Below the pieces are notes generated by a model. The model was not told the origin of the DNA and searched no databases. It saw only the letters and a list, made by a program, of their open reading frames with translations. 64,000 nt of DNA from Paraphysomonas bandaiensis (taxonomy: Eukaryota > Protista > Chrysophyceae): contig CBFFRP010000367.1 in the NCBI GenBank assembly GCA_965644295.1, forward strand, positions 1 through 64,000, in the 5' to 3' direction. This document shows positions 1 to 64,000 of this stretch, one piece after another. A program made the position numbers and the translations under genes. How positions within the stretch are numbered: position 1 is the stretch's first letter; the number at the start of each line of letters is the position of its first letter.

Positions 1-3000
1 CTATTCGCTAACTATTGCCCATTGGTCAAGGACAAAAAAAAAGGTTTTGCTAAATATTTTACAGTGTCTGAGACACCAGGTGCACCCCGATGCTTGAATA
101 AGACTGTTGGCAACTGTAGTTCGACCATACTGTGTGACATTGATATGACCCGAAAGAGCACAGACGAACCATTGTCTTTTCTTGTAGCCATCCAACGTGT
201 TGCCAAAGAACTCTCTCAGAATCTAGAGCATGCATGCATGAGTGGCGTAGAGGTTATGCAAGAGCTAAATAGAGTTCAGGGTAAAACGTTTCAGGCGGTA
301 GCCCCATTCATTTCACAACTCCGATTGGCGTCGAACAGGGAAATCAGCAAGTGTCGTCAAGAAATTGGATGTTCAAAGAGAGATTCTTCTCTGAAAGAGT
401 ACCTCATACGGCCTGCGTCAATGCAATTAAATCAGACCCCGCCGGTACAGCATGTGCTTCAATGGATATAGTAGAGGGAACTTTTCCAGATGAAGTAGTT
501 CATGGGATGCACAAGACGTACTCTGCGATGCTTGATTTGGTTTGCTCGGATGACCCCCAGGTGTGGAAGAACCCTGTGTCCCGGCAATCGCTCCCCTCAT
601 CGCCTGTGCCCGTTTCACCTCCCATGTCCTCTCAGCAAAGATCTCATGCACGAAGGGTTTATTCGTGTATGTAAGACTGCGACGAATTGTGATATTATGC
701 CTGCGGTTGTAAGGGGTACGATGAGTTGGGTGAGAGAGATGTCGTTATGTACTCTGATATGCAGCGATATGCCACGATAGTAGCTAGTGAATTGCTCAAT
801 AAAGTGCCTTCTTTGATTGAGTCAAGCGTGGTGGCAGTTTGATGGATAAGGGTTGGGAACGATTTAGCTGTACTGGGTGTGCATATGGCTCAATGTGTCT
901 ATCTTCCTATGGATAGTCGTTCGTGGCCGGGCATCGTGTTACTCAGGTTCTGGATCTTAGCAAGTGCGCAGCAGTTTTGACTCAGTCTCGTGTACTGTCG
1001 TCCTGTCAGTGGCTTAACGAAATTAGCATTCCAGTCATGGATGTGAACTCAGTAATAACTCGGCATGGGAAGCACCACACACCTGATGTAGATTCAGTTC
1101 TGTGTCGTAGAAAACAGTAGATCCAACTGACCTTGCGTATCTAATTTACCTCCGGTTCTACGGGTGTACCGAAGGGTGTGCTGCTACCACCAGGGAGCTG
1201 TGAATACTATTGCGGATTTGAATGAGCGATTTTCGGTGACATCGTCAGATAGGGTGTTTGGCTTGTCGTATTAAGTTTCGATTTGTCGGTGTATGATATA
1301 TTCGGCTTGCTCTCCGCCGGCGGCACAGGTCGTGCTTCCCTTCGTCTAATTGTATACACCCCAGATCTGAAGAATGGATAGGGATTCTGACAGCAGAGAT
1401 GATTACAATATGGGACACTGTTCCAGCTTTCATGGAGTTGATGGTGACACACTGTGAGTATTCCAAATACTCAGCTCCCTGCTAGCTTGCGCCTGGTATA
1501 TATGAGTGGAGACTGGATTCCGTTGTCTCGCCCAAATCGTATACGTGCCGTGTCTGCATGTCCCGATATTCACCGCATCATTAGTATGGGCGGGGCGACA
1601 GAAGCGGCAATATGGTCAGATATGTTTGAGCTGAGTAAGGGATCTGGAATACCACCGGGGTGGTCAGCATACCGTATGGTCGACCACTCCGCAACCAAAC
1701 AATGTATGTTCTCAATGAGGAACTGGACAACTGTGAATCATGGGTGACTGGTGGTATCTATATTGGTGGGGCAGGTGTAGCAAAAGGATATTATAATAAC
1801 CCCGAGAGGACTCGATACCAGTTCATTGTGCACCCGCGAACTGGTGAGTCGCTGTTTCGCACTGGCGATTTGGGCCGTGTGCGTCCCTGTGGAAATATAG
1901 AGATATTGGGGCGTGAGGATTCACAGGTCAAGGTAAATGGGTTCCGCATAGAGCTAGGTGAGATCGAGCGTGTGCTGATGAAGGACAAGCGAGTATCATC
2001 GGCTGCGTTGACAGTGCATCATAATGCCCTGTGTGCGTATCTCGTATTGAGTGACATGAATGGATCTGTAGATATAGAGGGTAGCAGCGATTATAGTGAT
2101 GCTAGTCATGATGAGGTGTTTCAGAATTTGCGAGAGTTATGTCAAGATACACTTACTGACTATATGATTCCACGCCATTTTGTTGTATTAGATGAGATAC
2201 CACTCAGTGCCAACGGAAAGGTAGAACGAAGTCGACTTCCTCTTCCAGATGCAGTGTCCTCAGCATTTTTATCATCATCCATCCTTGATTCTAAAAAAGT
2301 TGATCCTTCGTCGAGATTAGAGGCTGCCATTGTGGAATCGTTTGCTGCTGTGTTGCAAATGGAAGAATCTCAAATATGCTGCCAAAGTGACTCGTTTTTC
2401 GCCCTAGGGGGAAATTCTGTTTCGGCAATTCAGTTGTTATTCCGGATACGGAGTGATAGTGGAGAGTCTATTAGTGTTCAGGAGCTATTCGCTGCGCCCA
2501 CTGTATGTGGTATTGCAGCAACCATCTCTGCTAGAAGCGCGAAGACATCTCAAAATGGCGCGCAGGTCATAGAAAGTGATGGTTACGAGATCATTTGCCT
2601 GCAGGCAGGGTCTTCTGACGAAGTTCCTCTTCTTCTCTTTAATCCTGCAGGCGCAACTGGACTCTGGTAAGTTTGATAGTGGAAAATACCATATTGCTCT
2701 AAAGTGTATTCACAGTTACTCTGACTTGTCCGAGCATCTAGATGGGAAGTATCCCGTCTACTGTCTCGATGACGGGGCGATTCTGAAGAATGTTGAGCGT
2801 AATGAATCCAGTATTGATGCAGTGGCCGAAAAATGCCTACCTCTCGTTGTCAAATTTGCAAGTGCATACGGGTGTGTTTTATCAGGTAGAAATTCGCCCG
2901 ATAGTGCAGTGAAAAAGGTAGTTCTAGGCGGATGGTCGTATGGTGGGGTCGTGGCTACAGTTGTGGCTGAAAAACTCTCCAGCACACCCACTCTCACGCG

Positions 3001-3463
3001 TTACAATGTGGACGACGCGTGTTCTTTGGAAATAGCGGGGATAGTACTTTTTGATGCTCCTCTACGGAATGGTTCTTCAAATCTGAATGATATGCAAAGT
3101 GCAGACGAAAATGCTACTGCTGATGATGTGAGGTCTTGGATAAACCAATTCCATGGGCAAAGTGAGGAACTTTCTACTGAGAAAACGGTTGCCTCACATT
3201 TTTCCTACTGCACATCACTCTTGCGAAGGTTTTATGAACGCCAAAAGCGTGAGCGTCCCCTGTTATCGTGTCCTGTGCTTGATATTAGAGCTTCGCAATC
3301 GACATATAACTGTAGTGTTGAAGATGTGGAGGAAGTTTCATCCGGCGTTATCAGCACACACAAAACTGCAGGCAGTCACTTTACCATGTTATTTGGAAAA
3401 AACACTGCAGGGGTTGCTAAACTGGTTAAAAATTCAATCGATTCGTGGAGAAATGTATTATAA
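1..3463 (+). CDS. Non-ribosomal peptide synthetase, terminal module Cy(heterocyclization)-A-PCP-TE. 5' end lies outside the window; the first ~1.66 kb carries several frameshifts (sequence errors or pseudogenisation)
   Basis: Cy C-terminal motifs (VGNCSSTILCDID, SGVEVMQELNR, QTP, EGTFPDEVVHGMHKTY) at 1-560. A-domain motifs: LAYLI.(T)SGSTGVPKG (~1132-1180), SFDLSVYDIFG, LVYMSGDWIP, ISMGGATEAAIWS, IPYGRPLRNQ, FRTGDLG, ILGREDSQVKVNGFRIELGEIE, PLSANGK. PCP motif DSFFALGGNS (~2390-2420). GT-AG intron 2667-2715 joins GATGL-C-YSDL into a TE with GWSYG, VLFDAP and GSHFTML. Confidence 0.9.
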
Positions 3464-3949
3464 TCGATGGAACGCTCGTATCAGAGGTATTTTTTTCGTG
3501 TTGACAAATTTCTCCATCATATGACACCTCTAATAGAGCATTCTACAATCAATATGTGTTTTGACTTTTCGGCGTCTTGTTGCTTTTGCACTCAGCATGG
3601 AATATCATGTGGTTTCACACATTATCATTCCATCGTGCTTTGTGTTAAACACAACGAATACGTTTTCTATCAGTAATAAATATATATATCATTAACGATA
3701 GATACTGGCTTGTTATTTCTAGCTGATACCTTTCGATTTGTACTATATATTGGTTGGATTTATTTCGAGTAAGATTTAAGTGTATTTGAGAAGTACGATA
3801 TGAATAGAAAATTAGTACAATTGTCTACAAGAATACTGTATATAATATATTCCTTCCACTCATAGAAATATATGTATGACGCCAAAAAAATTAATTAGAT
3901 TATATGATACAATAGTATGTATCGTAATATTTGTTGTATACTTCAACTG

Positions 3950-5462
3950 TCACATAACAGTACATCCATCCTCTCGACGTTGTGCTCTTTCTAGCAACGG
4001 AACAATATCTCTGGCGTGTAAGTAATTCGAGCTGTCGGCAAATTTTTTGTGAAGATCGACATAGAACTTGCTGCGAGGGTTGTTGTAAAAGTATATATCA
4101 TACTCCTTCGTGGTATGGATTCTACCCAGTAATTCATCAAGTGTGTACTTGGAGAACGGAAGGTCTTCATACATGGCATTGATATCGTCTGGGTTAAGAG
4201 ATGCAACAAGATGACTAACAAGCCAAAAACCCCTCGTGTAAGGAAAAGCTGGACCTTCGAATCTTTACAAGATACAATAAGTTCAAATATATATGGGCCT
4301 GAAGCAGACTACCTTAAGACGCGCTCCTTCTCTTCTTCATAGGACGCAATTTCATTAGTAAAACTTAGGGGATCAACTCCGCGCATCTACAAAAAGAAAC
4401 TCATAAATTGCAATATACCCCTACGACTAGTTCACCTTTAGTACGACATCTCCTTCGTCCTCTTCCAGAAGCGCTTTACGGCCTACATCTCTCATCCAAT
4501 CGCAACCCGAACTTTGTGCCCCAACACACGATATGAAGGTCAGCGGTGTGTGGGAGCTGTCACTACGCTCCCAAACAAAAGATCGTAGTTTCTCTAGAGA
4601 GGCATCAGTTGGAAGTGTTGCAGCTAGAACATAGTGGGCAGTTGGCTCATGCAGGTGTTGCGTGTGCCCTATACTTTCTTGTAGGGCAGTTAATACCGGG
4701 CAAGAAGTGCTGAGGCCCTCCTTCTCGCTCTACTGCTCTAAAAGCGGACGCTATAGTCGAATGAGCTTCTCTCATAAACTCACTTGGAGGGCGCCCTCGG
4801 GGGGAAAGGGTCGCCACTCGAGGACACCGCATAAATCGGATAGATATGCTCCGCACTGGTATAAAAGCCAGTAAGTCTACAAATATATGAAGCTTGTTCT
4901 GCGTCTCCCTCCAGCGGGACATGGGAGCTTCTTCATCAGATTCGGAGCCTGAACTATTGTCGCCGTGCTCTCTCTGATGACCAGTGGCAAGAGTATTCCT
5001 ATCGTAAGACATCACATTGGTACAAAGTGATACATGAAACTCTTACTCAACGTCATCGGTCATAGACGCATTGTCCCCAATGATAAAATTCAAGTGGTAG
5101 TTTCTTAGAGCGAGCAGCTTATCGAGCAGCCCTATGGGTATATTATACTGCTCAAAGTACTGGCATATCTCTTCAAATAGATGCATCCGCTCATGAGGGA
5201 CCCCTGAGACAAACTCCCTGCAGTACTCGGGTGATCTCATGGTCCGTCGAGCGGCTGTAACGCTCTCTGCAAGCCTGCATTCCATATTGATCCCTGTGTC
5301 CCTCTCTATCGCTATACTCGCATGCTCCGCCTCATCTATGCTAGATACTATAGCCAGACGATTCGACTCATCGTACTGGTAGTACTTCTCCAACAACATA
5401 CCAGATGTATGCTCTCGTCGCTCATGCAGAGCTCCGTCTTTAAATATATATCTCCTCGGCAT
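3950..5462 (-). CDS. Multi-exon von Willebrand factor A-like domain protein (degenerate MIDAS); exon boundaries uncertain
   Basis: ORFs 5043-5462, 4647-5015 and 3950-4174 on the same strand. LNFIIGDNASM followed by SRWRET...LHIFVDLLAF...ISIRFM resembles the DDSGSM...TRWxE vWA pattern. A GTAAG donor lies just after DDVE. Confidence 0.55.
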
Positions 5463-7105
5463 TATGAGTTCCTTGTGGCTCTATATATACATACATACAC
5501 AGTGCTGTGCTGTCGATGTACACTGTCTCAAAGTCATCTGCAGTTGAAATTGGCTTACCCTCCCGAAGTTGAAGACTCTTCATCATCATGATTTTCTCCA
5601 CGTTACAACCAATTATATGCTAGCTATCGTATTTGATTTGCTGAAGTGGGATGTATTTTGTTCTTCAACATTGAGACTGTAGGTAGGAAGTCGGAAGTCA
5701 TATGCTGCTGCTGGTGTTCCCTTGCGAACAGAATTTCATCCAATGATATTGATCTAAAAATATATATACTCTCTGGATTGGTCAATCCGAAATCTTGAAT
5801 GCTGCTGTATTTGGTGTATAGACGGTATTCTTATGTTGTGTGCACAACCACTACAATACAATACAGGAATCGATTAATATCCAATGATTTCCGAACTCTT
5901 GATGATGATTAGTCGAGTGTCATAATTTAGTTGTATGTTGTGGTATATGATGAAGAGATGCACGGAACGATGGGATGTGGCTACTCCTTCTGTGATGTAT
6001 GGATTTACTTACTGTGTGATTGTGAGGCACGCAACTGGATCATCATTCTTTTATCAGCTTGATCTCGCTCTGTGTTGGTTGTTGTCGCTTACACTTTCAT
6101 CTGTTCAGCGCTTTACATTCCAAGGAAGCTGGTTTATTACATAGGGGTATAACCACACAGAAGACACCAAAAGATCAAATCAAAAGACTCGATAAAGCTG
6201 TATTCCAGTATACAGAAACTACACTAAGTTATGATGACTTTGTGTTAGGTTTTTTGGTGTGTCTGAAGGCATTTAGTGCCACAGAAGCTTTAAATAACCC
6301 TCTGGTTTCGTATCAGTTATAATTTTTCAGTTCGGCAATGAGGTTTCAACCTGAGTTCCTCTACAGTAAATTTTCTAGGGTTAAAGGCCTCTTAAATTAT
6401 CGTTGACGATGGATGAAGATGTAACAATTATTGGTTCCGTCAATCATCCGAAGATCGATGACTTCCTCTGCTTTGAACTGAGATCCCGTATATAGGACCC
6501 TTTTCACTCGACATGCAACCTCATAGTAAGCCTTTGTTGCTTAACATTAGCATTGATTCAGTTGTCATGATGTGTGTGTAACGCTGGGTATATTGTGTGC
6601 ACCACATAACCATTACATTGAGCACTAGTTCCTGCTGTGATTGCTCTATATACAGCGGTTTACTTTTCTGACACCAAAGATATATATTATTACTACAGAC
6701 AACTACTCATGTTGTGGACGTTATATGTGCCAGTATTTTTCTGTATCATATATATACAGTTGTATGGTTCATACGTGATGCACAGAAACACTGCGCACAG
6801 TGCCGTGTCCTTTTCGGTATACTGATTTTTAGAATTTACAATGACGATCGTTATAATAACGTTATTGAATCTTCAACATATACTATTATTAATTCAGTTT
6901 GTGATATATTTCATTGAACACTATAATTCACATATACAATTGTATAATCGAGATTGCCATGATATTAGACTATTACCTATAAAGAATGTGAATGCAGTGG
7001 TTGACCGTCGATTGAGGTGGCATCGCATCCAGCCGCTATCACAGTATCCTGATAATGTTATGTTGGATCCAGAATATGTCAGTCCTTATTTGGCAATACA
7101 GGCAG

Positions 7106-9020
7106 TTAGATTAGGCAAATCAGAGAATCGTCAAAAGTATTGACAGCGAATGCAATTTCTGGTCGAGTACACACACCTAAGTGCATCAAAGAGCGAATGA
7201 GTTCATTGTAGGGGAAATTCTGAACATAGCTTTGATTTGAGTATGATAGATTGTTGAATTCATGTAGATCATAGTTAAATGAGAGCAACATAGGTGTGGA
7301 CATGGAATCGCAGTCAGACATGTTAAATTTATCCAGCAGTTTGATAACATATATTGCTCCTGGCTGAACGTCGTGGTATTTTTGTCGAAATCCTGATTGA
7401 TGGAAATGCCTAAGTAGTAGTCCAGGGGTCCGAGTTCCGTGATTTAGAACTTTTTTTTTGATAAGGCTTTTGAATTCTTGGATGTCGATATCTGACTCCG
7501 ACGCGATAATGTGGTCATCGACATACATGGCAATTAGCATAATTCTGCCGTCGATATGTTTTTTAAATATGCACGAGTCAGATACTAATCTAGTATACCC
7601 ATGTCTAACATGAAATTAGTACAACATTTATACCAGTTTAGACCGGCTTGTTTAGATCCGTAGATACTTTTTAATAATCTGAGTACCTTGATATCGGGGA
7701 TGTTCATATATGGAGGGGGATACATATGTAGATTTCTTCCTCAAGGTTGGCATTGATGTAAGCGATGGTAAAATCGATCTCTGGTGGAGTTTGAGATTCA
7801 CAATAGTTGCAAGGGCGATGATGGTCCGTCGTGATGTCGCCTTCTTGGCTACAGGGATGTACGTTTCATTGTAATCGATGCCAGGTATTTGGGTGAATCC
7901 CTGAGCAACCAGTTGAGCTTTGAATTTTATATCATATATATCGCTTTCTTTTAATTTTAAAATTAAGCTTTCCTTTTATGGCTCACGCTCCCGATGGTAT
8001 CTCTAGTATCCTTTCTTTTGGAGAGTGGAAAAGTTTTATTGATCGCGTCAATGCAATTTTGAATCGAGAATTGATACGTTTGTGAGCAACTGCTCTATAT
8101 TCCGTGTATTCCTCGGTATATCGTTAGACGTCGTCTGCAGCGTGTATAGGTCGTCGAGTTGAATAATACTGCCGCTATTATCCTAGTCCACGGTACGCTG
8201 CAATTAGTCCTTTTTTCACTTTTATCTGTGTTATTACGCAGGTTAGGCCATCATCCGGGCCAATATGTAAGAGTCCTATGAGGTATTTGAAACTCTCAAT
8301 CGTCCTGGAGGTCTCGTTTTCTTTGAATATTTTCGTCAATTTCTGTAAATATTTTTTATCTGGTGATGGAATACATTCATTGAAGGAAACGTGTCCTGAT
8401 AATACAAAACCTCTTAGTACCGGGACAAAGGTTATGTTACCCGGTCCATCCTCACGATAACCCATAAAATAGCCGGATAAACGATGTCTGTCCCAATTGT
8501 TCCTTCGAAGGCTGGAATCAATATTTACAAAACATTTACATCCCCAATTCCTGCGTAGCTCAGATCGGGGATTTCATTTTCAACGAATTGTAACATAAAT
8601 CCCTTTGCAGTTGAGCATGACAATGTGTTTTTCAGATATATGTAGATGTGTTTCACAGCATCATGTTCCCAGAAATTGGCCGCAAGGCCAGAATCCATTA
8701 GACTGATGAGTGCTCGTTGTTTAATCGTTCTCCAGGTCGTTCCTGAAATGGATTATCGTCGGGGGTATAGGGAGAATTAACAGTCTACCTATAAGGAGGT
8801 AATCCAATGCTTTACTGGATATTAATTCTGGCTACAGTCGGCGTGATAATGTTTACCTTTACTCCGCAGGTATGTAATGATACTCCGGATAGAATCGATG
8901 ACAAAGTCTTCATCTCTCGTTTTTACGTAGAAATTCCATTTGACGGGAGGCTTTTCATTGCTTTTATATGGGACTTTCCGCTCACACAAACCAGGGAGAG
9001 AGGCAGCACTAATCTCCACC
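7106..9020 (-). mobile_element. Degenerate Ty1/copia LTR-retrotransposon pol remnant (integrase, then reverse transcriptase)
   Basis: RT motifs IAMYVDDHIIAS, PYNELIRSLMHLGVCTRPEIAFAV (7106-7540) and [21 protein letters not shown] (~7860-7925). Integrase-region motifs PYTP..NP, NFWEH and GYFMGY (8460-8770). Copia order INT-RT, with many stops and frameshifts; no LTRs recognised. Confidence 0.85.
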
Positions 9021-9661
9021 TTCGTAAGCTTGACACCGGTCTCAGTAGAGATTGTATTGCTTTCTGTGTAAACCCGATGGAAGCGTGTGCGAGTCTTTTG
9101 TATTCTAAGACTGCAGGTCGTCCTGAAGAAGTAGAAGCGAGATGAGATTCTTCAATGGAAGTCCTGAGATCTGATAATGGGATTTCATAAATCCTCCAAG
9201 TTGCTTACCCTTTGTGAGCAATATTCCGCCTTTTGATTATCTCCAGAAGTCTACTGATCCTTCGGGTGTTACAGGAGATCACAGTATATCTGATGCGTCA
9301 AGCAAGGCCCGTGCTAATGCTAAACACAAGATTTCTGCTGGTAAAAAGAGAATTCTCCGAAGTAAGAGAATGGCAAGAAAAAGGGTACACATGTAATGTT
9401 AATGCCTGTCGTGTATTAAATCATACGGCACATGATAAACAATAATGCATAAGTGAACTACATATGACTCTCCTCAACTGACGCAGATATATATTACGGC
9501 CTTATCGTCATCAGCTCAAGAAGCAATATGGCTACGCTCTTTATTATAAGAAATTGGATTCAACCTCCCATTATTTACACACACTAAATACAGTAACATT
9601 TATCGACACACTAAGGAATACTAACCGGCTATAAGTTGTTGGATACAATATCAATGCTGCC

Positions 9662-10552
9662 CTAAATCCCATTGATGGGACATTGGTTATTCATTTTCGC
9701 TATCCGCTTACTCCTACGTCTCATAAACTTTTCATACTCGGCCTCCACTAAAGTTGCTGACACTTTTGCTAGCATTTTCCTCAAGACTTCATCATCAGTT
9801 AGCTGGTATGCTGTAGACCCACCATTGTCAACAACACGAGGATCTGCGCCTGCTGCAAGGAGGAGTTCAGCTGCATGTACGGTCTTCTGCAATGCGGCGT
9901 ACATGAGAGGAGTACGCCCATCAGCGTCCTGAACATTCAGTATAGAACCCCCCTTCACAGCTTCACATAGTTCAGCTAGTACATCTTTGTACATGCTATG
10001 TCCTCCCAGCTGTCTCGTCGCGAAATGAAGAGCCGACCAGCCATACCGGTCTTTAATCGATATATCCGCACCAGCACCTAGCAGCATTCTTACGGTTTTA
10101 AGATGGCCATGTGTCACAGCTTTCATGAGAGGAGTTCTTCCGTTGGCGTCAATGCTATTTACAGGAACTCCCACCCCAATTAAAAAGCGACAGTATTCCG
10201 TGAAACCTTTCATGGCACCGATAGCAACAGCATTCCAACCATGATTATCTACATGACTCATATTTGCACCCGCCGAATAAAGTTGTCTTGCTATATCTGT
10301 ACAATTCATATCCACTTCATCCACTGACTTCTTCTGAGGGTCGAAACCGCATTGTAGTAAACTCGTCCGGCCATTCACACTCTCCACTCTGTTAACATCA
10401 ATTTGAAGATGAGATGTAATGATGCCCGATTCTTTTTCATGCAGTAAATCTTGTACATATTTAGAGTCAGCAACTAACACTGCAGACTGCAATCGATCTC
10501 TGGCAGCATGAGAGGCAGATAGATACAAGAGGAGCAGTAATAGCCGAATCAT
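9662..10552 (-). CDS. Ankyrin-repeat protein with N-terminal signal peptide
   Basis: 296-aa ORF. MIRLLLLLLYLSASHA leader; ankyrin motifs GRTPLMKAVTHGHLKTVRMLLGAGAD, GWSALHFA and GRTPLMYAA...LLLAAGADP. Confidence 0.85.
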   Translation of the reverse strand: MIRLLLLLLYLSASHAARDRLQSAVLVADSKYVQDLLHEKESGIITSHLQIDVNRVESVNGRTSLLQCGFDPQKKSVDEVDMNCTDIARQLYSAGANMSHVDNHGWNAVAIGAMKGFTEYCRFLIGVGVPVNSIDANGRTPLMKAVTHGHLKTVRMLLGAGADISIKDRYGWSALHFATRQLGGHSMYKDVLAELCEAVKGGSILNVQDADGRTPLMYAALQKTVHAAELLLAAGADPRVVDNGGSTAYQLTDDEVLRKMLAKVSATLVEAEYEKFMRRRSKRIAKMNNQCPINGI

Positions 10553-11034
10553 TGTAGCGGGTTAATGGCTGTGATCCATAGTAAGCTTATGAGATATACT
10601 CGATGTTCTTGAATTAAGTGGGTTGCGTGTTTATCAGTGATACTATCTGGCTAGAGATGGCAAGAGACCTCTGAGGGGGCTTTAACGCATGTACACCTAT
10701 ATGCTGTATGTGTACGACAGTGATATACAGCAGTGTGTGATATACGCAGCAGTGCATGCCATGCCGCATGTGTATGTGTCTACAGCAGCATGAAAGGATC
10801 TACAGCAGTATACCGTATACCCGTTCTGTATATCCTGTAGATACACTGTACGCATATATGATATGTATCTAAACCATACACACACCACATACCTCTATAG
10901 CTATCTGCCCTCACTGTCACAACACAGACAATATACATCACAGATTAACACACATCTTGGGCACTACAAGTTAAGCTCCTTGAATAGAGTGATGGATCTT
11001 CACAGCAGTTTATCCACAACTCCTTTCGAGGCGG

Positions 11035-12900
11035 ATGAAAGTGGACGTGATATTAAATATGAAGGATGCAAACAGATCGATGAGAGATCTACCTCATCTA
11101 TTTGTGGATGAGGTCATCAAACAATCAGTGCATCATATAGCCGACCAGAGGAATGAGCGACCACATCAAGTGGGTCTGTTTGTGGACCGAGTCATCAGAG
11201 AGGGGATGTGTCATGTCGTGTCGCCGAATGAGAAACATTCATTACAAAAGATTCAGATGTCGGCATGTCGAAGAAAACGTGCAGACTCTGGAAGTTTGGA
11301 TTCAGAGTTACCGTTAGCAAGCAATATGAATGAACAGATTAGCTCACATACAATAGCATCCGGTGGTTTGGTTGAGACAGCATGCAGACAATGTGACATT
11401 GGTGTGGCGAGTTCACCTCAAGTAAAATTCAAGTGTACTACAGGCAATATATATAGTCCTACGTCAAGTACCTCGTCATGTATTCCTTCAAGCAGTTCGT
11501 CGTCAGACTCTGAGTCTGATGATTCTAATGATACGGTTGACACAGATTCCGATGATACTGTTGACACAGATTCCGATGACACGGATACACCTTCCGATGA
11601 CGACAATACACTTCCATCTTTAGACAGCCAAAAGGTTTCACAGAACAAAAATCAATGTAACGACAAGTTAAATTCAGATTCATTATCTCCTCTTGGTATA
11701 TCTCAGGTTTCCTTGTTACCATCAGCCGAGCCTACCCGTAATGTAGGTGAGAGACTATGCAATCAACGTATCGGGCACGTACGTGCTCGTAAATCGGACC
11801 CTCCTCGCCCCATGATAGCTTCTGTAACTCCGGGCAGACGAGTGTCTATGACATGCCTTAGTGGTCGCCCTGAGACTCTTCCTGTGGTCAAAAACGTGAC
11901 GTCTAGTTTGTGCGGCACGAATAGTTATACCGGAAATAACTCCTCAGTGAGTGGAAGTAATGGTTTGTCCGGAAGCTCGAGCGTAAAATGCCTCCCTTCT
12001 AAAGATTCTGATATCATTCCTCGGCCTGGAAATTCACGGTCTGGAAGGCGCCAGTCTGTAGCAAGCATTGCTGGACTGGGAGTGCTAGTAAACAAGACTC
12101 GTCCAAGCACCACTGGTGCAGGAAGAAGACCCTCTGTTACTCATATCACTCCACCCCTTACATCTCGTCCAGCCCCGACTGCGAGAATGGGGCGCCGAGC
12201 TACACTTTCGAAGTTATCTCAGCCTATTACTCCTTCCGCTAGGAAGGTATCCAAACCACCGCTAAGGCCCCAACAAGAGGAGAGAGAGAACACTTGCGCG
12301 GTGGCTCACCTCTCTCTTAACGAAGTTTTACTTGTGCATAAGTGTGCAAGGAAGTTTATGAGGAGTATTAGAAAAGGTTCTTCCGCCGCTGTACAGGTGT
12401 TTTCCGGACCAAAACTTTTCTGGCGGCTACGATGTAGCGTTGTAGTCACTGTATTTGAACACGAGGACAATGACTGTTTTGAAATTATCACCACTGATGT
12501 AGACAACAAACTGATGTTCCCGCGACTCTATGTACGGCCATCATTAGTTTACAAGCTCAAAATGGAAGACTTTCAAAGCAAGTTGAGAAGCATCTATGAG
12601 TCGCGAAGAGACTTGCTGGATAGAGCGCAGCGTACATGTGCTGCTGAATTCATTGTTGATACTCTTGCCGTTGACCTTTCGACCACATTGCCCGACAGAG
12701 TGAATTTGACCCTTAAACGACTTGGTATGTAACATTTTGTACCCACTCTTCATATGTTTTACTGGCTGTTTTCTGAATGTGTAGCATGCTATTTTAGTAC
12801 TAGGGTGATCTTATATTCATGTACTGCAGGAGAAAATGGCGAGCATGAGTCAATTAATATTGCGAAGCCAGCAGATGTCATGCCTGTGCATCTCACTTAA
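11035..12900 (+). CDS. Hypothetical protein with a Ser/Asp/Arg-rich disordered region and a globular C-terminal part
   Basis: 565-aa ORF 11035-12732. Probable intron 12725-12829 (GTATGT...TGCAG) gives a last exon ending at TAA 12900. Start codon uncertain. Confidence 0.6.
11521..11600 (+). repeat. Coding 24-bp tandem repeat, about 3 copies (DSDDTVDT)
   Basis: gattctaatgatacggttgacaca / gattccgatgatactgttgacaca / gattccgatgacacggataca. Confidence 0.75.
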
Positions 12901-13535
12901 TCAAGAACGGCGTAAACTTCATTTGTCTGTGCTCTATATGTATCTAACCACATTTTATTTCGGTGGTTTGACTGTGTTTATGATTATTTCATGGAATGGG
13001 TCCTGATTATAAAATAACCTTGTTGTGGGATATTAAACTCACTACAGTTTTATAGTGGAATGGAATCGGGAAAGATTGTAATTATTGAAATAATAATTCT
13101 ACTCTGCTCTCTGCTTACATATATTTAAACTTTAGATTTATTCATAATAAAAGGTTTCTGTTGAACATAGGTATTTGTAAAGCCACCGCTTTAAGCATTG
13201 TTGAGTGTTGAGTGATGTTTCAGGTACATGTTGCATGTATACTTCGATTAGGAAGTTATCATGAGTAATCGTTACTGTGAGAGACATCAAGCCCTTAATC
13301 AGACCAATAAAGTCGCTTCTGTTAAAATATAGTGTATATTGATGTAAGCGAGTAGTATGGCTAATATAATAGAGAAAGTGTTTACCAGCACAGCAGAGTA
13401 TACCTGCAAAGAACTTCATACTTCATATACAGTTTACTTTAAAACTTTAGCAACAAATTCGATGCAAAACAAAATCTACAGTCATTGAAACAATAAATTT
13501 CAATGGTAAAGTTATTTATATTGGTATGTGTAATT

Positions 13536-15413
13536 TCAGCTCACAAAATCAGCTGATACATCAGTAGACGAGGGGGGCCTCTTCTTCTCAACAGCATATT
13601 CGACGAAGCTATCAGCGTCGGGGAAGTATGGTCTCCTAACCTGTGCCACTTCGGATATCCCCAAATTAAGCCCGACGGTATTGTCTAGTGTATCCATATC
13701 TGTCATTCTACGTTGATGCATAGAGGTCTTTTCTGACGAACTCGTTATACTCTCGGCACTCAGAAGTCGTGTACCTATTGGGTCTCCACTCTTCAGCCGC
13801 CATTGCGCAAAAGGCATACCATAATAGAACACCCACAGATCCAAAGCAGAATAAAATATATCTCCTGTAAATATTCCCAATATGAGGAAAACGGCGTAAC
13901 CGATCATTACCCCCAACAATATGCTGTATGTGAAAGGTATAAACACCAGAACAAAGTACGCAGGCATGCTATCGGTGATAATTTTCCAATTCAATTTCGA
14001 TACATTCTGGAAGAGTAGTATGCCCACTCCTATGAGAAGGGGAGCAGTAGCAGCATGAGGAACTTCTTTAAGCACTGGTGAGAAAAATACTGATACAGCA
14101 AAGAGTAGGCCACAAACTACGGTGGAGAGACCGGTTCGAGCACCACCTTTAATCCCCGACGCCGATTCGGGGCTGATGAGGATAGGAGGACCACTAAACA
14201 TCCCACTCAAACATGTTGCAGCTCCACACACAACAAAGAGCCATCTATTTCGTGGGGTTGTGTTGTCATCCCGTGCCAATGATGCAAGGGTGGAGAGAGA
14301 GCTTACCAAACCACTGAGAGTAAGCACGTAGAGGAAAAGTAGGTCAATTACTAACACCGCAGTCGTCATGCCATTCTCTTTAGTAAACCCACCAAAATAG
14401 TTTACCTCTGGTAGTGATGCGACTGACGCTGGCCAACTGTTGTCATACGACCACCACACGATAGTACCGAAACACATGGCTAAGCAAAATGCCCCTTTCA
14501 TGTGGTAGTGCAGCGCAATACCAATTATAATCACCCCTTTCAAGACAGAAAACAACATGTTACAGTTTAAGAAAAAGCAATCAGAGCAAACTTTACCTGC
14601 AACAGCAATTAGGACTTTCGGTGTTATCTTTCCCATCGTGACAATCGTATAGTCTCCACTTACAACAAGATCGATGTCAGTCGCCCCTGCAAGGGCAGTG
14701 AGAATGCCTATTCCTACTGCTGTACCAACTTGAATTGATGACGGGACGAGCTTATACACAGAATTATAAACAAGTTTCAAATATCAAAATCAAAATACTT
14801 TTGTAGCAAATGTGGCCAGCGGTCTCCATCCGAACAATATAAGAGCCAAGCCTGATATGACCACCGCTGAGCTTCCAACTTGTTTGTCGGCATTTCGTTC
14901 TTGTAGGTATATTGATAAAAAGATAGATATCGCTGTAGGTGGTGCCACAATGAACGGAAGATTGGCAACTAAACCAGCTATGAAGCACCCAACTGCACAC
15001 ATCATGGCCTATATGTTCGTAAAGCACGAATTACGTGGCTACAGATGTTGAGCCACACACATACCGTTACCACATATGAAGCCTCCATGTCATAACCCGC
15101 GTTGCTAAGTTGATTCGGTACGACAGGTAACACGTACATACCTGAGCGAAACGAGTACTATACGTGACATCACTCAAGTTAGGAACACGAATCACGCACA
15201 TGATATGAATTGTATGATGCCAGTAAAGACCTCTTGAGGAATAGTGGTTTTACGCCTCTTGATGTGAAACAATACCTCACACACGATGTCAACCCAATTG
15301 GCCTCCTCCCAAAACTTGTTATCCAGCAAATCTGTGATGTTATTGTAGGCAGGATTGGCTTGAGTCGTATCGGACAACATGACCTTATCGCCATGTCCAT
15401 TCTCCTCGGCCAT
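13536..15413 (-). CDS. AzgA-type adenine/guanine permease (NCS2 superfamily), multi-exon
   Basis: TTIPQEVFTGIIQFISC-MYVLPVVP, ANLPFIVAP, VPSSIQVGTAVGIG and ESASGIKGGARTGLSTVVCGLLFAVSVFFSP match AzgA motifs. Many hydrophobic segments; short introns link ORFs 15192-15413, 14790-15005 and 13536-14780. Confidence 0.85.
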
Positions 15414-16698
15414 ATGTATGTATGTCTATGTATAGACGACAGGACTAACTATAGTCGTTAACTGGTTACTCAAATATGCAGTAGTCAGATATATATATAC
15501 GACTCCACTGACAGAGTTAGGCTACAGAGTGTGACCTCCAAGAAAACAGATGCGCGGGATAAGAATATGCGCGCTGTGTGTCCATCACACGGAGATTTGA
15601 TTGGACAGATACGTAAAATACTGCTTTTGATGGCGGATTTTTGTCACCAAAATCTCATTGAAATAATCAGGCGGCACTATGAAGCAGGTGGAGATCAGAT
15701 CGTGAACTGCTTTGTGCTGCACTCCAACGAGGCATATATATGGGCAGTCCTGTCTGAATTAAAGATACCCGTTAGTGTCCCTTATGTATTCGAATAGGAG
15801 GAAGTACAGGTTGGAATTCGTTGTGTGTTTTATTGAGTACGGCGAAGGCTAGCAATAGCATTAGATATGGTTAAGAGCAAGTGCCACGAAGGAAGCCTAA
15901 GAGGAGCTTAATGTGAGAAATTCAGCAGCGTAATAAGCTGAAAAGTTGTAAATATGTTTCGATAACTATAAAACTAAATATATTGAACTCTATTTATATT
16001 TCTTGGAACATTTTATGGTCTCGATGAGAAGATAATAACTATTGTTGTATTGTTGCAGAAGCGTCATATTTGTGCTATACTTAGTGTGTATATGTTTATT
16101 ATACTACATACATATTTTCCAAATATTGATATTTGTTCAAAGCTGCATCTGTGGGTGATATCGATGTGTGGTAATAACGTACAAAAACATGATTATGATA
16201 TGCAAGTTTCATGCAAGCCGAGTGTACAATGTGAACTTTTAGCCATACATACGGAAGCACAATGTAATTGTTCTTATGTCTATTTCTATGGCATCACAAA
16301 GGAGTAATGGGCAGCTTCTGTAGTCTCGTCTCGCCCAGCAAATTTCGACGACGAAGATTGACGCCAGACATCGTGTAGTCATAGAACTGTAATTTCTTCA
16401 CTGGTACACGTATCAACGTCTAACTATGGTATAAGTGTTGACTTTCGCCCTAATGATAATATAAAGTTCCAAATTACTGTTGCTAATACGATGCGCCATT
16501 GACTTCGAAAGCGTACATTTGAATCAAGCAATTAATTCAATAGATGCAAGACAGATAACTACTGAACGATTAAGCTACGTAAACCATATTATCTCGCATG
16601 CATGACAATATATTTACTGAAATCTAATTTGCCTCTATGAATCACATATATTTGTCGGGAATTCAAATAATATAGAGGCACATCCCTTTAACTCACGT

Positions 16699-17890
16699 CT
16701 AGTCGCAACATTCTATCTCTCTCCAAGCCTCTTTTAAAACTAATTCATTCAGAACATTCGCCACAATAAGTAGGCCAATCCTGGCTTCAGCCCCTTTGTA
16801 CAGGGCAGCAATGCCATTTCGACGAAAAACATCTTTCAAGGTATCAAAGTATCCTAGAGAAGGATTAGCTTGCATCGTTATTTGACAGTTTTGAAATCCT
16901 TGGGAAGCAAAAGTGGATGCGATTGATGTAGATATTATAGCCGACCAGTGAACAAATTGTGACATCAACGGACTCGTATGTTCGTCTGTGTGTATTATCT
17001 TTTTAACTACATTTTCCCGAACGAAGTCGGAACAAACGAACGGGATGCCTTGTGATACAATATCACGACATCCTCCAAATAAGGAGCCCCGAAACAAGTT
17101 CATATAGTTCGCTTTCTTCACAAGCCCCAATTCCTTTGAGAAATATATATTGGCTTGTCCATAAACTGCACCTTGTAGAACACCGATAACGCCGAAAGCT
17201 GCCCAAGGATTGATCTGCTTTCTTACAGGGGTTGATATGTTGAGCTGCACAGCCTTAAGGACAGTCTGAGGCAGAAATACAATTCCACACATTGAAGCAA
17301 TTCGGCTAGTAGATATTGTGACCTGAGGGTTAAGCCTCAGCAGTTGATAAAGAGATGCCACCGGCGAAACTGTGGATATAGCAGCTCCGTATGTGAACAT
17401 GTACGGCTGTAATTCCTGTAGATTTCTTGGTCTCATCCGTTTGTCAGTCACTTGAATCATCGCGTTGCTATTAAAACTTTAGAAGTATCAGATATTAGAC
17501 GCCAAAATTTAATGTGGCTTGCTGTCAGTTATCCCTCAGTTCAAACAAAGGTAGAAATATTTACTAATGAATGGCTTTAAATCTTCACCTCTTTCTTGGA
17601 AGGCGATGTGTGCAGACAGAAATGGTGCAATTGCAATGGATGCACTGGTTGCATCATGCCCACTGTATGAGAAAACGAGTAATGCATCATCATAGGCGTG
17701 GTCTGACGTATTCCATTCAAAACATACGAAAACGGTAAAAATGTTACCATAGAAAGCCAGGAAATTCTAAAAAATACGTAATATTTACAGCAGTATGCTG
17801 ACATTATCCTTGTGTCGATATTGTCATGTACCCAGATTGGACATGGTTCACAGGACAGGGCTTCAAGCCAACCCAACAGGGCAACACCAT
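16699..17890 (-). CDS. Mitochondrial-carrier-like membrane protein (divergent); 5' exons uncertain
   Basis: Main exon 16699-~17468, preceded by a TTTTAATAG acceptor. SQGFQNCQITMQ...YFDTLKDVFRRNGIAALYKGAEARI and NLFRGSLFG resemble SLC25 repeat signatures. Confidence 0.5.
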
Positions 17891-18860
17891 GAACAGTATC
17901 CGCCTCTGGAAGCTATTGCGACCAAAAAAGATTATTATTCTATAAAGAAACTATTATGTCCAAGTATTGTGTTGATCTAGAGAGATCTAATGTCCCATAT
18001 GGAAAAAGTGACCCTCATTGGTCCACTGAACTAGATCTATGAGAGCAGAGGAAGCTAACATCGAGAAAATATATGCAGTCCGAGTATGAGTCGGCTATTA
18101 TGAAAGAGCTATGAAAGCATGTAATAGGGTGGTAAAGAACAGTATTAAAAATACGTTTTTATGCGAGATGCAGCGAGGTAGCGAGTACTTCGAATTTGAA
18201 GCCTTTTAGAAAGAAAAACACACCGTGATAGTTTTTTGATGCAAGAGTTCGAATATGCAGCTCGTAGTGATGCCAGTCATTTATGTTCATATTTCATATC
18301 TATGTCCCACTCAGATCCCATACAGTGGCGTATTATAGTATAAAGCGATAATACCCATGAAGTGTAGATCTAAAACTTAGCAAGCAAAATAGTATTACGT
18401 CTACTGTTGCACATCTACTGTTAACGCTTTGGATGAGAATATTTTGAGGTAGTTTACAACTTATCACTGATTTCAACCAAGTATGCTTCTCGTGCAGATA
18501 ATGTCTGCCACCTAGTAGAATATGTGAACGATTAAATTCAGAAGAGTACTACCGCTAGTGTTTACGGCTGACAGTACAACATCAGTGTACGATAATATCT
18601 AGCCACCACCTTGAGTCCAATATAAATGGTCACCTTAAACCAAGCTATAACAATGCTGCATACAGTGCATATAATTTACACATTTCCATTCTTCCTGATA
18701 TCAAGACGCGCTTGCATCGTACAAATATCTACTTCATGTCTCAGCCACAAACTGATTAACGATCATTTTGACTCGGAAACTACACTTATACACCAACCAG
18801 TAGTGGTATCTAAAACACCAAGGAAAGAGTAATACTACACGATTTGTCCCGACTACATGA

Positions 18861-19818
18861 TTACTCCTCGAACAACCATTTGTCCACCTACATCTGTATT
18901 AAACACACCCTGGTATGATGTAGAAATACTTACATCATCATCTTGTTTTTCCTTCCCTTGACTAGGTGCTGGTTCATACTTGATACCATCAGATGCTTTT
19001 CTACCGAAGAACTCCGATATGTTCTCCCTCTTCTCCTCGGATATAGTACTGTCCTCCATCTCAATCCCGACATCTCCAGGGGAAGTCTCCTCAACCAGAG
19101 GAGATTTCACTGATTCTTCTTCTCCATCTTTCTTTGAATCGCTTTTAGAGCCAAAACCAAACAATTTCAGTTTAGCTGAATTCTTAGCTAATCCAGATCG
19201 ACTTTCAAAGTCTGTTTGGTCAATTACCCATGTCGAAGTGTCATACAAACCGTCAAATTTGTGATCCTCATCTTCGTAAAACTCCATACGAATAGCGGGA
19301 CCACTACCTGGATACATTTCACAAAAAGTATCCCATGTTTCTTTGGATATGCGTCGATAATCTCCCTCCTTTTCCTTTCGAGCCATTATTAGATCCGGCT
19401 TGGGGACCCACGCCGTACCGGCCTCGTTGACATCCAACAGGCATTCGTTCCTACATGGACCAGGATTTGGATTGATATCTTTATTTAAATGGCAGTAGAG
19501 TAACCACGCTCGCATCCAGGGAGTGTTAATAATATACCACTCCTTCCCATCCTGCAACAGGTTAGAGAATATAAATATCTTACACACTCCAACCTCTTCT
19601 TTAGGTTCATCGCACTGCATGATGCGTATTTTCTCCTCCTCTGGATCAAAGAGAATATCACCTATTCGCAACAATTAAACAACTTTGACTGATATATATA
19701 CCATACCGTAGCAAAAGTTTCCGAAGTCATCGATGTAAATTTTGCGTTTGTCGAACACCTTTTCCTTATCTTTTTCCTCCTCAGTACCTTCATCGTCCTT
19801 GCTGAAGGCTGCGCCCAT
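18861..19818 (-). CDS. Stand-alone DUSP-domain protein with predicted N-myristoylation motif
   Basis: ATG at 19818 (MGAAFSK); intron 19662-19706. WYIINTPWMRAW...PGPCRNECLL...DYRRISKETWDTFCEMYPGSGPAI matches the USP DUSP domain. Acidic tail; a final short intron gives VDKWLFEE-stop at 18861. Confidence 0.7.
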
Positions 19819-19903
19819 ACTTTTAATCGTTACAGATGTTTATCGTTTGCGCTTTAGGACGGCGATAATTTACAAGGTGGTGTGGATACGCATTGATTGA
19901 TAC

Positions 19904-20300
19904 ATGTATGTATGTATGTATGTATGTATGTATGTATGTATGTATGTATGTATGTATGTATGTATGTATGTATGTATGTATGTATGTATGTATGTATGTA
20001 TGTATGTATGTATGTATGTATGTATGTATGTATGTATGTATGTATGTATGTGTATGTATGTATGTATGTATGTATGTATGTATGTATGTATGTATGTATG
20101 TATGTATGTATGTATGTATGTATGTATGTATGTATGTATGTATGTATGTATGTATGTATGTATGTATGTATGTATGTATGTATGTATGTATGTATGTATG
20201 TATGTATGTATGTATGTATGTATGTATGTATGTATGTATGTATGTATGTACGTATGTAGGTAGGTAGGTAGGTACGTACGTATGTAGGTAGGTAGGTAGG
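19904..20300. repeat. (TATG)n microsatellite of about 345 bp, grading into (TAGG)n
   Basis: Directly visible tandem tetranucleotide; source of the spurious MYVC ORFs. Confidence 0.98.
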
Positions 20301-20468
20301 GAGAGTGGGTTGGCGTATGTAACTCGCTTCTGCTCAGTTGGCTTTACTTTAATCTCTACCCAAACTACTCAATCAATAAAGCACCTTGTTCCTTTGCCAC
20401 AAGCGTCATGCCCCATTATTCAGAAGCCTTAGCTCCTCACCACTAACCCTCTGGTGTAAGAGATAAGT

Positions 20469-23400
20469 ATGTCAGAGGTCGAGAACTTGCGCGCTGCTAA
20501 TAAGCAGTTGACGAGTTCGCTGCGTGCGGCCGAGAAAAAGATCGCTGACTTGGAGATCAAGCTCACTGTCGAACAATTGCTGCACTCCAAGGCTGAAGAT
20601 GCCAATGCGGTGCTGACAGATCGACTGGCAGCTCTAGAAGAAAGCATTGCTTGTGGTCCTAGACACGATGAGAGTAATGGGAGTGACAAAGACAGTGTAT
20701 GGAGAGTGAGACTTGCTAATATGGAAGGGCAGTTGGCTGCAGCTCGAGAAATGATAAGCGAAAAACAGACCGAAGTCGATATCATGCGGCAGGAAAAGGA
20801 ATCAGCGCTAAAAGAGGTTACACCATATTGCAACCACAATATATAGAATATGTTATGATTATGCGATATTATACGTAGTTTACAACATAATGAATGTTGT
20901 ATAAGATGTGGGTGTGCTCTGGAACCCTTCTCTGCGTTGCATGCGTATATTTTACTGTCGTCGTCTGTAATGTGCAATAAAGGTGATTGCCCTTGAAGAA
21001 GCCGCTGCGCGGGCCCGTGCTGAGGAAGAGGAGGAGGCTCGAAAGCGGCAAGAGGATATTGAACGCGAAGCGCAGCTGGTGGGTTAAATATAGTTTATGG
21101 TGTCATATCGAGTGCTCATCTGTACCGCAATTTTGGTCAGACCGGGGTGAAAGCGAAATCAGCATTCTTCACGCGCCAAATTGAAGAACAGCAGATTGCG
21201 AGTGGAATTGCACTTACCAATGAGCAAAAGGTGGTATTTTCCCGCCACTGATGAATATTTTTCATGTTATTTCAGTTGAAACAAGAGGCAGCTCGGCGTC
21301 GTGCAATAAAAGAGGCTAGGAGGAAGCACAACTCCATCGATGCTTTACTCATGAGCCCAGACACAGGTAAAAGTTCTCGGGCGAGGCAAGTCTCCGTTGG
21401 AAGCGTGGGGGAAGACGAATGGAGAAACAGTGGTGCAGGTGATGGGGATGACTGTAAGGATGGGATGGTTAAAAGTAGAGCAAGCAGTGTTGAGTATATG
21501 GAAGAATCACCTCGTCCATCTGAGGATACAATTAGAGATGTGTCAAGTCGGCTCGCCAATTCTAGTAGTACTTTTTCCGTTGACTGCAGTGGCCCTAAAA
21601 CCGACTCGCATGGAATGGATATCGAACCGGGGTTACTGTTGTCTCGAATAAATACGATGGAGGCTAATATAGTTAACCTGGAACAGCAGGTGAACGATGC
21701 AGAACATCGTGTGTCACTAGCAGAATCTCGATATGAGAAAAGCCAGCGGGAAATACAATCTCTAAAAAAACAGGTTTCGGAGCGGGACATGTTGATTATC
21801 CAACTTAAGAGTGGTATAGAAACTCTGCAAAGTGAAGTAGCCAATCGAAATCGTGATAGAGTGAAAGATACTCACGTTGAAAATGAAACATGTGATGCGG
21901 TAAATTCTGATGAAGCAGCTCCTCCTCTACGAGCACGCTCTATCTCTCAGTCTATTTCAGACAAGTTTTCATCGGTCTTTAATCCAGCATCTGGCAATTA
22001 TAATCGAGAGTCAACACGGCATGAAAGCTACGCTTTGGATACATCCCCGCCATTGGATCTGGGAGCGCAGCCTTCCATGACCTCTCCTGCGAAAGATCCC
22101 ATGATACCTCCTGGAGGAGATGTATTTGGTAACTGGTCCAAGAACATGTTAATCGAGGAATTGGTTGCAGTTAAAGATCAGCTTGTCAGCAAGCAACTTG
22201 CTCTCAGCATAGTCATGGAGGAGAAGGATGCCGCCGAAACCGAAGTCGAAAGTCTTAAGGAAAAGTTTATTAACAGTGAGGCGAACTGGAAAGTAGGTTT
22301 ATACTTGTAGCGATATGTGTATAAATAGAGAGGCGTAATGTGCCTGTTGCTGCTTAATATATATATGTATTGTGCACTTGAAAATTCTGTCGTCTGTACA
22401 GGTTGTCCTAGCGAGCGTCGAAGAAGAGTTAGCAGTGGTTCAAAACAAGTTGCAAGCCAAAGAGAGTGCCGCCGCGATCTTAATGGAAGAAAGAAGTAAT
22501 CTGTTGGCCGAGCTTGGGCGACCAGAGGAATGCTCTCCTCTCAAGCGAAAAAATTCAGAGGATGCATGGCAGGTGATGCAAAGGATTGCTCCGTATACAA
22601 GTCGCGTTGCATATTTTACCTGCATAAGTCTTGTGCATCGGTAAATTTCAGTGTTGTAATACCTGGTCTCGCAGGAACGCATTAATGATGTTCAACGACG
22701 TCTAGCAGAGGCCACCAATCGTCGGTCTGTTCATGGGAAAGAAGTAGAAAGTATCATTAAAGACCTGGATTCGACACCTGTGGAAAGTGGAGTCAGCCGG
22801 AGACACAGTACTGGGCCAGGAATGGGTTGTGGACCAGCGGGTTTTATATCGGAATCCCAGGCTAGTCCGGCGAAGACGAAGACTGAATCTACAACTGTAG
22901 AGAATCGAACAGACTTTTCCAAGGATGATGTTGAAGATGAAAATCCCATGCTTGGCCCATCTCTGATGAAAGCGTGGAATGCTTGTGATACTAGCTCGAA
23001 AGGAAGCGATTATAGCACAAGTGATGATGGCTCAAATAAGCCTCATTCCGATGTGGATGGGAATGCCCCAGCCACAAAGAGTATTGAGAGTGATGCCATA
23101 CCATTTTCTACACCGAGCTCGACCCCTTTTGACACGCCTGTAACTTCCCCTCAGGTAACTCCAGGGGGCACCAAAGTTCTCTCTCCGGGCGAGTCGTCTG
23201 GTGGAGAGTCAATATATACAAGCACTCCTCGCCGAAGGAGTGTGTATTCCGCCACGAACTCTCGCGTTGGACTAACAAGACGCCTCTCCTTGCAGGAATC
23301 GCAGGAGAAGTTAAGCGAGATAGACAGGCGACTGTCCACAGTTGACAAACGTGTTAGATACAAACCCGATATAGCGTCTGTAGAGGCCCAGAGTCTCGTG

Positions 23401-24036
23401 TACGAGGCTGTTGTAACTGGTGTGTGGATAAATGTTTGTTTCTATCAGTGTGGAGAATATGCTATATTGATTTATGCTGTGTATTGTGTGTCACGTTGTA
23501 ACTATTCGTAGCCAACAGATCACACCTGTGCGATATGACATTGTTTTATTTAGGCTATGTGGAAGAGCGAGGTGCAATATTGTATAAAGTTGTGGTACGT
23601 GCGATTGGTGATATTGAATGGGAGGTATATCGTCGCTACAGTGCGTTTCGGGAGCTTTTCAACCGTATTAATTTTGAAACCTCCACGTTGACAATAGGTC
23701 TGCCCCCGTTATAAAGTGATTTTTAATTTTAAGTTGTGAATATCAGAATCCAAGTTTCCTCCGAAAAAGCGCGACTCGTGGTTGAAGGAAATTGATGACG
23801 AGACCGTTCACGCCAGACAAAAAATGTTAAAGGTTTGTTTAGTGTCGTAGCAACCGCTGTGTTGTGGTAAAATTAACTTTGTTGTAATATAGGCCTGGCT
23901 ACTGGAAGTGGTAAGATTATCTAATGAGTCGGTCCGGCCGGAAGGCACGAGTGACAGAGATATCCATGTTCTAAAGGATTTGACAAGTCGTTTCCTTGAT
24001 TCTACGAAGCATGTTTCTGGGGCGAAATTGTACTAG
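20469..24036 (+). CDS. Large coiled-coil protein with C-terminal PX (Phox) domain, multi-exon
   Basis: Coiled-coil-like ORFs 20469-20846, 21264-22310, 22372-22644 and 22780-23511. Spliced 3' exons read YKVVVRAIGDIEWEVYRRYSAFRELF...KFPPKK...ARQKMLKAWL, the PX signature; stop TAG at 24036. Confidence 0.75.
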
Positions 24037-24693
24037 TGCTAGCTCAACCGGCACCCTTTTGGGCTATCACTCTGGAATGTATGCGAATTTCTAGATGTCC
24101 CTCCAGTGTAATTCACGCCCTTTCAACATTGTGTTTTCGTAGTGGTTATATACTATATACTATGATCTCTGTATTTTCTACTCACGAAACTACTAAGTTC
24201 TTGTATGCTCTGTTGATATATTGCAAATAAAAATATACAATTGAAACACCTATACTATTAGCACGCAGAACAATGCATAAGTATTCGGAAGTTCAAGAAA
24301 TGGAAGCTACGAAATTTACAGCAATGTATCATTGGCCATTGCTTTGAACTAAATCAAGAAGTATTGACCTAAACCTAATCTGATCTCTTCAGGCTCTGTC
24401 AGAAGGACCATATCCCTTTAGCAAGTTCTATTTAACCCTACAAAGAAGAGATGGACTCTAGCTACTAGCTATATCTTGGGCTCCCATCTTAGGTACTTCT
24501 TCCATATATAATATATATAGCAAACAACTATGTATACCAACTGACTTGTTATCAATAATTAATACTATTTAGTACCTACGATTCCCTGCTGGCCAATGAA
24601 ATGGTTCTAATCAACTTTCAATATCAATATACCAGTCAAATCACAATTGCCTAGATAATTCATCATCAACGTATAGTAGTGTTGTGAAAATGT

Positions 24694-24812
24694 CTTAACT
24701 CTGATATCCTACTTTCACCGCAGGCACCAAGGTGCAACCACTTTCGCTCTATCACTCGAAGCAAAAGCGGTAGCAAGCTGAATGTTGATATATCTGACAT
24801 TTGTTGACTTCA
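24694..24812 (-). repeat. Partial inverted copy of a dispersed repeat (other copies at 55063 and 63263)
   Basis: Reverse complement contains tatcaacattcagcttgct...gagtgatagagcgaaagtggttgcaccttggtgc...gtaggatatcagagttaag, nearly identical to 55310-55454. Confidence 0.85.
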
Positions 24813-25159
24813 TAGGTCCAAGGACTGTAGTAATTAATAATTGTACCATTTTAAATTTATAATATGCACCAGCATGCCAGCATGAGCATATACAATAGCG
24901 AGGTCATAGGATACAATAACCAGATAGCTGGTTAAAACATATCATAATTCCACTTACTCATCATGGTGCACGGTACCTACAATCACCATATAACTATCGA
25001 AACTTTTCTTGTACTCCAGCTTTTCCACTGGCACGACGTAATTTATTACAGAAAACGCTTAAATTAACAAACTTGCACAACATAGCTCTACACTTACAAA
25101 TTCGATGTCACGACAAAATATCCAACACTATAATTCGTTACAACTTCCACTATTGCGGA

Positions 25160-28100
25160 CTAATTAGTGGTACAAAGCAGCGCAACACCACGAAGAATCC
25201 AGTGTAGAGGTCGTCGGTCCCTCGATGGAAGATGTGCGATGAATATAAGATATTTGTCAGTTCGCACTGGGTACTTGTATACTGGGCAGTCATATCCCCC
25301 ATACGGGCCATAGTCCCCTGTCATTGACTTCTTCGTCGCTTTGGTTACAGCAGAGACGAGCATTATTGGAAGTGCTGCAAATAGTTTCTTCGGCATACTC
25401 TCAGTGATAGAGTTTTCTTTACTGCTCCAAGCTGCCCCGTCCATATATAGTCCATTGACATATACTCCCTCCTGCATATCGAAATAAGTACAATGCAACT
25501 CCAACAATAAACAGATGTTACCTTCGGTGGAGCCCTGACTGCATCTGCACTATCTATATCTGTCACTTCCGCATGGAGCACAACTGAATCAAGAGCCCAA
25601 TTTTCATGTTTATGCGCCCTTGTGATTTCTTGCTGTACAGCAGTCATAAACCCTTGTGGGTTAAAGAACCCCGTGATCCAAAACGAATGAGGGCGTCCAC
25701 TTTTCAGCCAGCCGCGATATTGCTCGTCTCGCATCAACAAGCTTCCATACCAGATGCCCAGGTTCGGAGCTAGCCACGACAATTCGTCTCCCGCAGGGCT
25801 GTAAGAACTATATTATCAAGTGGAAAAAATAAGCAAGAAAAGTTACCTGTAGAGCCAAAGTTTAGGGACCCTCGCATCGAACACAGCATTGATTGAATCC
25901 ATGATTTCTGAAGTAACGACAACTTCTCCTTTGATTGCTTGCATCACAACAACAAGGGTATTACGGACTTTTTCAATGGCCATTTGAAGACGCTGCACCT
26001 CTTGAAACAAAAAGATATTGAGTGGTACCTCATATCCGCCCATACCCGCAATGGCCTCTTCGTATTGGTCCTCAATATAGTCAGCAGGAATTATACCCAT
26101 AAGCTCGTCACATTTCGCAAGTACCACTTCTTCACGAGTTTTCCCCCCACTTACAGCTCCAGATTGTTTGGGTTGCGTTTCGAGGATCGTATCAAGCAAC
26201 TGGTTAACTTCTTTGAAGCGGAATGTTAGGTCGGCATTGGGATGGAGGCCAAGCACTTCTGGAGGATCAGCCTCAGGGAACTTTTGAATATAACTAAAGT
26301 AATCGTCAATTTCCTGGTAATCCGATATTTTGTATGTGAAGTTATTCGGCATTCTGCTGAGAGGATTTTCCGGGTTGAAAGAAAAGTTTGGTGTCAAAGT
26401 CACTGGCGACAACCATGCTTCCGTGTATGCAACAAAGAGTCGTCTGTCCAAATCATCAGTAATTCTACCGCCGTACTGAACTTCGCCAACCATATACTGT
26501 AAGGTTGACCATGATAATGTCGTGTGCTCGAGGTGTTTCTCCAAGAAGGTTATAGTGGCATTAAGATCCCCGTCATTGAATTCATAAGGAACGCACCAAC
26601 CTAATGGACCGAACTTTCGTCTCTCTTGCACAACACTATGCGTAAAGCACAAGGCGAAAAGCAAAACGCGCCAGGTAGGTGTCTCAATTCTGTCGATGCG
26701 ATCCTGATCGATTATAACAGTGTAAGAGCGCTGTAGGCCAGCTTTCAGACCCTTTGGTGGTTCATTGGTGACTTTAGTTGACATTTGAAGCAGACCAATT
26801 GGAAACTGAGGATGTGGGTCAGTGGTGAGAAATAAACGGAAGTCTACACTGCAACCACTATCTGGCGATTTTAATTTGACCAAAAGATCTTCAAGAGTAA
26901 CCATAAAATCCAACCCAAGGTGACAGTTTTGTAGCAGTACCCAAGAACCGACAGATGTTGCCTGAGTAATTGCCTTTTGCGCAACAACATCTTGACCCTC
27001 ACCCATACTTACACACTCAACACCTCGTCGCTTTCTCCTCGCTAATGTCTCAATAGAATCCGTAGGGTCCGCACCTGCGGAGAGAAGGAAAATAATAGGC
27101 GTGTAATAATCCATTTCTTTCAGTAAAGAGTCCGCGGTATCAGCCACAGGTTCCACATATCGCACACCCATGACCGGCTGTTTCGCGCCGTTTACTTCAA
27201 TGAAGTCTGCTTTTCTTATGAAATCATTGACAGCAAGAAGAGTGCGGTCCTCACGCAGACAGCGAACAACAAGAAGACGATTGAAATTCCCGATAATCTC
27301 TTCTTCGTTCGCAATCTGCGACTCCATACCAGGGAGTGGACTCTTCTCAGGCTCATTTTCATTGTACCAACCCGACCACGCATTTTCTGAGCGTTCTAAG
27401 TCTTCAGCCAGAGTACTGAACTGTGGCATCGTTATAGCAAGCTGGTGTACATTAAGCCAAGCTTCATTACTCGCCCACGATACTGTTTTCGAAGGAACTT
27501 GGTTTATATTTAACGCCCCCCCACCCCGCAAGAAAAGTGACACGCACTTAGGATCCAACTTGCCCGCTGTGAGGAGAAGTTTGAATAAAATTATGAGCTT
27601 GAAACTAGTTTTATCCCGTTCATAAAGACCGCGATTGATGTAACGATACACAACATAAGTCATCGACTCAATTATGTTTGTGACGCGCTTACTTGGAAGG
27701 GATGCTTTCTCGGCGATATCCATAGATTTATCAAACTGCATTTGAAATTGATCCAAACTTGTCTGATACATACAGTTCACATTCGACATGTCAACAATAG
27801 AAAAATAAAGAACACTCCCACGGGTGGCTACTGGACGGTACTGCTCACGCTTTTCGTTTATGTTTTTTCGCATATCGGCGGCAGCGTTGAGTTTTTCCTT
27901 TACATCTGTTGCTTTTGACTTTGTATCAGCTAAAACGACAATAAGTTCTTCATCGTCCAAAAGATTTCCAGTGTTTTCAGATAACCTTTCCAATAAAAGC
28001 TGATCTAGTTGAATTAATGCCTTCGTATTCCCAGTGACATCTTCTAAAACATTCTTCAGCATCTCCTCGAGAGAGCGCTGCTCTTTTTGGATGACCCTTC

Positions 28101-31100
28101 CAAGAAGCTGCTCCTCAAGCCCTTTCTGTGTAACAGTGAAATCTACAATTGTACACTTCGATTGATCTTCAGGGCTGAAATGGGGGTTTGCTAAGCGAGT
28201 ACACATGTACAGCATGAAATCATCCACGAAGTCACACATTTTTCCAGATATGGAAATATATTTTGCCTTCGCTTTCACAACAACTTGCTTCTCGAGAACA
28301 GACGTAATCATAGGATCCAACTCTTCTTCGACACCTGTGACAATACAAGCTTTTCCTTCTGCCATACAATATTCCAGATGCTCACGAAATCGAGGTTGAT
28401 TAAACGATGTAGTACCAAATGAAGGCATGCGTTGCTCTTCATGATTACATATCCAGTTAATTGCTTGGCCTTGAGGATCAATAAGTAATGGGTATCGTGA
28501 ACTCCTTGTTACTAATATACCGTTCTGAACGGATAAAGGGTCAGTGGGTAGGCCTTCCAAATTCCAGTCCCCAATAGTTCCTATGTCTACCAAAAAGCTG
28601 GTCAAATCTAAGGAGTGAGACATAGGAATCTGTCGGTCACGAAGATCAGCGAAAAGCCGAACTCCAACAAGGTAATCCCTAAAATCTTGGTTGAATGGGC
28701 CACAGTATGCAACAAAAGCACAAGCTCTGGCAACATCTCCAACCAACCGAGTTTTGATATTCGCAAACTCTTCGCTGTCATTATTCCAACGCTCTCGTTC
28801 TCCAGCTAATCCGCTAATAAGCGCTGTTGCCTGCTCCATTCTCTTCTTAGTGTTGGCAGCATTCTCTTCAATAGCTCTCTTCGTCGCAATTTGCTTGTCA
28901 AAGTCCGCTTGAAGCCCAGCAAGTACATCTTGACACGCTCGCAGCCTCATTTCAGCACGTCCCAAATCCCTTTCTGCATCTCTCAAACGAGCCTCCGCCA
29001 CACGGAGTGCTTCCAGCTTTGGTTTAACGATTTTAGAAGCTTCGTGATAGTCTGCCATCGCACGACACCAAGTGCACAATCCTTCTGCTGCGCGTGAGGC
29101 GTTTCGTGCAACTACTGCATTAAATTCATCCAGCTCCAAATACGGGGCCATCAGCTCAACAGTTTCATCATTGATGAAATCCTTTTCAAACTTCGAAAAA
29201 TGGAAAATACTCTGCAAAAATCTGGCGTCCGAAAGCATTCCCCCCATGGCGATCTTGTAGCTATCTTTCACAAAATTGAATGTACGTTTATCTTTGCCGA
29301 TCCCTAAGCTCACTTCTGCCATTTCAACTCGACCAAGCTTTTCCATTTTTAATACAGACACGCAATCAAAAATTAGCTTAATGATATCACTAGGCTTTCC
29401 CAACTTTTTGAGTTCGTTCAAATCATTTGGCTTAATGGACGTGGCCGCCCGTTCAGCTTCATCTAAGAACGGCTGAGCTTTAGCTAAATCTTCCTCACAC
29501 TCTCCTTTCTCACCAGAAATTCTCTCTGCATCTGCTTCACACGCCTCTTTTACTTTAGCCACGGCATCAGCTTCTTTTTTGGCTTCCATGGAGCTAACTT
29601 CCAACTTACTTAACATTTCATTGGTAGCTTCTTCGGCTACTTGGAGTTTAACCTCCTCTTCTGCCAGGACTATTTTCATTCGCTCCACATCTTTAGCACC
29701 AGATGCCAGCTTTTCAAGACCTATTTCAACTCTGCTTGCTTTGTTTACGATTTCCTGGCATTTAGTGGAGTACATACTCGAGTAGTCATTGAGAAAAGAA
29801 AGAAAAGATTTTGGAGTTTGGTACACATGCCGTCGCATCTTTTGAAAGTATTCTTCACAACTATCCATCACAATCTTGTGAGTGATTCCCATGTGAGTTA
29901 TAATTTCCTGCTTGACAGTATCCGTACAGTCTAAAGTCATTTCTTTTATATATCCTGTGCTTACGGCGACAAGAGCTTCAGCTGGCCATGCCAAGAACCA
30001 ATCGATTGTACATCCAGCTACAATTCCTGGGAACCTTCGTGCTCTCTCAGGAAACTTTGCGCTCACTGGAGACATGCACAGCGCCATGTGCAAATTACTT
30101 CGAACGCGGTCAATAAAAAACTTGACTAAGTTGTCCGGAGTGTCCTCAAAGTCAGGAATCTGCTTGATAGCAAGAGAGCGCAACTCAGCGGCCATCACAA
30201 TTAGTTCATCCTTAGGAAACAGATTTGGTACTTCTCCGGTCGTTAGAACTGAATTTATCACTTCAAGAAAGGACTCATCCTTAATTTCAGCTTCCGTGAA
30301 CAAAAATGTAGTCCTTTGTCCCTGTCCACCGCACGCCTTATACAGCATGCGTAAATCATCCAAAAGACTATTCATGTTGTATGACTTCGATATACTGATT
30401 TGAAATAACTCGTAATTGGAGCAATATGATGCCAGCTTAGTTAAGCTTTGCTTTCCACTTCCTCCAACACCAACGAAGAGAATACTCCCCTTTGGCATAC
30501 CCAAACAACGGGATATACGCATCAAGTGCTTCATCGCATCATCAAACAAAATCAAATTCATTTGTTTCGCCGGGTGCGCTTCGTTGTATCTGTGCAGAAA
30601 TGTTTGGACTCTCTCGCGCAACGACTCCAGGGGACCACCAAGTTCATACACGAGAGGGGCTTCAGCAACAAGAACGCCATCATCATCGTACTCATCATCA
30701 CGCAAGAAGTCCACAAAGTATTGAGGTTCAATCAAATCTTCATAAGTAAATTTCCCTTCATCTGATTCTGATGCAGTGGATAGATCAGCTGGAGGTCTAG
30801 TCTTCAATTGACTACTTCCCAGTCGCTTAGGTGGGCCTGACGACTTTGATCTAGACCTGGAGTCCGCCTGCGGCTTATCCATTGGGATATCAAGCAAATT
30901 CCTGGTACATTCATTTAGTTGATCCATGAAACGATTCTTATCCTGGATAGTTGTGAGCTTATCACAGAAAACTCTCTCGCACTCGTGCCTCCACAGCAGC
31001 AAAAATATCTTCGCATTTGGAACACTGGCACGAGGAGTTCGTAGTATGCCCTGGAACACACGACTGAGCTCTCGTAAATTGAAAAGGTAATGAAATTTGC

Positions 31101-34100
31101 TTGGCGAAGGAAGCATTTTCGCTCGCATCCATGTCCATAACTGAACAGATGTGTTCGGAAGGTGCTTTACAAAATGTGCAAAGTCATGCGGCACATTCAC
31201 AAATCTTCCCGCCAACATTTGACCATATATCTCATTGATCGCCTTGTGTGAAGGAAGATTCATGTTAAAAATAAAAAAGTGTCGCTTTAGTCGATTGGGA
31301 ATATCCTGTCGGCCACCACCAGGATGTCCCATTGCAGCAACATACATTAAATCTTCTATATGCTTCAAATCACCTCGTTTGTCTTTGTCCAAGAAACAGA
31401 ACCCTGAGGTTTCAACTAATTGTCGAACCAACTCAAGCGTTGGTTGATCTCCCCACATATTCTTTTCTGGCATACTCAAGTCGTCCATAAACACAGTCAT
31501 CGTCTTGCCACCAGGAGGGCCAAATGACTTTCCTCCACGCTTATCCAACTCTGATTCAAGGGTCTGCTGAAACATCGCAGGAGACGTCGCCGACGAAAAA
31601 CACACCTTTTTTACTTTAAAATCATCGCGCTCCCTTTGAATATCCGAGAAAAACATCAGTGCAGTTGATGTCTTCGCTGTTCCCCCACTACCAGTCATCA
31701 GTGAACTTCGCCCTTGCATATGCATTTGACGCAAAAGAAAACTCGCTCTCATTGTGTCAACAGTTGGTACCAACATGCTCGAAAAGTCCGGTTCTTCCAG
31801 CATTGTCGGATACGACCATACAGGAGCAGTCCACTTATCCCATTCCATCGAGTCCGGATTGACGCGGTAGTCAAAAAGATTTTCATCCTCACTCTGAAAA
31901 TTCGGTAATAAACTCCTATCTGACTCTGCCAAGGACATCAGATAATGACAGAATTTCGATCTATCTTCAACCTCCAGAAGACCACCAACGGACCAAGTAA
32001 CCGCATACAAAAAAAGTCGTTCAATTTCCTGGCGTAATTCCTCCGGACTAGTTGCAAGATCCGCGCCTGTTAAAAGGGCATCCAGTAAATCGCAACAGCC
32101 AGAAATAATGCCAACGCGCGATGCTTGCATCACTGGTTTACATACTTTCGTCATAAATTGAAATAGATGTCCATAGCTTTTAGGGCCCGAGCATGACCCC
32201 ACATATCTTAAGAAACATTCCTGGAATATTGGAGCCAAATTAGGGTTCTTATTTTTCAGCCATGATTGGAGCACCGGCTCCCAGTCAAGATCGCTGTCAG
32301 ACACAAATATGATACCAGCTCGAGACACTGTTGCAGGTGACGCATTTCGTAAGTCTTCCACTTCGAACATAAGCTTAACATTATCAGTCATCGGGATTCT
32401 GTCACCATTGGCTAGTGTCAAAATTTTATTGTCATCCAAAACAGTGTTCAAGTTCTCAATCCACAAAGCATCAACAGGGCCATCACAAATAATCCATTGA
32501 ATGTCTTTTCTGTTGCGATCATTGAACTTTGCCCACATTGTCGCAAAAATGCCATCTAACCATTCTCCAGATAATTTGTCAGTTTCGCCAAACATTTCTT
32601 CGGCCCTGATAGCCTTTGGATTCATACGCGAACGCTTGTGACTCACGCCAGTTGTAACAGAGAGTGAGTCCTGCAAGCATGATATAATTTTACTCTTGCC
32701 AGCACCGGCAGGGCCAACCATCATGATTCCATGTCGAACGAGAGTTGTCTCATACAGCTGAATAACCTTTATGCTCCACGAAGGGTGCAAAATCAAATTG
32801 GCACTTTCAACAGCATTTTGAAGGGCAACTTTCAGATCATTGTGTTGAACTCCAGTAGGAATGCCAAGTGCTGGAAAGAGGTCAGAAATTAGAGAAAGGA
32901 AAAGTGGAACGTCTTGTGCAACAAGTTTCGACAGATTCATATCTCTCAGGGTACTCATGAGAACTACTTCTTCTGGGTCTTTGGGTTTGTCACGCTTTGT
33001 TTGTCCAGCTGTACGTAGAACCGACAATATATTTCGCAAGCCAAAATCATAATGCTTCTGCTGCGACAGCTGTTGCTCACATAGATGATAAAGGACAGCA
33101 AATTTTCGGGCCAATTCAGAGAATCCTTGGTATCCGACGGAACACAACTTGACTTTTATAATGATTTCTTTGTCTGGGACCATCATTGCAACCCCTCTAA
33201 ATAATGCTTTTAGATTTTCCGGGAGCTCCTGCCTTCCCTGATATCCTGGGTTCATTGTGATAAAATACCCAACCTGATCATTGAGATAAATCTCTTGACT
33301 ATCGCCTGGAAAAGTAAAGCTATGTGAACCATTTCTTTTAGCGTTTGTAATTGCAAGAATCTGTTGGGCGACAACAGAAAGCACAGGTAACTCAATTCGA
33401 TTAAACTCATCAAAGCAGCCCCACAGGCCGGCTTGGCAGAGACCTTTAAAAATCCGAGCCATATCAGTGTATCGTTGTTGGTCTGTGCAGTTAGTTACAA
33501 CAACAAACACTCCAATTGCCCTCCCCAAGTCTTTGACTGTTTCCGTTTTGCCGGTACCTGCCGGACCTGCTGGGGCTCCACCAAGACACATGCCCATGGC
33601 TTGGGAAAGAGTTATGAAACATCTATCTGTCAGAGGAGTTATAACCAGCCTCTCTTTACACCCAAGATACTCGAACCCATATTTGTAGTCTACGTCACAT
33701 ATAGATATCACACACGCCCCATTTCCATGAATGTCAGAATTCTGGTTTTGCCATGAAAAGCGACATTGCTTCAGCCACTCAAAATCGTTGGCATCGCTTA
33801 GTTTTCTCTCTTTAAACATCTTTAGTAAGTCTGCAAATACATCTCTTTGATGAACCTGAATGGTAACCAGAGTTTCAACTTTGATTCGATTCATACGAGT
33901 GCCTAGATCTTCGAGGCACCAAGATGAGAGCTCTTGTAGAACAGACAATTGGACGCGGCTATTTTCCAACATGGCCGCTTTATTTTGCTTCGCCTTTGAC
34001 AATGCATCATGGCACTGCGCCGTCCAACTTAATTGTATTCCAAGTAATGCGAATTGCCCACATGTATCATTAACAAATGATCGTAGTTGCTTTGACATAC

Positions 34101-37100
34101 ATTCCATCGCGCAAATCTCACACAAGTTTTTCATTGAACGCTGCATTTCTGATTCAATTACACCGAGCCAATCTTCGATGTTACCCTGTGCTTTCACAGG
34201 TGTAGATAACTCAACCGTTTCCTTCGCCTGGCCGATAGACGATTGGAATTGAACGATAAGCGACCTGTCAGACTTGCTATGAGTAACCCTATCGATACTG
34301 TCAAACACCTTCTCGTAGTATGGCTGCATCTGCTGAGGATCAGAACCTTGACTCAGAATCAATAGCAATACTGGGTTGGAAACAAAATAAAACCGAGGAA
34401 ACTTTCCTCGCTTTTGCTCCAAGTACCCCTCTAGTGACTTCTGACATTTCTCAAGCTCACTGTACAACGCGGGTAAAGTGATTCTCAGAAGTTCATTGCT
34501 ACAACACTGCACCACTAGCTTGGTTTCAGATGCACGATGCATTAACTTTTCCCAGTCCTTGTTAATTTTAGCAAACTTCTTCGCTTCAATAGGCATTTGT
34601 TTCGCAATGTCCCCACCAAGAAACACACTCTCAAGAGAAGTCCATAACATTTGTACCTTAACCCACATTTCCAGTATATCGGCAGTATCAGATAGTTGTG
34701 TCAGGAAACGCTGAACTTCATCTTTAAATGGGGCTACGTGCCTGACACTCAGTAGAGTTTGCAACTGAAGTTGCGCTTCCTCGAGTTCTTCGATGACAAA
34801 TCCAAACGCTTTGAGAACGGGAACATCTCTATTCTTCCACACCGCAAATTCGAAACACGCTCCTTGCCAATGCTCTTTTAAATCAGTTACTTTCTTTTCA
34901 ATTTGTAGCTGCTTGTCTGCGCCGTCACAAACTTCTTCCACCGCATCTTTAATTTCAAGAATAGTTGATTGCCAAATGTGAGCTAGGCTGAACTCAGGAT
35001 CACTGTAGGGTATCTTCTTACTCATATAAGAATTAATTTCATCCCAGTGACGTGGCTTGATGGACGGTTTGCTCATTTCCGTCAGAAGAGGAGTGAGTGT
35101 TGCCAAGTCTGTGATGGTACCCCTCACTTCAGCGTACGCAGGCCACTCCCGTAGCCTTTTAGGTAGTTTCTTGCAGCGAGAATCGTAGCCGTTGGCTGTA
35201 TCTGCTATTATGGGTACATTATCAGCGACCTCATCCCAGGGTATTTTTTTCCATGCATTGACACTTGTCGTCACATCCACGTAAAGGCCATACAGCTGAT
35301 CCAGCAACTGAATCTCTTTACGAGTCTTAACAAGCTCATTGAACCTTGTTGGGCGTAAAGCAAATAGCTCTTCACCTGCCCTATAAGTATCCATCTTACG
35401 CTCACGGACACTCAGCTCGTCTTTGAACTTTTTCAAACGTTCGACACCAATAGCTGGCTGAATGTTGGGTTGCATCGGTCCATTGGTCTCAAAATCCTTC
35501 CGCATTCCCCTCACATCGATTGCAAATTCACGAATGTCCCATATAAGCTGCTTCTTGTACACACCTTGAATAGAGCTCAAATTGTCTGCTACAAACTCAG
35601 CATACTCTATTAGCTTTCGCCACGACACCCGTACAGTAGACTTCTGCTCAATTTCTTCTTTATCCACTACCCCTCCAGGAAGGTAATGTTCAAGCATTTG
35701 ATACATATCCAAAATTGGAGTAATCTCCATATCAATCGATGACTCTTTCTCACGGACCTCTTTCAAAACATTCATCACGTATCTGAGAGAATCCAATGAT
35801 TGTACATCGAGACTAAGCTTATTTGTTGTCACTCTCATGTACTCGAACAGGTTATACATACTCTCTTTTGCCTGTAAATGCACCTTGTTGGAATATAGAA
35901 CTTTCCATTGCCTTGACTCATTTCGCAGCTGCAACTTAAGATTGGAGGTGTTGAGCATCAGTGCTCCAATGCTAAATACAGGCGCAATATGTTCAATATC
36001 TTGCTCGACCGCCATGAATTTCTTTAACTCCTCTTCGAAATCACTGATAGAAGGCTTCTTAGAGATAAAGCGTTTGTACTCAACCTCTTTATCCTCCTTC
36101 CACAACCAGTCATATTTGCTGAATGTGGACAAGTAGTCATGAACTTGGTTTTTTGTTCCATGCATGGCGCCTGTCAACAGTAAAACTGTCTTTATTATCT
36201 CAATGTCACAGCCAAGGTACGAAAAAAAAGATTTTCTTTTATTCTCTGGCACTTGCTGTTGCCCCCACTGCCACATAGCTTTCGAACACCCTAGCACAGC
36301 GACAGCAGCTCTGTTGATAGCCTTCTGAATGTCATCCAGCGAAGGACTCAAGCGTACAGAGGGCGCCGAAAGCTGCACATCGACTTCAAAAAAGGGCTTC
36401 TGTACGTTGAAAATCCCTGTCCCTGTCCTAGAGCATGTACGCTTCTTGATGTGATCGAAAGAAGTACGTGTACAATTCAATAAAGCCTGGTACGTAAGAG
36501 ATATAAAGTGCTTCTCAACTTCTAATATTTCATCCTGGGATACGGGGGCAACGCTTGGGTCGATCGGAAGACTGCTCATCAGGGTAAACAGGTCTTGGAC
36601 AGCGTTCTCTACCTCTAGGTCTTTGCTCACCAAATAAACTGAATTCTGTCTTACAGCCGTTTCTTGCATTTGAACGAACTCGTCTAGAGTGAGGCTCTTG
36701 TCCTGAGGTAGCTTGACTAATATGGCTCTGCTTATAGATTTGAGATTTTTCTGAATTCGGTTCTCAACAATATCGTTAATCTTGGTAACCAAGTCCTCTA
36801 GCTTCGCGAGTCCTTCGTGAATATGGGCTTTGTAGCTATCTATGTTCATGGAAGTCCAAGTAAGTGTCGTCATTCCTGGTCTTAGCTTAAGCTCAAGGGT
36901 CTGTAGATGAGGCTCTAACATATTGCGGGTCACAGGAATAATTTTCATTGTAATACGCTCATACTCCGACAAAATATATTTGAGGTCATGATAGTAGTTC
37001 TTGAACTTATCTTCTTGCAGTAGCACCATCTTCCCTCCCTCTGGAATATCCACGTCTAGCTTCGCTAAACACTTGGCCTCCCGAATAAGTTGAAAGAGCT

Positions 37101-39199
37101 CCTGGTCGAAGTTCACGTAGAGTTTTCCGGTAGTTGGGTGTCGAATGATGAGAGTCGCATGAAGCCCTGCCTTCGCTTGTTCTATACTCGAGCACCAGGC
37201 TTCGTACCACAGATACTCGAAGGCAATTAGAGTCCTTGCAACCTTGTTATACGTACGAATGATTTTTTTTGATTCCTTAGGGGCTAGTACAGAAGGGTTA
37301 CCCTGAAATTTCTTCATTGGGTCCTCTATCTTTCGCAGCAAGTGTCTAGCCCAAGCGATGTTTCCGGCAACAGGAGGCATGTTGCGGGGAATGGGAGGGT
37401 TATGCTTCAGTTTCTCATACAGTTGTTCCACACGGGTCAGCTCCAAACCATAGTTGTGAAATATAACCGTGAGCTTTGAATCCAAATCTTTGCGCAGGTT
37501 CTCCCTATGTAGAATGGATTGATACTTTTTCAAGAGCGAAAGGGATTGCTCAATGCTGCTTATGTTCTCAAAGGAACGGTTGATGAAGTGTTGCAAGGAG
37601 GATTCCAATTCGTTCATCTTCACATTAAAATCAACGTAGTCTCTATCAAAACGATTGCTGTGGAAATCAAGCAAATCGTGTCCTTTAGAGCGAAACTGGC
37701 GTACTATCTCCGTAAAAGCAGTCAAAAGAGGCTCCAGCCCCTCGAACTTTTGTTGTGCCAAGCTCTTAAACTGCTGCATTGTTGAGAACATATCCATCAA
37801 CTTAATAAGACGACGGCAAAATAGATCAAATTTTCCAAATATCTGCGTTTCCGAGAAATCAAATTGACGGCCTTTCGGCATCATCATGAGCTTGTCCTTG
37901 GTGATACGATACTGGTCTTGATACTCCTCATTTAACTGTAGACAGTTCTCAATGACCTCAAGTACTACAGCCAAATCTCTGTCCCATAGACGATCGGGTG
38001 GGTCTTTTGCATTTATAGCGACTTTACATGTTGCAATCATTTGGTTAGTGATCTTCATGAACAACTTGGTCATTCTCTCCGTCGTGCTAAAGTACCTAGC
38101 AATTGTGTGGATCATCTTTATCGCATTCATTAGTGCTGGTAAGGTGTCGATAATAGCAGCGGGGTTGTTCCCATACAAGGGATCAAAGAATCGTTCAAGG
38201 GTAGAAAGGTATTTTACGTTATCCTTGGCTTCGTTGGCGGCTTCCGTGATGTGAATATCGATCTCACGCCACTGTGCAAGCAGAGACTGTGCCCGCTGGA
38301 CATCCACCATTGAACTAACCCCAGAAGATGAATCACCAGCGCCACGAACAACAACAGCAAGAAGTGAAAGGACTGACTTGACACCCTTACTCTTTAACTG
38401 CTCCGTGATGGATGTCAGTCTAAATGCACCACAGTATTATAAAACGCATTAGCATTTCACAATGACGTCTTTTCTCTTACCTCTGCATTCGACTACGCCA
38501 ATATTCCAGCTCTGTATCAGGACCAGAATCAGCGGTTTCCCAGCGGTTCCTATCACTATCTTCAAGGTAGTGCTCAATATTTCGGCACCAATCTTGTAGA
38601 AGGTTAATGCATCCTGTAACTAGCACTACATCGCTCGTTGCAGCGTTGCCCATCACCTCAACCCTTTCATCAGGCTTTCGAAGCTCTAACCCACCGCTCA
38701 AGCTTCTTATGCTTTCCTGTAGACCCTTACAAAACGAATCAATCCCCAGTAAAAACTCCTGCCTCTGTTCTTCTGAGGCCTGACCCCATGTGTCTTTTCC
38801 AAGATCTTGTATGAGTGGCCGATAAACACAGCGCATCACAGCCTCCAGTGACTCTATAGGGTTTCGTATTACACCAAAGCTAATCGCACCATCATTTGCT
38901 TTCGTCGGATCTACGGCAAAATGATTATCGTTATCTTTGCCGCGTTTGTTCTTCATGAAATACACCCCAGCAGCTTTCAACGTCTTGAAGTCCCTGGAAT
39001 AAACAGTTAGCCTTTCTCTTCCACTTTCATCTGAGTCAATTGTGATTAATATTTTAGTTGGGCCATCAGCTGAAAAAAAATATTTAATATCGCTCAAGAC
39101 TTCTGGGAGAAGCATCATTTGCTCAATGTCATTCTCATCTCGCTCGAATCCTTCAGCAAGTCTGCTGATTATGTAGCGATGTCGAGCTAAGATGGACAT
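25160..39199 (-). CDS. Axonemal dynein heavy chain, outer-arm gamma type (DNAH5/DNAH8/ODA2-like), 4626 aa
   Basis: Exons 39199-38481, 38419-25847, 25798-25522 and 25471-25160 total 13881 nt in frame. P-loops GPAGTGKT, GPAGAGKS, GSGGTAKT and GVGGSGKQ; CFDEFNR; WIENLNTVLDDNK; C-terminal HWILRGVALLC. GTAKT in AAA3 and the tail sequence fit the gamma class. Confidence 0.95.
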
Positions 39200-39670
39200 C
39201 TTCAAACAACCCCCCAATATCTAGTGAAGGTCTGTGAGCTTAATATGATAGTAATTATAAGTGGACTCAATAAGGTTACAGTGCTGTTCAAAGTCCACTT
39301 CCAGACTTCTAATATGGATCCATATACACATACATAACCCAACACATACACATCTCACCTGTCAGTTTCGCGGCCAACTCATCATAATTCAATGACTTTT
39401 TCAGTTTCATGTCCGCTGAATCTTTGCGTCATATCTACTACATCTTCATGCATGTATATATACAATGTATTCTTTGAGTGTATTATATGTGACATCTGTG
39501 TATGGGTCTGCTGCTCGTGAGTACTCGAGGTGGTAGTTAACACAGCGAGATGTAGACTATGCATATGATGACATCTACAGCCATACCATCACAAGCACAG
39601 GCTCTGTCCATCTCATTCGACAACTCTAAATATAGCCTGCTATTTGTCTTCGATTCGGCATCACCAAGCA

Positions 39671-40092
39671 ATGATTCGTGCTCAAAAACTGCCGGAAATT
39701 TTGCAGGGCGTCCTCGCTGACGGCATCTACGGGGCGGTGCTGATGACCTCAGAGGGAAGCGTTATAAGCTCCAAGTTCGCGGAAGGGCCAGCCTCTCCAC
39801 TATCTGAGACTGTACTAGCAGCTATCACGTCTAGCATATGGTCAAATTATTCTCAAGGTTGGTTCAGGTGTTTATGTTTCTTATGGTTAGGTTACCAAAT
39901 GACACCACAGGTAGCTCTGACGTGAATGTACTAATACAAAAAATGGAGGATGGTGTCATCGGGGTATCCACAACTCACCGTGGTTACATAGTAGCGATTG
40001 CAGGGGATAGGGATGCAGCAATTGGAATGGTCCGTGGTCGCCTTGAAGCTGTGTGCAACTACTTCTCTAGGGTGTTCGACCAGTTAAAGTAG
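39671..40092 (+). CDS. LAMTOR2: Ragulator complex protein LAMTOR2 (roadblock fold)
   Basis: MIRAQKLPEILQGV...AVLMTSEGSVIS...LAAITSSIWSNY...IGMVRGRLEAVCNYF parallels LAMTOR2. Intron 39858-39910 joins the two ORFs in frame. Confidence 0.8.
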
Positions 40093-41699
40093 GCACTTGA
40101 AACGTGCACCCACGATTAGTTTGCAATGTTCTCTTATATTTGCCCATGCTGATTGAAATTAGAATTTTTTCAGAAGAAAGGTGTATTAGCTGTAAATGCT
40201 GGTTCCATTTTCGTGTGAAGGTACTGCGACGCAAGTACTTTCATGGTCAGTAGATAGGTGAGTGATATTTATGACTTATAATAATACCTTTTAGTTATAT
40301 ACAGTTTTAAATAAGAATCTTAGCAGCTACCCCTTGCATACTCTGTAGTAATATAGGAATGTCGCTACTCAGCTGAATATTATTTATTGTGAATAAATAA
40401 AATCATTTTATTATGAAAGCACAACTCATCCGCGGTACTAAATGGATGACTAGGACTGAGTTTCGAAAAAATAGGTTACAATATGTATTATGTATGCTAT
40501 ATATATTAAATTTATGTGATACTACTTAAAGCGGTAGAGGTGTTGCCGTACTCGTAGAGTTGCAACGCAAGTAAGGTTGCTCAACCCGTAACTACATCTA
40601 ATTTTTAAGATAAGCTCCATTTTTCTTAGGTAACGGTAAGACCTGGTTAAATACTCAGCGTCCGTAGGCCTGGACCTAGATAGGTCATTCATATGCTTTT
40701 GTCGTGATCAGATAAAGGCAACTCAATATTTCCTTCCCCATAACAGAAAGACGGTGTAGCGTCAATCCTGGAGTTGGTGAGACAATTTCAACTCGACGAC
40801 TTTGGTACCCGCATGTGTAGATCATGAAATATATGTCAATTGTGGACTAGGTGAACTTATAACGGAGCATTGTTTACGTACAAGCTCCAGATCTTACACA
40901 ATATGAATGGAATCGAATTCGCTAGCCTAAAATCTTTTTCCAGATCTAGTGGATCAAGTTTTTGGTTTTCCATGTCGGGTGGTGGACTGCTCTGCACTTC
41001 GACGGTTTATTAGAAAGGGCGACACCTTCATACTAACGAAAAACGAAAAGTGTTACGATGTAGCTTCCTTCATCAGTTGAGGATTTTGGCGCCGGTGCCG
41101 GTGTTGATCGTTGATCTTATTATGTTGAGTTTTACGTCCTTAAAAATAGCTGTATTTTAGGGTATTGAATAATAACCATTGAATAAAGAATACAGGAGCA
41201 CAAGACAGTATTATTAAATAATGTAAATTAGGTTAGACAATCTACAATATATTGGCTGTATAAAATCGTGTCGATAAAAGATCGTAATAAGTTGGTACGT
41301 AGTTGTGACAACATCGATATACTGTAGGAAAGAAGAAAGTAAACGATGAGAAATGATTACCACAAGTTTACTTGATTGAGAGTGTGTTGTATTTCAAGTT
41401 CAGTTGCTACTTCCAGTGTTCGATGTCAAATTCTGTTAGTGTGAGAGTGACATTCATTACAGTTTGCTCACATCAAATAATATGTTAGAGTTTGAAGGTT
41501 AGGTTAGATTCATACACACTGTCTGTCTGTCTGTGCTGTCTGTGAATTTTACCACATGCTATTCCAAATAGAAATACGTAGCTATATATCAACGGCAGCT
41601 TATTTGTTTTCGATATCACACCATTAATATCTTACTCAAATCTTTTCTAACATAATCGGAACTAACTATGTACATGTAGCCGGAAGCATATAGCCCCAC

Positions 41700-44600
41700 T
41701 CATATTGTTGAGGTATGCATTTGTTGTTGAATTTCCAACAAAAACTCCAGCGCTACCGTTGCACCTAAGTCTTTCTTGCATTCGAGATTTTTCACTGCAG
41801 TTTCTACTACACTCTCAGCCTGAGGAAGTGACGTTAAAATGTTTTTTCCTCCGGTGTTCTGCGTACTTTCCACAACACACATCAGTATGGAAGCAGTCCC
41901 AATGCAAGATGGAAACTTCGACATCAGCTCAAGAGAAAAATTAACAAGAGGAAGAATATTCTGCGACTCTTCCCCTGAGTCCATATTCTCTACATTTCCA
42001 GTACACTTTAAGTAATTTGCAACAAGCTCGGCAGTTTTGTTTATCAGGTTTTCCCTCAACTCCACTTCTTCTTCGTCGTCCTCATCAGAAGAGACTTTCA
42101 ACAACTCCTCAATAAATACCAAAGGTACATCTACACCACCAAAAACGGAGACGTCTTGATCGTGATCCTGCCCAACAAGAGAAACTAAGGCACTACAACA
42201 ACAGAGGCATGACTCCATAGCACTATCTCCGCAGGTTTGCACCCCAGTGGAAAGGCCACTGAGCCTTCTTGAAGACGTGTGGAGAGAGGTCATGTCAAAT
42301 TCATGTAATTGAGACATAAGAGTCACAAAAGTATCTATTAATATCTTGACCCAGCCTGCTGATATCAAATTATCCCTGACACTCTTCGTAATACTTAAGG
42401 AAGCGATACATTTGCACACCATAGTGGTAATGCGGGTGTCAGACACTTCCAATCTATTCGCGGGGTCGTTGTTAACTTTGTGTAGCACTTCTACAAGGGG
42501 AATATATACCTCACATTCTGCAAACATGAGACAGTTCGCAGTATTCTCATTCGACAGTAAAAATATGACCTCCACACAAGCTTCGAAAACAACTTTCCAC
42601 TTCTGTGTAATGTCACCAAGGTACTTCTTCAACACAGTAACGATGACTTCGCAACCACCACTGGAACCAATCATGGACTGGACCTCCCTCGAGTTTCCAG
42701 CCAAGAGTCTCAATAATTCTAAGCACTCCAGCGTGACAGATTCAAGGAGGTAATGGGTGCGTAAGCAATTCACTGCAGCTTCGCATGCCCTACTCCAGTC
42801 GGAAATGGGGTTATCAGTACAATCATGACGATGATATACCTCAGAAAGGATGCTGCAACAATGCTCTGAAATAATGTCACTTACAAAGTGTGATAGTAGC
42901 GCATTTACAACAGCGTCATACAAATTACTTAATGGCCCGATAGCACCTTCAATATAACTTGATTCCATGCTGCTGTGGTAGAAAAAGAACCGCGAAATGG
43001 CGATACTTGAATACTCCACCACACCTTCCTCGTTCGAGTTGCGTACTAATGATGACACAAGTAATTTAAATACCCCAACTTCAGATAGCTTCTCAATATT
43101 ATACTTCGGAAGTGGGTCTGCATTTTGATTGCCAATAAGCTCAGATATGGCAGCAGTACACTGCTCTAACACAGAAGCATTCCCGTCCTTATACAATTCA
43201 AACCCAGTTACAACAATATCACAAGCCCCGAGAGAGCCGAGGGCCACAGCGTTCTCAGTATTGACGTGGCAGAGATTCCTTATGGCCCAGCATCCTTGCT
43301 CCACAATGACAGAACTATTCATATGATGACGCATAAGCTGTAGCATCAACTTGAACAGTGGCACGTTGGACAGGGCAGTGATACTATATTCGTGGTGATC
43401 ATCTGTGAGGTTCACAATTGCCATTAAACCCAATTCGGATATGGTAAGACTCTGAGTAAGACGTTGTAACACTCTAGTCATGACAACGACTATTCCTCCA
43501 TCACAGAGGCTGCATTTGTTTACATCATTGTGATCTGCAAGGTTTACAACTGCTCCGATGGCTAATTCGATGACATTTTCATCCATCTCATAACGCGACA
43601 TGGCGCTAATGACCGCTGTGCACCCTCCACATTTCCCTAGAAGAGCCTTGTTTCTATCATCAATTGCTAAATTCATAATTGCCCAACATGCGTTTCTGAC
43701 AACACTACTTGAGTTCAAATGGTTAGTTAGCGCACTGATAACCCCTTCACATGATTTAGATTGACCCAAACTGCTCTTTGCGCTGTCCTCTGACGCCATA
43801 CTGAGAACAATTTGGCAGCAGTGATCAACTACAGTGACATCACTTTCATACTGGGAAAGTACATTCCCCACCACTTCACAAACACCCGCCTCTTCTAATA
43901 CAGTAATATTCTGTGATACTGAAGCCAAGACCGCAAGACACTCGCACACCGCTTCTACGACGTTGCGTCGTTTATCGTTATTTACAGTGGAGAGAAGGTT
44001 ATCGCCAAGTACACTAGACTCATCCAGACAATACCTCTGCAGTAAAGCAACACTAGTTTCAGAGAATCCGCAGTTCCCAATAATGACTGCATCGCCATCG
44101 TGAGATAAGCACATATTCGTGAGTGCCTTACAACCCTCCACTGTAATTTCAGCATTGTCATCATCACTTTCATGAGCCCGTAGAGATCTCACTACCTTTT
44201 CAGCAGCATTGCAGTTTACAAAATCGGTCTTGAGCTTATCATTGCCCTGTATATGGGCGATGGATGATATACGACTGATCACGCGACACGCTGATAATGT
44301 CACATGCGCATCTGTGAGATAAGCCACCAGACATTCCACCACATACTCACACAGACCTTTTGCATTCAAACTAGCCATTTGGTTTTCAAATCGACAATCC
44401 AACATCGAGTCTAACAGAAGGAAGAGTATACCGAGACAACGTATTACCAACTCTTTTCGACCAGTGTGTGCCCTAAGCACTCTCACCAGGACTGCTATCC
44501 AATTTCTTGGTGGGGAAATATCTGTAGAAGAACCAAGAAGATATGGAGATCGGCCCGACTTCCCGCATGTGTGAAGAGAATACCCTACAAGAATTAGCGA

Positions 44601-47600
44601 AGCTTCCACAACGTCTGTATCATCATACAGGTGTTCCAGAACACGACACATAATATGGTCGAATGAAATATCATTCGACTGGTCAGGGCTATTTGAAACT
44701 GGACAGAGGGTACGCATAAAAGAATCGTCGGCGACAGCAACAGAATTCAGGACTCCTGTAGCAGCAGACACCACAACAGCATTATCGCTGTTTTCCTGAA
44801 GTACGCTCAAGAGCGCTGGTCCCACACCAGCACCACTGAGAGCAGCACACACCCTGGAGCTAGACTTCGCTACCGCCAATAGAGCACTGCAGCACGCTTC
44901 AATGACGTTTTCATCGGCTAGGTGCGCCTTCAGTGCTTCTACCAGAGCTATACCAACGCCCATCATATCCTGTGCGTTAGGACTACGCGATCCACTGCAC
45001 AACTGCATGATACTGCGACAGCAATGCTTCACGACCTCAAAGCTGCCGAGTTGATATCTCAACACGGCAACCATTGCCTCACATACAGGAGTGGACCTCA
45101 CACGCCTTAAGCCTTCTTCGGTCGAAGTTAGATTCGTAATAATTACACAGCTGTACTCCGTAATATAAGGATTATGCACGCGCGACAACAAAACGCCAAC
45201 GACATGGTCACATACACCACCATACAGCATACGCAACAGATGGGCACTATCCTTAGATAGCACCGCAAGAACCAAGCAACCAAACTTTGCAATGTTTTCA
45301 GTCCCAGAGTAGAGCTTTAGTGCTTCTATGGCACTTATCACAGCATGACAGTCCAGAAGACGCGGCATATTCGAAGCCTCAGTCGCCAAACTCACAACTG
45401 CACGCAGTGCACATTCAATCGCAAGCAAGTGATCCTGATCTTCAACAACTGGGGGTTCTAAAGCGCGATTTAAACTGGAAATGACAACTTGACATGCACC
45501 TAAGTTTCCAAGTATCGCACTGTAGGCCGATTCAATAGCAAGTTCACACATTGTCAAGCAAGCAAATCGCACAATACGGAGATGTGATGTATACGTTTTC
45601 ATGCAACGTATCAGGACATCACCTACGCTAGATGCCGTCTTCGCTGATATCATAATGATTTTTCCGCCACCACTGCCTGGCAAATAATCTGCAATATTTC
45701 CACCGCTTCCCACAGCAACTGCTGCTGCAATAAGTGCTTGGAGTAGCTGGCAGCCTTTCAGAGATATTTCCTTGCTATTGTTGTGAATGCGCAATATCTT
45801 TACCACAATGTCAAAAGCGCCCATATCTTCACCGAACCCACCACCACCGCGGCGTCCACCACCAGCACTTTTACGTTTCGAAGCACTCCCTGATGTCGTT
45901 GCCAAAGCAACCGAATCCTCGGCGACAACTCTGAGCACTGTGATCAGTGCATTGAATCCAGTTGAAATTACCTTCTTGCTCAGACTATTTTTTTGGATAA
46001 CTCTGAATATCACCGTGTTGGTTCCCGTGGCTGAGTATTTCAATGCATTAGTGCGGTTGTCAGTAGAGAGAGCCAGAACTGCAGCACAAGCCTTGATTGC
46101 AATATCCTCACTACCAAGGTGAAGCGTCATCGCAGCAATTGTTTTCTCACAGGCGCCATATTCGCCAAAGCGCTCTCTGTTTTTCCCATTATCGGCCGCA
46201 AGACAGACGATTGCATTAAGACAGAGGTATATGATACCTATGTTATCACTCTGGCCTTGACTGGCTTTGACAATTGCCTCGTCACTGGTATAGTTGCTGA
46301 TGATCTGGACCACCACTTCGCACACCCCTGCTTCTCCAAGTAAATCCTTTAGGTGGTATCTCGATGCCTTTTCAATATTTCCCCGAGGAGGCCGTGTACT
46401 GGCTAGAAAGCCAATGGAAACAAGTGCCTGCTCAAGCACCTCCTCGACATTCATGTACATTCGCGTCGATTTCACAAGAATCGATGGCACATCACATTCA
46501 GATAATCGAATGCAGTTCTCGTAGTTATCTCTCGCCAATCTCTGCACTGCCTTCCATCCCAATTCGGCAATCATATCATTATGACTATGTACTGTGATAG
46601 CCTGCAATAGCACTTCACATGCACCGCACTTTCCAGCAATGTTGCGGTTATCGTGGTCTAATACAAGCTTATCAATAGCCATACAGCCGAATTCTACTAC
46701 CGATTGATGATGCAAATGCCTTGACACACATTTGACTACCAACTCGCACACTCCTATTTCACCTAAACACTTTCGATTTTCTTGGCAAAGGCCAAGGTTC
46801 TGAATAGCCATAAGAGACCACGTAGTAATATCTTTTTTCTCCATAAATTTCTGCAATATCGTAATAATTACCTCGCATCCACAAGTAGCAAATCGAATAT
46901 TATTTTTTTCGTTGAGCGCCAAATTTATGAGTGCCCATAGGCTTTGCTTGAGAACATTTTCTGAAGAAATATATTTCCTGATTACCTTGACAACTGTTTC
47001 ACATGCTCCGGCATCGCCAAGTTTGGCGTTATTCGTATCTTCAGATCCCAGATTCATAGTAGCTTTGCATCCATATAGAGCTATTTTGTCACAGCCCATA
47101 TGCGCATTCATGATACCAACAATTATTGCTGGTAGTTCTAATTCTCCAAATCTAATGTTATTGGCATCGTTTGCTGTGGTTTTGTCCTGTCCATATCTGC
47201 TCAAATAACACACCGCACGGAGGCCATTTTCACACACGATACTTGAGTGGGGAAACGAAAACAGTGCATTGCGGACTTCATCGCACGCCCCTTCCTCTCC
47301 AAGAGCCTGTTGTCGTTCCGCGTTTCCCTCAGCTAGCTGAGACACACAACGAAGAGCGTTTGCCACTGACAGCTCACTCTTATTCTTCAATCCTCGTTTT
47401 AAGAGGACCAGGGACTCGGGCACCCCCACTTCTATGGCCTCGTCAGGTGAGGGGGGCGACTTAGTCAGAGTAAGAGGACTGGAAATTGTCAACTCATCTC
47501 TGACTGAGTTATCATGACAGAACTCAGCAGCTTCATTTGCATCAGGTTGAATTTGCGTAACACCAATATCATTATGCAATACAATGTCACTGTGAACCGA

Positions 47601-50600
47601 TACTTTCGACCCATTGGATGGTCCACAATCAGACAAAGTTCTCTCATATTGAACTTCTGAGAGTGCCCTCAGAGTGTCTGCACATATATTCGCCACTCGA
47701 GAATTATGTGCGAAATCTTTTACTGCCTTCGTCAACACGTTTCTGGCACCGGCAGCCATAAGCTGTGAATGGTTAGCGTCATGCAATAACAGACTTCTTA
47801 TCACACCACAACCCATCTCAGCCACCACAGAGTAAGTATCGCCTGATGTTCTACCTTTTCGGCGGTACGACTTGATAGCACGAACGACCACCTCACACGC
47901 GCCAGCAGCTGCAGCAGCAGCTGCTGCATCACTAACACCACTTCCTGCATCTTCACTTGTTCCAATTATATGTTTTAAAGCTACAAGACCATGTTCCACA
48001 ACACTTTCACACCCGGGACTGCCTACATACCGACCAATCATGTTGATCACATTCAGGCTGATATCGGGACGAGTGTGTTGTTCTACAGTAGATCGCGATG
48101 AAGTGTATAAGTTGGCAATTGCCAAGCAGCATATTTCTTGAATAACTCCGTCGTCCACGTACTTATTCATAGCGTCCAGCAGTATACTGCCTCCATCAGC
48201 TTGGGCAATGACAACACAGTTTTCACAATCCAGAGTCAACTGTTGCACTGCCATACACCCATATTCACAAAGTGCATTCAGCTCGTCGTTGTCGCCTTCT
48301 ACACTGATATGAGCCTCTAACGCCTTCAAAACATGGTCACATACTCCCGCACGGCCTAGAGTTTTTCTATTTGATTCAGAAAGTGCTAAATTCTGAACAC
48401 CAATCAGCATAATAGTTAGCATGTCAACAGGGGTGTGTTGCCACAGCTTCAGAAAAGACGCTAAGTATTCACAGCCTCGGGACACGCCAATTCGAGCATT
48501 ATTCTCTGCACACAGAGCCATATTCACAATTGCCCCCCATCCTTGCTTCACAACATCTAAGAGATGTGACTCACTGCTATAACTACCTTGAGGATCAGAC
48601 TTGATGGTATCTTTGTACTGCTGACGAAGTATCTTAAGAACGATCTCGCATGCACCAAGTGCTCCTAGTTTATCATTGTTAGCTTCGTCTGAAGCTAGAC
48701 TAGTTATGGCACGAAAACTCCACACGCAGAGAATACTGCTGTCACGTAGAGTGTCGCCACAATGCTCAAGCAGGACAGACACAACCGCTTTACACAGCCC
48801 CGCCCTCCCTAGAGCGGCGACATTATAAGGATTCGATGTGATCTTACTGGTACCATATCTGCACATCCAACATATGGCTTCCAGACCAGCCTGACAGACA
48901 ATTGTCGACTCTATCATCGGTAGCATAACATGAGCAATCAATTCGCACGCCCCACTTTCTCCCAGGATTTTTTGGTTGATACCTTCATTTCCCTCCGCCA
49001 ATTTCGCTATCAAAGACAATGCACAAGCACAATACTCCTCCGACTGATTCTTACCAGCGGCAATGCGCAGCACTTGCATCGCCTCCTCAACGTTGCACTT
49101 CTGTGCAAGTGACATTTCTGTACTGTCTAACGCTAATGCCTCAGTGTTCCTACCACCAGAGTCTTGCTCGCTATCTTCGTGCACTCTTCTAAACGATTCG
49201 TTCATGGCGCTCAAAGTGCAGTTATCATGCACATTTGACCTGCTACTCCTAGGTCTATTACCACTGACATCGCTCTCTCCGACATCGCTTGCTTCAGAGC
49301 TGCTCGAGCTGTCGTCCACACTATTGACTCTCGAATATTTTTGATTCAAAAGCAAAGACGTACCCAATCGCTGAGTAGTTGAAAAGCTATCACTTTGCTC
49401 GGAGTCATCGTAATCGTGGCGACTAAGGCTAGCCAACGCAGCCAGTCCAATACTTTCGATGTCTTCATTAGCAAAATGATCCTTTACGAGCCTCGTCACC
49501 ACCGTATATGCATCAGCGTCAGATAACATTCGCCGATTTTCATCAGAACTATGAGCTAATATTTGGACTGCTCCACATCCCATTTCAACGACTGCCTCGT
49601 TGTTACGGTGCATTTGTAATGCTCTCACAACATCTTCACATGCACCAGCAGCACCTAACTTATAACTGTTGGGCTGGTTATTCTCCGCGAGAACTCTAAT
49701 GGCCCAACAAGAAACTTCTGCCACAGTGGAGCTTCCGAGATGACTATTTAGCGATTTGCAAACTGCATCCGCAGCTCCTAGCGCACCCAAAACTGTTCTG
49801 TATTCGACACTGTGTTGTGCTAGATTTTTGATAGCCCAGCACCCAAGCTCCGCCACCACTTCGCAACTACTGTCTTCGCAATGCACAAGCAAGACTGGGA
49901 CTATACATTCGCACACACCAGCAACACCCAGACCGTTCATAATACTTGAACTACTCGATTCAGATGCACCGTCGTTACCTTCCGAGTCCGTCAAATTAAC
50001 TATAGTCCCGAATGCAAACTCGGCTAAGGCAGCGCTATCAGGATGCAACTGCAGCGCTGTTACGATGACATCGCACACACCACTCGAGACGAGGCGATTG
50101 CGGTTCTCTTCGTGGTTGTAGGTTAAATTCATCAGAGCCATACAACCCCTTTGGGCCGCACCCTCGTCTGCAATATGGATGCGAAGAACACTCACCACAT
50201 GTTCGCATACCCCAGCATCACCAAGCAAGTGGTTATTATAGTCGTTATTATTGGCTAAATTCTGAACAGCCATGAAGGCTTGAGTCGATATTTCCAGATC
50301 GTTGGGAAAACGTCCGAGTGCATTGACCACGAGCTCTGCTGCCCCCTTTAACCCCAGTTCATTTTTATTATTCTTGTTCAGTGCCAGATTTTGAGTGGCC
50401 ATGCACGCCCACAGGGTGAGATTTCTATTAGTCTGATTTGTTCTCCAGAAAAGTACTACTGCGGTGCATGCATGTGCCTCGCCTAGCCGAATGTTATTCT
50501 CAGGGCTGAGGGCAAGATTAATGAGGGCCCCCCAAACCTGGAGGCAAAAATCCTCGTCCACTACCATCCCAGCGCCTAAGCCATCCGTTGCATCAACTCG

Positions 50601-51923
50601 GCCGAGGTCCACAGACTGATACCGTTCAAAGATTTGCGTCACTGTATTACAAGCACCTTCCTCACCAAACCTCAAATTATTCGTCATATCAGACGACAAA
50701 TTCATTATCGCCTTACAAGCCCAAAATACAATTTCTTCGTTCTCAATATGTGACTCAGCTGCTAACACGACTGCCCCACAAACCCCAGCAGCACCAAAAA
50801 GCGATATATTCTGTGGGCTGGAAGTGTGTCGACCAATACCATATCGACTAAGCCAGCACACTGCTCGTAATGCCGTTTCACACACAAGGGCCGAGGAGTG
50901 CATATCTCTAAGGAGAGAGACTATGACCTCGCAACCACCAGCTGCCCCATAGGCCCGTTGGTACTCTTCACTTCCTTCTGTCAGTCCCGCTACTCCCGTC
51001 AAAGCTACCGCCGCCAGAGAAAAGTCGTTTTCATGTAGTGCCTGCTCCATTGCTTTCATCGTGTTTTCTACGGTAGGTTTGGAGGTGACAGAGAGATCAA
51101 CATAATTTTCTGCAAGAGCTTTGACGCAACTAGAACCACTGAGATTGGTCGCCCCATCAGTGCTTGAACCGCCTTTATGGGGCGAGAGCGATCCTGCAAC
51201 AATCAGGCCACCAGCTTTTAGTGCACCCAAAATAACCCTAGCATCGCCTGCATCCAAGACTACATCCTGCAAGAAATTCGGCTCCCTGTAGAGTTTTCGA
51301 CCCAATTTAGCTTCACTGCTTAGCCCCCTTCTGACAAAAGCAGCAGCATATGACTCTGCTCTTTCCGAAGTTAGGTCCGTGCACGATACAAGCCAGTGAA
51401 ATATGAGTTCTTCGCTTGCCGGTCGCGCAAGCTGCTTGGTGGTGTCTTCGAACGATAGGGACGAGGACATCTGAAGAAGAGAAGGACCATCTTGACTCCG
51501 ACCTTTTTTCTTTATTTCAACCGGTGCCGTCATTTCACAACTCCCCACAGCAAGGTGAGGCATTCCACTATTTTCCCGTGGCAGGAACAATGGTTCGTCC
51601 ATCATGATATCCGTCAGCTTTTGACTCAAACTGTTGAATTTATTCTGCATTTTACTTTTATTGAAGCTGCCAAGTATACTCTTTACAGAACATTTTTTCA
51701 AGAAGTGCTGGATATCAAGAAGTAGTGTTATAACGCGATGATAGATTCGTGGTGATATTGGTTCATTAGCCATGTAAAGAGACTGCACAGTTGATATCAA
51801 GCCGACTATTTTGGTATCTAAACGATAACAATTCTTCTTGTTGACCTTAACTTCTTTCATTAATCTATTTGTTTCGCGAAGTTTGTTCAATATATCAGAA
51901 TACATTTCAGCCATGTCTGACAT
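41700..51923 (-). CDS. Giant intronless protein (~3407 aa): MLKL/HeLo-like N-terminal four-helix domain, SAM-like domain and armadillo-repeat arrays
   Basis: Single 10.2-kb ORF, first ATG at 51923. N-terminus KEVKVNKKNCYRLDTKIVGL...KFNSLSQKL; SAM-like LIFHWL...YAAAF...GDARVILGAL; dozens of ~42-aa ARM units (LGxxGACE.VV..L..H...V...GC.AI.NLA). Confidence 0.85.
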   Translation of the reverse strand: MSDMAEMYSDILNKLRETNRLMKEVKVNKKNCYRLDTKIVGLISTVQSLYMANEPISPRIYHRVITLLLDIQHFLKKCSVKSILGSFNKSKMQNKFNSLSQKLTDIMMDEPLFLPRENSGMPHLAVGSCEMTAPVEIKKKGRSQDGPSLLQMSSSLSFEDTTKQLARPASEELIFHWLVSCTDLTSERAESYAAAFVRRGLSSEAKLGRKLYREPNFLQDVVLDAGDARVILGALKAGGLIVAGSLSPHKGGSSTDGATNLSGSSCVKALAENYVDLSVTSKPTVENTMKAMEQALHENDFSLAAVALTGVAGLTEGSEEYQRAYGAAGGCEVIVSLLRDMHSSALVCETALRAVCWLSRYGIGRHTSSPQNISLFGAAGVCGAVVLAAESHIENEEIVFWACKAIMNLSSDMTNNLRFGEEGACNTVTQIFERYQSVDLGRVDATDGLGAGMVVDEDFCLQVWGALINLALSPENNIRLGEAHACTAVVLFWRTNQTNRNLTLWACMATQNLALNKNNKNELGLKGAAELVVNALGRFPNDLEISTQAFMAVQNLANNNDYNNHLLGDAGVCEHVVSVLRIHIADEGAAQRGCMALMNLTYNHEENRNRLVSSGVCDVIVTALQLHPDSAALAEFAFGTIVNLTDSEGNDGASESSSSSIMNGLGVAGVCECIVPVLLVHCEDSSCEVVAELGCWAIKNLAQHSVEYRTVLGALGAADAVCKSLNSHLGSSTVAEVSCWAIRVLAENNQPNSYKLGAAGACEDVVRALQMHRNNEAVVEMGCGAVQILAHSSDENRRMLSDADAYTVVTRLVKDHFANEDIESIGLAALASLSRHDYDDSEQSDSFSTTQRLGTSLLLNQKYSRVNSVDDSSSSSEASDVGESDVSGNRPRSSRSNVHDNCTLSAMNESFRRVHEDSEQDSGGRNTEALALDSTEMSLAQKCNVEEAMQVLRIAAGKNQSEEYCACALSLIAKLAEGNEGINQKILGESGACELIAHVMLPMIESTIVCQAGLEAICWMCRYGTSKITSNPYNVAALGRAGLCKAVVSVLLEHCGDTLRDSSILCVWSFRAITSLASDEANNDKLGALGACEIVLKILRQQYKDTIKSDPQGSYSSESHLLDVVKQGWGAIVNMALCAENNARIGVSRGCEYLASFLKLWQHTPVDMLTIMLIGVQNLALSESNRKTLGRAGVCDHVLKALEAHISVEGDNDELNALCEYGCMAVQQLTLDCENCVVIAQADGGSILLDAMNKYVDDGVIQEICCLAIANLYTSSRSTVEQHTRPDISLNVINMIGRYVGSPGCESVVEHGLVALKHIIGTSEDAGSGVSDAAAAAAAAGACEVVVRAIKSYRRKGRTSGDTYSVVAEMGCGVIRSLLLHDANHSQLMAAGARNVLTKAVKDFAHNSRVANICADTLRALSEVQYERTLSDCGPSNGSKVSVHSDIVLHNDIGVTQIQPDANEAAEFCHDNSVRDELTISSPLTLTKSPPSPDEAIEVGVPESLVLLKRGLKNKSELSVANALRCVSQLAEGNAERQQALGEEGACDEVRNALFSFPHSSIVCENGLRAVCYLSRYGQDKTTANDANNIRFGELELPAIIVGIMNAHMGCDKIALYGCKATMNLGSEDTNNAKLGDAGACETVVKVIRKYISSENVLKQSLWALINLALNEKNNIRFATCGCEVIITILQKFMEKKDITTWSLMAIQNLGLCQENRKCLGEIGVCELVVKCVSRHLHHQSVVEFGCMAIDKLVLDHDNRNIAGKCGACEVLLQAITVHSHNDMIAELGWKAVQRLARDNYENCIRLSECDVPSILVKSTRMYMNVEEVLEQALVSIGFLASTRPPRGNIEKASRYHLKDLLGEAGVCEVVVQIISNYTSDEAIVKASQGQSDNIGIIYLCLNAIVCLAADNGKNRERFGEYGACEKTIAAMTLHLGSEDIAIKACAAVLALSTDNRTNALKYSATGTNTVIFRVIQKNSLSKKVISTGFNALITVLRVVAEDSVALATTSGSASKRKSAGGGRRGGGGFGEDMGAFDIVVKILRIHNNSKEISLKGCQLLQALIAAAVAVGSGGNIADYLPGSGGGKIIMISAKTASSVGDVLIRCMKTYTSHLRIVRFACLTMCELAIESAYSAILGNLGACQVVISSLNRALEPPVVEDQDHLLAIECALRAVVSLATEASNMPRLLDCHAVISAIEALKLYSGTENIAKFGCLVLAVLSKDSAHLLRMLYGGVCDHVVGVLLSRVHNPYITEYSCVIITNLTSTEEGLRRVRSTPVCEAMVAVLRYQLGSFEVVKHCCRSIMQLCSGSRSPNAQDMMGVGIALVEALKAHLADENVIEACCSALLAVAKSSSRVCAALSGAGVGPALLSVLQENSDNAVVVSAATGVLNSVAVADDSFMRTLCPVSNSPDQSNDISFDHIMCRVLEHLYDDTDVVEASLILVGYSLHTCGKSGRSPYLLGSSTDISPPRNWIAVLVRVLRAHTGRKELVIRCLGILFLLLDSMLDCRFENQMASLNAKGLCEYVVECLVAYLTDAHVTLSACRVISRISSIAHIQGNDKLKTDFVNCNAAEKVVRSLRAHESDDDNAEITVEGCKALTNMCLSHDGDAVIIGNCGFSETSVALLQRYCLDESSVLGDNLLSTVNNDKRRNVVEAVCECLAVLASVSQNITVLEEAGVCEVVGNVLSQYESDVTVVDHCCQIVLSMASEDSAKSSLGQSKSCEGVISALTNHLNSSSVVRNACWAIMNLAIDDRNKALLGKCGGCTAVISAMSRYEMDENVIELAIGAVVNLADHNDVNKCSLCDGGIVVVMTRVLQRLTQSLTISELGLMAIVNLTDDHHEYSITALSNVPLFKLMLQLMRHHMNSSVIVEQGCWAIRNLCHVNTENAVALGSLGACDIVVTGFELYKDGNASVLEQCTAAISELIGNQNADPLPKYNIEKLSEVGVFKLLVSSLVRNSNEEGVVEYSSIAISRFFFYHSSMESSYIEGAIGPLSNLYDAVVNALLSHFVSDIISEHCCSILSEVYHRHDCTDNPISDWSRACEAAVNCLRTHYLLESVTLECLELLRLLAGNSREVQSMIGSSGGCEVIVTVLKKYLGDITQKWKVVFEACVEVIFLLSNENTANCLMFAECEVYIPLVEVLHKVNNDPANRLEVSDTRITTMVCKCIASLSITKSVRDNLISAGWVKILIDTFVTLMSQLHEFDMTSLHTSSRRLSGLSTGVQTCGDSAMESCLCCCSALVSLVGQDHDQDVSVFGGVDVPLVFIEELLKVSSDEDDEEEVELRENLINKTAELVANYLKCTGNVENMDSGEESQNILPLVNFSLELMSKFPSCIGTASILMCVVESTQNTGGKNILTSLPQAESVVETAVKNLECKKDLGATVALEFLLEIQQQMHTSTI

Positions 51924-64000: not shown

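What the first reader, a model, noticed from the sequence alone, without database searches (positions are those of the whole stretch)
1..3463. Bacterial-type thiazoline-forming NRPS (Cy-A-PCP-TE) domesticated in a eukaryote, with a spliceosomal intron
Seen: Cy-domain remnants, an A domain with SGDWIP / SMGGATEAAIWS / IPYGRPL motifs, a GGNS carrier domain and a GWSYG thioesterase. A 49-nt GT-AG intron (2667-2715) is needed to fuse PCP to TE. Known: these A-domain motifs and Cy domains are typical of Cys-heterocyclizing modules such as yersiniabactin HMWP2 and pyochelin PchE/PchF. Terminal TE release is a mostly bacterial feature, since fungal NRPSs usually end in C or R domains. Inference: an HGT-derived siderophore or metallophore pathway in a protist. 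The intron and eukaryotic neighbours argue against bacterial contamination. My by-eye pocket reading (about D-L-Y-D-Y-S-M-I-W) deviates from the Cys consensus DLYNLSLIW, so the substrate may differ.
Basis: partly seen in the sequence, partly recalled or inferred. Interest (0 to 1): 0.78.

Follow-up and report, generated by a model that had tools for sequence, protein, structure and literature searches.

The report
Spliced protist PKS-NRPS, terminal module
The start of this window is the spliced, polyadenylated last module of a giant bacterial-type PKS-NRPS gene that a marine flagellate and its algal relatives inherited long ago, but its "ring-forming" domain has lost the residues needed to make thiazoline rings, so the siderophore reading is not supported.

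Summary
Observation confirmed. Window 1-3463 encodes half a Cy-type domain, an A domain, a PCP and a TE. RNA contigs from three runs splice out exactly 2667-2715 (GT..AG, 49 nt), and one ends in poly(A) at 3695.

Two corrections:
- The window starts at a contig end, and its first 1664 bases carry about 60 assembly errors. The frameshifts are artefacts.
- This is only the last module of a ~4,340-aa, three-exon hybrid gene, complete on sister contig C619: GNAT-ACP-KS-AT-ACP-C-(nested TE)-A-PCP-Cy*-A-PCP-TE.

Interpretation partly supported. The gene is eukaryotic and expressed, and its ancestry is bacterial. Its A domains form one clade inside the bacterial Cys-type radiation. Relatives occur in Ochromonadaceae, Ectocarpus and unnamed marine protists, four of which share the same intron.

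"Thiazoline-forming" and "siderophore" are not supported:
- The Cy-like domain has Val where 130/130 bacterial Cy domains have the catalytic Asp. The TPQ and helper Gln and the first Asp of DxxxxD are also gone.
- These changes are present in all nine clade members read.
- Loading is acetyl-type (CurA-like GNAT), not aryl.

This scan had already met the same gene on another contig (s1-443531).

The parts
1..580 (+). C-terminal ~40% of the Cy-derived condensation domain (Cy*) of module 2. It holds GNCSST (109-126, in place of GDFT), PFI(FTT) (304-312) and VPHTACVNA (399-425, in place of TPQVWLDHQ). The stretch is error-rich and changes frame several times.
   Evidence: The full domain on C619 hits only Cy domains in the PDB. 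Motif columns compared with 131 bacterial Cy domains. Positions. Window errors.
507..2048 (+). Internal repeat: the end of Cy*, the linker and the A-domain core. It is identical in protein to the same stretch of module 1 (C619:10053-11611).
   Evidence: second match in C619 and C250. (476 aa identical). (one 1550-nt unitig at twice the depth, 346 against 161-178, with branch points at 510 and 2048).
705..2220 (+). Adenylation domain A2: LAYLIY/TSGSTGVPKG 1132-1177, FDLSVYD 1277-1297, IWDTVPA 1408-1428, SGDWIP 1505-1522, GGATEAAIW 1589-1615, YGRPL 1675-1689, NGK 2212-2220. Specificity code DLYDYSMIWK.
   Evidence: Pfam PF00501 and PF13193. TIGR01733 at 352 bits. Code. Trees.
2326..2523 (+). Carrier domain PCP2, with the phosphopantetheine Ser in GGNS (Ser codon 2416-2418).
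   Evidence: PF00550, E=8.7e-10. Position. No run laid shows the 1-nt deletion that C619 carries here.
2667..2715 (+). Spliceosomal intron, 49 nt, GTAAGT...CACAG, phase 2 inside a Cys codon (TG|T). The spliced protein reads ...NPAGATGL-C-YSDLSEHL...
   Evidence: The joint 2665->2715 (cut +1) is seen in X8, X15 and X17 and is absent from DNA run X1. Sequence. The same codon and phase carry an intron in L018, L024 and L026.
2620..3463 (+). Terminal thioesterase, split by the intron. The first strand and NPAGATGL lie in exon 2. Exon 3 (2716-3460) holds the triad Ser in GWSYGG (2930-2947), Asp in LFDAP (3047-3061) and His in GSHFTML (3371-3391). Stop TAA at 3461-3463.
   Evidence: PF00975 at 28.6 bits, above the cut-off of 26.4. 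The triad columns are conserved in clade and bacterial TEs. Positions.
3464..3695 (+). 3' UTR and poly(A) addition site.
   Evidence: The X17 cDNA contig ends at 3695 and is followed by 21 A that are not in the genome (table 7).

Best explanation
Window 1-3695 is the 3' end of one nuclear gene of a marine heterotrophic stramenopile flagellate. Earlier notes of this scan call it Paraphysomonas; I did not verify that.

The gene, complete on sister contig C619, has three exons and encodes a hybrid PKS-NRPS of about 4,340 aa:
GNAT-like decarboxylase - ACP - KS - AT - ACP - C (HHxxxDG) - [Cy remnant with a nested TE-like domain] - A1 - PCP1 - Cy* - A2 - PCP2 - TE.

Inferred mechanism:
1. The CurA/GphF-type GNAT makes an acetyl starter from malonyl-ACP.
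2. KS-AT-ACP adds one malonyl unit. There is no KR, DH or ER, so the chain stays an unreduced beta-ketoacyl.
3. C1 joins it to amino acid 1 on PCP1.
4. Cy* joins that to amino acid 2 on PCP2. This last module is the part in the window.
5. The Ser-Asp-His TE releases the product.

A1 and A2 are identical, so the same Cys-like amino acid is used twice (code DLYDYSMIWK). Cy* descends from a bacterial heterocyclization domain, but in the whole eukaryotic clade it has lost the catalytic Asp and both Gln residues. It most likely only condenses, and the product is probably an acetoacetyl-dipeptide with free side chains, not a thiazoline.

The gene came from bacteria once, long ago. It has since gained introns and spread vertically (or between eukaryotes) among ochrophyte lineages.

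Shown: gene structure, splicing, poly(A), domain identities, residue replacements, monophyly.
Inferred: the chemistry of each step, the substrate, the lack of cyclization, intron 1.
For: Expression and eukaryotic setting:
- The intron joint in three RNA runs, a poly(A) tail, and a neighbour gene with three 48-50-nt introns.
- The stretch is held by 20 runs from 13 studies, including polyA metatranscriptomes.
- Eukaryotic neighbours on the same contig.

Gene structure:
- C619 carries a 3579-aa open frame plus flanking exons, with the Pfam order given above.
- All catalytic motifs are intact.
- The GNAT region matches 7uci, GphF and CurA at E=5e-32 to 2e-25.
- C1 matches ordinary C domains and has HHAIVDG.

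Cy*:
- It matches only Cy domains in the PDB.
- Dyad Asp: D in 130/130 bacterial domains, V in 7/7 eukaryotic ones. TPQ Gln: Q in 130/130 against H or G. Helper Gln: Q in 118/130 bacterial domains against A in 6/7 eukaryotic ones.
- The same holds in P0149 and P0158.
- The role of these residues is taken from PMC9547227.

A domains:
- Codes; A1 = A2.
- The eukaryotic clade is monophyletic (SH-aLRT 100) inside the bacterial Cys-type A domains.

Age and spread:
- Four organisms of 43-58% GC share the intron position.
- Named relatives: Ochromonadaceae sp. CCMP2298 and Ectocarpus fasciculatus.
Against: - No chemistry was measured. Loss of the dyad Asp is inferred from alignment, and another residue could substitute; the dyad Thr is kept in 5/7.
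- The strong conservation of Cy* (59-66% identity to orthologues) shows a function but not which one.
- The A code differs from every bacterial code seen here at positions 278 (N->D) and 299 (L/M->Y), so the substrate may not be Cys.
- Intron 1 (in KS) and the start codon are inferred from open frames only.
- The upstream region ends 0.7 kb beyond the gene on C619, so partner genes there cannot be excluded.
- The tree is a quick LG+G4 search with midpoint rooting, and the bacterial sister group is unresolved.
- Several clade members are unnamed metagenome contigs, judged eukaryotic only from introns and neighbours.
Confidence: 0.7

Rival explanations
1. One reading: a working Cys-heterocyclizing module that forms a thiazoline and belongs to a siderophore or metallophore pathway like yersiniabactin or pyochelin.
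For: - The Cy-family homology is unambiguous.
- The A domain lies in the Cys-type clade with 8 of 10 code residues of DLYNMSMIWK.
- The dyad Thr and the second Asp of DxxxxD are retained.
- The domain is conserved.
Against: - The catalytic Asp, the TPQ Gln, the helper Gln, the GDFT Asp and the first DxxxxD Asp are all replaced, in all nine clade members read. Of these, the catalytic Asp and the TPQ Gln show no exception in the 130 bacterial domains aligned at those columns.
- Mutating these residues severely impairs cyclodehydration (PMC9547227).
- Loading is acetyl via a GNAT, not salicylate or an aryl acid.
- No transporter, reductase or other siderophore genes lie in the 20 kb downstream.
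Confidence: 0.17
2. The copy in the window is a decaying pseudogene or relic of an old transfer. The frameshifts in 1-1664 are real, and the transcripts come from another locus.
For: The window sequence itself changes frame at least six times between 1 and 1664. Three contigs carry copies.
Against: - All the differences that read laying listed in 1-1664 are contradicted by the probable source DNA run and by all RNA contigs.
- They stop abruptly at 1664 and lie at a contig end.
- C619 matches the window 1-8655 at 99.3% and C250 matches it to about 9.1 kb. They are overlapping or allelic contigs of one locus.
- Depth is single-copy outside the internal repeat.
Confidence: 0.03
3. Cy* has a new catalytic role rather than plain condensation. 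It might carry out a different reaction on the thiol or on the beta-keto chain, or the TE might release by cyclization, for example Dieckmann or thiolactone formation.
For: - The replacements are not random decay. The same residues (S/N, N, V-N-A, H) are fixed across lineages that differ by 34-41% in this domain.
- A beta-ketoacyl-aminoacyl thioester is the classic tetramate precursor (general knowledge).
- The TE is too divergent to match any solved TE by sequence.
Against: There is no direct evidence. Conservation of substituted residues is equally expected for a structural role in a condensation-only domain.
Confidence: 0.1

Closest known systems
Bacterial Cy-A-PCP modules: HMWP2 (yersiniabactin), PchE/PchF (pyochelin), BmdB (bacillamide), EpoB (epothilone)
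   Same: - The best and only PDB matches of the Cy* domain, full length against BmdB-Cy2.
- The same A-domain subfamily, with SGDWIP and GGATEAxIW and a DLYNxSxIWK-type code.
- Sources name the bacterial hits yersiniabactin or pyochelin synthetase.
   Different: - Only 29-36% identity.
- The dyad Asp, the TPQ Gln, the helper Gln, GDFT and the first Asp of DxxxxD are replaced.
- The code has D278 and Y299.
- The gene is nuclear, spliced and polyadenylated.
CurA / GphF / SxtA-type GNAT-ACP loading modules, and PKS-to-Cy hand-over as in curacin or epothilone
   Same: The N-terminus matches the GNAT-like decarboxylases 7uci, 6mfc (GphF) and 2ree (CurA) at E=5e-32 to 2e-25. It is followed by ACP-KS-AT-ACP and then NRPS modules.
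   Different: - It lies in a eukaryote.
- The first NRPS module uses an ordinary C domain plus a decayed Cy half that carries a nested TE (also the scan's note s1-443531).
- There are no reductive or oxidase domains.
The PKS-NRPS hybrid noted in the Chrysochromulina parva assembly (N-acetyltransferase, KS, C, A predicted for Cys), PMC7073580
   Same: The domain order at the 5' end and the Cys prediction are the same. It is probably the same family.
   Different: That paper describes only a fragment on a small contig. It reports no Cy-type domain, no intron or expression evidence and no phylogeny. I did not compare the sequences.
burA-like PKS-NRPS hybrids of dinoflagellates, thought to be HGT-derived (PMC6722697)
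   Same: Bacterial-type hybrid megasynthases that are truly eukaryotic transcripts, with poly(A) and lineage-specific RNA processing.
   Different: The architecture and the bacterial source family differ, and no Cy-type domain is reported there.

Membership tests
NRPS heterocyclization (Cy) domain | Sequence homology to the Cy subfamily of the condensation superfamily over the whole domain | tested here: met
   All 8 PDB hits are NRPSs that contain Cy domains. BmdB-Cy2 aligns over query 18-476 against chain 8-424, E=1.3e-31.
NRPS heterocyclization (Cy) domain | DxxxxD signature in place of HHxxxDG | tested here: not met
   The motif reads SLFLMD. The first Asp is Ser or Asn in 7/7 clade members, against D in 120/131 bacterial domains. 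The second Asp is kept.
NRPS heterocyclization (Cy) domain | Asp-Thr cyclodehydration dyad with the TPQ and helper Gln (HMWP2 D1862, T1830, Q1858, Q1864; PMC9547227) | tested here: not met
   Thr is kept (FTT). Asp is replaced by Val (bacteria D 130/130). The TPQ Gln is replaced by His (bacteria Q 130/130). The helper Gln is replaced by Ala.
NRPS heterocyclization (Cy) domain | Makes a thiazoline or oxazoline ring | not testable with these tools
   This needs an enzyme assay or the product structure.
Cys-activating NRPS adenylation domain | ANL core motifs A3-A10 intact | tested here: met
   YTSGSTGVPKG, FDLSVYD, SGDWIP, GGATE, YGRPL, RTGDLG and NGK are present. TIGR01733 scores 352 bits against a cut-off of 317.
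Cys-activating NRPS adenylation domain | Specificity code DLYN(L/M)S(L/M)IWK | tested here: inconclusive
   The code is DLYDYSMIWK, which is 8 of 10 against DLYNMSMIWK. D278 is shared only with P0001-A1. Y/F/W at 299 is clade-wide.
Cys-activating NRPS adenylation domain | Falls in the Cys-type clade in a tree | tested here: met
   The eukaryotic clade lies inside the 44-row DLYN..IWK cluster, which is separated at SH-aLRT 100 from A domains with other codes (repeated).
Type I (chain-releasing) thioesterase, PF00975 | Alpha/beta-hydrolase TE profile match and a Ser-Asp-His triad | tested here: met
   PF00975 scores 28.6 bits, above 26.4. GWSYGG, LFDAP and GSHFTML align with the triad columns of clade and bacterial TEs. 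There is no PDB sequence hit, and the fold was not modelled.
Spliceosomal intron | GT..AG borders and removal from RNA but not from DNA | tested here: met
   The joint is seen in X8, X15 and X17 and is absent from X1 DNA. GTAAGT...CACAG.
Yersiniabactin/pyochelin-type siderophore assembly line | Aryl-acid (salicylate) starter and catalytically complete Cy domains | tested here: not met
   The starter module is a GNAT-ACP-KS-AT. Cy* lacks the dyad Asp. C1 is an ordinary C domain.
Yersiniabactin/pyochelin-type siderophore assembly line | Clustered tailoring or transport genes; iron-regulated expression | tested here: inconclusive
   None lie in the 20 kb downstream. Upstream is unknown because the contig ends. 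Regulation cannot be tested here.
Hybrid type I PKS-NRPS | KS, AT, carrier, C and A domains in one reading frame or transcript | tested here: met
   A 3579-aa open frame on C619 carries KS_C-AT-ACP-C-TE-A-PCP-C-A-PCP. RNA contigs carry the module-1 branch too (loose end at 2048 in X8). A single full-length transcript was not shown.

The most novel reading that the evidence does not exclude
Ochrophyte protists carry a eukaryote-specific subclass of Cy-derived domains. Its cyclodehydration site has been rebuilt (Ser/Asn, Asn, His, Val-Asn-Ala in place of Asp, Asp, Gln, Asp-His-Gln) and then conserved since before the split of chrysophyte-like lineages. It performs a reaction other than plain condensation or thiazoline formation on a Cys-like residue attached to a beta-ketoacyl chain. 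The product would be an undescribed thiol-bearing metabolite made by a common marine bacterivore and expressed widely in the ocean.
Probability: 0.2. Interest if true: 0.7.

Novelty: new variant of a known kind. Interest (0 to 1): 0.5.

Why it matters
Bacterial-type megasynthases in protists are known in outline, but very few are documented with splicing, poly(A), a complete architecture and a dated history.

What this case offers:
- The gene is expressed in open-ocean polyA metatranscriptomes.
- It is shared by chrysophyte-like flagellates and a brown alga.
- A conserved intron shows a long eukaryotic residence.
- It is a natural experiment on Cy domains: the catalytic Asp and both Gln residues are replaced, yet the domain stays conserved. 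That bears on how condensation and cyclodehydration are separated in this fold.
- It shows concerted evolution of the two A domains inside one gene.

Practical lesson: the frameshifts that make the window copy look odd are contig-end errors, and the internal repeat broke the assembly.

Tried and rejected
- Pfam on the raw window ORFs 1-777 found nothing, because of the frameshift errors. The domain only became readable on C619.
- The TE exon has no PDB sequence match at E<=0.1 and no NCBIfam match. Its class rests on Pfam and the triad alignment.
- No contig extends C619 upstream, so upstream partners are unknown.
- Literature searches for NRPS in Paraphysomonas or chrysophytes, and for Cy domains in protists, found no description. 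Only a passing note on a C. parva fragment turned up.
- I considered bacterial contamination or a chimeric join and rejected it. One DNA unitig links the TE to the spliced neighbour gene (X1 record 4, 2019-5628), and the RNA is spliced and polyadenylated.
- I considered the extra frame changes in 900-1660 as further introns and rejected that. One falls between LAYLIY and TSGSTG with no room for an intron, and the reads correct them.
- I considered C619 and C250 as paralogues and rejected that. They overlap the window for 8.6 kb and 9.1 kb at 97.7-99.3%.
- The 1-nt deletion of C619 in the GGNS codon is not seen in any run, so I treat it as an assembly error.
- Not done: I submitted no joined (spliced) protein to any tool.
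- Not used: the large representative-protein search, structure prediction and complex prediction. The open questions are chemical and these would not settle them.
- I did not verify the organism name.
Full report
WHERE THE WINDOW SITS. The window is G000:C367:1-64000 in a genome of 62.6 Mb and 669 contigs, so the finding lies at a contig start. Two short contigs hold the same locus. C619 (19.2 kb) matches window 1-8655 at 99.3%. C250 (25.3 kb) matches window 1-9111 at 97.7-98.9%. A three-way alignment shows 41 indel columns and 21 substitutions unique to the window, and all of them lie in 1-1664. After 1664 the three copies are nearly identical. Laying Logan contigs of the probable source DNA run (X1) and of three RNA runs on window 1-6000 contradicts the window at all the differences it listed there, its tables being truncated. 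The frame changes that break the A domain in the window are therefore contig-end assembly errors. They are not introns and not decay.

THE OBSERVATION. Pfam finds AMP-binding, AMP-binding_C, PP-binding and Thioesterase in window 1454-3460. The proposed intron is confirmed exactly. RNA contigs from X8, X15 (polyA metatranscriptome) and X17 (cDNA metatranscriptome) skip 49 nt with GT..AG borders, which places the intron at 2667-2715. The DNA run does not skip. The junction lies in phase 2 of a Cys codon and gives ...NPAGATGL-C-YSDLSEHL.... The X17 contig ends at 3695 followed by 21 untemplated A, so the mRNA is polyadenylated. I searched the exons separately by reference and sent no joined spliced sequence to any tool.

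THE WHOLE GENE. On C619 the minus strand carries three open frames: 604 aa, 3579 aa without a stop, and the 296-aa TE frame. Pfam gives the following order:
- [GNAT-like]-ACP-KS
- KS_C-AT-ACP-Condensation-Thioesterase-like-A-PCP-Condensation-A-PCP
- TE

Further points on the gene:
- The KS is split by a 56-nt GT..AG gap. I take this as intron 1, inferred from frames only.
- The N-terminus matches the GNAT-like decarboxylases of PKS loading modules: 7uci at E=5e-32, and GphF and CurA at about 2e-25.
- C1 is an ordinary C domain with HHAIVDG.
- All catalytic motifs of KS, AT, the carriers, both A domains, the nested TE and the terminal TE are intact.
- C619 has a 1-nt deletion in the GGNS codon of PCP2 that no run shows.
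- The estimated length is about 4,340 aa.
- The genome holds candidate PPTases.
- Condensation domains were found only at this locus, which is a lower bound.

THE CY DOMAIN. The domain before A2, whose last ~40% is window 1-580, matches only Cy domains among solved structures: BmdB, EpoB, HMWP2, PchE and FmoA3.

I then aligned it with 131 bacterial Cy domains and 6 relatives from the eukaryotic clade.
- The Asp of the Asp-Thr dyad is D in 130/130 bacterial rows and V in 7/7 eukaryotic rows.
- The TPQ Gln is Q in 130/130 against H or G.
- The helper Gln is A.
- GDFT reads GN(C/F/H)S.
- The first Asp of DxxxxD is S or N.
- Two more orthologues, P0149 and P0158, show the same residues.

According to PMC9547227, the DxxxxD aspartates are structural, while the Asp-Thr dyad and a nearby Gln are the residues whose mutation severely affects cyclodehydration. 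The domain is otherwise well conserved, at 59-66% identity to orthologues. The most economical reading is a Cy-derived domain that still condenses but no longer cyclizes. "Thiazoline-forming" is therefore not supported, though only an assay can exclude it.

THE A DOMAIN.
- Bacterial neighbours have DLYNLSLIWK, DLYNMSMIWK or DLYNMSLIWK. This is the classical Cys code, which I cite from general knowledge.
- Clade members have DLYN(Y/F/W/L)S(M/L)IWK.
- An aromatic residue at position 299 is thus common in the clade (all but P0072).
- D278 occurs only here and in one domain of P0001.
- The substrate is Cys-like but unresolved.

A1 and A2 are identical over 476 aa. Illumina unitigs collapse them into one 1550-nt piece at double depth. 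This internal repeat is the likely reason the assembly broke at window position 1.

ORIGIN. For the Cy*-A2 region, a small set of unnamed metagenome proteins has 43-58% identity. The next hits are bacterial, at 29-36%, and several are named yersiniabactin or pyochelin synthetase by their sources. With the PKS-C1 region as query, full-length matches include proteins of Ochromonadaceae sp. CCMP2298 and Ectocarpus fasciculatus. The latter has a single NRPS module.

In A-domain trees the 13 eukaryotic domains form one clade (SH-aLRT 100) on a long stem. The clade lies inside the bacterial Cys-type cluster, and its sister group is unresolved. Within each two-module protein the two A domains are each other's closest relatives, which points to concerted evolution.

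The PCP|TE intron lies at the same codon and phase in four organisms of 43-58% GC: the window, L018, L024 and L026. Their neighbours are eukaryotic, including WD40/Utp21, RPL13, EF-hand and Rad60-SLD. This fits one old transfer from bacteria followed by a long eukaryotic history. A recent transfer or contamination is excluded.

CONTEXT. Downstream in the window lie:
- a spliced gene with no family match;
- a copia-type RT fragment;
- ankyrin, xanthine/uracil permease, mitochondrial carrier and DUSP genes.

None of these suggests a siderophore cluster. Together with the acetyl-type loader, that leaves the metallophore idea without support.

LITERATURE. I found no description of this gene family in chrysophytes. 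A review of algal genome mining mentions a fragment in a Chrysochromulina parva assembly with N-acetyltransferase, KS, C and a Cys-predicted A domain (PMC7073580). That is probably the same family. HGT-derived PKS-NRPS hybrids in dinoflagellates are known (PMC6722697).

EARLIER NOTES OF THIS SCAN. The scan had already met this gene on another contig: note s1-443531 describes the nested TE in module 1. I saw the same Pfam hit and a weak Cy-like remnant there. Earlier notes name the organism Paraphysomonas (for example s1-439166), and I did not test that.

VERDICT. It is wrong or unsupported on thiazoline formation, on siderophore function and on the extent of the gene.

Noticed in passing
G000 contig C80, about 195-295 kb (outside the window): Giant multimodular type I PKS open frames of 12,609, 7,347 and 7,292 aa without stops, with at least 18 KS hits.
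   Followed up: no
window 507-2048 and C619:10053-11611: The A domains of modules 1 and 2 are identical over 476 aa. In all five two-module clade members the two A domains are sisters in the tree. This points to concerted evolution by intragenic conversion. The repeat probably broke the assembly here.
   Followed up: partly
window 1-1664; C619:~6250; C250:1-1600: Assembly quality. The window's first 1664 bases carry about 60 errors. C619 has a 1-nt deletion in the PCP2 GGNS codon that no run shows. The C250 contig end has a stop inside its C domain. C619 and C250 are redundant overlapping or allelic contigs.
   Followed up: yes
window 3894-5352 (minus strand): A neighbour gene seen in a polyA metatranscriptome contig, with three introns of 48-50 nt (4263-4312, 4387-4435, 4998-5045). 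Its exons match no Pfam family.
   Followed up: partly
window 25843-38310 (minus strand): A single ORF of 4,155 aa, not examined here.
   Followed up: no
C250:13105-13297 and 15565-15884, against window ~6837 and 63266-63586: C250 carries a ~190-bp insertion relative to the window. After window ~9111 it diverges into a copy of the short retroposon that is also present at window 63266-63586. This looks like an allelic insertion polymorphism.
   Followed up: no
P0220 (Ectocarpus fasciculatus) and P0209 (Ochromonadaceae sp. CCMP2298): Named relatives of the megasynthase. The brown-alga protein has only one NRPS module (KS-AT-ACP-C-A-PCP-TE) with code DLYNFSMIWK and the same GL-C-Y junction.
   Followed up: partly

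Follow-up and report, generated by a model that had tools for sequence, protein, structure and literature searches.

Paired long and short proteins joining a candidate MLKL-type four-helix head to armadillo repeats in the chrysophyte Paraphysomonas bandaiensis

[quoted passage not shown] The reading that fits these proteins best, although we hold it with only about even confidence, is that their head engages a membrane and carries a conserved ARM platform. The two coding sequences are as follows.

41703..51923, minus strand: long paralogue, 3407 amino acids, a complete and uninterrupted ORF with its stop codon at 41700-41702
57259..60207, minus strand: short paralogue, 983 amino acids, complete, with its stop codon at 57256-57258

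The long ORF occupies 41700-51935 on the minus strand and has its first ATG at 51923; the short ORF occupies 57256-60213 on the same strand, with its ATG at 60207. A coproporphyrinogen oxidase gene lies between the two. BLASTP aligned the short and long proteins at the N-terminus (42% identity over 142 residues, E 5e-29) and in the C-terminal region (30% identity over 729 residues, E 4e-97), and also returned several weaker ARM-to-ARM alignments. The likeness is thus far beyond chance, and the two genes are paralogues. These alignments bear out the preliminary description, which had located two long ORFs with a common N-terminus, ARM repeats and a homologous C-terminus, and the peptide strings it quoted are present. 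Its view that the genes are intronless holds where the transcripts allow a check. The short ORF corresponds, with one residue different, to the complete MMETSP1103 transcript ORF P0001 (983 residues), while transcriptome and metatranscriptome contigs run colinear, without joints, with positions 47000-52083 of the window at the long gene, the colinear contig stopping ∼160 nucleotides upstream of the ATG. Both genes are expressed, on the evidence of contigs from a culture transcriptome and of three marine metatranscriptomes. P0001, with its single differing residue, is the only near-identical sequence.

The shared N-terminal heads were delimited as follows.

51579..51923, minus strand: head of the long paralogue, predicted four-helix bundle of MLKL_N type, residues 1-115
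59848..60207, minus strand: head of the short paralogue, predicted four-helix bundle, residues 1-120

The two heads are 42-47% identical. When searched alone, the long head scored 27.2-27.4 bits against Pfam MLKL_N (PF22215; E 2.8e-6 to ∼3e-6), which places it at the gathering score of 27 bits, whereas the short head alone reached 12.5 bits, below that threshold; within the whole protein the long head scored 20.6 bits. The profile was matched by five of the six family members in a Pfam scan at E ≤ 1, and membership of MLKL_N, as judged from sequence, is marginal but consistent. All of the top PDB matches in sequence/profile searches with the head were to the human MLKL N-terminal domain, and the vertebrate MLKL domain (PF22215; 2MSV, 6UX8, 4BTF) is the best match at the level of both sequence profile and solved structure. 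MLKL and the family head both carry a K-K-x-C-x-x-L/hydrophobic-G-L-I stretch in helix 2. Unlike MLKL, the family has neither the two-helix brace nor the C-terminal pseudokinase, and the body consists of ARM repeats. Against DUF7792 (PF25055) the head scored 15.5-15.7 bits, under the cut-off of 27; the MCAfunc profile did not match it, and neither RPW8 (PF05659) nor HeLo (PF14479) appeared when Pfam was scanned with limits of E ≤ 10 and E ≤ 1. The Paraphysomonas genome likewise returned no match to HeLo (PF14479) or PF17111, and none to DUF7792 (PF25055) or MCAfunc, although in these last searches the controls were also silent and the blanks are therefore weak.

Structural models are consistent with the profile data. 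AlphaFold predicted the long head with a pLDDT of 85 and a pTM of 0.78 as four helices (residues 2-22, 29-51, 58-78 and 89-109), the chain being disordered beyond helix 4. The human MLKL executioner domain filled Foldseek ranks 1-9 (probability 1.00, TM 0.57-0.71, E 0.012-0.09), and the NRG1.1 CC-R domain was matched with a probability of 0.94. In VIA comparisons the long head aligned with human MLKL over 110 residues (6UX8, Z 11.3, rmsd 2.4; 4BTF, Z 10.8) and with the NRG1 CC-R at Z 10.4, all values below ∼13 that can come from a common helical arrangement alone, four-helix bundles being common. The best structural match in the ESM Atlas was a plant cluster in which all members carry both DUF7792 and Arm (100% each; ARO-type; TM 0.75, rmsd 2.8 over 114 residues), and the clusters nearest to the head in the ESM Atlas feature search were MCAfunc/MLKL_N/DUF7792, PUB10_N and RPW8. 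Together these data support the assignment of the shared N-terminus to the four-helix bundles of the MLKL_N/MCAfunc/DUF7792/RPW8-like superfamily. The MLKL/MCAfunc-type N-terminus recognized in the preliminary description is thus upheld by Pfam MLKL_N at its cut-off, by PDB profiles, by Foldseek and by VIA. The kinship it drew to HeLo and RPW8 survives as a fold-level likeness to the NRG1 CC-R, but not as a Pfam match to either family. The four-helix-bundle fold of the head is that of helper-NLR RPW8/CC-R domains (NRG1, ADR1) and of fungal HeLo/HELL, whereas the family displays no NB-ARC or NACHT partner.

Heads of the long type are basic (pI 8.6-9.6) within proteins that as wholes are acidic (pI 5.2), while those of the short type have a pI of 6.4-7.9. 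A conserved E-P-x-L-x-P follows helix 4; its interpretation as an acidic-dileucine sorting signal was rejected, as D-x-x-x-L-L fits three of the six sequences and neither protein of the window.

Behind the heads the following regions were recognized.

51198..51422, minus strand: predicted SAM-like five-helix domain, long type only, residues ∼168-242
49344..51011, minus strand: long paralogue, ARM super-module 1, residues ∼305-860
47604..49028, minus strand: long paralogue, ARM super-module 2, residues ∼966-1440, homologous to modules 1 and 3
45894..47357, minus strand: long paralogue, ARM super-module 3, residues ∼1523-2010
41739..43898, minus strand: long paralogue, C-terminal region of ARM and other helices (residues 2676-3395) with homology to the short protein
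57268..59313, minus strand: short paralogue, ARM and C-terminal region (residues 299-980) that aligns with the long protein

AlphaFold models of residues 168-242 of the long protein displayed five helices (pLDDT 89). In the wide VIA search the first match was Sla1 SHD2 (Z 9.3, rmsd 1.8, 66 of 66 residues), followed by the SAM domains of CASKIN2, p73, ASK3, SARM1 and tankyrase (Z 6.9-7.8), and the list as a whole, from Z 9.3 to 6, consisted mostly of SAM and SAM-like domains. Foldseek likewise placed SAM domains at the top, though with E values of 1 or more, and a Pfam search of residues 131-300 (E ≤ 10) returned no SAM family. The family members P0002 and P0003 conserve the domain, and a SAM-like fold is supported by the models.

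The remainder of the long protein is dominated by duplicated ARM super-modules, of which there are at least three. Internal BLAST aligned residues 305-600 with 966-1229 (32% identity, E 9e-39) and with 1523-1796 (33%, E 3e-45), and residues 958-1200 with 1513-1731 (36%, E 3e-39). The best stretch for Pfam ARM_LRRK2 spans residues 498-847, and a polar, Ser-rich linker at residues ∼831-930 precedes super-module 2. The C-terminal region contains Pfam Arm (residues 2755-2797) and ZER1-like matches, the last 400 residues giving only sub-threshold TPR/ARM-like matches; no Pfam family matched the last 374 residues of the short protein, and the C-terminus was accordingly left without assignment to a domain of its own. 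ARM-type families were the only ones that Pfam found behind the head (ARM_LRRK2, 2.3e-24; Arm, 3.5e-09), and P0001 carries a precomputed ARM_LRRK2 annotation. Kinase, NACHT/NB-ARC and U-box domains were found by Pfam in neither protein, as the preliminary description had stated. There is no convincing transmembrane segment or signal peptide, the highest 19-residue Kyte-Doolittle value (1.94) lying inside an ARM core. Complex prediction between the short head and its own ARM/C-terminal body gave a score of 0.00, which is uninformative either way.

The long/short pair is conserved in a second organism. P0003, a long-type orthologue of 3482 residues, is 41% identical to the long paralogue, with super-module 1 at 54-58% and super-module 3 at 51-59%. 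The short-type orthologue P0005 has 1140 residues, the short orthologues being 28% identical in protein, and in the domain tree the short head groups with P0005 (support 95/100). One long-type and one short-type gene came from the same metagenome sample. As a consequence of the low protein identity of the orthologues (only 41% and 28%), synonymous sites are saturated. Between orthologues conservation is highest in the ARM modules (50-59% identity), ahead of the head (44%) and the linkers (25-29%), a pattern unlike that of a diversifying sensor. The family is small. It is present in exactly two copies in the 62.6-Mb Paraphysomonas assembly, and an exhaustive HMMER search of 1.84 billion proteins recovered only five representative clusters, splitting into long and short types. 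The word-index homologue search was too insensitive for this purpose: it missed P0002-P0005, which HMMER recovered, returned only the query itself for the short protein, and returned nothing for an alignment of the long-type N-terminal 435-480 residues. Metagenome scans with the head alignment and with the ARM/C-terminal alignment yielded no confirmed loci.

The plan common to the two proteins, both of which are predicted to be soluble and cytosolic, comprises a divergent N-terminal MLKL_N-type bundle, a disordered polar linker, ARM solenoids and a common helical C-terminus, to which the long form adds the SAM-like domain just behind the head and its duplicated super-modules. In the reading that we favour the head, basic in the long type, would be a regulated membrane-engaging module that brings the large conserved ARM platform, together with its bound partners, to a membrane, where the SAM-like domain would let the long form self-associate. 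We count in favour of this reading the two copies and few clusters, the high conservation of the ARM modules, the basic long heads, the SAM-like fold, the expression of the genes, and proteins free of catalytic domains and transmembrane segments. By analogy the mode of action may resemble that of plant ARO/PUB-type scaffolds or channel activators rather than that of a rapidly evolving immune sensor. Streptophyte PUB13/PUB45 proteins consist of MCAfunc, U-box and Arm, and ARO3 of MCAfunc and Arm (PMC8049495), so that the pairing of such a head with ARM repeats, for which the preliminary description knew of no characterised example in stramenopiles, has a counterpart in plants. The basic N-terminal region of ARO binds the plasma membrane while its ARM part activates CNGC channels, making ARO proteins membrane-bound scaffolds and channel activators, not killers (bioRxiv 10.1101/2025.01.06.631460). 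ARO and PUB13/PUB45-type proteins have the same plan as the family described here, an N-terminal head of the same fold followed by ARM and no kinase, and, where ARO is seated on the plasma membrane by basic N-terminal residues, the long-type heads are basic. In contrast to ARO, DUF7792 is matched at only 15.7 bits, against a cut-off of 27, and MCAfunc is not; in contrast to PUB13/PUB45, there is no U-box. The Paraphysomonas proteins are also 1.5 to 5 times larger than ARO/PUB proteins; they differ in having duplicated ARM super-modules and a C-terminal region peculiar to the family, and, in the long form, a SAM-like domain. The head-ARM fusion in this stramenopile may be independent of that in plants.

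Several observations weigh against the scaffold reading. In sequence the head resembles MLKL_N (27.4 bits) more than DUF7792 (15.7 bits), and the head of MLKL is a killer. The short-type heads, not being basic, weaken the case for a simple polybasic membrane anchor. The same Paraphysomonas genome also encodes an MLKL_N head fused to a pseudokinase and another fused to a kinase and Sel1, and one head swapped among several regulatory bodies is the pattern of death-effector domains. An oligomerising SAM-like domain beside the head would, moreover, be a fitting addition to potentiate an MLKL-type executioner. These points lead towards the main rival, the sensor-executioner proposed in the preliminary description, now enlarged to include the SAM-like domain. 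In this version the ARM solenoid would keep the MLKL-type head inactive until a trigger (such as viral infection, a metabolite or modification of the Ser-rich linkers) unleashes a death or alarm signal. The SAM-like domain of the long form, or other contacts, would then oligomerise the heads to permeabilise a membrane or pass Ca2+, giving an NTPase-free switch of SARM1-like logic. Such a function is possible, although we regard it as somewhat doubtful. It draws on the MLKL executioner domains being the closest relatives of the head both in sequence and among solved structures (19-24% identity), on the NRG1 CC-R match (Z 10.4), on the free N-terminal position of the head, as in MLKL, HeLo and CC-R proteins, on the SAM-like fold directly behind it, which has the SARM1 SAM among its matches (Z 6.9-7.1), and on the kinase and pseudokinase genes, which suggest that the head serves here as a modular N-terminal effector. 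Furthermore, such a head with forced oligomerisation is sufficient for cytotoxicity in plants and animals (10.1101/681015). The case rests on analogy, however, and the family has two copies per genome with orthologues elsewhere. The lineage expansion expected of such a system was not seen in a genome-wide count, and an NLR-like sensor with fast-evolving repeats is at odds with ARM modules that are better conserved than the head. The family also has no brace helices, kinase or NTPase, the short-type heads are not basic, and the plant proteins that share the head-ARM pairing are non-lethal.

A more specific form of this model, which we consider unlikely, is that the long protein is a SARM1-like, NTPase-free death or alarm switch in which the ARM region senses an endogenous or viral cue and frees the SAM-like domain, which in turn would polymerise the MLKL-type heads into a pore or Ca2+ channel, the short paralogue acting as a regulator or decoy. 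In SARM1 (ARM-SAM-SAM-TIR), too, ARM repeats occur together with an oligomerising fold of SAM type and an effector domain at one end. The family departs from SARM1 in running in the opposite order (effector-SAM-ARM) and in carrying a single SAM-like domain where SARM1 has two; it lacks a TIR, its SAM-like domain finds no SAM match at the level of sequence, and the resemblance is one of logic only. Less probable again is the view that the head is not membrane-active but a helical-bundle protein-interaction or regulatory module, like the CBL 4H or the RanGAP2-binding CC domain of Rx, on cytoplasmic or cytoskeletal ARM scaffolds with roles in, for example, trafficking or flagellar/cytoskeletal organisation. 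Giant ARM/HEAT proteins are usually scaffolds, the short-type heads have a near-neutral pI, and VIA scored the head highly against a sperm doublet-microtubule protein (Z 11.2), the Rx CC domain (9.3) and the CBL TKB (9.2). It is also known that plant MLKLs associate with microtubules (10.1101/681015). At the sequence level, however, the head matches only MLKL_N and DUF7792 and none of these other bundles, whose identity to it in VIA alignments is 4-11%, compared with 20-24% for MLKL.

In animal necroptosis it is MLKL-type four-helix bundles that attack the membrane; heads related to them act in the immunity of plants (MLKLs, RPW8/CC-R helper NLRs) and in Ca2+ signalling (MCA, ARO). A literature search for the MLKL-type head domain in stramenopiles found no paper. 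The data presented here indicate that several proteins of a heterotrophic chrysophyte bear an MLKL_N-type head, on bodies of different kinds, and that the combination of head, SAM-like domain and giant ARM array is an architecture not described before, which widens the known domain range. The locus lends itself to simple tests of what the head did ancestrally, whether it anchored proteins to membranes, passed ions or killed. A lytic head would be a candidate mechanism by which marine grazers undergo regulated cell death, and would bear on the dynamics of blooms and of viruses and their hosts; a head that is not lytic would support head-ARM proteins as membrane scaffolds across distant eukaryotes. 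Should the SARM1-like switch prove true, the long protein would, together with the two kinase-type genes, point to a necroptosis-like executioner toolkit in stramenopiles, here in a phagotrophic protist.

Those two genes, like the plant MLKLs, use the same head family as the N-terminal module of multidomain proteins but, unlike the family described here, have kinase or pseudokinase bodies. In hhalign the family head aligned with their MLKL_N heads colinearly, if weakly, with probabilities of 32% and 14%.

The two paralogous genes are long ORFs on the minus strand:

41700-51935, minus strand: long ORF, first ATG at 51923, 3407 aa
57256-60213, minus strand: short ORF, ATG at 60207, 983 aa

BLASTP aligned the first 142 residues of the two proteins with 42% identity (E 5e-29) and their C-terminal 729 residues with 30% identity (E 4e-97), together with many weaker ARM-to-ARM alignments. 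The preliminary description of a paralogous pair with a common N-terminus and C-terminus was therefore correct as written. The short protein is the complete ORF, one residue different, of an MMETSP1103 transcript labelled as genus Paraphysomonas (Chrysophyceae, Stramenopiles). For the long gene, culture-derived contigs from this organism, listed as probable RNA, span 47000-52083 without any joint; their coverage ends ~160 nt upstream of the long ATG, the intergenic region 52152-52500 is uncovered, and the contigs cannot establish the transcript ends. Identical fragments along the long ORF, including the part coding for the N-terminal domain, occur in three marine metatranscriptomes. As transcript, contigs and fragments all match, both genes are real, expressed and, as initially described, intronless where tested.

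From sequence profiles and predicted structure we conclude that the N-terminal four-helix domain of the two proteins (the head) belongs, as a divergent member, to the MLKL_N superfamily. When the first 125-130 residues were scanned alone, the long head scored 27.2-27.4 bits against Pfam MLKL_N (E about 3e-6; cut-off 27 bits), a marginal membership, with DUF7792, known from the N-terminus of plant ARM-only proteins, as a weaker second match. The short head alone reached just 12.5 bits against the same cut-off, and is tied to the superfamily through its long paralogue. Five of the six family heads matched MLKL_N independently in Pfam. When PDB sequences were searched with profiles of two or six heads, the top five were the human MLKL N-terminal domain (E 0.02-0.07); the alignment with human MLKL is full length, and the K-K-x-C-x-x-L and hydrophobic-G-L-I stretch of helix 2 line up.

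The AlphaFold2 model of the head, built from the six-sequence alignment, is a confident four-helix bundle (pLDDT 85, pTM 0.78; helices 2-22, 29-51, 58-78 and 89-109). In a Foldseek search of the PDB the human MLKL executioner domain occupied ranks 1-9 (probability 1.00, TM 0.57-0.71, 19-21% identity, E 0.012-0.09), with mouse MLKL, AtMLKL2 and NRG1.1 CC-R among the lower matches. An independent VIA search against structure representatives placed human MLKL on top, with Z 11.3 (rmsd 2.4 over 110 residues, 24% identity). Mouse MLKL was third, at Z 10.8, and NRG1.1 CC-R fourth, at Z 10.4. Bundles of helices that are unrelated also gave VIA Z scores of 9-11, at 4-11% identity, so the fold alone is not decisive; it agrees with the sequence evidence. 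Among ESM Atlas models the top match was a streptophyte cluster with 100% DUF7792 and 100% Arm (TM 0.75), followed by MCAfunc and MLKL_N/MCAfunc+kinase clusters (TM 0.72-0.78), while a language-model feature search returned MCAfunc/MLKL_N/DUF7792, PUB10_N and RPW8 clusters. The MLKL/HeLo-like character first proposed for the head is supported. Directly after helix 4, before a disordered linker, an E-P-x-x-x-P stretch is invariant in all six family members (consensus D/E-E-P-x-L-x-P), and may serve in docking or processing:

51579-51596, minus strand: E-P-x-x-x-P stretch, residues 110-115 of the long form, with a matching place in the short form

Behind the head, Pfam matched ARM-type families alone (ARM_LRRK2, 2.3e-24; Arm, 3.5e-9; ZER1-like; Atx10). 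In the long protein, three ARM super-modules that are homologous to one another (32-36% identity, E down to 3e-45) begin at about residues 305, 966 and 1523; it also has a Ser-rich polar linker at about residues 831-930, and more ARM arrays up to about residue 3150. The preliminary description saw no kinase, NACHT/NB-ARC or U-box, and Pfam likewise found no kinase, NTPase, U-box or TIR domain in either protein; neither has a convincing transmembrane segment. At pI 5.2 both whole proteins are acidic; heads of the long type are basic, with pI 8.6-9.6, and those of the short type near neutral. The cysteine content of both window proteins (4.2-4.4%) is unusually high, and many ARM repeats begin with a G-x-C-E/D motif, which occurs 24 times in the long form. 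The long paralogue alone carries a further domain, assigned by its fold:

51198-51422, minus strand: SAM-like five-helix domain, directly behind the head

Folding the long form's residues 165-245 together with its two orthologous segments gave a confident five-helix domain (pLDDT 89), whose VIA matches were almost all SAM or SAM-like (Sla1 SHD2, Z 9.3; CASKIN2, p73, ASK3, SARM1 and tankyrase, Z 6.9-7.8). Foldseek placed SAM-type domains at the top without significance, and the Pfam SAM sequence profile gave no match in this domain.

The 62.6-Mb assembly contains this head subtype in exactly two copies. An exhaustive HMMER search of 1.84 billion representative proteins with a two-sequence profile recovered five clusters, namely the short protein itself and the following:

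P0003: long-type orthologue, 3482 aa
P0002 and P0004: long-type fragments
P0005: short-type orthologue, 1140 aa

Since nothing else in that search reached E 0.001, the family is not a broadly conserved housekeeping gene. P0002 and P0003 have kept the SAM-like domain, which the short type lacks. P0002 and P0005 derive from one and the same metagenome sample. In the domain tree both short-type heads form one clade (95/100), separate from the long-type heads, so the long/short duplication is older than the split of these organisms. The long protein and P0003 are 41% identical overall; the ARM super-modules are best conserved (50-59%), compared with 44% for the head, 25-29% for the linkers and 21-35% for the C-terminal fifth. 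The two copies and the conservation of the ARM modules indicate a conserved binding platform rather than a fast-evolving, expanded sensor family.

A Pfam MLKL_N search of the assembly identified two further genes above the cut-off, on contigs C135 and C617 (stretches L011 and L012, respectively):

C135:20463-23504 (L011:5463-8504), plus strand: ORF of 1013 aa with MLKL_N (31 bits) and a protein-kinase fold
C617, L012:6000-6374, minus strand: MLKL_N exon, 124 aa, 30.6 bits, just upstream of the next ORF
C617, L012:639-5936, minus strand: kinase + Sel1 ORF, 1765 aa, 35 Sel1 repeats, HRD and DFG present

The C135 kinase fold has HGH in place of the catalytic HRD and lacks a recognisable DFG, so the gene is predicted to join an MLKL-like head to a pseudokinase in a chrysophyte; about 550 further residues have no assigned function. 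The C617 kinase is apparently active, and the MLKL_N exon and the 1765-aa ORF are probably one spliced gene. With MLKL_N on ARM, pseudokinase and kinase bodies, the head serves this chrysophyte as an N-terminal module for at least three types of body.

The head+ARM plan is in itself not new, as MCAfunc+U-box+Arm (PUB13, PUB45) has been described as the oldest streptophyte architecture of the domain and MCAfunc+Arm (ARO3) an angiosperm type (PMC8049495). Unlike MLKL, plant MLKLs, PUB and ARO proteins, the Paraphysomonas proteins have no brace, kinase or U-box, are far larger with duplicated ARM super-modules, end in a C-terminal region specific to their own family and, in the long form, carry the SAM-like domain immediately after the head. 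Our literature search found no paper on this domain in stramenopiles; what these proteins add is a stramenopile form, restricted to its lineage, of an MLKL_N-superfamily head joined to ARM repeats.

Beyond the domain identities, paralogy, orthology, expression and conservation profile documented here, the mode of action that we infer is modelled on ARO and PUB proteins. ARO proteins are held at the plasma membrane via basic N-terminal residues, and their ARM part reportedly activates CNGC channels (10.1101/2025.01.06.631460). By analogy, the head would engage the membrane under regulation and carry the conserved ARM platform there, while the SAM-like domain would multimerise the long form; we give this reading about an even chance. 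In MLKL and plant MLKLs, head and brace are cytotoxic once freed or oligomerised, the head being buried by the pseudokinase in the resting tetramer (10.1101/681015). The sensor-executioner originally proposed, an analogy that assigns the proteins an immune or cell-death role, is made somewhat more plausible by the SAM-like domain and by the head being used as a module in this genome; however, the family is small and conserved, its ARMs are strongly constrained and a credible non-lethal alternative exists, making such a role possible but rather unlikely. That the bundle is a non-membrane protein-interaction module seems more doubtful still.

Neither neighbour of the pair looks functionally tied to it:

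52820-54179, plus strand: spliced coproporphyrinogen III oxidase gene between the paralogues (Pfam Coprogen_oxidas, E 1.9e-58, exon 53331-53840)
25843-38310, minus strand: uninterrupted dynein heavy chain ORF, 4155 aa, downstream of the pair (DHC_N1, AAA_6, microtubule-binding stalk and Dynein_C matched)

As the Dynein_C match spans only model positions 2-121 of 309, the dynein gene probably extends into a further exon. At about 52360-52760, some 440 nt upstream of the ATG of the long paralogue, there is a long (ACAT)n-type microsatellite; a repeat of this type also sits just upstream of the C617 MLKL_N exon (L012:6505-7503), and it is probably common in the Paraphysomonas genome.
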